This document shows, in pieces, positions 1-64,000 of a stretch of DNA of 64,000 nucleotides; the first letter of the stretch is position 1, and every line of letters starts with the position of its first letter. A program made the position numbers and the translations under genes. The DNA comes from Eledone cirrhosa (taxonomy: Eukaryota), in the NCBI GenBank assembly GCA_964016885.1, contig OZ024744.1, positions 80,414,001 through 80,478,000 on the forward strand, given 5' to 3'. The notes beneath the pieces are model-generated. The model made no database searches. It was not told the DNA's origin and saw only the letters and a list, made by a program, of their open reading frames with translations.

Positions 1-10
1 CTCAGATTAC

Positions 11-16
<6 letters not shown>

Positions 17-107
<91 letters not shown>
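17..107. repeat. (CA)n/(TA)n compound microsatellite
   Basis: Directly visible dinucleotide runs; a similar (TG)/(TA) run lies at ~640-700. Confidence 0.95.
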
Positions 108-109
<2 letters not shown>

Positions 110-647
110 TTCAAGAGTAACCGATCTTAAAGAGAGAGATGGAGATAGGAGAGGAGATAGGAGAGGAGAGATTGGTGAATTAGTTAGAAGCCGAAGCGTA
201 AAGGCATGTGCTCAATGTGCAATATGCAGTAGAAAGCAGCTAGGTGGCTGGGTTCATGCAGAGGTTAGGTGCGCAGAGCTGGAAATATTCATTAGTTAAG
301 CAAAGCAAGACCACAAACTTCACATGGAAGACATTATTAAAAGATTGTCAACATATTTTAGTTTGATGTAAGGAATGTAGAGAATAATAATAATAATATT
401 AATAATAATAATGTCCGTTTACAATTGTTTCGCTACTCCATATAATATTTCTGGATCAAATGACTATATATCATTATTGATCTGGTTCAGTTGAAAATAA
501 TTAACATATTTAAAACAGAGCGGCTCATCGGAACTTCAAAGGAATATAAATTAAAATAAGGAGAGAATGTTACATAATGTAATGTTCCATATATTGGTAT
601 GCGTGAGTTTGCGTGCGTTTGAGCGTTTGCGTGCGTGAGTGTGTGTG

Positions 648-704
<57 letters not shown>

Positions 705-708
705 TTAA

Positions 709-1948
709 GGGAAGACTTTTGTCATACGGTTTCTCCTTGCCAAGGTTCGACAACACAGACACATAGCACTTGCTGTTGTGTCTTCCGGTATTGCAGCAAC
801 CTTGCTTCCTGGGGTCAGGACAGCACATTCAGCCTTCAAACTCCCCCTCAATATGACAGCAAATGACTCACCCTGCTGTAATATTACCAAAGGATCAGAA
901 AAGGCAGAACTGCTTAAAAGGGTGTGAACTTATAGTTTGGGACGAATGTACCATGGCTGATAAAGGAGCTTTGGAGGCACTGGACCGGACTTTAAGAGAC
1001 ATAAGAGACTCCCAGGATCCCATGGGAGGCGTGACTGTCCTTTTATCCCTGTTATTCCCAAAGGAACAAGGGCTGATGCTATTCGAGCATGCTTAAAGTC
1101 ATCTCCATTTTGGCGTTATGTCACAACATTAACGCTCTCTACGAACATGAAAGCTGGGATGCTTGGTGACCAAGTGTCATCAGATTTTGCTACCAACCTA
1201 TTGACACTTGGGAACGGCAAAGTGCCACTTGATGAAGATGAAAAAATCTCCCTGGAACCGGTCTGCACTTTAGTCGACAGTGTTGACGACTTGACAGATG
1301 CAGTATTCCCTGAGATGAGCACTAACTACCAAAATCCAAACTGGCTGTGCGAAAGGGCAATACTGACTCCGAAAAATGAGACTGTCGACAAAATCAACGG
1401 ACAACTGCTTATGTCTCTTCCTACAGCTTCGTGTACATACAAGTCCATCGATACAGTCACAGAATCCCATTAACTACCCAATTGAGTTTCTTAACTCATT
1501 GAACCCCTTCGGGTTGCCATCTCATCGATTGGAACTTAAGCAGGGATGCCCAATTATGCTTTTGAGGAATCTACACCCACCAAAACTCTGCAACGGCACC
1601 CGCCTTACAATAAATAAACTAACGCAAAACTTGATCGAGGCGACTAGTCTCTCGGGGTGTGGAAAGGGGGAAAATGTTTTTATCCCAAGGATTCCCCTTT
1701 GTCCGTCAACATCAGAGATCCCCTTTTCATTTAGGCGGCTCCAGTTTCCAGTTCGTTCTAGTTTCGCTATGACGATAAATAAGTCTCAGGGGCAAACATT
1801 GTCCGTCGCGGGAATAAACCTAGAAGAGCCATGCTTTTCGCACGGTCAGCTATACGTTGGATGTTCCAGAGTGGGAATCAAAAGAAACATTTATGTATTT
1901 GCTCCAAACGGTAAAACCACAAACATTGTGTACTAAGAAGTTCTGTAA
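709..1948 (+). pseudogene. Helitron PIF1-like helicase, frameshifted
   Basis: GKTF (709-720), [59 protein letters not shown] and [13 protein letters not shown] are spread over several frames. The end reads VY*EVL (premature stop). Confidence 0.9.
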
Positions 1949-1999
1949 TCAACACTGCGACACAAACCGTCTTCTAACAATCAAATACCTCGCTGCTTT

Positions 2000-2690
2000 C
2001 AATAATTACCAAATTGTAGACATACTGCCTCTTTGAAATTCATAACACCATACTTTTCGACTGTAAACGTTGTGACCACTTTGAGCTGCACGGTATTGAA
2101 ATGCACGCCCCCCTCTGGCTGGTTGAGCCAGTTTTCCATGGATTCGCCAGCGCGTGCAGCAGACGTTGATTCACATGTCTTTGCTGCCGCAGTTGACGCT
2201 GTGTTTCTGTTGATACAGGTCAAACAGCAGACGTTGATCTCAGTTCTTTGCTGCCGCAGTTCACGCTGTGTTTCGGTTGATGCAGCTCGAGCTGCGGAAG
2301 TTGACTTCCATTTTTTGTTGCCGCAGTTGACGCTTTGTTTCGGTTGATGCAGCTCGAACTGCGGAAGTTGCCTCAGCATTTCTATGCCGCCATAATGAAC
2401 GCTGTGGTTCGTTCTCTGCATCTCCTGCAATAGACGTTGCCTCAATATTTGCTTTCTGTCGCTGTGAGTGTTGAGAATCGTTTTCTGCACCTCAAGCAGC
2501 AGCAGTAGCCTCAGCATTTATTTGCTGTCGCATCGAACGTTGTGTTTCGTTTTCTGCATCTCGTGCAATAGAAGTTGCTTCAGCATTTTTCTTTTGGCGT
2601 AATAATCGCTATTCGTTATTCTCTGTTACTTTTGCAATCGAGGTTGGTGCAGAATTTGTGTTGAGGAATTTTGAGCGTCCTTCATGTTTG
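2000..2690 (-). pseudogene. Inverted Helitron Rep/Hel N-terminal repeat segment
   Basis: The minus strand encodes repeated STSAARAA-ETQRELRQQ-type motifs and RAFQY, resembling the N-terminal ORF 49306-50052 (RAAES..RTARL repeats, RAFKY). Confidence 0.5.
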
Positions 2691-3211
2691 GTCTATGTCA
2701 CTGCAATCAGTCTAAGGAAAGCAACGTCACAGTTTCTATTGGCTGCCACAACTATACAGAATGGTAAGCATTTCAAACTACATAAATCATTAGAATACCT
2801 ACATATATGCAATGCATAACGAAAAATGTACATGTTTCTACTGTAGCAAACGGATGGCACCCCCCTCATTTGTACCTTTCACTCAAAGTCATCATACATT
2901 ATCTCCGTCATCCCGTAACGACTTCAGTCCCTGAATTGCCAAACATCCCACATTATTGTCATAAATTCCATGTGACTCACTTTTGGGCTGCTGACTTCCT
3001 TGTGGCATAGTTCGCGTTTGGAGCTCCACCGCGTCAACCTCACACTTTTACACTCATTTACCTTTCATATGCCATAACATTTTATCGTTTTTACATCGAA
3101 CTTATGGTTAAAATAAATGTTTTTTTGGGGTTCGTGCTACGTTGTTTTCTCTTTAAAAAATTATTTACTAATGGTAGACTTACACCCGGGCAACGCCGAG
3201 TATGGCTGCTA

Positions 3212-3244
<33 letters not shown>

Positions 3245-3247
<3 letters not shown>

Positions 3248-4210
3248 AACAGAAATAACAACACAATCGGCACAATATATGGACGGAATATATTTGTTTC
3301 ATGCGCGCTCGCGCACAGACACACACACATATATGTAGATTTTCTGAGCCCACACATGTCCCAAAGCTTTTTGGAGCTGGGACTCTGATGCCCGCTCCAC
3401 TCGGCGTGATTTTGTGCTAATTGTACGGTTTCATACCGTACATAGCCGCCGTTATTGCATGGTGCTTGATTGAGGAGTGGGGCTGATCCTGTAACCATTT
3501 TTCTTCACCATTCGCCTGACTTCATTAAGTTGTTCCTGGCTTACCTCAATCGTTTCGTCCTTGTTCGCCGCTTTCGCAAGAGACATATTGGGTTTTGCGC
3601 TGATGTTGATGTTGTTGTTATTCTTATTGTTGCAGTTGTTGTTATTGTTATTTTTGTTATCACGAGATAAATTTTTTGTTTCAGTGGTGGTGGTGGTGAT
3701 AGTGGTGGTGATAGTGGTGGTGCTGGTATTAGTAGTGTTCGATTTACTCATCGACATTGTGGCGGTGGGGACGGCGGCTTTCACACAGGTAGACATTGGC
3801 AAAGGTGGAAAATCCACGTCTGCTGCACGGGGCAAACTTTGGTGACTGCTGCTGCTGCTGTTAGCGAAACTGTTATCCGTGTTGGCAATTGTAGTAAGGT
3901 TAACAATGGTGGTGGTAGTGTGAGAAGTGTTTAAGTTTGAGCAGAGCAGCTGTCACGTGACAGCTGGCTTAGTTTTGGGAGGCGTATGCCGTCCATATTT
4001 TTTTACAAAAGAAAATTGCTTTCTTTTGACAAAATAAAGTTCAAATTTAGGCTCAAGGCCTCAATATTATTGAGTGTCCTTTTCAGAAAGCAATATATAT
4101 GAACTTATCAACAGTTAACAACCAAAACTTTCGATAACTAGCAATTCAAAACAGTTTAGATCAACAAACATTTGGAGCGCACGATGACACGTTTTCACAA
4201 GTAAGTCGCC
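3245..4210 (-). mobile_element. 5' UTR and partial ORF1 of a Tx1/L1-like LINE (3' truncated)
   Basis: ORF 3452-3835 (SLAKAA..EVSQEQLNEVRRMVKKNGYRIS) resembles ORF1 at 57156 (SFARVA..QVTQEELEEAKKMVKKDGYRVS). The 5' end ggcgacttac..tcatcgtgcgctcc matches 56767 onward. Confidence 0.8.
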
Positions 4211-4230
4211 AATAATAATAATAATTATTA

Positions 4231-4897
4231 TTTGGAAGTATCAGTAGAGAGTCGGACGCCATGCTTTCCAGCATAGTTACGTCCCTTTACGGTCTGAGTT
4301 CAAATCCCGCCGAGGTTAACTTTGCCTTTCATCTTTACGGGGTCGATAAAATAAAGTACCAGTAATGCACTGGGTAATTGCTGGCCTGGTGCCTAAAGTA
4401 GAAACAATTATTATTACTATTATTATTATTATTATTATTATTATTGTTATTATTATTATTATTATTATTAGGGCAGTGGATTAGCAGTATAGGTAGAGCG
4501 TCGGACACTATGATTTGGAGCATAAAGTTATGGCCCTTTACGATCTAAGTTCAAATCCACCCGAGGTCAGCTTTTTCTTTCATACATATGAGGTCGGTAA
4601 AATATAGCACTGGAGCCGATTTAATCGGTTTTCCCCTTCTCTAATATTGTTGGCCTTGTGTCCATAGTAGATATTATTATTATTATTATTATTATTATTG
4701 TGGATTGGCAGTATCAGTAGAGAGTCGGACGCCATGCTCTCCAGCATAGTTACGTCCCTTTACAATCTGAGTTCAAATCCCGCCGAGGTTGACTTTGCCT
4801 TTCATCCTTACGGGGTCGATAAAATAAAGTACCAGTAATGCACTAGCTAATTGCTGGCCTTGTGCCTAAAGTACAAACAATTATTATTATTATTATT
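4231..4897 (+). mobile_element. Three head-to-tail tRNA-derived SINEs with (TTA)n tails (~4231-4470, 4471-4698, 4699-4897)
   Basis: A-box-like tggcagtatcagtagag, B-box gagttcaaatcc, conserved body ctttcatcct..ggggtcgataaaataaagtaccag, and TTA tails. Confidence 0.85.
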
Positions 4898-5312
4898 TTG
4901 TGATCTGAATAACCGACCTAGATAAAATGCGCCGGTTAAGACCTGGTTACTAGAATCTGAACATGTCGTTTCCGGTACGTAAAGTTTACAGGGACCGGGT
5001 TAACAATTTAGTTAAACAAAATTTGCCAGAGGAATTCGTCAGCAACAGGTGGTGGTTGTGAGCTCTCAAAATAGAGATTAGAGTACTTTCGATAGGTTAG
5101 CAAAGAAGTAACGTTAGAGAAGAATAGAAAGGAGGGGGAGCTGATAGCTAAGTTAGACGAGGCAATTTGTAGTGGCATTGCAACTGACGTGCTAGCGGCA
5201 AGAATGGCATTAGACCATTTCTTCAATGCGAAACAAGAAGGTTGCATTGTCAGAGCTAAGGCGCGTGATCTAAGAAACGAGGGATCCAAAGCTGTTCGAT
5301 GGATCCGCGAAA
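4896..5312 (+). mobile_element. Degenerate LINE ORF2 fragment (same family as 56767-62614)
   Basis: Aligns by eye to ~59650-60060 (DLD..R.PGYW.LN; ATDVLAA..ALD.FFNAK.EG); contains stops. Confidence 0.8.
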
Positions 5313-5759
5313 AAGAGTAAAAGGTCTGCTACATCGTTAACCTGCACGGATTGCTGCTTCGGGGTCTCTCTATCTGCTGGATTCCCTAAGCACTTGTATT
5401 TATAATAACCCTATAGCAAGCAGGATATATATATGGGTTGATTTATGAGTAGCCATGTGTGTTTCATCTGTCAAGAAGCTGGGGTCTCTGGTCAAGTGGT
5501 ATGTACGTTTATCATACTTGTCTCTTAACAGGACAATGGTGGGAAACTCCCAACAATAGGTGGTTCTAGAGGCGAGAACCCTCAGATTCGGTTTCGAATC
5601 TTCGCCAGGTAAAACATAGGAAAATTCCGTTACACGACGTTCCAAGAGCATTTATTAAAGCCTGGCGAAGCCTATCGTTTTCTCCAGGTTTGAACACAGA
5701 TGATTTCTTCCAGAGAAGGAAACAAAGTGATAGAGGAAGTGAGGAAAAATCGAGCCCCC

Positions 5760-5870
5760 ACCCCCAGTTACTGGACCGGAGCTTTATTTATTTATTTATT
5801 TTTTATCAACCTCGAAAGGATGGCAGGCAAAGTTGATCTCAGTGGCATTTGAACTCAGGGCACAGAGATC
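5760..5870 (-). mobile_element. Diverged SINE fragment
   Basis: Reverse complement of the SINE body and B-box (ttttatcaacctcgaaaggatg..aaagttga..tttgaactcag). Confidence 0.6.
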
Positions 5871-5930
5871 TGAAAATCTCAGCAATATAATATAAATTAA
5901 TGGTGGTGGATTGGTAGTATCAGTATCGGT

Positions 5931-5963
<33 letters not shown>

Positions 5964-6463
5964 AGAGACTTTTTTTCATCAGACTCTAAAAGCTAAGAGC
6001 CAGAACGAACACTGCAAATCATTCTATCAAGTCTTGTAACAACTCTGCCAATTCGCTGTCTTGACTTTGACTATATACTAAAAGACAATCAGCTTCCTTC
6101 CACGAACGGTTCTGCTATATTCATAAGCCGTCTCTTCTACAAAGCCTAACTACTAATTTTAATATTTACCATTATAGAAAATAGCTATTTTCCTCCTTCT
6201 CTGCCCCTTCCTCGCGTCATCGTCATCGCCGCCGCCGCCGTCGAGAAAGGTCCGATCAGATGACCGTGTCTTGCTCACACAGAAACGTTTCTGGCTTGCT
6301 TTTTACGGCTGGATGCCCTTCCTAACCCCAATCACATTTTACAATGTGAACTATATGTTTTTTATCGTAGCACCAAAACGATCACTTTACAGCGGTGAGT
6401 GTATGCTTTTTGTTGTGATAGCAGGTGACCTAGGTGGGATAAGAACATAAAATGTAATGAGCC

Positions 6464-6588
6464 TGTAGCGGATAATTGATATTCTTTGTATGGTAGTTTG
6501 ATGAAAAGAATAATGTCAGGATTGTGTTGTTAACAATGTTTATTTTACAATAACAATATTCAATTTGAACATCGAGTAATAACATTTA
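6464..6588 (-). repeat. Diverged inverted copy of the 130-bp LTR-end sequence
   Basis: tgtagcggata..aagaataatgtcaggattgtgttgttaacaatgtttattttacaataacaatattcaatttgaa is the approximate reverse complement of 8224-8353. Confidence 0.8.
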
Positions 6589-7252
6589 TGGCATGAATTA
6601 TCACTACATTGATTAACCGACTCTACCTTCTACGAGCTAGCGTAAATGCATGTATCACAGAAAACGATATAGTAAAAGTTGTATAGGAGTATTCCGTTAT
6701 AGTACCCCCTTCTAGTGAGAAAGCTAAGGATCGAACGATCTAGGTGTGTGTGAGGTTAAGATAGGTATGCCTTGACGTGCGGGGTCGGTCTCGATGTGTA
6801 ATTCGTATGATACTTTCCCAGTAAGTCGGGGAAGTTGTTGGCGAGTCCGTTGGAGAAACGGTGGGAACTGGTGGCAGGTCCTTTCCCAGTGAGTCGGGGA
6901 AGTGGCTGGATTGCAGTTTTATGCTATATGACGATGAGTGTGCAACGAGATGCGGAGCTGTGTGAATCCAGCTGAATTTAGCAATTCTCGTGTTGCGGCC
7001 TGTGTGCGTCCAGGTGAATTAAGCTGCATGTGTCGATAGCATGTTTCCGTACCGCAACCACGTGAAAAGTGATCTCGCAGAATAACAACACGAATCAAGA
7101 ACATGAAAAACGATCTCGCAGAATCTCCACAGGAATGAAGAACATACACTATAGTTAACAACATGTTGGTGTGCGACAAAGAAATGTGTGTGCATGCAGG
7201 CATATAATACAGCTTTTAAAAAAATGTGTGCATGCAGGCATATAATACACTG

Positions 7253-7614
7253 CCGTTATAGAACCCATCTTCCAGTGAGAAAGCTAAAGATCGAACGATC
7301 TAGGTGTATGTGAAATTAAGATAGGTATGACTAGGTGTGTTGTTGAAGAAAATCAGGAAAAAAAACCCATTAAAGTCATTTACAAACAAGCGAAATGAAA
7401 GAAAACATGCAAAGCAAAACAAATTTGCATGCAGGAAAATGTACTGTGATGTTACATGAAATTGAAAATGTTCATTTCGCCTGTTTGTAAATGACTTTAA
7501 TGTTTTTTTTCCTGATTTTCTTCATCAACACACCTAGTCATACGTATCTTAATTTCACATACACCTAGATCGTTCGATCTTTAGCTTTCTCACTGGAAGG
7601 AGGGTTCTATAACG
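7253..7614. repeat. Long inverted repeat (~145-bp arms, ~70-bp spacer)
   Basis: Arms ~7253-7398 and ~7471-7614 are near-perfect reverse complements. A diverged partial arm copy lies at ~6694-6770. Confidence 0.9.
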
Positions 7615-8406
7615 GTGGCGAAAATTCAAAACCGAATCTGAGCTTTCTCGCCTCTGGGACAAGCCGTGGTTAGTTGTTTACGCCCGGTAGACCAACCCCT
7701 TGGGATATGCTAAACACAGGTCAGATGTTGTTTACGCCTGGCAGAAAAGAGGTCAGATATATCCATCCTTCTAAATTCAACCGTTATAAATACAAGTATT
7801 GTTTACGCACGGCAGACCAACCCCTTGGGAGATGCTAACCAAAGGTCAGAAAATATATCTATCCTTCTAACTTCAACCCTTATAAATACAAGGGTTGTTT
7901 ACACCCGGCAGAAAAAGTGAGACTACAGACAAGACAGGTGGCATTTACACGCTCTCGTCACGAAAAAAACAGTCTGACCACTAATTTCTCACACGCATTT
8001 CCCGCTTGGCTGATTGAATCCTACTACTGCTAAAACAAGAAAGTATACTGATACGCACACACGCACACATAGTAAGTTCACACTGTTTGCATTTTTATAC
8101 GCCCCATTTCTGCCTGTCATATTGTATCTTTCAGATACAATACAAATTATATTATAATCGTATTCTGTGATACTTGTATTTACGTGGCTCGTAGAGCCAC
8201 CAACTTATTGTACGAATATTTCATGTTATAGATTTTATCATCCAATATTCAAATTAAATATTGTTATAATAAAATAAACATTGTAACAACACAATCCTGG
8301 TATTATTCTTTGCATTGAAACCATCATACCAACAATTCCATCTATCCGTTACAACTGGTGACCCCGTGAAACAGATACACAACCTTCTGATTACTCACTA
8401 CAAACC

Positions 8407-9165
8407 ATGTCTCTAACACACGACGATTCATCTACGGCAGAAATGGCAGTCCGGGCGGCGTTTACATTAAGGATACCATCATTCTGGGTGCACGATCCAA
8501 CACTGTGGTTCGCGCTCATCGAAGCGCAGTTCACATCGAACCGGATCGTTAGCGAGGCATCTGGTCTCACACATGTCATTGGTTCGATGTCTCCGGAGAT
8601 TATGAATGAGGTTCGAGACCTCATTTTAGGACCACCCGGCTCTGTGTCATATGACACATTTAAAACGACGTTAATTAAGAGGATGTCGGAGTCGCAGCAG
8701 AAGCGCTTGCACCAGTTCCTCATATCGGAGGAATTAGGAGATAAAATTTCGACGCAAATCCTACGAGAACATAAACTCCCGGATGAAATTTTCAAGCAAC
8801 TCTTCCTCCAGCGTTTGCCTTCTACCACACAAGTTGTCTTAGCGTCCACCAGGTAGTCCACCACCATTGAAGAACTCGCCGATAAGATAATCGAGGTACC
8901 ACATCCGCACTCAACTTTAGCGAATGTGACGCCAGCCCTGCCTTCCACCAATCCTTTCCTTCGGCCCTCCGGTGCCACAGAGATGCCCGATCTACACCAG
9001 TTACTGGCACAGCAAGCAACACAGATACAGGCTTTGACGCAACAAATTCAGGCCTTGTCACTGGGTAACCCTGCCATGCGTCGGTCTACCAGTCGAACTC
9101 GCCGATTTGGTGATCGCTCAAGAAGTCCGAGCGCATCCCATGATTCACCAGAAATGTGTTGGAGT
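8407..9165 (+). pseudogene. Gypsy gag (in-frame stop at 8854-8856)
   Basis: LRIPSFWVHDPTLWFALIEAQF, YDTFKTTLIKR, EELGD and LFLQRLP motifs, followed in frame by an RSRSPS-rich tail. Confidence 0.85.
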
Positions 9166-10748
9166 CAGCATCATCCCGGTTTCCTGCCTTCCTGGAAAAA
9201 GGAAAGAAACACCAGCCTGGCTCCATGCTGTGAATCATTCACCTATTCCGACCTAAGGAGAGCAGTCCCTGACACTAAATTTAGGACTACGCTGCACTTT
9301 CCAGTGGGTATTCGTTGTGGCTAAGCTGCCGATCACTATTTTAGGAGCTGATTTTCTTCAGCACTTCTCACTGCTAGTGGACCTGAAAAACCAACGACTC
9401 GTTGACAACTCCACTGGTCTCGCTGTGCGCAGCATAGCCGCTCGGACAGCCACATTCAATCCAGTTATTTCACGATCGGCAACAACAACCCGGCACAGCT
9501 ATATAATCAATAAATACCCAGACGTAGCTCGACCAGTATTCAACGACTGCCCTGTAAAACATGACGTCACCCACCACATAAAAACACACGGCCCACCTGT
9601 CGCTGCACGACCGTCTGAAGTCGGTCAGACAAGAATGTCAACACATGCTGGATCTCAGCATCATACGTCCGTCCAGCAGCAACTGGTCCTCACCCATACA
9701 TCGTCGAACGACTGGCGAATCTGTGGCGACTACCGTGCACTGAACAACTGCACCGTGCCTGACTCTTATCCAGTGCCTCATCTACAGGACTTCTCTAGCT
9801 CGCTGCACGGAGCTCGCATATTTTCGAAGATCGATCTTGTGCGAGCTTACAATCAGATACCTGTGGAGCCCGCTGATATTCCGAAGACCTCCGTCACAAC
9901 ACCCTTTGGAATGTTCGAATTCCTGCGCATGCCTTTCGGGTTGCGTAATGCAGCGCAGACATTCCAGCGATTCCTCTATACAGTCACCAGAGGTCTACCA
10001 TTTGTATACGCATACATCGATGACTTCCTGGAGGCCAGCGGCTCCGATGAAGAACATGAGAGGCACCTGGACCTGCTATTCGCACGTTTGCGTGAATGCG
10101 GAATTGTTATCAACCCCAGCAAGTGTGAGTTCGGAGTTGCGTCTCTTCATTTTCTGGGACACATCATTGATGAAGATGGCATTCGCCCACTTAAGGAGAA
10201 AGTCAAATCCATCATTGATTTTCCACAGCCCGCATCTCTCCGCAAACTGCGAGAATTTCTTGGCCTGGTGAACTTCTACAGAAGATTTAAACCCCACTGT
10301 GCAATCGCTCACAGATTTACTGCGGCAGCGTACAACCAAAAACGCGAACATCAATCTCAGCGAAAAAGAATGTACCGCTTTCGCTGAGTTGAAGAAAATG
10401 TTGTCCGAGTCTACAATGCTAAGTTCCCCCAAACCTGACGCCCCAATGTGTTTATTGACTGATGCATCCGATTTCGGAGTTGGAGGTGTGCTTCAACAAC
10501 TCTCTGGCGATATTTGGCGACCTGTATCTTTTTTCTCTAAGTGATTTAAACCCGCCGAAAATAAGTACAGCACATTCAGTCGTGAATTATTGGCAGCATA
10601 CCTTGCTGTCAAGCATTTTCGATACATGCTAGAAGGTCGTGTGTTCTCCATATACACCGACCACAAACCACTAGTGTACGCGTTCAACGCCAAGCCTGAC
10701 CGCCACTCACCCAGGGAGGTCCGACATCTGGACTTCATTTCTCAGTAC
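9165..10748 (+). pseudogene. Gypsy pol (protease remnant, RT, RNase H), disrupted
   Basis: [74 protein letters not shown] and YTDHKPL; frameshifts and stops present. Confidence 0.9.
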
Positions 10749-11530
10749 ATGTTATAGATTTTATCATTCAATATTCAAATTGAATATTGTTATAATAAAA
10801 TAAATATTGTAACAACACAATCCTGGTACTATTCTTTGCATTGAAACCATCATACCAACAAACCCATCTATCCGTTACAACTGAATTCCACTTATTCGTT
10901 ACAAACCTGTCTGAAAGTAACGATAAAATGGGAAGTGTAAGATCATGTACAATATATATGTTCGGCTATTTCACTACATCAGCTTGCCGAACAATTACAA
11001 TTTCTAGGAATTTCTCGTTGCTTATTTTTGTTCTTCTAGTTGCTATACAGGTTATGTACCATATTTACGAATGCTCGACTATCTCGACAATTTGCGAATA
11101 CTCACGTAAGTGTAAGTGTATGTATGTGTGTGTGTAAATATATATATATTGCGTTTCGCTAATTTCTACCGGCCGAAATGTGATTCTCGCTAAATTATAT
11201 TTATATATATCTATATATAGTAAGTAGCACACCCACAAACTGTAGCAGTTATCATTAAGTTCCGGGTTGACTTGGTCAGGCGATAAAAGTGACGCAATTA
11301 TCAAAACAGTCAGATTTTTCTTATTAAGTTGTTATCTACGACTCCTTCTGAGGACATTTAATTAGTAACCCATGACAATCGTTTTATATTAACTAATAGA
11401 ACGTGTTCTTTATTCTTGGGATATCAACTGAACTGAAGAGAAGAAACGTACCCCAATTACACAATCATTTCATTATTATCTTACTCCGTTTCTCATTCTA
11501 CTTAACTGTCAATAGATATTACATTCAACT

Positions 11531-12388
11531 ATGGATTACGCAGATGCACACCCTATTGCAGGTATATATTTTAATGAGAGAGACATTACACTACCTACTG
11601 CATGTAAAATGCCAGTTGATGGAAGTATTGAGTGTGGAAGTACCAGTTATGTTATGGATCCCAATAAAAGGAACCTAGCTTTAATAATCAATAATGAAGA
11701 ATTTGATAAATCGACTGGTTTGCTTGATCGACAAGGATCCGATAAAGATCAATCGGTTATGGAAACAGTATTGAAATCATTACATTTTGAAGTAATTACT
11801 CGAAAGAATTTATCAGAGAAACAAACTATACAAATCTTTGAAGATATAGCTTCGATGGATCACAGAAATGATAACTGCTTCGTTTGTATTATGTTGAGTC
11901 ACGGGGAAGAAGATAACCAGATATGGTGCACAGATAATAAGGTAAAACTTGACAGTTTAGTTGAAATGTTACTTCCTGATCGATGTCTGTCTTTAAAAGG
12001 TAAACCTAAACTATTTTTCATACAAGCCTGTCGAGGATCGAAACTGGATAGTGGTGAACTGCTTCACGATGCTGAAGTTAGTCAATGGAGTAAATATGAA
12101 AATATCAAATCTTACAATATACCTCAATGGGTAGACGTACTTATAGCTCAATCTACTGTCCCCGGATTTTTCTCCTGGAGAAATGAAACTACTGGATCCT
12201 GGTTTATACAATCGCTAGCCAAAGTTCTGCGTAAAGACGGAAGTCAACATGAACTGCAAAGACTAATGATTTCAGTAAATCGTATGGTAGCCTATGAATA
12301 TCAGTCTAATAATGTGGATTTGTATGGAATGAAACAGGTTCCATATATAGCGAACATGTTAACAAAAGAATTATACTTTTACAAGTAA
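11531..12388 (+). CDS. Effector-type (caspase-3/7-like) caspase, copy 1, catalytically canonical
   Basis: 285 aa, intronless. ALIINN, R-x-GS, LSHG (catalytic His), KPKLFFIQACRG (Cys codon 12029-12031), SWRN, GSWFIQ, KQVP..MLTK; short prodomain. Confidence 0.93.
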   Translation: MDYADAHPIAGIYFNERDITLPTACKMPVDGSIECGSTSYVMDPNKRNLALIINNEEFDKSTGLLDRQGSDKDQSVMETVLKSLHFEVITRKNLSEKQTIQIFEDIASMDHRNDNCFVCIMLSHGEEDNQIWCTDNKVKLDSLVEMLLPDRCLSLKGKPKLFFIQACRGSKLDSGELLHDAEVSQWSKYENIKSYNIPQWVDVLIAQSTVPGFFSWRNETTGSWFIQSLAKVLRKDGSQHELQRLMISVNRMVAYEYQSNNVDLYGMKQVPYIANMLTKELYFYK

Positions 12389-12477
12389 ATACTTTCTTAT
12401 TAATTCATAATTTGCAAAAATTCATCTTTGAAGGTTTTTGTTTATGATTTCTTCGGTTATTGATATAAAGATAGTTT

Positions 12478-12517
12478 AATAAACGTTGATTGTTAAAAAA
12501 CATTTAAAAAAAAAAAA
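12478..12517 (+). terminator. Polyadenylation signal AATAAA and downstream A-tract (repeated in each caspase unit)
   Basis: AATAAA at 12478-12483 and A12 at 12506-12517; equivalents near 14141 and 15844. Confidence 0.6.
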
Positions 12518-12652
12518 TAATTATAAGTTTATAAAATATTCCTGAAGAACATTATCGTTTCTACCCCCACCACTAACTTTTAATTATAACATTAATGAAA
12601 CTTATTCATTTCAACAATTAATCTAATTTTGTAATTTTAATTAAGAAATATT

Positions 12653-12819
12653 GGTGGATTGGCAGTATCAGTAGAGGGTCGGACGCAATGCTTTCCAGCA
12701 TAGTTACGTCCCTTTACGATCTGAGTTCAAATCCTGCCGAGGTTGACTTTGCCTTTCATCCTTAGCGGGTCGATAAAATAAAGTACCAGTAATGCACTGG
12801 CTAATTGCTGGCCTTGTGC
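12653..12819 (+). mobile_element. Tail-less SINE at the junction of caspase units 1 and 2
   Basis: Same family as 4699-4897 but ends at ggccttgtgc, without the ctaaagtagaaac(att)n tail. Confidence 0.9.
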
Positions 12820-13193
12820 GAATACTCACGTAAGTGTAAGTGTATGTATGTGTGTGTGTAAATATATATATATATATCAATATATAGTAGTACACCCACA
12901 AACTGTAGCAGTTATCATTAAGTTCCGGGTTGACTTGGTCAGCCGATAAAAGTGACGCAATTATCAAAACAGTCAGATTTTTCTTATTAAGTTGTTATCT
13001 ACGACTCCTTCTGAGGACATTTAATTAGTAACCCATGACAATCGTTTTATATTAACTAATAGAACGTGTTCTTTATTCTTGGGATATCAACTGAACTGAA
13101 GAGAAGAAACGTACCCCAATTACACAATCATTTCGTTATTATCTTACTCCGTTTCTCATTCTACTTAACTGTCAATAGATATTACATTCAACT

Positions 13194-14051
13194 ATGGATT
13201 ACACAGATGCACGACCTATTACAGGTATATATTTTAATGAGAGAGACATTACACTACCTACTGCATGTAAAATGCCAGTTGATGGAAGTATTGAGTGTGG
13301 AAGTACCAGTTATGTTATGGATCCCAATAAAAGGAACCTAGCTTTAATAATCAATAATGAAGAATTTGATAAATCGACTGGTTTGCTTGATCGACAAGGA
13401 TCCGATAAAGATCAATCGGTTATGGAAACAGTATTGAAATCATTACATTTTGAAGTAATTACTCGAAAGAATTTATCAGAGAAACAAACTATACAAATCT
13501 TTGAAGATATAGCTTCGATGGATCACAGAAACAATAACTGCTTCGTTTGTATTATATTGAGTCACGGGGAAGAAGAAAACCAGATATGGTGCACAGATAA
13601 TAAGGTAAAACTTGACAGTTTAGTTGAAATGTTACTTCCTGATCGATGTCTGTCTTTAAAAGGTAAACCTAAACTATTTTTCATACAAGCCAGTCGAGGA
13701 TCGAAACTGGATAGTGGTGCACTGCTTCACGATGCTGAAGTTAGTCAATGGAGTAAATATGAAAATATCAAATCTTACAATATACCTCAATGGCCAGACG
13801 TACTTATAGCTCAATCTACTGTCCCCGGATTTTTATCCTGGAGAAATGAAACTACTGGATCCTGGTTTATACAATCGCTAGCCAAAGTTCTGCGTAAAGA
13901 CGGAAGTCAACATGAACTGCAAAGACTAATGATTTCAGTAAATCGTATGGTAGCCTATGAATATCAGTCTAATAATGTGAATTTGTATGGAATGAAACAG
14001 GTTCCATATATAGCGAACATGTTAACAAAAGAATTATACTTTTACAAGTAA
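13194..14051 (+). CDS. Caspase-3/7-like copy 2, catalytic Cys-to-Ser (QASRG); predicted inactive pseudo-caspase with an intact ORF
   Basis: Full-length 285-aa ORF. Codon AGT at 13692-13694 replaces TGT; SHG and SWRN are retained. Confidence 0.88.
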   Translation: MDYTDARPITGIYFNERDITLPTACKMPVDGSIECGSTSYVMDPNKRNLALIINNEEFDKSTGLLDRQGSDKDQSVMETVLKSLHFEVITRKNLSEKQTIQIFEDIASMDHRNNNCFVCIILSHGEEENQIWCTDNKVKLDSLVEMLLPDRCLSLKGKPKLFFIQASRGSKLDSGALLHDAEVSQWSKYENIKSYNIPQWPDVLIAQSTVPGFLSWRNETTGSWFIQSLAKVLRKDGSQHELQRLMISVNRMVAYEYQSNNVNLYGMKQVPYIANMLTKELYFYK

Positions 14052-14314
14052 ATACTTTCTTATTAATTCATAATTTGCAAAAATTCATCTTTGAAGGTTT
14101 TTGTTTATGATTTCTTCGGTTATTGATATAAAGATAGTTTAATAAACGTTGATTGTTAAAAAACATTTAAAAAAAAAAATAATTATAAGTTTATAAAATA
14201 TTCCTGAAGAACATTATCGTTTCTACCCCCACCACTAACTGTTAATTATAACATTAATGAAACTTATTCATTTCAACAATTAATCTAATTTTGTAATATT
14301 AATTAAGAAACATT

Positions 14315-14481
14315 GGTGGATTGGCAGTATCAGTAGAGGGTCGGACGCAATGCTTTCCAGCATAGTTACGTCCCTTTACGATCTGAGTTCAAATCCTGCC
14401 GAGGTTGACTTTGCCTTTCATCCTTAGCGGGTCGATAAAATAAAGTACCAGTAATGCACTGGCTAATTGCTGGCGTTGTGC
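14315..14481 (+). mobile_element. Tail-less SINE at the junction of caspase units 2 and 3
   Basis: Near-identical to 12653-12819, with the same breakpoints. Confidence 0.9.
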
Positions 14482-14857
14482 GAATACTCACGTAAGTGTA
14501 AGTGTATGTATGTGTGTGTGTAAATATATATATATATATATCAATATATAGTAGTACACCCACAAACTGTAGCAGTTATCATTAAGTTCCGGGTTGACTT
14601 GGTCAGGCGATAAAAGTGACGCAATTATCAAAACAGTCAGATTTTTCTTATTAAGTTGTTATCTACGACTCCTTCTGAGGACATTTAATTAGTAACCCAT
14701 GACAATCGTTTTATATTAACTAATAGAACGTGTTCTTTATTCTTGGGATATCAACTGAACTGAAGAGAAGAAACGTACCCCAATTACACAATCATTTCAT
14801 TATTATCTTACTCCGTTTCTCATTCTACTTAACTGTCAATAGATATTACATTCAACT

Positions 14858-15760
14858 ATGGATTACACAGATGCACACCCTATTGCAGGTATATATTTTA
14901 ATGAGAGAGACATTACACTACCTACTGCATGTAAAATGCCAGTTGATGGAAGTATTGAGTGTGGAAGTACCAGTTATGTTATGGATCCCAATAAAAGTAA
15001 CCTAGCTTTAATAATCAATAATGAAGAATTTGATAAATCGACTGGTTTGCTTGATCGAGAAGGATCCGATAAAGATCAATCGGTTATGGAAACAGTATTG
15101 AAATCATTACATTTTGAAGTAATTACTCGAAAGAATTTATCAGAGAAACAAACTATACAAATCTTTGAAGATATAGCTTCGATGGATCACAGAAACAATA
15201 ACTGCTTCGTTTGTATTATATTGAGTCACGGGGAAGAAGAAAACCAGATATGGTGCACAGATAATAAGGTAAAACTTGACAGTTTAGTTGAAATGTTACT
15301 TCCTGATCGATGTCCGTCTTTAAAAGGTAAACCTAAACTATTTTTCATACAAGCCTGTCGAGGAGTGAAATATGATTGTGGTGCACTGCTTCAACAAGCC
15401 TGTCGAGGATCGAAACTGGATAGTGGTGAACTGCTTCACGATGCTGAAGTTAGTCAATGGAGTAAATATGAAAATATCAAATCTTACAATATACCTCAAT
15501 GGGTAGACGTACTTATAGCTCAATCTACTGTCCCCGGATTTTTCTCCTGGAGAAATGAAACTACTGGATCCTGGTTTATACAATCGCTAGCCAAAGTTCT
15601 GCGTAAAGACGGAAGTCAACATGAACTGCAAAGACTAATGATTTCAGTAAATCATATGGTAGCCTATGAATATCAGTCTAATAATGTGGATATGAATCGA
15701 ATGAAACAGATTCCATATATAGCGAACATGTTAACAAAAGAATTATACTTTTACAAGTAA
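14858..15760 (+). CDS. Caspase-3/7-like copy 3, with a duplicated QACRG segment
   Basis: 300 aa. FFIQACRGVKYDCGALLQ-QACRGSKLDSGELLHD; in-frame 45-bp repeat at 15350-15394 and 15395-15439. Confidence 0.9.
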   Translation: MDYTDAHPIAGIYFNERDITLPTACKMPVDGSIECGSTSYVMDPNKSNLALIINNEEFDKSTGLLDREGSDKDQSVMETVLKSLHFEVITRKNLSEKQTIQIFEDIASMDHRNNNCFVCIILSHGEEENQIWCTDNKVKLDSLVEMLLPDRCPSLKGKPKLFFIQACRGVKYDCGALLQQACRGSKLDSGELLHDAEVSQWSKYENIKSYNIPQWVDVLIAQSTVPGFFSWRNETTGSWFIQSLAKVLRKDGSQHELQRLMISVNHMVAYEYQSNNVDMNRMKQIPYIANMLTKELYFYK

Positions 15761-16947
15761 ATACTTTCTTATTAATTCATAATTTGCAAAAATTCATCTT
15801 TGAAGGTGTATGATTTCTTCGGTTATTGATATAAAGATAGTTTAATAAACGTTGATTGTTAAAAAACATAAAAAAAAAAAAATGATTATAAGTTTATAAA
15901 ATATTCCTGAAGAACATTATCGTTTCTACCCCACCACTAACTGTTAATTATAACATTAATGAAACTTATTCATTTCAACAATTAATCTAATTTTGTAATA
16001 TTAATTAAGAAACATTACATAATTAAAGTAACTTTTCTTTTACAGTTGTTGTCCAGTTGATTTGTTATGGAATGTAGTGAAAATATGACTACCCCACTCC
16101 ATTTTTATTTCTTTTTGTAATATGACGAAATAATCTGCTTCGTGTATTGTTGATGTCGTTAGAAAGTCGGACAAATAATTTGCAGTATTTTTTGTCTGGC
16201 TCTGTAGCAGAATGATAGTCGTGGTCGCCAGTGTGGTAAAATGATGGTATCCTCGTTGGATTGTCCTGTCGACATAGACGTGAGGGAAGGTCCCTCGTCT
16301 ATTTACCATCTTTGTATTTACAATATTCCTTTCGACAGGTCGCCAATTCCAGCAGCATGGATTATATATGTCATTGAGACACGAGTAACATAATAATGAT
16401 TTCAACATCAGAAATTAGAGATGAAATGTATGTTTATTTTTGATGTAGCACAAACAATGTTTGTTAACTTATATGGTTGAAGTTACACATAAAAAGAGGT
16501 TACAAAAGGGAGTGTGCCATTGCGCCGGAAAGCCGGCAGGCTAGGGTGCAAAATCTCACCGTTACATTGTACGTATTGCTGGTTCGAAGTTCCTGGTGCG
16601 AGAGATAGATTCTTCAAATCTTCGCGGGGAATTTCTTCCTCAGGGCGCGTAGGGATACATCCTCTTCTACTGGCGCTGATTGGCTGAACTGAGCCAAATC
16701 ACGCACAGAGAATGTATGTGAGCCCGCGGAATGTAGGTCACTACAGCTCTATACATTCCGTGTTTATATCTAGCTGAGGTCCACCTTTCCTTTCATCTTT
16801 CCGAGGTTGATAAAATAAAGAATTTTAAATCTTACTGATTGACACATTAAGCTTCCATAATTTTTATAGTTTTTTTTTAACATACTATATAATTCGTATT
16901 AATATTGGTCGTAACTTTAATTAATAAGTATTATTAAATTTGTAAGC

Positions 16948-17132
16948 GGGCGGTGAATTGGCAGTATCGGTAGAGGGTTGGACGCTATGCTTTCTAGCAT
17001 AGTTACGTCCCCTTACAGTCTGAGTTCAAATCCCGCCGAGGTTAACTTTGCCTTTCATCCTTACGGGGTCAATAAAATAAAGTGCCAGTAATGCACTGAG
17101 TAATTGCTGGCCTCGTGCCTAAAGTAGAAACA
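16948..17132 (+). mobile_element. Full-length SINE with an 18-bp TSD
   Basis: attattaaatttgtaagc at both 16930-16947 and 17133-17150; A and B boxes present. Confidence 0.9.
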
Positions 17133-17169
17133 ATTATTAAATTTGTAAGCCCTAATTTCACTCTTATAA

Positions 17170-17660
17170 TATTTATTTGAGTCAAAATACTAGTATTGAA
17201 TATAACAATCCAAATAACCACTACATTCAACCAAACGAATACCCTGCATACTCTGAACGCCTCGGAACCCCATACTCTGAGCGCCTTGCTTCCCTGGGCA
17301 TGGATACATTAAAGCCCTGACAAGGAAGACACCAACAAAATTACTAATCATCTTTCCAACAATAACTTTGGGTACCTTTTTGAATTCCATGTGTCTAACA
17401 CCCGTGGACATGCTTACAAAGTTATAAAACAGTACAGCTCCCATGACTTTTTTCATGGTCAGAGTTGCTGAAGCATAAAACAAACAACCTGCATCAGTTG
17501 TTAGCTGTCTGGACACTGCATCCTTTAAAATTTCCATCCTTCCCAAAATTCGCCAACACTTCACCTACTATTCCCCCTCCATACACATGCTCGCACGCAT
17601 CTGTACATTATTCTATGTAATATATATACACCTTTGATGAGTTGTAGTGCACCTGAGCAC
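17170..17660 (+). mobile_element. CR1-like LINE 3' fragment
   Basis: The + strand reads NTRGHAYKV..RVAEA*NKQPASVVSC, resembling the CR1 ORF2 C-terminus. A SINE 3' fragment with a TTA tail follows (17661-17750). Confidence 0.6.
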
Positions 17661-17963
17661 TCGATAAAATAAAGTACCAGTAATGCACTGTGATAATTGC
17701 TGGCCTTGTGCCAAAAGTAGAAACAATTATTATTATTATTATTATTATTATTTAACTTTAAGCTGTTTTAAAGTATAATTTAAAGCCCGAATATTGAGAT
17801 ATATTTTTAAAAACTCAGAAAAAAATCGCTTCTCCATAAAAAAAAAAAATATATGGAAGATTTCGACCTTGAAACAGTAAACAACGTACAGATCAAAAGT
17901 TCAAAAACAACCACTATAGATCTCACCAACACCACCACCACCACCACCGCCGCCGCCGACTGC

Positions 17964-20900
17964 CATAAGCAGGTATTACACACATCTAGGACCACATACA
18001 ACTCATAATCAGGTAGCACACACATCTAGGACCACATACAACACATAAGCAGGTAATACACACATCTAGGACCACATACAACACATAATCAGGTAGCACA
18101 CACATCTAGGAACACATACAACACATAAGCAGGTAATACACACATCTAGGACCACCTGCAACACACAAGGAGGTAGCACACACATCTAGGAACACATACA
18201 ACACATAAGCAGGTAATACACACACCTAGGACCACCTGCAACACATAAGGAGGTAGCACACACATCTAGGACCACATACAACACACAGGCAGGTAATACA
18301 CACATCTAGGACCACATACAACACATAATCAGGTAGCACATACATCTAGGACCACATACAACACATAAGCAGGCAATACACACATCTAGGACCACCTGCA
18401 ACACATAAGGAGGTAGCACACACATCTAGGAACACATACAACACATAATCAGGTAGCACACACATCTAGGAACACATACAACACACAGGCACGTAATACA
18501 CACACCTAGGACCACATACAACACATAAGGAGGTAGCACACACATCTAGGACCACATACAACACACAGGCAGGTAATACACACATCTAGGACCACATACA
18601 ACTCATAAGGAGGTAGCACACACATCTAGGACCACATACTACACATAAGCAGGTAATACACACATCTAGGACCACATACAACACATAATCAGGTAGCACA
18701 CACATCTAGGAACACATACAACACATAAGCAGGTAATACACACATCTAGGACCACATACAACACATAATCAGGTAGCACACACATCTAGGAACACATACA
18801 ACACATAAGCAGGTAATACACACATCTAGGACCACATACAACACATAATCAGGTAGCACACACATCTAGGAACACATACAACACATAAGCAGTTAATACA
18901 CACATCTAGGAACACATGCAACTCATAAGGAGGTAGCACACACATCTAGGAACACATACAACACATAAGCAGGTAATACACACATCTAGGACCACATACA
19001 ACACATAATCAGGTAATACACACATCTAGGACCACATACAACACATAATCAGGTAGCACACACATCTAGGAACACATACAACACATAAGCAGGTAATACA
19101 CACATCTAGGACCACATGCAACTCATAAGGAGGTAGCACACACATCTAGGAACACATACAACACATAAGCAGGTAATACACACATCTAGGACCACATACA
19201 ACACATGATCAGGTAATACACACACCTATGACCACATACAACACATAATCAGGTAGCACACACATCTAGGAACACATACAACACACAGGCAGGTAATACA
19301 CACATCTAGGACCACATACAACTCATAAGGAGGGAGCACACACATCTAGGAACACATACAACACATAAGCTGGTAATACACACATCTAGGACCACCTGCA
19401 ACACATAAGGAGGTAGCACACACATCTAGGAACACATACAACACATAAGCAGGTAATACACACATCTAGGACCACATGCAACTCATAAGGAGGTAGCACA
19501 CACATCTAGGAACACATACAACACATAAGCAGGTAATACACACATCTAGGACCACATACAACACATAATCAGGTAATACACACATCTAGGACCACATACA
19601 ACACATAAGGAGGTAGCACACACATCTAGGAACACATACAACACACAGGCAGGTAATACACACACCTAGGACCACATACAACACATAAGGAGGTAGCACA
19701 CACATCTAGGAACACATACAACACATAAGCAGGTAATACACACATCTAGGACCACATACAACACATAAGGAGGTAGCACACACATCTAGGAACACATACA
19801 ACACATAAGCAGGTAATACACACATCTAGGACCACATACAACACATAATCAGGTAGCACACACATCTAGGAACACATACAACACATAAGCAGGTAATACA
19901 CACATCTAGGACCACATACAACACATAATCAGGTAGCACACACATCTAGGAACACATACAACACATAAGGAGGTAGCACACACATCTAGGAACACATACA
20001 ACACACAGGCAGGTAATACACACATCTAGGACCACATACAACACATAAGGAGGTAGCACACACATCTAGGAACACATACAACACACAGGCAGGTAATACA
20101 CACATCTAGGACCACATACAACACATAAGGAGGTAGCACACACATCTAGGAACACATACAACACATAAGCAGGTAATACACACACCTAGGACCACATACA
20201 ACTCATAATCAGGTAGCACACACATCTAGGACCACATACAACACATAAGGAGGTAGCACACACATCTAGGACCACATACTACACATAAGCAGGTAATACA
20301 CACATCTAGGACCACATACAACTCATAATCAGGTAGCACACACATCTAGGACCACATACAACTCATAATCAGGTAATACACACATCTAGGACCACATACA
20401 ACTCATAATCAGGTAGCACACACATCTAGGACCACATACAACACATAAGCAGGTAATACACACATCTAGGACCACATACAACTCATAATCAGGTAGCACA
20501 CACATCTAGGACCACATACAACACATAAGCAGGTAATACACACATCTAGGACCACATACAACTCATAATCAGGTAGCACACACATCTAGGAACACATACA
20601 ACACATAAGCAGGTAATACACACACCTAGGACCACATACAACTCATAATCAGGTAGCACACACATCTAGGACCACAAACAACACATAAGGAGGTAGCACA
20701 CACATCTAGGACCACATACTACACATAATCAGGTAATGCACACATCTAGGACCACATACAACTCATAATCAGGTAGCACACACATCTAGGACCACATACA
20801 ACTCATAATCAGGTAATATACACATCTAGGACCACATACAACTCATAATCAGGTAGCACACACATCTAGGACCACATACAACACATAAGCAGGTAATACA

Positions 20901-23900
20901 CACATCTAGGACCACATACAACTCATAATCAGGTAGCACACACATCTAGGACCACATACAACACATAAGCAGGTAATACACACATCTAGGACCACATACA
21001 ACTCATAATCAGGTAGCACACACATCTAGGACCACATACAACACATAAGCAGGTAATACACACATCTAGGACCACATACAACTCATAATCAGGTAGCACA
21101 CACATCTAGGACCACATACAACACATAAGCAGGTAATACACACATCTAGGACCACCTGCAACACATAAGGAGGTAGCACACACATCTAGGAACACATACA
21201 ACACATAAGCAGGTAATACACACACCTAGGACCACATACAACACATAATCAGGTAGCACACACATCTAGGAACACATACAACACATAAGCAGGTAATACA
21301 CACATCTAGGACCACATACAACACATAATCAGGTAGCACACACATCTAGGACCACATACAACACATAAGCAGGTAATACACACATCTAGGACCACATACA
21401 ACACATAATCAGGTAGCACACACATCTAGGAACACATACAACACATAATCAGGTAGCACACACATCTAGGAACACATACAACACACAGGCAGGTAATACA
21501 CACACCTAGGACCACATACAACACATAAGGAGGTAGCACACACATCTAGGACCACATGCAACACACAGGCAGGTGATACACACATCTAGGACCACATACA
21601 ACTCATAAGGAGGTAGCACACACATCTAGGACCACATACTACACATAAGCAGGTAATACACACATCTAGGACCACATACAACACATAATCAGATAGCACA
21701 CACATCTAGGAACACATACAACACATAAGCAGGTAATACACACATCTAGGACCACATACAACACATAATCAGGTAGCACACACATCTAGGAACACATACA
21801 ACACATAAGCAGGTAATACACACATCTAGGACCACATACAACACATAATCAGGTAGCACACACATCTAGGAACACATACAACACATAAGCAGTTAATACA
21901 CACATCTAGGACCACATGCAACTCATAAGGAAGTAGCACACACATCTAGGAACACATACAACACATAAGCAGGTAATACACACATCTAGGACCACATACA
22001 ACACATAATCAGGTAATACACACATCTAGGACCACATACAACACATAATTAGGTAGCACACACATTCTAGGAACACATACAACACATAAGCAGGTAATAC
22101 ACACATCTAGGACCACATGCAACTCATAAGGAGGTAGCACACACATCTAGGAACACATACAACACATAAGCAGGTAATACACACATCTAGGACCACATAC
22201 AACACATGATCAGGTAATACACACACCTGGGACCACATACAACACATAATCAGGTAGCACACACATCTAGGAACACATACAACACATAAGGAGGTAGCAC
22301 ACACATCTAGGAACACATACAACACACAGGCAGGTAATACACACACCTAGGACGACATACAACACATAAGGAGATAGCACACACATCTAGGAACACATAC
22401 AACACACAGGCAGGTAATACACACATCTAGGACCACATACAACACATAAGGAGGTAGCACACACATCTAGGAACACATACAACACATAAGCAGGTAATAC
22501 ACACACCTAGGACCACATACAACTCATAATCAGGTAGCACACACATCTAGGACCACATACAACACATAAGGAGGTAGCACACACATCTAGGACCACATAC
22601 TACACATAAGCAGGTACTACACACATCTAGGACCACATACAACTCATAATCAGGTAGCACACACATCTAGGACCACATACAACTCATAATCAGGTAATAC
22701 ACACATCTAGGACCACATACAACTCATAATCAGGTAGCACACACATCTAGGACCACATACAACACATAAGCAGGTAATACACACATCTAGGACCACATAC
22801 AACACATAAGGAGGTAGCACACACATCTAGGAACACATACAACACATAAGCAGGTAATACACACACCTAGGACCACATACAACACATAATCAGGTAGCAC
22901 ACACATCTAGGAACACATACAACACATAAGCAGGTAATACACACATCTAGGACCACATACAACACATAAGGAGGTAGCACACACATCTAGGAACACATAC
23001 AACACATAAGCAGGTAATACACACATCTAGGACCACATACAACACATAATCAGGTAGCACACACATCTAGGAACACATACAACACATAAGCAGGTAATAC
23101 ACACATCTAGGACCACATACAACACATAATCAGGTAGCACACACATCTAGGAACACATACAACACATAAGGAGGTAGCACACACATCTAGGAACACATAC
23201 AACACACAGGCAGGTAATACACACACCTAGGACCACATACAACACATAAGGAGGTAGCACACACATCTAGGAACACATACAACAGACAGGCAGGTACTAC
23301 ACACATCTAGGACCACATACAACACATAAGGAGGTAGCACACACATCTAGGACCACATGCAACACACAGGCAGGTAATACACACATCTAGGACCACATAC
23401 AACTCATAAGGAGGTAGCACACACATCTAGGACCACATACTACACATAAGCAGGTAATACACACATCTAGGACCACATACAACACATAATCAGGTAGCAC
23501 ACACATCTAGGAACACATACAACACATAAGCAGGTAATACACACATCTAGGACCACATACAACACATAATCATGTAGCACACACATCTAGGAACACATAC
23601 AACACATAAGCAGGTAATACACACATCTAGGACCACATACAACACATAATCAGGTAGTACACACATCTAGGAACACATACAACACATAAGCAGGTAATAC
23701 ACACATCTAGGACCACATACAACACATAATCAGGTAGCACACACATCTAGGAACACATACAACACATAAGGAGGTAGCACACCCATCTAGGACCACATGC
23801 AACACACAGGCAGGTAATACACAGATCTAGGACCACATACAACTCATAAGGAGGTAGCACACACATCTAGGACCACATACTACACATAAGCAGGTAATAC

Positions 23901-26900
23901 ACACATCTAGGACCACATACAACACATAATCAGGTAGCACACACATCTAGGAACACATACAACACATAAGCAGGTAATACACACATCTAGGACCACATAC
24001 AACACATAATCATGTAGCACACACATCTAGGAACACATACAACACATAAGCAGGTAATACACACATCTAGGACCACATACAACACATAATCAGGTAGCAC
24101 ACACATCTAGGAACACATACAACACATAAGCAGTTAATACACACATCTAGGACCACATGCAACTCATAAGGAGGTAGCACACACATGTAGGACCACATAC
24201 AACACATAATCAGTTAATACACACATCTAGGACCACATACAACACATAATCAGGTAGCACACACATCTAGGAACACATACAACACATAAGCAGGTAATAC
24301 ACACATCTAGGACCACATACAACACATGATCAGGTAATACACACACCTAGGACCACATACAACACATAATCAGGTAGCACACACATCTAGGAACACATAC
24401 AACACATAAGGAGGTAGCACACACATCTAGGAAGACATACAACACACAGGCAGGTAATACACACATCTAGGACCACATACAACACATAAGGAGGTAGCAC
24501 ACACATCTAGGACCACATACAACACATAAGCAGGTAATACACACATCTAGGACCACATACAACACATAATCAGGTAATACACACATCTAGGACCACATAC
24601 AACACATAATCAGGTAGCACACACATCTAGGAATACATACAACACATAAGCAGGTAATACACACATCTAGGACCACATACAACACATAATCAGGTAGCAC
24701 ACACATCTAGTAACACATACAACACATAAGGAGGTAGCACACACATCTAGGAACACATACAACACACAGGCAGGTAAGACACACACCTAGGACCACATAC
24801 AACACATAAGGAGGTAGCACACACATCTAGGAACACATACAACACACAGGCAGGTACTACACACATCTAGGACCACATACAACACATAAGGAGGTAGCAC
24901 ACACATCTAGGAACACATACAACACATAAGCAGGTAATACACACACCTAGGACCACATATAACTCATAATCAGGTAGCAAACACATCTAGGACCACATAC
25001 AACACATAAGGAGGTAGCACACACATCTAGGACCACATACTACACATAAGCAGGTAATACACACATCTAGGACCACATACAACTCATAATCAGGTAGCAC
25101 ACACATCTAGGACCACATACAACTCATAATCAGGTAATACACACATCTAGGACCACATACAACTCATAATCAGGTAGCACACACATCTAGGACCACATAC
25201 AACACATAAGCAGGTAATACACACATCTAGGACCACATACAACTCATAATCAGGTAGCACACACATCTAGGACCACATACAACACATAAGCAGGTAATAC
25301 ACACATCTAGGACAACATACAACTCATAATCAGGTAGCACACACATCTAGGACCACATACAACACATAAGCAGGTAATACACACATCTAGGACCACATAC
25401 AACTCATAATCAGGTAGCACACACATCTAGGAACACATACAACACATAAGCAGGTAATACACACACCTAATACCACATACAACTCATAATCAGGTAGCAC
25501 ACACATCTAGGACCACATACAACACATAAGGAGGTAGCACACACATCTAGGACCACATACTACACATAATCAGGTAATACACACATCTAGGACCACATAC
25601 AACTCATAATCAGGTAGCACACACATCTAGGACCACATACAACTCATAATCAGGTAATACACACATCTAAGACCCCATACAACTCATAATCAGGTAGCAC
25701 ACACATCTAGGACCACATACAACACATAAGCAGGTAATACACACATCTAGGACCACATACAACTCATAATCAGGTAGCACACACATCTAGGACCACATAC
25801 AACACATAAGCAGGTAATACACACATCTAGGACCACATACAACTCATAATCAGGTAGCACACACATCTAGGACCACATACAACACATAAGCAGGTAATAC
25901 ACACATCTAGGACCACATACAACTCATAATCAGGTAGCACACACATCTAGGACCACATACAACACATAAGCAGGTAATACACACATCTAGGACCACCTGC
26001 AACACATAAGGAGGTAGCACACACATCTAGGAACACATACAACACATAAGCAGGTAATACACACACCTAGGACCACATACAACACATAATCAGGTAGCAC
26101 ACACATCTAGGAACACATACAACACATAAGCAGGTAATACACACATCTAGGACCACATACAACACATAATCAGGTAGCACACACATCTAGGACCACATAC
26201 AACACATAAGCAGGTAATACACACATCTAGGACCACATACAACACATAATCAGGTAGCACACACATCTAGGAACACATACAACACATAATCAGGTAGCAC
26301 ACACATCTAGGAACACATACAACACACAGGCAGGTAATACACACACCTAGGACCACATACAACACATAAGGAGGTAGCACACACATCTAGGACCACATGC
26401 AACACACAGGCAGGTAATACACACATCTAGGACCACATACAACTCATAAGGAGGTAGCACACACATCTAGGACCACATACTACACATAAGCAGGTAATAC
26501 ACACATCTAGGACCACATACAACACATAATCAGGTAGCACACACATCTAGGAACACATACAACACATAAGCAGGTAATACACACATCTAGGACCACATAC
26601 AACACATAATCATGTAGCACACACATCTAGGAACACATACAACACATAAGCAGGTAATACACACATCTAGGACCACATACAACACATAATCAGGTAGCAC
26701 ACACATCTAGGAACACATACAACACATAAGCAGTTAATACACACATCTAGGACCACATGCAACTCATAAGGAGGTAGCACACACATCTAGGACCACATAC
26801 AACACATAATCAGTTAATACACACATCTAGGACCACATACAACACATAATCAGGTAGCACACACATCTAGGAACACATACAACACATAAGCAGCTAATAC

Positions 26901-29900
26901 ACACATCTAGGACCACATGCAACTCATAAGGAGGTAGCACACACATCTAGGAACACATACAACACATAAGCAGGTAATACACACATCTAGGACCACATAC
27001 AACACATGATCAGGTAATACACACACCTAGGACCACATACAACACATAATCAGGTAGCACACACATCTAGGAACACATACAACACATAAGGAGGTAGCAC
27101 ACACATCTAGGAACACATACAACACACAGGCAGGTAATACACACACCTAGGACCACATACAACACATAAGGAGGTAGCACACACATCTAGGAACACATAC
27201 AACACACAGGCAGGTAATACACACATCTTGGACCACATACAACACATAAGGAGGTAGCACACACATCTAGGAACACATACAACACATAAGCAGGTAATAC
27301 ACACACCTAGGACCACATACAACTCATAATCAGGTAGCACACACATCTAGGACCACATACAACACATAAGGAGGTAGCACACACATCTAGGACCACATAC
27401 TACACATAAGCAGGTAATACACACATCTAGGACCACATACAACTCATAATCAGGTAGCACACACATCTAGGACCACATACAACTCATAATCAGGTAATAC
27501 ACACATCTAGGACCACATACAACTCATAATCAGGTAGCACACACATCTAGGACCACATACAACACATAAGCAGGTAATACACACATCTAGGACCACATAC
27601 AACTCATAATCAGGTAGCACAGACATCTAGGACCACATACAACACATAAGCAGGTAATACACACATCTAGGACCACCTGCAAAACATAAGGAGGTAGCAC
27701 ACACATCTAGGAACACATACAACACATAAGCAGGTAATACACACACCTAGGACCACATACAACACATAATCAGGTAGCACACACATCTAGGAACACATAC
27801 AACACATAAGCAGGTAATACACACATCTAGGACCACATACAACACATAAGGAGGTAGCACACACATCTAGGAACACATACAACACATAAGCAGGTAATAC
27901 ACACATCTAGGACCACATACAACACATAATCAGGTAGCACACACATCTAGGAACACATACAACACAGAAGCAGGTAATACACACATCTAGGACCACATAC
28001 AACACATAATCAGGTAGCACACACATCTAGGAACACATACAACACATAAGGAGGTAGCACACACATCTAGGAACACATACAACACACAGGCAGGTAATAC
28101 ACACACCTAGGACCACATACAACACATAAGGAGGTAGCACACACATCTAGGAACACATACAACACACAGGCAGGTAATACACACATCTAGGACCACATAC
28201 AACACATAAGGAGGTAGCACACACATCTAGGAACACATACAACACATAAGCAGGTAATACACACACCTAGGACCACATACAACTCATAATCAGGTAGCAC
28301 ACACATCTAGGACCACATACAACACATAAGGAGGTAGCACACACATCTAGGACCACATACTACACATAAGCAGGTAATACACACATCTAGGACCACATAC
28401 AACACATAATCAGGTAGCACACACATCTAGGAACACATACAACACATAAGCAGGTAATACACACATCTAGGACCACATACAACACATAATCATGTAGCAC
28501 ACACATCTAGGAACACATACAACACATAAGCAGGTAATACACACATCTAGGACCACATACAACACATAATCAGGTAGCACACACATCTAGGAACACATAC
28601 AACACATAAGCAGTTAATACACACATCTAGGACCACATGCAACTCATAAGGAGGTAGCACACACATCTAGGACCACATACAACACATAATCAGTTAATAC
28701 ACACATCTAGGACCACATACAACACATAATCAGGTAGCACACACATCTAGGAACACATACAACACATAAGCAGGTAATACACACATCTAGGACCACATGC
28801 AACTCATAAGGAGGTAGCACACACATCTAGGAACACATACAACACATAAGCAGGTAATACACACATCTAGGACCACATACAACACATGATCAGGTAATAC
28901 ACACACCTAGGACCACATACAACACATAATCAGGTAGCACACACATCTAGGAACACATACAACACATAAGCAGGTAATACACACATCTAGGACCACATAC
29001 AACACATAATCAGGTAGCACACACATCTAGGAACACATACAACACATAAGGAGGTAGCACACATATATAGGAACACATACAACACACAGGCAGGTAATAC
29101 ACACACCTAGGACCACATACAACACATAAGGAGGTAGCACACACATCTAGGAACACATACAACACGCAGGCAGGTAATACACACATCTAGGACCACATAC
29201 AACGCATAAGGAGGTAGCACACACATCTAGGAACACATACAACACATAAACAGGTAATACACACACCTAGGACCACATACAACTCATAATCAGGTAGCAC
29301 ACACATCTAGGACCACATACAACACATAAGGAGGTAGCACACATATCTAGGACCACATACTACACATAAGCAGGTAATACACACATCTAGGACCACATAC
29401 AACTCATAATCAGGTAGCACACACATCTAGGACCACATACAACACATAAGCAGGTAATACACACATCTAGGACCACATACAACTCATAATCAGGTAGCAC
29501 ACACATCTAGGACCACATACAACACATAAGCAGGTAATACACACATCTAGGACCACATACAACTCATAATCAGGTAGCACACACATCTAGGACCACATAC
29601 AACACATAAGCAGGTAATACACACATCTAGGACCACATACAACTCATAATCAGGTAGCACACACATCTAGGAACACAGACAACACATAAGCAGGTAATAC
29701 ACACACCTAGGACCACATACAACTCATAATCAGGTAGCACACACATCTAGGACCACATACAACACATAAGGAGGTAGCACACATATCTAGGACCACATAT
29801 ACACATAATCAGGTAATACACACATCTAGGACCACATACAACTCATAATCAGGTAGCACACACATCTAGGACCACATACAACTCATAATCAGGTAATACA

Positions 29901-32900
29901 CACATCTAGGACCCCATACAATTCATAATCAGGTAGCACACACATCTAGGACCACATACAACACATAAGCAGGTAATACACACATCTAGGACCACATACA
30001 ACTCATAATCAGGTAGCACACATATCTAGGACCACATACAACACATAAGCAGGTAATACACACATCTAGGACCACCTGCAACACATAAGGAGGTAGCACA
30101 CACATCTAGGAACACATACAACACATAAGCAGGTAATACACACACCTAGGACCACATACAACACATAATCAGGTAGCACACACATCTAGCAACACATCCA
30201 ACACATAAGCAGGTAATACACACATCTAGGACCACATACAACACATAATCAGGTAGCACACACATCTAGGACCACATACAATACATAAGCAGGTAATACA
30301 CACATCTAGGACCACATACAACACATAATCAGGTAGCACACACATCTAGGAACACATACAACACATAATCAGGTAGCACACACATCTAGGAACACATACA
30401 ACACACAGGCAGGTAATACACACACCTAGGACCACATACAACACATAAGGAGGTAGCACACACATCTAGGACCACATGCAACACACAGGCAGGTAATACA
30501 CACATCTAGGACCACATACAACTCATAAGGAGGTAGCACACACATCTAGGACCACATACTACACATAAGCAGGTAATACACACATCTAGGACCACATACA
30601 ACACATAATCAGGTAGCACACACATCTAGGAACACATACAACACATAAGCAGGTAATACACACATCTAGGACCACATACAACACATAATCAGGTAGCACA
30701 CACATCTAGGAACACATACAACACATAAGCAGGTAATACACACATCTAGGACCACATACAACACATAATCAGGTAGCACACACATCTAGGAACACATACA
30801 ACACATAAGCAGTTAATACACACATCTAGGACCACATGCAACTCATAAGGAGGTAGCACACACATCTAGGAACACATACAACACATAAGCAGGTAATACA
30901 CACATCTAGGACCACATACAACACATAATCAGGTAATACACACATCTAGGACCACATACAACACATAATCAGGTAGCACACACATCTAGGAACACATACA
31001 ACACATAAGCAGGTAATACACACATCTAGGACCACATGCAACTCATAAGGAGGTAGCACACACATCTAGGAACACATACAACACATAAGCAGGTAATACA
31101 CACATCTAGGACCACATACAACACATGATCAGGTAATACACACACCTAGGACCACATACAACACATAATCAGGTAGCACACACATCTAGGAACACATACA
31201 ACACATAAGGAGGTAGCACACACATCTAGGAACACATACAACACACAGGCAGGTAATACACACATCTAGGACCACATACAACACATAAGGAGGTAGCACA
31301 CACATCTAGGAACACATACAACACATAAGCAGGTAATACACACACCTAGGACAACATACAATTCATAATCAGGTAGCACACACATCTAGGACCACATACA
31401 ACACATAAGGAGGTAGCACACACATCTAGGACCACATACTACACATAAGCAGGTAATACACACATCTAGGACCACATACAACTCATAATCAGGTAGCACA
31501 CACATCTAGGACCACATACAACTCATAATCAGGTAATACACACATCTAGGACCACATACAACTCATAATCAGGTAGCACACACATCTAGGACCACATACA
31601 ACACATAAGCAGGTAATACACACATCTAGGACCACATACAACTCATAATCAGGTAGCACACACATCTAGGACCACATACAACACATAAGAAGGTAATACA
31701 CACATCTAGGACCACATACAACTCATAATCAGGTAGCACACACATCTAGGACCACATACAACACATAAGCAGGTAATACACACATCTAGGACCACATACA
31801 ACTCATAATCAGGTAGCACACACATCTAGGACCACATACAACACATAAGCAGGTAATACACACATCTAGGACCACCTGCAACACATAAGGAGGTAGCACA
31901 CACATCTAGGAACACATACAACACATAAGCAGGTAATACACACACCTAGGACCACATACAACACATAATCAGGTAGCACACACATCTAGGAACACATGCA
32001 ACACATAAGCAGGTAATACACACATCTAGGACCACATACAACACATAATCAGGTAGCACACACATCTAGGAACACATACAACACATAATCAGGTAGCACA
32101 CACATCTAGGAACACATACAACACACAGGCAGGTAATACACACACCTAGAACCACATACAACACATAAGGAGGTAGCACACACATCTAGGACCACATACA
32201 ACACACAGGCAGGTAATACACACATCTAGGACCACATACAACTCATAAGGAGGTAGCACACACATCTAGGACCACATACTACACATAAGCAGGTAATACA
32301 CACATCTAGGACCACATACAACACATAAGCAGGTAATACACACATCTAGGACCACATACAACACATAATCAGGTAGCACACACATCTAGGAACACATACA
32401 ACACATAAGCAGGTAATACACACATCTAGGACCACATACAACACATAATCAGGTAGCACACACATCTAGGAACACATACAACACATAAGCAGGTAATACA
32501 CACATCTAGGACCACATACAACACATAATCAGGTAGCACACACATCTAGGAACACATACAACACATAAGCAGGTAATACACACATCTAGGACCACATATA
32601 ACACATGATCAGGTAATACACACACCTAGGACCACATACAACACATAATCAGGTAGCACACACATCTAGGAACACATACAACACACAGGCAGGTAATACA
32701 CACATCTAGGACCACATACAACTCATAAGGAGGTAGCACACACATCTAGGAACACATACAACACATAAGCAGGTAATACACACATCTAGGACCACCTGCA
32801 ACTCATAAGGAGGTAGCACACACATCTAGGAACACATACAAGACATAATCAGGTAATACACACATCTAGGACCACATGCAGCTCATAAGGAGGTAGCACA

Positions 32901-35900
32901 CACATCTAGGAACACATACAACACATAAGCAGGTAATACACACATCTAGGACCACATACAACACATAATCAGGTAATACACACATCTAGGACCACATACA
33001 ACACATAATCAGGTAGCACACACATCTAGGAACACATACAACACACAGGCAGGTAATACACACACCTAGGACCACATACAACACATAATCAGGTAGCACA
33101 CACATCTAGGAACACATACAACACACAGGCAGGTAATACACACATCTAGGACCACATACAACACATAAGGAGGTAGCACACACATCTAGGAACACATACA
33201 ACACATAAGCAGGTAATACACACATCTAGGACCACATACAACACATAAGGAGGTAGCACACACATCTAGGAACAAATACAACACATAAGGAGGTAGCACA
33301 CACATCTAGGAACACATACAACACACAGGCAGGTAATACACACACCTAGGACCACATACAACACATAAGGAGGTAGCACACACATCTAGGAACACATACA
33401 ACACACAGGCAGGTAATACACACATCTAGGACCACATACAACACATAAGGAGGTAGCACACACATCTAGGAACACATACAACACACAGGCAGGTAATACA
33501 CACATCTAGGACCACATACAACACATAAGGAGGTAGCACACACATCTAGGACCACATACTACACATAAGCAGGTAATACACACATCTAGGACCACATACA
33601 ACTCATAATCAGGTAGCACACACATCTAGGACCACATACAACTCATAATCAGGTAATACACACATCTAGGACCACATACAACTCATAATCAGGTAGCACA
33701 CACATCTAGGACCACATACAACACATGATCAGGTAATACACACACCTAGGACCACATACAACACATAATCAGGTAGCACACACATCTAGGAACACATACA
33801 ACACACAGGCAGGTAATACACACATCTAGGACCACATACAACACATAAGGAGGTAGCACACACATCTAGGAACACATACAACACATAAGCAGGTAATACA
33901 CAGATCTAGGAACACATACAAATCATAATCAGGTAGCACACACATCTAGGACCACATACAACACATAAGCAGGTAATACACACATCTAGGACCACATACA
34001 ACTCATAATCAGGTAGCACACACATCTAGGACCACATACAACACATAAGCAGGTAATACACACATCTAGGACCACATACAACTCATAATCAGGTAGCACA
34101 CACATCTAGGACCACATACTACACATAAGCAGGTAATACACACATCTAGGACCACATACAACTCATAATCAGGTAGCACACACATCTAGGACCACATACA
34201 ACTCATAATCAGGTAATACACACATCTAGGACCACATACAACTCATAATCAGGTAGCACACACATCTAGGACCACATACAACACATAAGCAGGTAATACA
34301 CACATCTAGGACCACATGCAACACATAAGCAGGTAATACACACATCTAGGACCACATACAATACATAAGCAGGTAATACACACATCTAGGACCACATACA
34401 ACTCATAATCAGGTAACACACACATCTAGGACCACATACAACACATAAGCAGGTAATACACACATCTAGGACCACATACAACTCATAATCAGGTAGCACA
34501 CACACCTAGGACCACATACAACACATAAGCAGGTAATACACACATCTAGGAACACATACAACACACAGGCAGGTAATACACACACCTAGGACCACATACA
34601 ACACATAAGGAGGTAGCACACACATCTAGGAACACATACAACACACAGGCAGGTAATACACACATCTAGGACCACATACAACACATAAGGAGGTAGCACA
34701 CACATCTAGGAACACATACAACACATAAGCAGGTAATACACACACCTAGGACCACATACAACTCATAATCAGGTAGCACACACATCTAGGACCACATACA
34801 ACACATAAGGAGGTAGCACACACATCTAGGACCACATACTACACATAAGCAGGTAATACACACATCTAGGACCACATACAACTCATAATCAGGTAGCACA
34901 CACATCTAGGACCACATACAACACAGAAGCAGGTAATACACACATCTAGGACCACATACAACTCATAATCAGGTAGCACACACATCTAGGACCACATACA
35001 ACACATAAGCAGGTAATACACACATCTAGGACCACATACAACTCATAATCAGGTAGCACACACATCTAGGACCACATACAACACATAAGCAGGTAATACA
35101 CACATCTAGGACCACCTGCAACACATAAGGAGGTAGCACACACATCTAGGAACACATACAACACATAAGCAGGTAATACACACACCTAGGACCACATACA
35201 ACACATAATCAGGTAGCACACACATCTAGGAACACATACAACACATAAGCAGGTAATACACACATCTAGGACCACATACAACACATAATCAGGTAGCACA
35301 CACATCTAGGACCACATACAACACATAAGCAGGTAATACACACATCTAGGACCACATACAACACATAATCAGGTAGCACACACATCTAGGAACACATACA
35401 ACACATAATCAGGTAGCACACACATCTAGGAACACATACAACACACAGGCAGGTAATACACACACCTAGAACCACATACAACACATAAGGAGGTAGCACA
35501 CACATCTAGGACCACATACAACACACAGGCAGGTAATACACACATCTAGGACCACATACAACTCATAAGGAGGTAGCACACACATCTAGGACCACATACT
35601 ACACATAAGCAGGTAATACACACATCTAGGACCACATACAACACATAATCAGGTAGCACACACATCTAGGAACACATACTACACATAAGCAGTTAATACA
35701 CACATCTAGGACCACATGCAACTCATAAGGAGGTAGCACACACATCTAGGAACACATACAACACATAAGCAGGTAATACACACATCTAGGACCACATACA
35801 ACACATAATCAGGTAATACACACATCTAGGACCACATACAACACATAATCAGGTAGCACACACATCTAGGAACACATACAACACATAAGCAGGTAATACA

Positions 35901-38883
35901 CACATCTAGGACCACATGCAACTCATAAGGAGGTAGCACACACATCTAGGAACACATACAACACATAAGCAGGTAATACACACATCTAGGACCACATACA
36001 ACACATGATCAGGTGATACACACACCTAGGACCACATACAACACATAATCAGGTAGCACACACATCTAGGAACACATACAACACACAGGCAGGTAATACA
36101 CACATCTAGGACCACATACAACTCATAAGGAGGTAGCACACACATCTAGGAACACATACAACACATAAGCAGGTAATACACACATCTAGGACCACCTGCA
36201 ACTCATAAGGAGGTAGCACACACATCTAGGAACACATACAAGACATAAGCAGGTAATACACACATCTAGGACCACATGCAACTCATAAGGAGGTAGCACA
36301 CACATCTAGGAACACATACAACACATAAGCAGGTAATACACACATCTAGGACCACATACAACACATAATCAGGTAATACACACATCTAGGACCACATACA
36401 ACACATAATCAGGTAGCACACACATCTAGGAACACATACAACACACAGGCAGGTAATACACACACCTAGGACCACATACAACACATAATCAGGTAGCACA
36501 CACATCTAGGAACACATACAACACACAGGCAGATAATACACACATCTAAGACCACATACAACTCATAAGGAGGTAGCACACACATCTAGGAACACATACA
36601 ACACATAAGCAGGTAATACACACATCTAGGACCACATACAACACATAAGGAGGTAGCACACACATCTAGGAACACATACAACACATAAGCAGGTAATACA
36701 CACATCTAGGACCACATACAACACATAATCAGGTAGCACACACATCTAGGAACACATACAACACATAAGCAGGTAATACACACATCTAGGACCACATACA
36801 ACACATAATCAGGTAGCACACACATCTAGGAACACATACAACACATAAGGAGGTAGCACACACATCTAGCAACACATACAACACACAGGCAGGTAATACA
36901 CACACCTAGGACCACATACAACACATAAGGAGGTAGCACACACATCTAGGAACACATACAACACACAGGCAGGTAATACACACATCTAGGACCACATACA
37001 ACACATAAGGAGGTAGCACACACATCTAGGAACACATACAACACATAAGCAGGTAATACACACACCTAGGACCACATACAACTCATAATCAGGTAGCACA
37101 CACACATCTAGGACCACATACAACACATAAGGAGGTAGCACACACATCTAGGACCACATACTACACATAAGCAGGTAATACACACATCTAGGACCACATA
37201 CAACTCATAATCAGGTAGCACACACATCTAGGACCACATACAACTCATAATCAGGTACTACACACATCTAGGACCACATACAACACATAATCAGGTAGCA
37301 CACACATCTATGACCACATACAACACATAAGCAGGTAATACACACATCTAGGACCACATACAACACATAAGCAGGTAATACACACATCTAGGACCACATA
37401 CAACTCATAATCAGGTAGCACACACATCTAGGACCACATACTACACATAAGCAGGTAATACACACATCTAGGACCACATACAACTCATAATCAGGTAGCA
37501 CACACATCTAGGACCACATACAACTCATAATCAGGTAATACACACATCTAGGACCACATACAACTCATAATCAGGTAGCACACACATCTAGGACCACATA
37601 CAACACATAAGCAGGTAATACACACATCTAGGACCACATACAGCACATAATCAGGTAGCACACACATCTAGGACCACATACAACAAATAAGCAGGTAATA
37701 CACACATCTAGGACCACATACAACACATAAGCAGGTAATACACACATCTAGGACCACATGCAACACATAAGCAGGTAATACACACATCTAGGACCACATA
37801 CAACACATAAGCAGGTAATACACACATCTAGGACCACATACAACTCATAATCAGGTAGCACACACATCTAGGACCACATACAACACATAAGCAGGTAATA
37901 CACACATCTAGGACCACATACAACTCATAATCAGGTAGCACACACATCTAGGACCACATACAACACATAAGCAGGTAATACACACATCTAGGACCACATA
38001 CAACTCATAATCAGGTAGCACACACATCTAGGACCACATACAACTCATAATCAGGTAGCACACACATCTAGGACCACATACAACACATAATCAGGTAGCA
38101 CACACATCTAGGACCACATACAACACATAAGCAGGTAATACACACATCTAGGACCACATACAACACATAATCAGGTAGCACACACATCTAGGACCACATA
38201 CAACACATAAGCAGGTAATACACACATCTAGGACCACATACAACTCATAATCAGGTAGCACACACATCTAGGACCACATACAACACATAAGCAGGTAATA
38301 CACACATCTAGGACCACATACAACTCATAATCAGGTAGCACACACATCTAGGACCACATACAACACATAAGCTGGTAATACACACATCTAGGACCACATA
38401 CAACTCATAATCAGGTAGCACACACATCTAGGACCACATACAACTCATAATCAGGTAATACACACATCTAGGACCACATACAACTCATAATCAGGTAGCA
38501 CACACATCTAGGACCACATACAACACATAAGCAGGTAATACACACATCTAGGACCACATACAACTCATAATCAGGTAGCACACACATCTAGGACCACATA
38601 CAACACATAAGCAGGTAATACACACATCTAGGACCACATACAACTCATAATCAGGTAGCACACACATCTAGGACCACATACAACACATAAGCAGGTAATA
38701 CACACATCTAGGACCACATACAACACATAATCAGGTAGCACACACATCTAGGACCACATACAACACATAAGCAGGTAATACACACATCTAGGACCACATA
38801 CAACTCATAATCAGGTAGCACACACATCTAGGACCACATACAACACATAAGCAGGTAATACACACATCTAGGACCACATACAA
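17964..38883. repeat. ~21-kb satellite array, 40-bp monomer (~520 copies)
   Basis: Consensus cacatctagg-a(c/a)cacataca-ac(a/t)cataa(gc/tc/gg)-aggta(at/gc)aca. Only three register shifts are seen (+1 near 22066, -1 near 29800, +2 near 37100). Confidence 0.98.
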
Positions 38884-40926
38884 TTAATGTCGTTCATCCC
38901 ACTGAATATAAAAACAAAACACAAAAGTTACCATGACAACGACTCCCTTCTGTAGTAGTAGCAGTACCATCTCAAAATAACATCACCACAACAACAACAA
39001 CACCGACAGCCTCAATGTAAACACTGATGACGCCGGCAACAACAACAACAAACAAAACATCAACAACAACAACAAGAGCAAGAAAGACAACACCAACAAC
39101 AAGAGCAATGGAGGCGCCACCTTTGCAGCGGCAGCAGCGAAAAGAAAGCGCTTTTTCAATGTAGATATTAGCGATAAGGAACAGCAGTTGGCCCAGGCGT
39201 GGAGGTTAATTAAACGAGAGAAGGGCTGGGCAAACCTGACCATCCCGGACGGGGAAATAGCGGCCATGCAAAGGAGGATGGTGTACTTTCCTGCAGGACG
39301 GGACAACAATCCAACTGGTCACTGAGGTAAGAAGGCCGCACTGCTTCGTCTGCGGGGAAGCAACGCATCTGCAAGCCTTCTGCTCTCAGCTCAAAAATGC
39401 AGGGGGTCGCAAACGTCCTTTGTTGCCAGTGTCAGCACGGAAAGCTGCACCACCACCACCACCACAAAAAACAACACCAACAAAGACACGGGTATCCCCA
39501 CCAACACCAAAAACAGCCGGACCACCACCAACACAGAAACCAATCCAAGTGGAAAACGAGGAAAGCTCTCCCACTCCCCCTACCCCTCCAATGATACACA
39601 TACACAAAACAATAAACGCACGCACAGACCGTTTGACTTCCAGCAGTGAAGATGAAGGAAAACCTAAAAGTGTCAAAAAACAAAAGAAAAAAAGCCCAAA
39701 CAAAACACAACAAAAAATACAGACACCACCAACGCAAACACTTCCTCAATAACATCAGCACCAACATCAACATCAGCACCAACATCAACATCAGCACCAA
39801 CATCAACATCAACACCAACATCAACATCAACACCACCTCCACAATCCCCGAAACAAACACAAGAACAAATAAACACACAGACACCTGAAATTGCAGACAC
39901 CACACCTACAACAAACACAGACATACCCGAAACAACACCACCAAAACAATCACCACCATAGTCAGCAAAACGAAAACAAATAAAACCACACCAACAAAAT
40001 ATTAAAAACTTCGTGCTTGTCAGAAGGGCCAACGATAAACTGATGGCCCTCTTAGCACGAAGCGAGGACATTCAAACAGAGGAGGATATCTTTGAAATGA
40101 CCACATTTTGAGTGCCAGAAGATTTGCTTCTGGTCCGAATGTCGCTCGATTCCTTCAAAGAAATTCGGCAGAGCTTTCCTCAAGACGTAGGAACCCCGAA
40201 TGTGAAACCCACATCGAGACTTTTAAAGGGGTTCCCATAAAAACCCCCACCAACCATGGAGGTCGAACCACCCGACCTTCACAAGACCCCGGGGGTAAGT
40301 AAGCCTTCCCTCTCTCTTTTAGTTTGCCAACATGGCCATATTAAGAGTAGGAAGTTTAAATCTTCGCGGTCTGGGGTCACCCTGGAAGCAGGGTCGCCTG
40401 CTCAACGACCTCAGGTCTCTGGAAATGGATGTCATTGCCGTCAGCGAGACCTGGATTTCGGACACGCGCGCACTAGCCCCCATTTTCGACGACTATCAGA
40501 TCTTCGCATCTGTTTGCAGGCCAGGAATGGGAGGTGGGGTGGCAGTGCTGTTTAGGAAAGGCCTGGATCTCGAGGTAAGGTCGATCTTCCGGGACCCGGG
40601 CGGTAAGTTGGTGGTCCTGGATGTGAGCAGTAGCGAAGGTGGTGCCTTTAGACTGCTGGCCGTCTATGCCCCTACTGGGGCCGGACGACCGGACTTCTTT
40701 AGGCGCCTGGAAAACTTTCTGGGTACGTCTCGCCCTTTACTGTTAGCGGGGGACTGGAACGGCATCTTAGACGCACGCCGGGATTGTGTGGGAGTAGCTG
40801 ATAGGAGCGGGGGGTGCAAAAGCCTCAAGCACCTAATCAGCCAGCTCCAACTGTCTGACAGGTATCGACTAGATTTCCCCAATGCGCCAGTGTGGACGTG
40901 AACCAACCGCATAGGGTCATCTAGAT
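38884..40926 (+). mobile_element. Tx1/L1-like LINE remnant: deleted ORF1 plus APE endonuclease, truncated by a hAT insertion
   Basis: N-rich ORF1 segment, zinc knuckle CFVCGEATHLQAFC (~39341), and ORF 40332-40901 with SLNLRGL, AVSETW, AVYAP and LAGDWN. Confidence 0.85.
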
Positions 40927-41375
40927 CAAAGGTTCTCAACGAGGCATATGCACCCCCGGGGGTGTTTTGGAACTCCAGGGGGCGTTTTGGGGCAAGGGGG
41001 CGTCAGGGGGCACTGGAAGACTCTTTACTTTGGTAAGTTTTATAAGCCAGATTTGTATGTCTCTGAGACAGCCAGTGTGAATGCATTTGAATGAGCTTGC
41101 AGATAGCATAACTATGGTATGACCGCAGCTGTAAGCAGGTGTGCAGGCGTATCTAGACATAAACCGGCAATTGAGATCCTAATAATGGAAAAACCCACAA
41201 TAAACTGGGTCAAGGACACTGAGTGCAGCCAGTTAGAATCTTGTTTTTCCTTCACCGATAACAATGTATTTCATGTCTGAAATGTTTGACTCAACCGTAA
41301 CGAGTTAACACTATGTAGATCTATTTTATTTCCTATTGTATAAATAATATTACAAATATAAAAAAGAAAAGAAAA

Positions 41376-41623
41376 AACACATAAGCAGGTAGCACACACA
41401 TCTAGGACCACATACAACACACAGGCAGGTAATACACACATCTAGGACTACATACAATTCATAATCAGGTAGCACACACATCTAGGACCACATACCACAC
41501 ATAAGCAGGTAATACACACATCTAGGACCACATGCAATACATAAGCAAGTAATACATACATCTAGAAATACATACAACACACAGGAAGGTAATACATACA
41601 TTTAGGACCACATACAACACACA
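41376..41623. repeat. Short (~6 monomer) outlier array of the 40-bp satellite inside the hAT element
   Basis: Same monomer and orientation as 17964-38883, with more substitutions. Confidence 0.92.
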
Positions 41624-41624
41624 T

Positions 41625-42633
41625 TCATGTGCTACGGACAACGCAAGAGCAATGGTCGGCAAACATAAGAGTTTCGTCACTCTTCTGAAGAGAGAAAATC
41701 TATCTGTATTTGCTGTTCATTGTGTCATTCATCGACAACACTTGGCTGCGAAGAAACTCAGTGAGCCGCTGAGCAAGTCCTTGCAGGTGGCCATTGATGT
41801 CATCAATTTTATCAAACGCCATTTCCTCAAAGATAATGACGAAGAATTCGTCAAGTTGCTCCTTCATACTAAAGTGAGGTGGCTTTCAAAGGTCAAGTGC
41901 TTACTCCTTTGAACTGTTCGACTCTATCATTGAGTTTCTTGGAGGACGCAACACAGAACTGTGCAAGAAAGCCCTCAATGTGAGGCTAACATCTTCGACA
42001 AATGCAATAGCGTCATTATGGCTTTGCAGGGGGAAGAAGATCAACTTGCTTAAATCAAGGAATGCTGTGAAAACATTCCTGGCCAAATTGAACGTCATCG
42101 AAAGGAATCTTTGTAGATGGGAATTCTATAATTTTCTTAGTGTCGCCAATGTTCAAAACATTGTAAGCGAAGACCAACTCCAAATTTATACCACTCACCT
42201 CCGGGCACTACAAGACAACATGAGAGAATGGTTTGTTGACTTTTTGCCGATGGACATCCCAATGTGGATAGCAGATCCCTTCATAGCTACCGTCGACGAT
42301 TTGGACGTTAAATTTCAGGAAGAATTCATTGAACTTCAAGCAGATGACATGATCAAAATTAGATTTCCTAAAATAGGTGAACCCCTTTTTTGGATGCAAG
42401 AGGAAATTCAGCATCAATTTCCACTCCTACATGCAGAGGCTAAGAGATTTGCTCTGCCTTTTCCAAGCTCATTCTTAGTCGAGAGGAGGTTTGGTGCTAT
42501 TTCCAGACCGCACAGTAAGTCTTGCAACCGCTACAGTGTGATTACATGTGGAGATCTCTGGCTACATCTTACGAAAATTCAGCCGCACGTCAAAGAGTTA
42601 GCTAGACTCCATGAAGCCCAAGGATCCCATTGA
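41625..42633 (+). pseudogene. hAT transposase, C-terminal half (Buster/ZBED5-like)
   Basis: CATDNARAMVG, HCVIHRQHLAAK, LLLHTKVRWLSK, PFPSSFLVERRF and terminal AQGSH; frameshifted. Confidence 0.88.
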
Positions 42634-43314
42634 AATGAGGTCAAAGTTAAAGTAAGTTGATTTATCCGAAAACTTGGATATGCTATTGTTACAAAGCAAA
42701 CTAACAATTTTTTTATTTGTAGTTGCAGTCTGACTGGACTGGAAACCATCTACTACAATTCACTTGTTGTATATATTTGTTGTATATATTTTACCATTTA
42801 CTAATAAATAAACCCTCTTATATGGTCATGAAAACCCTCTTCCGTGGTCTCTAAGCTCACAAAGCGGAGGGGACATCAAGTTAGATATCAACATTTATTC
42901 TGTCCGTTTCATTAAACGGGAAATTGGAAAGCTTCGAAATGATATAATTGCCACTTTCTTCCAGATAAGAGCACACTTGGGATAGACAGAGTTGCTCTTG
43001 TATAAATGTCCAACATATCTGGCAACACCTGGTGAGAATATAACAAATTCGACTAGTCCTTCAGCAGCACCGTTTTACGTCCGTTATTCCACGCTAGCAT
43101 GGGTTAGACGGGTTGTCCTGTTGTGGGCAGTGTCCGGTTGGCTGACCTTGTCTTGCTCATACCGGAACTGATTCTGGCTTGATTTCTAACACCAATCTCA
43201 TTTACAGTGAGTGCTGGGTGCTTTTTTCCGTGGCGCCTACACGTCCACTTTTACAATGTGGGCTCGGTGCTTTTTTGCCATGGCACCTCCACGACCAGTT
43301 TGCAGTGGAATGAT

Positions 43315-43460
43315 AGGGACCCCAGTCCTATCATCTCATTTCTACAGCTGAGTAAACTGGAGCAATGTGAAATAAAGTGTCTTGCTCAAGGAAACAACAC
43401 ATCACCCAGTCCGAGAATTGAACTCACAACCTTTCGATTACAAGCCCAATGCTCTAACCT
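43315..43460 (-). mobile_element. tRNA-headed SINE of a second family, nested in the hAT
   Basis: The minus strand reads ggttagagcattgggcttgtaatcgaaaggttgtgagttcaattctc (tRNA-like head), then ttccttgagcaagacacttt (CORE-like). Confidence 0.6.
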
Positions 43461-43706
43461 TATTCATAAAAGAGAACATTTATGTTCCTTTTTTTGAAAT
43501 TTATATATTTCCTTTCAAAGAATGTATTTATACTCTCAGCTGCCTGCAATGGTATCTTTGGAATATTGTTAATCAATTTTTTAGTAATCGACTGATATCA
43601 AAATCAGTAGTATATTGAAAAATGGAAAAATACGGTAGGGGGAGTTTCGTGATTTCGTGGGACAAAAGCGTTTGGCCTAAATGGGTTGAGAACCTGTGAT
43701 CTAGAT

Positions 43707-43806
43707 CAAAGGTTCTCAACCCATTTCGGCCAAAATTACAAAACGGCCCCTACCCTATTTTTCCATTTTTCAATATACTACTGATTTTGATATTAGTAGA
43801 TTACTG
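43707..43806 (-). mobile_element. Second, inverted hAT right end abutting the TSD
   Basis: Approximate reverse complement of 43582-43698. Confidence 0.8.
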
Positions 43807-44397
43807 GGCCAAATCAAGTTATGTTAGAATCTTTAAAAAAAATCTTTAGAAAAATACTCGTACGAATTAAATACAAAAAAGTTCAGTCCAAAACAAAAGC
43901 AAGCTATTTCAAATTATATATTTTTGAAAAATAGACGTTAATGTTCTCAAAGATTCGATCTCAGTCGAAAAAGCTTTTTTTAAAATTCTATATTTCACTG
44001 TTAGCTGTTGTAACATTTTGAGTGGATAGACAATTCTACAATTTAAACTGTAAAGTCAAAATACAAAAGTTGCAAAATATGAAGAATTTCTTACCTTTCT
44101 CTTGAATCACAAATTCAAGGGGAAAATAGTACCTTGCAAAATAAAGTGCCTCGATCACAAACTTAGTTGCAACGAATGAATTGAGATCCTTAGTGATAGT
44201 GAGGAAACAATATCTGTATCCCTTATATACATACATAGATAGATACACACACACATACACGCGCGCGCGCGTACTAACACACACACACATACAAACAAAC
44301 TTGTGTGTGTGCCTTGTTTTTGGTACAGAAATAATTTTGTCTCCAGTTTTTATTACCGGGTCAAAAGCCACTGCTCTTTTCAACGTCAAATAACAAA

Positions 44398-44443
<46 letters not shown>

Positions 44444-44530
44444 GTATTGAGTTCAAAACTCAAGCATTGAAAATACAATGAAAATAGCTCAAAGAAAAAA
44501 ATATTTCTGAGCCGTGTAATAAATATAAAT

Positions 44531-45188
44531 TAATATATATGATGAAACACAAATACCAACATATCTGTGTTTATATTGTAAAAGAAATTAAGTTAGCTAG
44601 AATGAAATATACTAATTATAATATTACACCCTGCCTATATCGATTTAAAATAATAAATCAATACAAACAAACAGTATTGGCAAATGGCCATGGTGTTTAG
44701 ACAAATTTAAATTTCAAAATCAAACCTGTTCCGTAGATAAGTTTAAACTTTAAAATCCAAATATGTTTCGAGATAAATAAGTGTAAGGATATCTTGTCCA
44801 GCTCTCTTCAGTAAACACCCAGAACAAATTGAAATGCTTCACTTCTAAATATTTTAAAAGACTGTTTAACGCACATGGTTTTACAGTTTCTAGCCAGCCT
44901 CATACGCGTACTGCTAGAAATAACAGCTGTATATATGGGGCTACTATCAGCTCAACCTAAGGAGCAATTATATTAAGTGTATCTACGGAACAGGTTTGAT
45001 TTTGAAATTTAAATTTGTCTAAACACCATGGCCATTTGCCAATACTGTTTGTTTGTGTTGATTTATTATTTTAAATCGATATAGGCAGGCTGTAATATTA
45101 TAATTAGTATATTTCATTCTAGCTAACTTAATTTCTTTTACAATATAAACACAGATATGTTGGTATTTGTGTTTCATCATATATATTA
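44531..45188. mobile_element. MITE/foldback-like element with ~209-bp terminal inverted repeats
   Basis: Arms 44531-44739 and 44980-45188 show about two mismatches by eye; 240-bp spacer; TA-rich flanks. Confidence 0.75.
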
Positions 45189-45191
45189 CTT

Positions 45192-45290
<99 letters not shown>

Positions 45291-45363
45291 AAGTGTGAGA
45301 GAGATAGAAAGAGGGAGAGTCAGAGAGAGTAAGAAATGTGTGTGTGTGTGTGTTTGGTACACG

Positions 45364-45394
<31 letters not shown>

Positions 45395-45489
45395 CTGCAA
45401 CAGGGGACTCAAATATGCGGCCCGCGAACTCCTTTTCTATGGCCCGTGGTAGAACCAATATTTCATATTGCATTATAACTGGTGAAAAT

Positions 45490-45703
45490 AAGGCGGTGAG
45501 CTGGTGGAATCGTTAGCACATCTGGTGAAATGCTTAGCGGTACTTCTTCCGTTTTTACGTTCCGAGTTCAAATTCCGCCGATCTCAACTTTGTCATTCAT
45601 GCTTTTGGGGTCGATAAATTAAGTACCAGTTGTGAACTGAAATCGATGTAATCGACAGGATCCTAAACCCTAAATTTCTTGCCTTGTGCCTATAGTAAAA
45701 ATG
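45490..45703 (+). mobile_element. SINE with an 18-bp TSD, inserted in a probable hAT-MITE remnant starting ~45401
   Basis: attataactggtgaaaat at 45472-45489 and 45704-45721; B-box gagttcaaattcc. Upstream caggggactcaaa..cggcccgcg resembles hAT MITE ends. Confidence 0.8.
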
Positions 45704-46104
45704 ATTATAACTGGTGAAAATTATCACCCACCACCACGTTTGGCCCAGTACCTCTCCTCCGAGACGTAATGGTTATTTTATGTTCTTTTGAGTCTTCTAC
45801 ATACACACACACGCGCGCGCATACACACACACACATATATATATATACACTTTACTTCTTTTCTGTCTCTGGACTACGCACATGCTGGAGCATCACCTTG
45901 GTAAGTTATGGGAACGTCAACAAACCAACAAGCCTTGGTGGGAGGGCAAACACAAACGCAAAGACACACAGACATATATACATATATACGACGGGCTTCT
46001 TTTAGTTTCGGTCTATCAAATCCACTCACAGAGCTTTGGTCGGCTCGGGCAGTAGGACTGAACCCGGAAACATGTGGTTGGGAAGCAAGCTTCTTGTCAC
46101 ACTG

Positions 46105-46165
<61 letters not shown>

Positions 46166-46579
46166 AATGAAAATAGACCGAGAAACGGGACTGTCCATCA
46201 TCAGTAGTCTACTGATTATCATTGGTGTTTCTTCGCATTAAAGACCAGATACCTCAAAATCAGTGCGAGCGATAAGTAAAATAAGTTATCGGGACAGAGC
46301 GAATTGGAAGGGGAAAGTAAACAACAAACATGGTAGTAATGCAACGTAAAGAGAGGAAAAGCGAGACAAATCAGTGATACTTGTGGACTTAAGTCCGAAC
46401 AAATCAATCGACGAGAAGAGGCAGACACGTCCGAACCACGCGAAAAGTGAGAGAGAAAAGGATTTCACACAGGTCAGACGGGAGGAAGTGAGAGAGGGGG
46501 AGTAGCAGAGAGTGAGTGAAAGTGTGAGGAAGAGGCCAGCCGAGAGTGTGTGATCAGCATATATATGTGTGTGACCAGC

Positions 46580-46613
<34 letters not shown>

Positions 46614-46888
46614 TATCAAGTTAACAATGAAAATAAAAAGAAGAAAGTCAAGTTACTTTATAACTTTGTTTTTATTTTTATTGTTAATTTAATACCTAAT
46701 ATTGACTATCTAAAGAATTAATTCAGCGAAACACAGAACTTCTCTATGGATTTTACAAGATTACATTGAGTCCTATCTATGGTACGGACCCTACCACCAG
46801 AGGTAGACCAGACTGAAAAAAGAAAATATATATATATATATATATATGTGTCTTGTGTCTGTGTGTGTATACATTATATATATATATA

Positions 46889-47536
46889 TGTAGCGAAATC
46901 TGTCCGCGCCTTGAACCTTGGGTGACACCTAAAGGTCAAATTCTAGGTCAACACCCTTTTGGTGTAGACAGGTTGATGTGTTGACTATCTCCTCAAGGTG
47001 GGAGACAGGAAGTTACAGATATATATAGAGCCTGTATCATCCTACATTAACCAGATGCAACGGAGCATTGCGCTAGCAACTAACTATGTAAGGATTCACT
47101 GCTATCAACAGACCCCAGTGGTCTACAGAAATAGAGACTTCGGAGCACCCCACTATAGAACAAACTATGTGAAAGATTCACCACTATCAACAGACCCCAT
47201 GAAGTCTACAGATACACACAGAGAGATTGGAGCCCTACTACTACAGACCATGTACAAGCCACAGTGGTCTACAACCAATTACAGACCATTCAGAGGTATA
47301 CAAACCATTACTCTCTCTCTCTCACTATGGTCTCAACTATTACCACGGACTCCAACAACAACAACAACAACATAATCTGTTCGCTCGCTGTTTTCACATC
47401 AACAACAATAACAACATTAACAACTCTTGGTAACTGTTTTATACGTACTTTAACTGATTCACGTTAAGTAAACCATATATAAATCAAATCATTTATTCTT
47501 TATATTCTCGTTATTCTTATTATTCATGTTATTTAC
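46889..47536 (+). repeat. LTR-like or pseudo-LTR-like repeat with internal direct repeats
   Basis: TGTA..TACA ends and a repeated gattcac..ctatcaacagacccca motif. Segment 47297-47533 recurs inverted at 52149-52390. Confidence 0.5.
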
Positions 47537-47600
47537 AACTTTGTTATTATCATATCTAAATAACAACATCTAACTATATTTACTTACTTATACCCTTCGT

Positions 47601-47671
<71 letters not shown>

Positions 47672-48025
47672 ATACTTTGGTAAACAAATTCAGAAACGAA
47701 ATATATATATACTAGCAGTTTAGCCCGGCGTTGCTCGGGTATGTTCATTTGCTATGAAAAGTTACATACAGGTAAACGTGGTTTGAAAGCGAATAAGCTT
47801 ATCAATTAAGTGCATAAACCAGTTGAACCGGTTATTAAAAGTTACGAACCAATTAGCATTTTGGTCAATCAATGATGGGTTAATAATCTTCCAATAGCGA
47901 ATTTAGTAGATCAAAGTTGCAAGATGGTGGCCCTGATGCCGCTGGGTATCAGATTTGTCCGCCATGGGATACCCTACCAGGAAATAGTGTTCCAGACGGC
48001 ATAGCTCCAACACCTGCACCAACAT

Positions 48026-49285
48026 CTATAGCACCTCTTTGTAGACGATATTGCGTGTCATCCCTTGAGGAGAGTAAGCAAAAAGTCCATTCCTGCTCCC
48101 TGCGCGGGAACAGGCAACATAAAGTTGGCCATGGGAGAAGCATGGCTCCCCCAAATGGATGCCCGCCACCGACAATGTTTGCCCTTGTGACTTGTTAATG
48201 GACATGGCAAAACATGGTCTCACCGGGAATTGGGATCGCCGGAAATCGAACGGGATATCTGACGCCGAGAGGAAAAGGTTCATCCTTGGAATGAAAACAT
48301 TCTCCCCTCTCCCGCACCCCGTTACAATGGTGGCCTCAATCAAGTGGGTGTCAGTGACTTGACGACCATGCGAGTACCGTTGCACTGCTTTGGTGGACGC
48401 AAGTTCCTTATTAGCATAATGGGACAGCCAACCCTAAGCTTAATAATGTGAGGTGGGAGCCCTGGGGGCTCAAGGAGATTTAATAACTCAACCGGATAAT
48501 TAACGATATCGTCGGGGTCTGATTTGAAGATGTGCTCTTTACCGGGAATCTTCTGAATCAGCTGCTCGTTAATAAAATTAACCATGGTATTTTTCGGAGC
48601 AAGGATGGCTCTTTCGCTGAGCCAATCGAGGTTTTTTAAAGTTAGATGAGACATTAGGAAAAACTGCTTCCCAAAGGTCAGAAGGGCTGCTCACAATGTT
48701 GCACAGGGTGTCGATTGCTATGCCGCCCTTGTCATCCGCAGGGATCTTGCCCTCACCAAGTGCTAAAATGTTCTGTGCTGCAGACATGTTGTCACCATGC
48801 AAATGAGCACGCATATTTGTGCTCAGGTACAAACTATTCACCTGGAGCCACAACATGGACGACTTAAGACAGGCACGCACTTCATCAGCTCTTGTCCCTT
48901 TGGGGATGACAGGCAGCGTTTTTCGAAAATCCCCTGATAGCAGAAGGGTTACGCCACCCATAGGAGCCGTAGAATCCCTAATGTCTTTCCGGGCCTCGTC
49001 CAATGCCTCAAGGGCACCCTTGTGTGCCATTGTGCACTCATCCCAAACAATGAGGCAACATCTTTTGAGAACCAGAGCTTTGTGTGAACTCTTGCTGATA
49101 TTGCATGTTGGTGTCTCAGTTTTTACTAAATCCAAAGGGAGTTTAAAGGTTGAATGTGCTGTCCTGCCTCCCGGCAGCAAAGTAGCAGCGATCCCGGACG
49201 ATGCAACGGACAACGCAACTTTTTTCTCTTGACGAATCTTAGCGAGAATCAAATTCGTTACAAAAGTTTTTCCGGTACCCCCAGG
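48026..49285 (-). pseudogene. Helitron PIF1 helicase, frameshifted
   Basis: [71 protein letters not shown] and NIVYKEVL across three frames. Confidence 0.92.
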
Positions 49286-49305
49286 ACCTTTTTTTATTGG
49301 GGGGA

Positions 49306-50052
49306 TCAGGGTTTTTTTTTTTTTGACCTTGAGGTATAACCAGTCAGTAGTTCCTTCAAAGGCTCTGGCGGTTCCGTAAGAGGGGGCAAGGTGACCTTAC
49401 CGTTTAAGCAGCACATTGCAGGTGGCTCCCCAGCCCACTTTGTAGCATTGCAGAATTGGCAATTGAAGCGCATCTCGCCTATATTTATGTCAGAGCGCAT
49501 CGAGTAATTAACGTTTTGCTCATACTTGAAAGCCCGTAGGTGCCAGTAAGGGCTGTTGGGGCTCGTCACACCGCATGCAGCTTCTCGCCGTCGACTGTTA
49601 CGCTTGAACGTAGAACATTGGTCGTGTGGTTGGTGGAAAGGTCTGGCAGCAATAGCAGAAGCAACATTTGCAATGCTAATGGACCGCCCGTCTGCATCTT
49701 TAGAAGCTATGGAAGTAGTCATAGCTGCAGCGTTCGTAGGAAGGCGAGCCGTCCGTTGTTTTAAACGTTCCAAAGACCTGGAAGCAGCATTAGTCGCAGC
49801 GTTTCTAGCCAGGCGCTTCGACCTTTGTTCACGGCTCTCTGAAGCCCTGGAAGAAGCCTGGTATGAAGCCATTTTGGCTAGGCGTGCGGTGCGCTGTTGG
49901 AAACTTTCAGCGGCTCGACATTCTGCTGAACGTAAGGCTGTCTGTGAAAGTCTTGAAGCATTTTCCTCAGAGGACTCGTTTGCTATAGTAGCATTTTGCG
50001 CCACTGCTGACGCGGTATGTCGACTGAGGCGACTTCTCTTTTTAGGTGGCAT
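49306..50052 (-). pseudogene. Helitron Rep/Hel N-terminus (basic repeats and zinc-binding motif)
   Basis: MPPKKRS.., RAAES..RTARL repeats, IGEM..CQFCNATKWAGEPPAMCCLNGKVTLPPL..PPEPLKELL; ends at an A-run junction. Confidence 0.85.
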
Positions 50053-50514
50053 TTTATGTCCAAAAGAAAGGGTGAAAGTTACTTCTACAGAAAAATTGAC
50101 TTTGAAAGTCTACTCTCTCTTTATGAATATTGTTATTGTTGTTGTGATACAAATGTTAGTAAGTAAATGGGTATCGAAAAATAAAGGGTGAAAGTTACTT
50201 CAACATAAAAATTGACTTTGAAAGTATAAGGCTGATAATTGAATGTAAAAAGATTGATAAGAAAGCCCCCCCCCCCCCCCCCCCCCCAAAAAAAAATGTA
50301 CAGGTATTTGTATGTATGTGTGTATTTTTATGTCGAAAAGAAAGGGTTAAAGTTACTTCTACAGAAAAATTTAGTTTGAAAGTGTAAGGCCGATGTGTGT
50401 GTAAATTAAGTGACAGGTATTTGTATGTATGTGTGTATATGTATGTATGTGTGTATGAAAGTGTAAGGCCGATGTGTGTGTAAATTAAGTGACAGGTATT
50501 TGTATGTATGTGTG

Positions 50515-50546
<32 letters not shown>

Positions 50547-50597
50547 TGTATGTATGTATGTATGTATGTATGTATGTATGTATGTATGTATGTATGT

Positions 50598-51200
50598 CAG
50601 GTCACCAGTTGGTGCTACTGGTAACATGTATCCCAGTACAACCTGTCCCATGGTCGGGTCGTTGGCGACTAAACTGGCAACCCCACCAAGGTTTCTTGGT
50701 GAAGAGGGTGACTTTGGACATCCTACAGGACTAAAAACAAAACCTGTCAAAAGGGCAAAGGAGCTCTTAAGAGTCAATGGCCATCTAAAATCACCGGGAG
50801 AGATGACCCCTTAGCCTTTGTCAAGGCAGAATTCTAGAAGGAAAACTCTGATATAACACCTGCAACCCTGATGGTATCCAATGATGTTGACTTGTTCTTC
50901 TTTTTGGTAAATATCATCTTGGTTAAGAGAGTGGGACTGGCTTTGTGCATTGCCTTTGCTCACTATAAAAGCTTCACGGCACAGGCATTGCTTTGTATCT
51001 GGAGATCTTTCTGCACTTGTCATCACGTGGTACCATGGGCCCAACACTATGTGTCAATAATTGTCACAAGTGTAGTGATTGTGCCAGTTTTCAAGTCGCT
51101 GGCTGGACTAAAAAGTCACACTCGTTCAGCGCATCGGTAGGGGTTCTCCTACATGGATATAAAGTAGTGGCCGTACTCGAAAACGAGTTGGCAGCCACCA
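50598..51200 (+). mobile_element. Internally deleted RTE-like non-LTR element inserted in (TATG)n
   Basis: The 3' end encodes a C2H2-like CSDCASF/FKSLAGLKSHTRSAHR* followed by a short UTR and a (TGTA)n tail; (TATG)n flanks both sides. Confidence 0.55.
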
Positions 51201-52390
51201 TGTATGTATGTATGTATGTATGTATGTATGTATGTATGTATGTATGTATGTATGTATGTATGTATGTATTAAAGGTTGAAAGTTACTTCAACATAAAAAT
51301 TGACTTTGAAAGTATAAGGCTGATAATTGAATGTAAAAAGATTGATAAGAAAGGCCCCCGAAAAAACTTTACATGTCTCTGTATGTATGTGTGTATTTTT
51401 ATGTCGAAAATAAAGGGTTAAAGTTACTTATACAGAAAAATATAGTTTGAAAGTGTAAGGCCGATTGAAAAACTTACAGTTTAGTAAATGAAAGTCAGCT
51501 TCGAAATGGAGTTTGAACGCGCTAATACAAACACACACACATATATCCGTCTTTTAGTGTGTCTGTTTGTTTCTCTCTCTTCCTCTTTATCATTATATCC
51601 CTCTTTATCATTATATGCTATTGTTATTTCTAAAAAAAACTGTGTATGCGTTGATTGATTGAAATTCCCGCGTTCCTGTTTCTGTGACGTCAATCGTAAC
51701 CCTACCAACATATATGTGTGTGTATGTACCCACATATATGTGTGTATATGTTCTTTTCAATGTTTCTCTTTTTCACAAACACTTATAAGAGAAGGTAGCA
51801 ATTTTAAGGGGAGGTGATGAAGGGAGTAGATATAGGAAACGTATATCATATGAGAGAGGAGAAATCATCGATTGTTGAAATAAATCGATTTTTCCGTAAT
51901 TGTGGCATTTTTTACCCAATAAGTTCGCCCATGACCCAAGTTAGAATATTTGTAAACATTCTGCTTAATAATTATTCATTCAATATTTTTGGAATTGTGT
52001 AAATGTATAAAATTGAAACATACATACAGACACAAAAATCTGCCTTTTATAGATAATGATATATATATATAGTTTTGCGAGGTTTTTGATATGAAATCGT
52101 GTGTCGAAACAAATATTGTTATACTTGGGGAGGGTCATATTGTTAGAGGAAATAACATGAATAATAAGAATAACGAGAATATAAAGAATAAATGATTTGG
52201 TTTATATATGGTTTACTTCACGTGAATCAATTAAAGTACGTATAAAACAGTTACCAATAGTTGTTAATTTTGTTATTGTTGTTGGTGTGAAAACAGCGAG
52301 CGAACACATTATGTTGTTGTTGTTGTTGTTGTTGTTGGAGTCCGTGGTAATAGTTGAGACCATAGTGAGAGAGAGTAATGGTTTGTATAC

Positions 52391-54443
52391 TTAGACTTAC
52401 CTACGACACTGACTACCTAGACAGCCATGACCTTAGACGTTTCTGCCCCAGTAGACCCATAAGAGGTAGACCCCCCACCATAACCTCAATGGCTAAAAAG
52501 ACTCCCATGGGAAGGTGGATTGGGAGGAACAAAGCTATACGGACCCCCCAAAACAATGATCAAGTATGAAAAATGGTCGCACATGCAATAGGGGCTAGTA
52601 TCAAAACTACCCTAAAGGGCCACATATTCAAGTTCAACGAGAAGATCTACACCCAAAATGAGGGAGCAGCCATTGGCGTCAGCATAGCTGGTGACGTTGC
52701 CAACCTTTTTATGGTATGGTGGAAAAGGAGACTTAAAGATCTCCTTAATGAGAGCTCCATAGACCTCATCGTGTACTCTCGTTACGTAGACGTTATCAAT
52801 ATAGTTATAAGAACATCCCCACAAGAGAGCACTAATAAGTTTGATTTAGAACGTAGCACAATGGAAAGCATCCAGCAGATAGCTAATTCCATACACCAGA
52901 GTATAACTGTAACTATCGACTACCCTTCCAAACACCCTAACAATAGACTACCTGTATTAGACACGGAACTCTGGATTAACACTATAGACGAGAGAGCCCA
53001 AATTCTCCACTCACACTATGCTAAACCCATGGCCTCCAAATACCTGATACTCAAAAACTCAGCAATGTCCAGTAGTGTTAAGTTTAATATTCTGATCGCA
53101 GACTTGGTACGAGTGATGAAGAACGTGTCCCGCATGTGCGACCCAACAGAAATGGAAAGACACATCCAACACTTCATCAACCGCATGCAGTTCTCTGGCT
53201 ACAACCAAAGAGACAGAATCAGAGTATACGAAGGAGCCACGGAGAAGTATAAGACCCTCATAGAACTGGACATGAAAGGAATTTGTCCATTATACAGGAG
53301 CAAATCATGGAATAGCTTAGATAGGGCTAGACATAAGATAGGGAAAGCCACCTCATGGTACGACAACCAGAGATATCAGAGTGTCATGTTTGTGGACGCT
53401 ACCCCTGGAGGGAAATTAGCTAACCAGTGTAGAAAGGCCCTGAGAAAGACCCACTTAAAGATTAAGGTGGTAGAAAAGCCAGGAACCACCATAAAACCCC
53501 TGATCAGCAAAACCTACCCTTTTAAGAAAACCCACTGTACTAATGTATCATATGTAAAGTAAACCCCCGGACAAACTGTAAAACTAGAAACGTAGTCTAT
53601 AGCATAAGATGTACAGAGGGTACTTGCAGAAACATGACAACAACATACATAGGCGAGACAGCTTGTAGCATAGGTGAAAGGATAGACCAACACTGGGGGG
53701 AACTAAAAGGACGGAAAAACGGTTCAGTACTATACGAACATGCCAGACAACACGACGGTAACATAGACAACATAGAAATTAGAATAATATCTAAACATAG
53801 AAATGACCCAGCAGATAGGCAAATCAGAGAGGCCAGTGAAATAGAACTTAGAAGGCCAAGGCTAAACAGAAAAAATGAATGGAATAACAACAACACCCAA
53901 ACAAACAACACTGACCTAAGAGAAGTATAAATAAATAAATAAATAGATAAATAAATAAATATATACATACACAAGCACAATAACAACAAACACATATAAA
54001 CACACACTAGTAAAGATAGAATACATTAATCAATACACAGCCACCCAATCACGAACACACATCAAACAAAACACTATACACACACGCAAACGCATGCGCA
54101 AAGAAGACAAAATAAAATAAACAAATAAATAAATATATAAACAGACTAAATAAAGATGGCGTAGAAAATACAATGCAACGGGAGGAAACAATAGCACCAC
54201 TGACGATGTTGCAGATGTGCAACGAAAGAACTTTGATAAACTATATATATGTGTTTGTGTCTATATTGTATCTGTATTTTTGACCGTTGGTCAGTCAATG
54301 GCAACATTGAGGACCGAATAAATTAGATTACCGATATAAAAGACACAGAAGTGAAAAGCGAAAAACAACCAAACAGTGAGTGTGTTCTGTTATTAATTCT
54401 GGCAATATTACACAAATATGACCCTCCCCAAGTATAACAATAT
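52391..54443 (+). mobile_element. Penelope-like retroelement, 5' truncated
   Basis: RT ORF 52573-53562 (YTQNEGAAIG, ANLFM, RYVDV with the second Asp lost, LPVLD, HYAKPM) followed by a frameshifted GIY-YIG (NVVYSIRC..YIGET..ER..QH) to 53930. Confidence 0.88.
54200..54227 (+). ncRNA. Hammerhead-ribozyme-like core in the Penelope 3' region
   Basis: CUGACGA-u-GUUGCA-gaug-UGCAAC-GAAA; stems I and III are not clearly formed. Confidence 0.45.
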
Positions 54444-55324
54444 ATATATATATATATTTCTTAAGGTTTGTTGGTTCACCACTAGATAGAACTGGTCATT
54501 CCGTATGGTCAATCCTGGTGTAATATTGTGAAGAGTACTCAACGCAGTGCAGTTCACCCATCTTCATTTGTGTAGCTGGTGGTGCGAATACGGAGTTAAT
54601 TATAAATGAAATAACAGGAGGTTGGACTGGTGTAAATCCTTGAAAGGTTTATTATACTATGATCATTTCAATGACTGGATTCCATATGAATCCGGTGATA
54701 TCATCAGGTATTGGAATATAACAAAGGAATATGTAAAAAGCCATGGGTCCGAAAAACCATGGGTCTGGGAAACCAGAGACAGAAAGGGCGGCTGACCAAC
54801 TAGCTTCACAGCTAGCCGCTCTCAAAGTGTTGGCAACCGAAAACTACCAGTGAATATCTGGTAAAGGGGCGCAGGCCTATCATATACTACCACCACTCCG
54901 TCAAAGAAGAAAGGGAAGAAAGAAAGAAAGAAAGAAAGAAAGGGAGAAAGAAGTGTAGTGTAAGGGTCAAACTACATTCATGTTAGAAAATGCCGCGAAA
55001 AAAATGCTACCCAAAGAATCTATAGTGGGTGTCTGTATGGTCTAATGTGTGAACCGAAGATTGGAACGCTAAACTTATGTTGCGAGTTATAGGATGAAAT
55101 AAATTAAATTAAAAATATTATATTGCAAAATGGTAAATTGAAAAATAGAGGTAGCGAGATTTATTTATTTAACGAACTTACGGAGAGAGTCTTATATGAA
55201 AAAAATGTTTTTATTTAATTCCATAAGATATTAGGATGGGATATAGAGTAAAGATTTCGACTGGGAGTTCCAGCCAGCACACCCACCACCACGAGTCAGC
55301 CAGTCTCGAGTGGTATCGTCCAGC

Positions 55325-56765
55325 GATCGTCAACAACAGGTGGTGGTTCGCCCTGAAAAGGGCAATTAAAGTAGAGTCGATTAGGTTTAGCAAAGGAGTA
55401 GTGATAGAGGAAAATAGAGTAGAGGGAGGGCTAGTCAGAAAGCTAGAAGAGGCGTTTAGGACAGGCATCGCAACCGACGTGCTTGCAGCGAGATTGGCAC
55501 TCGATCAATTCTTCAACGCAAAACACGAAGGCTGCGTTGTCAGAGCTAGAGCGCGTGCTCTGAAACACGAGGAGACAAAAGCCGTCCAATGGGCCCGGGT
55601 GGCAGAGGCGCGACGTGGCAACAAAGACACAATTCGCTCTTTGTCTGACCAAAACGGGTGCGTGATGCTCGAACCCGAGCGGATGTGTGAAGCTTTTCAG
55701 CAGCACTTTGCTGAACTGTTCGGGAGTGACGGCGGCCCGGATCGGGTCATGGACTTCAGTGCATACCTCGACGGACTGCCTCGGCTCTCGACGACCGCAG
55801 CACAGTGTTGCGAAAAGCCAATAACAGCCGGTGAAATACGGGAAGCGATGGCTAACTGCACAAGGGGTAAATCGCCAGGTTTGGATGGTCTACCCTACAA
55901 GCTTTATGCATTTATGCCAGACTTGTTCGGTGACCTCTTGGCAGACGTCTACTGCAATTGGCAGCAGAACGGGAGCATTCCCAGTTTTGTGAGCCGGGAA
56001 GCAGTGGCGCTGCTGAGAAAAGACCCGAACAAGGGGGATGTTATCGATAATTTCAGGCCCATAACCCTGCATTGCTGACTTGTGGAGCTATGTCGAACAG
56101 TTGCTGTCGCGTGTGGGACTGATACGGTTGTCGACTGAGTCCATTGTGCAGATGGTCTCGCCGTCTTCCTTCGAGGAGGAAGGGCAGGCGGTTTTCATCT
56201 GCCTGGTGGCCATGGCGAAAGAGATTGTGTGGTGGACAAGGTTAAAAGGGTTAAAGACAGACACTTTCCTCTTCGGCGAATCCCTAATTAACTTCTTCAA
56301 GTTTCACTTGAAGAGGAAAATCAGGGTGGAGAGGCAAGTGCTGCCTTCTAGCAAGTTTGTTGAAAGGTGGGTGAATGTAGTGAGAATGGTCCTAGTGAAC
56401 GGGACCGCTCTGAATATACGTCTGTTTGAGAAATGAAAACATTGAGAGAGGGCGCTTGCTCTGATGGGCAGGGTGGCCGTGGTCTTTTGTGTGGTTTTCG
56501 TCACGAGTAACTTTCGGAGGTTTCCCCCCTATTGGGGAATTTTTCATTGTTTCAATTTTCATTTTTATTGTTTATATATATATATGTTTCTATGTCCTTT
56601 TTTTTTCTTTTCTTATATAAATAATAAAAATATTTACACGCACAAAATCATCATTGTACCGTCCTGTACCGTCCTGTGCCGTCTGTAATGTTTTTCTTGA
56701 TGTCAGCCCTTGTGGCCAATAAAGAAATTATTATTATTATTATTATTATTATTATTTTTATTATT
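55325..56765 (+). mobile_element. Tx1/L1-like LINE 3' fragment with the RT core deleted
   Basis: KSPGLDGLP..NFRPITL joins directly (~56070) to the C-terminal segment homologous to ~62000-62357, then 3' UTR, aataaagaaa and (TTA)n. Confidence 0.85.
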
Positions 56766-57155
56766 GGCGACCTACGTAGTAAATCGTATCATCGTGAGCT
56801 CCGCAAAGGTTTGTTATTTTCAGTTATTTAAAATGCCATTTATGGAAATTTTTTATTGTTAACTGTATATAAGTGCACATACGTTGATTTCTGAAAAGGA
56901 CACCTAAAAAGATTGGGGCCTTGTGCCCAAAATTTAAACTTTTATGATTATCAAAAAATTTCTTTGAAAAAATCATGACTGACTCACCTCTGCACCAAGC
57001 AACTGAGAGCCTTCCTCACAAACTAACACCTCACACCGACACCACCATTGTAAATATTACTACGTTTGCCAACACTAAAAAAAATATAAGCAGTAGCAAT
57101 ATTTTAAATTTGTCTTAGGCAGACATTCATTTCCCGCCATTACCAATGACTGCAG

Positions 57156-58956
57156 GTGTTAAAGCCGCCGCCATCACCACCACCGCGACAACCCCCCCCC
57201 CCCCTCACCACCGCGACAACAGAAACAAAAGAAAAAAATAAATTAACTCGTAATATCGAAATGAATTCAACCAAAATGAACTCTTCCACACCGAACACCA
57301 CTGACGCCACCACCACCACAACTGAAACTAAAATTAATAATAACAAAAATAACGATAACAACAACAGCAACAATGACATTAAGAAAACCACCCTGAGTTT
57401 TGCCAGAGTAGCAAAACAGTGCGAAGCATTTCAGGTAACTCAGGAGGAATTAGAAGAAGCCAAAAAAATGGTAAAGAAAGATGGGTACAGGGTGAGCCTC
57501 ACCCCCCCCACCCCACCTAATAAAATGGACCATCGGCGCCTATGCACCGTGTCTTATCGAACAATTAATATAAAATCGCGCCGAGTGGAACGGGCATCCG
57601 AGTCCCAAATCCAAAAAGCTTTGGGACATGTGTGGGCAAAGAAAACCCACATCAGACGTGGGCAGAAGTATGGAACCGTGGACGTGTTCTTTGAAACACC
57701 ACAGGAGGCTAGAGAACACTCCGTGGCCCCATTAAGAAGTGACGACTTCACACTCTTCCCAAGCTATTGTGGCCAGAGACTCGTAAAGATCAGGGTCATC
57801 CACGTTCCACCGGCCATCGAAATTCCCTGGCTAATAGCTGCTGTCCTCGCCGGCATCGAAGCCAACACCAAGATAATCGAAATAGCGAAAGAAAAGCAGG
57901 AGAACTGGTCCGGATCTGGGATGGAGCTCCTGATCCAAGCGGACCAAAAAAGCATTGAGGAGATCCCAGAGGTAATAGACCTCACTGACAGCAGCCACCT
58001 CACCGTAATTGTCGAGGGCAGAAGGCCTAGGTGTGTCGTTTGTGGTGAAGGAACCCACCTAAGGGCTTTCTGCTCTCAGGCTAAAAGGTTAAGGCCACCT
58101 CTCCTACCCATCCCAGTGACTCAACCATCAACACCACCAGCAGCAGAGATGGCAGCAACAACTGTAGCAGCAACAACAGAAGCAACTGTAACAGCAACAA
58201 CCCCAGCAACAGTAGCAAAACCAACACCACCACCACCCAACGCGCCAGAACTAACACCAGCGCCTACACCATCCACCACGCCACAACCAAAACCAACGCC
58301 TGTGGAGGATTTTCCACTCCCCGGCCTATCACAACTGGAGACAGATTGTGACGACGAGGAGTGGGAAACGGTATCAGGAAAAAAGAAAAAAAGAAACCAA
58401 AAAAGAAAAAAATTCTCTTCCTTCCCCCTCCAAAAACAAAATACAGAGGGAAACAAATAAACTATCAAACAAAAAAGTTAGGACAGACATGCCACCATCC
58501 ACACCAGCATCACCAACCCCATCACCCCAAACACCAACACCATCACCATCACCATCATTAACCCCAACACCACCATCACCTACACCACAAAAGTCACCAA
58601 AATGCGAAACAGAAACAAACCCACAACAAACGCAAACAAAACAAAACAACCAAAACGATACACACTACACAGCATTAAATTTGAACAACAACCAATTATT
58701 ACACTACATCCAACACAACACCAGCATCACAGAAAAAGACTACACAACAACCCAAAAGTTCACACCACCTCCACACATACAAATCACTCACATCACACAG
58801 AAAACGTACATGACACTAAAACAAAAATTCCCCAAAGACATCGGAGACTTCCGACAAGCACTCTCCAGGAGGATTTATAAGGACATCCTTCCTGAGGAGG
58901 CCACAAGCAGTGAAAAAGATGGAGAAACCGTCCTTCCTCTACGAGAAGTAAGGTAA
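57156..58956 (+). pseudogene. LINE ORF1 (RRM-like region plus CCHC knuckle), frameshifted
   Basis: GTVDVFF, and CVVCGEGTHLRAFC (CX2CX4HX4C); Pro/Thr-rich tail continues in the 58348-58956 frame. Confidence 0.8.
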
Positions 58957-58990
58957 GTGGTCTTTCCCATTTTTTCCACTCCATTTCAAC

Positions 58991-61900
58991 ATGACCTCAT
59001 TCAGAATAGGCAGCATAAATGCGCGTGGCTTGGGGTCGTCATGGAAGCAGGGCCACATGCTCAACGACCTCAGGTCACTAAACATAGATGTAGTGGCCAT
59101 CAGCGAGACCAGAATCTCCGAAGCGGCTACGATGTGTACGCATCTCCCAGCCGTCCGGGATCGGGGGGGGGGGGAGTTGCTGTGCTTTTTCGGAGAGGTT
59201 TGGATCTTGCTATACGGGCCATCTTCCTGGACCCAGAAGGTAAGTTGGTGGTGCTGGTCGTGACCAGCGGAGACGGGCAAGCTTTCAGGTTAGTGGCCGT
59301 CTATGCCCCGACAGGAGCAAGACGGCCTGATTTCTTCCGGCGTCTGGAGGCGTTTCTTGGAACGTCCCGCTCTTTAGTCTTAGTGGGCGACTGGAACGGG
59401 ATCTTAGATGCACGCTGGGACTGTGTGGGATTAGTGGATAGGGGAGGAGGGTGCAAGAGTCTCACCAACCTGCTCAGGCGTTTCGAACTGTCTGACAGGT
59501 ACCGATTGGATTTCCCGAATGTGCCAATGTGGACTTGGACAAATCGTATAGGGTCATCCAGATCATATCTAGATAGAGTATTTTGTAGGGAAATAGATAG
59601 GTCTAGCATAGGCTGTCCACAATTCAAGATAGTCAGCTACACGGACCACACATTCGTGATCTGTGTGCTTGACTTAGATAGGTTTCATAGACGAGGACCC
59701 GGCTACTGGAAGCTAAACGCGTCCTTACCAGCGCGCGGGGCCTACAGAGACTGGATTAACGAGCTAGTTAAGCGAGCGTTGACGGGGGCCATCGTCAACA
59801 ACAAGTGGTGGTTTGCTCTGAAAAGAGCAATTAGAATAGAGTCCATTAGGTTTAGTAAGGCTTTAGCAATAGAGAAAAATAGAGCAGAGGGAGAATTAGT
59901 TAGAAAATTAGACGAGGCGCTTAGCAAAGGCATCGCGACCGACGTACTTGCGGCGAAATTGGCCCTTGACCAATTCTTCAATGCAAAGCACGAAGGCTGA
60001 GTTGTCAGAGCCAGGGTGCGTGCTCTCAGACACGAGGGGACGAAAGCCGTTCAATGGGCCCGAGTGGCGGAGGCGCGTCGTGGTAACAAAGCCACGATCC
60101 GGTCTTTGGTGGACCACGACGGGCGCATGCTACTCGATCCCGGGCAAATGTGTGAAGCTTTTCAGCGACACTTCGCACAGCTGTTCGGGGGCAGCGGCGG
60201 GCCGGATCGAGGGATGGACTTTAGTGTCTACCTCGACGGACTGCCGCGGCTCTCGGTCACTGAGGCGGAGTGTTGCGAAAAGCCGATAACAGCCGCTGAA
60301 GTAAGGGAGGCAATGACTGGCTGCACAAGGGGTAAATCGCCTTGTTTGGATGGTCTGCCCTATGAACTTTACGTACAGATGCCAGACTTGTTCGGAGGCC
60401 TCTTGGCGGACGTCTACTGCAACTGGCAACAGAACGGGAGAATTCCCAGCTCTGTGAGCTGTGGCGCTGCTGAGAAAGGATCCGAACAAGGGGGATAACA
60501 TAGATAATTTCAGGCCCATAACTCTGCTAAACACAGAGTTCAAGATTTTGGCCAAGGTGCTAGCAAAGAGGTTGGCGCTTGTCGTTGGTGGTCTGGTGTG
60601 AGAGGCGCAGACAACCACGACAACCTCCACCTCATGCGATACATCGTAGAGAGGGTAGCTATGGAACCTGGCACGGGTGGGTCCTTGATCAATTTAGATC
60701 AGTAGAAAGCATTCGATAGGGTCGACCATCGTTACCTAGCGGCAGTCCTGAGGGCGGCTGGCTTTGGGCCCCTCTTCAGAGGCTGGATCGCTGCCATGCA
60801 CAGCGACATCTGCTCTGTGGTGAGAGTGAACGGTCACCTTTCGGAACTGTTCAACATTATGCGCTCGGTCCGCCAAGGATGTCCCCTCTCGTCCCTCTTG
60901 TACGTATTGACTCTCGAGCCATTACTGCACAAACTGGAGACGTTGAGGGGGGTCCCGCGCGAACTAGGATGCGGAAGATCCGTGTCAGCATATGCGGACG
61001 ATGTCACCGTATTGGTGTCGAACGCCAAACACATCGAGGCGATCGGCACTACACTAAGAGAATACGAAGCGGTAACAGGAGCAATGATCAACCAGGAAAA
61101 GTCAGTGGGCCTGCAGCTCGGCACCTGGAGAGGCAGGTCCATGGCGTCCAACAGCGTCGTCGGGCGCTGGACGGACGGACCGTTTAAATTGCTAGGGGTC
61201 TGGTTCGGTCCGGACCTCCAGACGGACAAATACTGGGACGAGGTGACGAGCAGGGTGGCTTCTCTCACCCAGAAATGGGCGGAGCAGAAGCTATCCCTGA
61301 AAGGTCGAGCGGAGGTGGCTAACGCGTACATCGCGTCCGTCATCTACTACCGCCTGACCGTCGTACCTTGTCCTAAGCCCCGCCTGACTGCGCTGGAGCG
61401 TTTGCTCTTTCGCTTTTTGTGGAAGGGACGCGCTCCGATGGTCAGGTGGTCCATCTGCTGTCAACACCTGCTACGTGGAGGGCTGGGCATGCCGTGGCTG
61501 ATGATGCGCAGACACGCGCTCAGGCTACGACATCTCCACCTCTTCCTCGACGGTGATCAGGTGTGGTCGCCGTTTGCTAGACACATCTTTCCCCAGCTCG
61601 TCTCCTTGACGGAGCTGCAGTCCTGGGTCAAGCGAAGACCGAAAGGGAGCGCTTGGAGACTGGAATGTCTTCAGGCGCTCACAGCCCTCGACCAATCCGG
61701 CAATGTGATCGGTTGAAACTCCACCTTGGCGTTCTATAGAGGATTAGTGGAGGGGAAGAGCGACAACGTACTTGGAGAAACTCTAGGCGTCGACGAAAAT
61801 CAACTAGCCAATCTCTTCGGAAGGACTTTCGGGCCGGGGCCTATGGACAACTTCCAGAAATCCCTGGCCTGGCAGTGTTACCGAGGAGCTTTGCCAGTTC

Positions 61901-62357
61901 GGGATAAACTCTACAGGCATGGAGGTGCCGTCAGCCGGGCATGTCCGAGATGCGCGCAGGGCGACGAAACCGTCCTGCACGCACTCGTCCAGTGTCCGAG
62001 CATTGCTGACTGTGGGTTTATGTCGAACACCTGCTGTCACGTGTAGGACGGATCCAGCTATCAGCTGAGTCCATTGTGAGGATTGCCCCGCCCTCTTCCG
62101 TTAGCCGGGAAGGGCAGGCAGTTTTTATCTATCGGGTGGCCATGGCGAAAGAGATAGTATGGTGGACACGTTTGAAAGGGCTGAAGACGAGCACTTACCT
62201 CTTCGCTGATGCTCTGATTAACTTTTTCAAATTTCATTTGAAAAGGAAAATCAGGGTAGAGAGGGAAGTGCTCTCTTCCCAGCATTTTGTTGAAAGAAGG
62301 GTGAGAGAAGCAAGTATGGCCCGAGTGAATGGGCCTACTCTGAGTATGTGTCTGTAA
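58991..62357 (+). pseudogene. LINE ORF2 (APE endonuclease, RT, C-terminal Zn motif), disrupted
   Basis: SINARGL, ISET, GDWN, YLDR, YTDH, GYWKLN, SVRQGCPLS, AYADD and CPRC..ETVLHALVQC; several stops and frameshifts. Confidence 0.92.
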
Positions 62358-62616
62358 ATTAAAGGTGGAAAACTGGGAGAGGGCACTTGCCCTGGTGGTC
62401 AGGGTCACTGTGGCCTTTTAATGGGCTTTCTCCACAAATGTCCCTCGGAAGCCCCCCCCCCCCCCCCCCCCCCCATTGGGGAATTTTTCATTGTTATTTT
62501 TTATTACATCCTCTGTTTTTTTACACGCAGAAATGCCCATTTGTACCGTCCTGTATTGTCCTGTACTGTCCTTAATGTTTACTTTATGTAAACCCTTGTG
62601 GTTAATAAAGAAAACA

Positions 62617-62790
62617 TTCCAGCATAGTTACGTCCCTTTACGATCTGAGTTCAAATCCCGCCGAGGTTGACTTTGCCTTTCATCCTTACGGGATCGATAA
62701 AATAAAGTACCAGTAATGCACTGGGTAATTGCTGGCCTTGTGCCTAAAGTAGAAACAATTATTATTATTATTATTATTATTATTAATAAT
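62617..62790 (+). mobile_element. 5'-truncated SINE directly after the LINE 3' end
   Basis: SINE body from ttccagcatagttacg through ctaaagtagaaac and a (TTA)n tail. Confidence 0.85.
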
Positions 62791-62809
62791 AATATATATA
62801 TATATATAT

Positions 62810-63192
62810 GAACAAGTATGACTCCGACGGCAGAGCTCAAGCCGTTTCGACGGCTATTTCTGGATTAAATTAGAATTTTTAGCCTGGTGAATAAATAGCC
62901 GAACTTGTCAAGGGGGTACTTCCTTATATGGGAACATTGTAGTTGTCAAGAGAATTGGTCAAAATTTGTTGTAAATACAAATAAGTCTATCATGCATTTG
63001 GTGGGAGGTAGAGGTGGCTGAACTTGCCTGTAGAACAATGAGGGAGTGAGTGGAGCGTTCAGGTCAAGCATTGAAGGTGATATGTATACAGCAGATTCTA
63101 AGGATAGTGTATGAAGTGGAGGAGGGAGGTTATAGAATAGGTAAATCGAATGAGAGTAGGAGACAATAAAAGATAATAGAAATAAAAAAAAC

Positions 63193-63223
<31 letters not shown>

Positions 63224-64000
63224 GATAGTGTGAGATGAATAAAAAAAATCACAATGCTATCTTACAATTAAGTTGAGAATAGAAAAAACTTGTAGAAATT
63301 GAGTAGTAACAAAACTGATACAAAATTTAAGGGGCTTAACATCTATAAGTAGTTAGTAAAAGGTATTCGGCCAATTCTATCTTAAAATTACAGGGGTGGG
63401 AGAACTGATGCTACAGAGGCCCGATGGGCTGCATTGGGGTAGGCGAAAGGGGAAAAGCTGACGAGGAAGAAAATAGGGGGTGGAAGGAAGTGATAGGATG
63501 AGACAGGGGGAAGAAAACAAAGAGGAAAAGAAAAGAGATATATCTACCTATGTAAGCTGGGGTTTCCTCTAACTTATTCGGCAAGTGTGTGTGTGGGGGG
63601 CGGGGTTGGGGGTGGGGGTGTATCAGCCCTTGTCTACCTACCCGGGTCGTTATGGGGTTTGAGGGCGAGGTAAGTCCTACGCAATCGGTGTTTGCATGCG
63701 GTTACCAGTTCGTCTTTCTTGTTTAGGAGTTGATTCTTCGAAAACAGCATTTGTAATGTTTCCTCTGAGCATAAGTTACACGGAGTTAGCTCTGGACAAT
63801 AAGCTCCAAGTGAGATTGTAGGTTATATTATTATCTTGGAGGTCCCAGATGTGGCCCGAAAGTGTAGTGGCATGTGGCCCGAAAGTGTAGTGGCATGTCG
63901 CCGGACAGGGTTTCGGAAAGTATGTCGGTGTTAGTAGAGCCGGGTCTTGAAGTCACAAGCGGTTAATCCTATATAAGCTTTGTTGGAGGTGTCCGTCCTC
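62810..64000 (-). mobile_element. 3' part of a second Penelope-like element (GIY-YIG C-terminus and 3' region)
   Basis: Minus-strand translation of ~63680-64000: KAYIGLTACDFKTRLY*HRHTF..TTLSGHIWDL..CNLCSEE..LLNKKDELVTACKHR. A 23-bp tandem duplication at 63849-63894 shifts the frame. Confidence 0.75.
62821..62918 (-). ncRNA. Type I hammerhead ribozyme candidate (U3-A8 core variant)
   Basis: Minus strand: UUGACAA, stem II cggcuauuu/aaauagccg, GAAAC, stem III ggc/gcc and GUC cleavage triplet; stem I is weak. Confidence 0.55.

Follow-up and report, generated by a model that had tools for sequence, protein, structure and literature searches.

The three caspase-3/7-like ORFs of the window (the whole stretch of 64,000 nucleotides analysed) account for three of the six copies in a recombining, lineage-specific octopod family. 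We suggest, with about even confidence, that they are recent head-to-tail copies within this executioner caspase family, that the changes in their active-site loops are likely under diversifying selection, and that copy 2 would be an inactive by-product, whereas copies 1 and 3 would be active enzymes with a single site each. Executioner caspases tend to be conserved and few in number. At 95-96% identity, the copies amount to a set of natural mutants (dead Cys, longer linker, swapped L1/L4 loops, variable IAP-binding tail) in which the origin of a decoy caspase can be tested directly; should only the neutral or haplotype explanations weighed below be true, the array would be an ordinary young gene cluster.

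Organisation of the array

The ORFs are intact, intronless and arranged head-to-tail, each in a unit of ~1.66 kb, and the window contains no N. Pairwise identity within the trio is 98.0-98.5% for DNA and 94.7-96.1% for protein, and the active-site signatures are QACRG (copy 1), QASRG (copy 2) and QACRG-x10-QACRG (copy 3). A previous sequence-only reading had described three ~98%-identical intact ORFs with these signatures; this description is confirmed, and the three-ORF observation is far beyond chance. Self-BLAST indicated that the units start with the same 57 bases (11093-11149 = 12817-12873 = 14479-14535). The features, all on the forward strand, are the following:

11093..12816, +, tandem unit 1 (self-BLAST): 5' flank with TG/TA repeats, ORF, 3' flank and truncated SINE
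11531..12388, +, copy 1 ORF: 285 aa, His124/Cys167 intact, QACRG, N-terminus DYAD-AHPI
12029-12031, +, catalytic Cys codon TGT of copy 1
12653..12819, +, SINE-like repeat, 3'-truncated; the next unit begins at its end, with a short TGC overlap
12817..14478, +, tandem unit 2 (self-BLAST)
13194..14051, +, copy 2 ORF: 285 aa, Cys167 replaced by Ser, N-terminus DYTD-ARPI
13209..13220, +, ARPI codons of copy 2; cut after Asp5, the protein would present ARPI as a candidate IAP-binding motif
13692..13694, +, AGT (Ser) of copy 2, replacing the catalytic TGT (Cys)
14315..14481, +, second truncated SINE, with the same junction
14479..16016, +, tandem unit 3, without a SINE at the site occupied in units 1, 2 and L003
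14858..15760, +, copy 3 ORF: 300 aa, one canonical Cys167, linker 15 residues longer
15350..15439, +, in-frame 45-nt duplication of copy 3 (units 15350-15394 and 15395-15439)

The SINE-like repeat at 12653..12819 has very high repeat depth in public runs, and the neighbourhood of the array is repeat-rich and unstable. A recent retrocopy was considered in view of an AATAAA and a 12-A tract 3' of the stop, but the shared homology and a contig of public run X3 extend beyond them and this origin was rejected. For Helitron capture, suggested as a means of dispersal by the TA-rich ends, no supporting terminal motif was found.

Caspase identity and relation to octopod caspases

Peptidase_C14 (PF00656) is the only Pfam match in all three copies (196-200 bits, E about 1e-58). 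The caspase domain starts at residue 47-48, after a short prodomain in which Pfam identified neither CARD nor DED. The catalytic His and Cys are both kept in copies 1 and 3, which are predicted to be single-site active enzymes; the Cys is missing in copy 2. Among solved structures, caspase-3 and -7 come closest. With these effector caspases (C14A) the array has in common a short prodomain, a His-Cys dyad and QACRG (altered in copy 2), an SWR pocket motif and the caspase-3/7 fold, whereas the young copies differ from known effector caspases by Trp and Gln changes near the His loop and L2' and by an excess of replacements at the loops. In the linker, LLHD180/A aligns with caspase-3 D175 and is a predicted cleavage site; by homology with caspase-3, the zymogens would be cut there and, at the N-terminus, at D5/A.

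The octopod 'caspase-3-like' expansion (O. vulgaris, O. sinensis, O. bimaculoides, Argonauta) has 56-65% identity to the young copies. Named octopod caspases and young copies form one clade (support 100/100), in which the latter are, in contrast to the 'caspase-3-like' proteins, a separate, younger subclade with an A-x-P-I N-terminus. Octopus effector caspases were treed in PMC11543851. Among the matches listed on octopus caspase expansion, no title or abstract start describes the six-copy family, QASRG is absent from the literature among the matches listed, and the search (subscription papers and supplements outside its scope) found nothing on positive selection or gene conversion in cephalopod caspase-3-like genes.

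A six-copy recombining family

Beside the trio, the genome holds three further young paralogues (L003, L004 and L005), so that six young intronless copies, with 89-100% protein identity, form one clade (support 100/100) that is sister to the older paralogue L006. The four-gamete test found 80 of 231 informative site pairs incompatible, and allele patterns are mosaic across the young copies: all 28 private codons of L005 lie within codons 7-98 and none in 99-285, and Glu176/Val201 of copy 3 is common only to copy 1. The three coding indels are all in frame. The proposal of a young enzyme/decoy/variant module holds in part: its copies are intact, but the trio is not a self-contained unit and belongs to this larger family.

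Probable selection on the active-site loops

The four youngest copies contain 33 replacement and 2 silent changes (binomial p 0.001-0.012; star-tree omega 8.7, p=0.002), although recombination violates the assumptions of tree-based selection tests and conversion tracts can cluster changes. The trio alone is borderline (N=20, S=2, p 0.03-0.12; omega 4.8, p=0.054). Fifteen of the 27 variable codons fall in the four active-site loops, which represent 60 of the 285 codons (21%; p=3e-5) within limits that we take to follow caspase-3 numbering, mapped via alignment to caspase-3; loop boundaries were not found in the literature searched. In a circular-shift test of this clustering, 2 of 285 shifts reach the observed count. 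Variable codons amount to 25% in loops versus 5.3% in other coil (p=0.0009), and the replacement rate is 14.5% in loops versus 3.1% in flanks (p=3e-6) and 2.4% outside loops. Across the six copies, none of 88 changes created a stop codon (p 0.008-0.02). The overall replacement rate (4.9%) does not significantly exceed the 3.1% of the flanks (p=0.14), so that part of the selection signal is the low silent count.

Together, the 15/27 loop share and the 33:2 ratio point to diversifying selection, through which amino-acid changes likely cluster in substrate- and inhibitor-contacting loops. Indeed, the earlier view that the copies differ at the catalytic loop agrees with this concentration. A 33:2 ratio aimed at substrate loops suggests that the family has adapted, either to counter an inhibitor or to reach new substrates, and possible selective agents would include pathogen caspase inhibitors, host IAPs and new substrates.

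Copy 3: probably one active site and a longer linker

In the structure model of copy 3, the positioning strand for the catalytic Cys ends at residue 168, so that only the first QACRG would be canonical. The Cys of the second lies in the linker region, within segment 168-214 where pLDDT is under 50, and the duplication comprises 15 residues only. The doubled active site previously proposed was thus rejected: the model offers one His and one positioning strand, and places the second QACRG in a linker that it cannot resolve. By hand count on the printed sequences, the first 45-nt unit is L004-like (3/45 differences, versus 8/45 to copy 1), the second is identical to copy 1, and the two differ at 8/45 bases. 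Since the first repeat is L004-like and the second lies within the linker, the duplication is likely a recombination scar, and copy 3 probably combines a single active site with a lengthened linker. Copy 3 likely arose when an older allele received a copy-1-like tract displaced by 45 nt from its proper register.

This longer linker may shift the activation threshold. Linker length changes activation in the long-linker caspase-3/6/7 of bivalves and gastropods and in engineered procaspase-3: oyster linkers of 63-286 aa inhibit activation (published bivalve work), and flexible linker inserts raised the activity of engineered procaspase-3 (published caspase-3 work). In comparison with the oyster linkers, copy 3 gains just 15 aa, and an effect in either direction is possible.

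Copy 2 and the N-terminal motif

Copy 2 carries Cys167Ser and retains His124, Arg67, Gln165 and Arg217; its dimer-interface strand is identical to that of copy 1, and its further private changes are Pro201, Leu214 and Asn263. Cys to Ser is the standard inactivating change in caspases (PMC7586219, available part), and copy 2 is predicted, as had been claimed, to be catalytically dead. The change could have arisen by chance: the probability that one among 20-33 random replacements falls in the Cys codon is 7-12% (14-22% for either catalytic residue). The older paralogue L006 independently changed Cys to Ser via TCT (versus AGT in copy 2), with an intact ORF and a branch omega of 0.29-0.32 (p<=2e-4). 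Both losses are transversions to Ser, and L006 is devoid of the A-x-P-I N-terminal motif.

In all six young copies, DxxD is followed by AHPI, ARPI or ALPI, whereas only one of the 21 other octopod proteins that begin with MD[YF]x[DY] has A-x-P-I. This A-x-P-I is a candidate Smac-like IAP-binding motif, which the D5/A cut would expose to the BIR domains of IAPs. Similarly, in IBM-bearing effector caspases (drICE/DIAP1) and in Smac (AVPI), N-terminal cleavage uncovers a type II BIR-binding tetrapeptide that begins with Ala (PMC3972657, available part); what sets the young copies apart from the drICE type is a Smac-like A-x-P-I whose second position varies (H, R, L). These three residues fall outside the consensus in the available part of PMC3972657, yet ARPI binds XIAP BIR3 in vitro, with a Ki of 0.12 uM versus 0.71 uM for AVPI (PMC3760131). 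A complex prediction for copy 2 residues 6-35 and a BIR domain of the genome (L047) gave 0.17 versus a mark of 0.34 and carries no weight here. The W-F groove motif in the genome's BIR domains is presumably BIR3-like. The independent Cys loss of L006 on a constrained branch, together with A-x-P-I behind DxxD in 6/6 copies, makes an IAP-sponge role plausible for copy 2, by analogy with the Aedes decoy CASPS18; if expressed, copy 2 would be more likely to act as a sink for inhibitors than as a block on its siblings.

Public runs and alternative explanations

Public runs were checked through the assembled contigs of X1, X2, X3 and X5 (4 of 8 runs; three RAD-seq runs and X4 were left out). Among the runs listed, none is recorded as RNA. 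The Ser codon and the 45-nt duplication are absent among the pieces listed from these bubble-popped contigs, in which variants can be lost; as the listed pieces are also a minority, this is not taken as absence. Two public samples have other allele combinations, and the contigs hint at other haplotypes, so that a fixed three-part module is not established. In X3, a small run of unrecorded kind, one contig matches copy 3 without a difference for 634 nt at depth 354, a weak hint of expression, and one copy 1 bin at depth 102 is without a listed piece; none of its listed pieces lies over the active site of any copy, the bins being fully explained by other pieces.

A selected decoy module, in which copy 2 was retained because it is dead, has a modest chance of being correct. 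Cleavage of copy 2 in trans, by copy 1 or by copy 3, would expose ARPI; with its pocket intact, copy 2 would then raise the activity of its siblings by binding IAPs or caspase inhibitors of pathogens, or else modulate them within mixed dimers. The independent Ser of the intact, constrained L006, the fact that both losses are transversions to Ser, the tighter binding of ARPI to XIAP BIR3, the BIR domains with a W-F groove motif encoded in the genome, the identical dimer-interface strand and the Aedes precedent (as given in the available parts of its sources) all argue for it. Nevertheless, the chance probabilities above weigh against it, as does the adjacency of Pro201 to the counterpart of caspase-3 D192, an Asp on which activity depends (published caspase-3 work); with Leu214 in the S2 pocket, this fits decay. 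Moreover, L006 has no N-terminal motif and may have lost its Cys at any point along its branch, QASRG occurs in 0/28 database homologues, and the X1/X2 contig over the copy 2 site reads Cys, though contigs drop variants.

Such decay is central to a neutral birth-and-death process, which we consider unlikely: redundant young duplicates would be under relaxed constraint, and Cys to Ser and the 45-nt duplication would be early pseudogenisation before stops arise. With just 22 coding changes, the trio has a 0.3-0.4 probability of showing no stop, the replacement rate outside the loops equals that of the flanks, and the repeat-rich, unstable neighbourhood also suits this process. However, decay does not yield the 33:2 ratio or make loops fivefold more variable than other coil, and the family-wide lack of stops and the X3 contig identical to copy 3 also speak against it. 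Distinctly unlikely, in our opinion, is an arms-race executioner family with loops shuffled by gene conversion, a Smac-like tail, repeated Cys-to-Ser decoys (copy 2, L006) titrating IAPs or pathogen inhibitors, and the copy 3 linker as a pre-sensitised trigger. Finally, alleles or haplotypes placed in tandem by the assembly, with fewer real copies, are very improbable. The X1/X2 contigs of copy-1/2/3 type have ~2.2-2.6x the depth of the exact L004 contigs (27.6 vs 10.7-12.5) where the assembly predicts 4, but depth is not copy number and haplotype copy-number variation accounts for it equally well. No listed contig piece spans the array; conversely, the array has no gaps, its novel SINE-to-unit junction is present twice, differing at one base, and its four different local copies exceed the two alleles possible. 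Errors would neither spare silent sites nor prefer loops.

Comparison with known decoy systems

A decoy, CASPS18, and its partner CASPS19 were reportedly described in Aedes aegypti by Bryant et al. in 2010; we assume that in CASPS18 the Cys is replaced by Ser and that the protein works via IAP. As with copy 2, an inactive effector paralogue is there duplicated beside an active one, and CASPS18 enhances active CASPS19 (PMC4840389, PMC3141678, available parts). This enhancement was seen experimentally, whereas copy 2 is known from its sequence, is 96% identical to its siblings, and its dead allele is maybe not fixed. The sequence-only reading had cited cFLIP with caspase-8 and CSP-2/CSP-3, which resemble copy 2 in that an inactive caspase-like chain could, in principle, pair with an active partner. 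Pfam detected no DED or CARD in any of the three copies, and thus no cFLIP-type tandem DED; cFLIP, with its DEDs, acts on the dimerisation-activated initiator caspase-8, and C. elegans CSP-2/CSP-3 are old, partial, diverged proteins. The closer match is therefore a dead effector paralogue enhancing its sibling rather than initiator control: copy 2, in contrast to cFLIP and CSP-2/3, has the full length of a constitutively dimeric effector and is knocked out at a single residue.

Organisation of the caspase family

As the sequence-only reading had claimed, three intact ORFs carrying QACRG, QASRG and QACRG-x10-QACRG lie in tandem in the window, all open and intronless. These and the related loci of the same genome (a search of 3.0 Gb, whose locus counts are lower bounds) are:

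11531-12388, copy 1 ORF, QACRG, open, intronless
13194-14051, copy 2 ORF, QASRG, open, intronless
14858-15760, copy 3 ORF, QACRG-x10-QACRG, open, intronless
75 kb upstream of copy 1, inverted, L003, young copy
contig C3, L004, young copy
G000:C28:90629321-90630168, 10 Mb from the trio, L005, young copy
G000:C14:11891824-11892600, L006, older paralogue, intronless
G000:C1:76.03-76.05 Mb, L008/L009, inverted caspase gene pair 20 kb apart

The trio shares pairwise identities of 98.0-98.5% (DNA) and 94.7-96.1% (protein), the Pfam caspase domain is the sole Pfam match of each ORF, and caspase-3 and -7 are the closest solved structures both by sequence and by fold. At least three further young copies (L003, L004 and L005) were found in the genome. 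The nearest database homologues (28 at E<=1e-60) are 'caspase-3-like' proteins of Octopus and Argonauta, with 56-65% identity, which points to an octopod-like organism. A tree of 37 proteins groups the six young copies in a single clade (support 100/100) with L006 as its sister (100/98), and all of them nest within an octopod caspase expansion. We consider, at about an even chance, that the trio belongs to a young family of effector caspases that recombine and are probably diversifying at their substrate loops; we rank this reading above a selected decoy, neutral decay and assembly inflation, in that order.

L008 and L009 differ by two replacements and zero silent changes. Other intronless-looking caspase-like ORFs (L011, L015-L017, L019, L020, L022 and L024), including a cluster on contig C8, have unusual active-site motifs (SACRG, SSCCE, QCCRD, NTCQ), and the O. 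sinensis protein P0024 lacks the catalytic Cys (QAALF).

Tandem units and public contigs

Each ORF lies within a repeat unit of ~1.66 kb, the units following one another head to tail. Units 1 and 2 both close with a truncated SINE that abuts the following unit at a shared junction, with one base different between the two, a layout compatible with real tandem duplication. That the assembly inflates the copy number appears improbable to us. In the public contig sets X1 and X2 (one sample), contigs of copy-1/2/3 type have a depth of 27.6 and those with L004 differences (6, 10 and 4 in three pieces) 10.7-12.5, a ratio of ~2.2-2.6 versus the 4 predicted by the assembly, depth not being equivalent to copy number. 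Over the active site, an X1/X2 contig combining Cys with Ala176/Ala201 is equal to no assembled copy. In the set X3 (88 million letters, library kind unrecorded), a 634-nt piece matches the 5' half of copy 3 exactly, copies 1 and 2 differing at 4 and 7 places, and a 3' piece joins copy-1 codons to a copy-2 flank; X3 pieces reach depths of 324-534, with several adjacent bins at 0-4. These pieces weakly suggest expression and the existence of further haplotypes, since contigs follow majority paths. Neither the Ser codon nor the 45-nt duplication is in any listed piece of the four public sets, which, for majority-path contigs, does not amount to absence.

Recombination and the active site of copy 3

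Among the six young copies, 80 of 231 informative site pairs are incompatible by the four-gamete criterion. All 28 private codons of L005 fall within codons 7-98 (none in 99-285) and its homology to the trio ends at the coding limits, which suggests conversion between loci 10 Mb apart. By hand count, the first 45-nt repeat of copy 3 has 3 differences from L004 and 8 from copy 1, and the second is identical to copy 1. Glu176 and Val201 of copy 3 recur in copy 1 alone; copy 3 also has Met264/Asn265, as in older paralogues, and its unit is without SINE at the site occupied in units 1, 2 and L003. From this, copy 3 probably arose by pasting of a copy-1-like tract into an older allele, 45 nt out of register.

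The proposed 'doubled' active site was a misreading, since the doubling covers only 15 residues and the chain has a single His. As modelled by AlphaFold2 (27-sequence alignment, mean pLDDT 63, pTM 0.68), the Cys-positioning strand stops at residue 168, and residues 168-214, including the second QACRG, have pLDDT <50; copy 3 is thus predicted to have a single active site. The duplication lengthens the intersubunit linker. Constitutive activation via linker lengthening is reportedly the subject of one paper's title. In excerpts of the sources, flexible inserts raise caspase-3 activity (PMC6571611) and oyster caspase linkers, much longer than that of copy 3, inhibit activation (PMC11543851).

Changes at the substrate loops

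All selection tests on the young copies are weakened by recombination. Among the four youngest copies (the trio and L003), replacement and silent changes number 33:2 (binomial p 0.001-0.012; star-tree omega 8.7, p=0.002); with the trio by itself the result is borderline (20:2, p 0.03-0.12; omega 4.8, p=0.054). Counted over the whole ORF, replacements are not significantly more frequent than changes in flanking DNA (4.9% vs 3.1%, p=0.14), and the excess is gone across all six young copies (66:22). The location of the changes is the stronger signal. Loops L1-L4, delimited by caspase-3 loop limits transferred through the structure-match alignment, make up 60 of 285 codons and contain 15 of 27 variable codons (p=3e-5; reached by 2 of 285 circular shifts), or 9 of 19 in the trio alone (p=0.007). 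Variable codons reach 25% in the loops versus 5.3% in other coil (p=0.0009), and the replacement rate is 14.5% in the loops, 3.1% in the flanks and 2.4% outside the loops. Neutral decay of young duplicates, which we regard as unlikely, would have to accommodate this clustering and the absence of stops among 88 changes in the six young copies (p 0.008-0.02).

Decoy or decay of copy 2

That copy 2, predicted to be dead, is retained for a role, as a selected decoy, is doubtful, if slightly less so than neutral decay. Random replacement would hit the catalytic Cys codon by chance in 7-12% of cases (20-33 changes), and copy 2 Pro201 adjoins the Asp equivalent of caspase-3 D192, a residue described in a source excerpt as needed for activity; Leu214 and Asn263 are further changes. 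Cys->Ser is presented as a routine caspase-inactivating change in the excerpt of PMC7586219. In favour of a decoy, L006 acquired Ser independently (TCT codon, QASRG, frame intact), on a branch with omega 0.29-0.32 (p<=2e-4), a constraint that may predate its loss of the Cys; L006 would be a stronger candidate for a decoy than copy 2. Its N-terminus is altered. Also in favour, an N-terminal DxxD followed by A-x-P-I occurs in 6/6 young copies versus 1/21 other octopod proteins with an MD[YF]x[DY] start, ARPI being present in copy 2 and L004. According to partial texts, cleavage of effector caspases uncovers such Ala-led motifs (PMC3972657), and XIAP BIR3 binds ARPI with a Ki of 0.12 uM versus 0.71 for AVPI (PMC3760131).

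BIR domains match at 25 or more places in the genome. A near-identical multi-BIR IAP gene is present in three local copies at G000:C5:80.08-80.18 Mb and once more on the small contig C1714 (L043-L046 and L054 over both contigs); an IAP gene has thus been amplified recently in the genome that carries the caspase family.

The closest precedent for a copy 2 role is Aedes CASPS18, described in the available text as a decoy enhancing CASPS19 (PMC4840389, PMC3141678). Given this enhancer, a putative sponge raising activity would suit copy 2 better than cFLIP-like control. The three motifs in intact ORFs are real; the enzyme/decoy/variant module proposed earlier remains hypothetical, the doubled active site does not stand, and the cFLIP analogy is the poorer fit. 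Decoy caspases and birth-and-death families are already known kinds; in the literature searched on octopus/cephalopod caspases and QASRG, no description of a six-copy octopod caspase family was found, and the excerpt of PMC9389742 mentions cephalopod executioner caspases only generally.

Other features of the window

The same sequence in all three units includes AATAAA then a 12-A tract past the stop codon (12478-12517) and, within the 5' flank, an upstream ORF of six codons (14699, seen for unit 3). Directly upstream of unit 1 lies a broken LTR-retrotransposon-like remnant (8362-10745; DUF7041 and RVT_1 matches). Fragments that, from translations, we take to be like Helitron PIF1 helicase (964-1936, 48026-50109) and LINE ORF1/ORF2 (38981-41002, 55227-62357) are also present. 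A 21-kb satellite of 80-bp units (17964-38883; 261.5 copies, 93% match) begins 2 kb past the trio, and a short related 40-bp array occupies 41376-41621.
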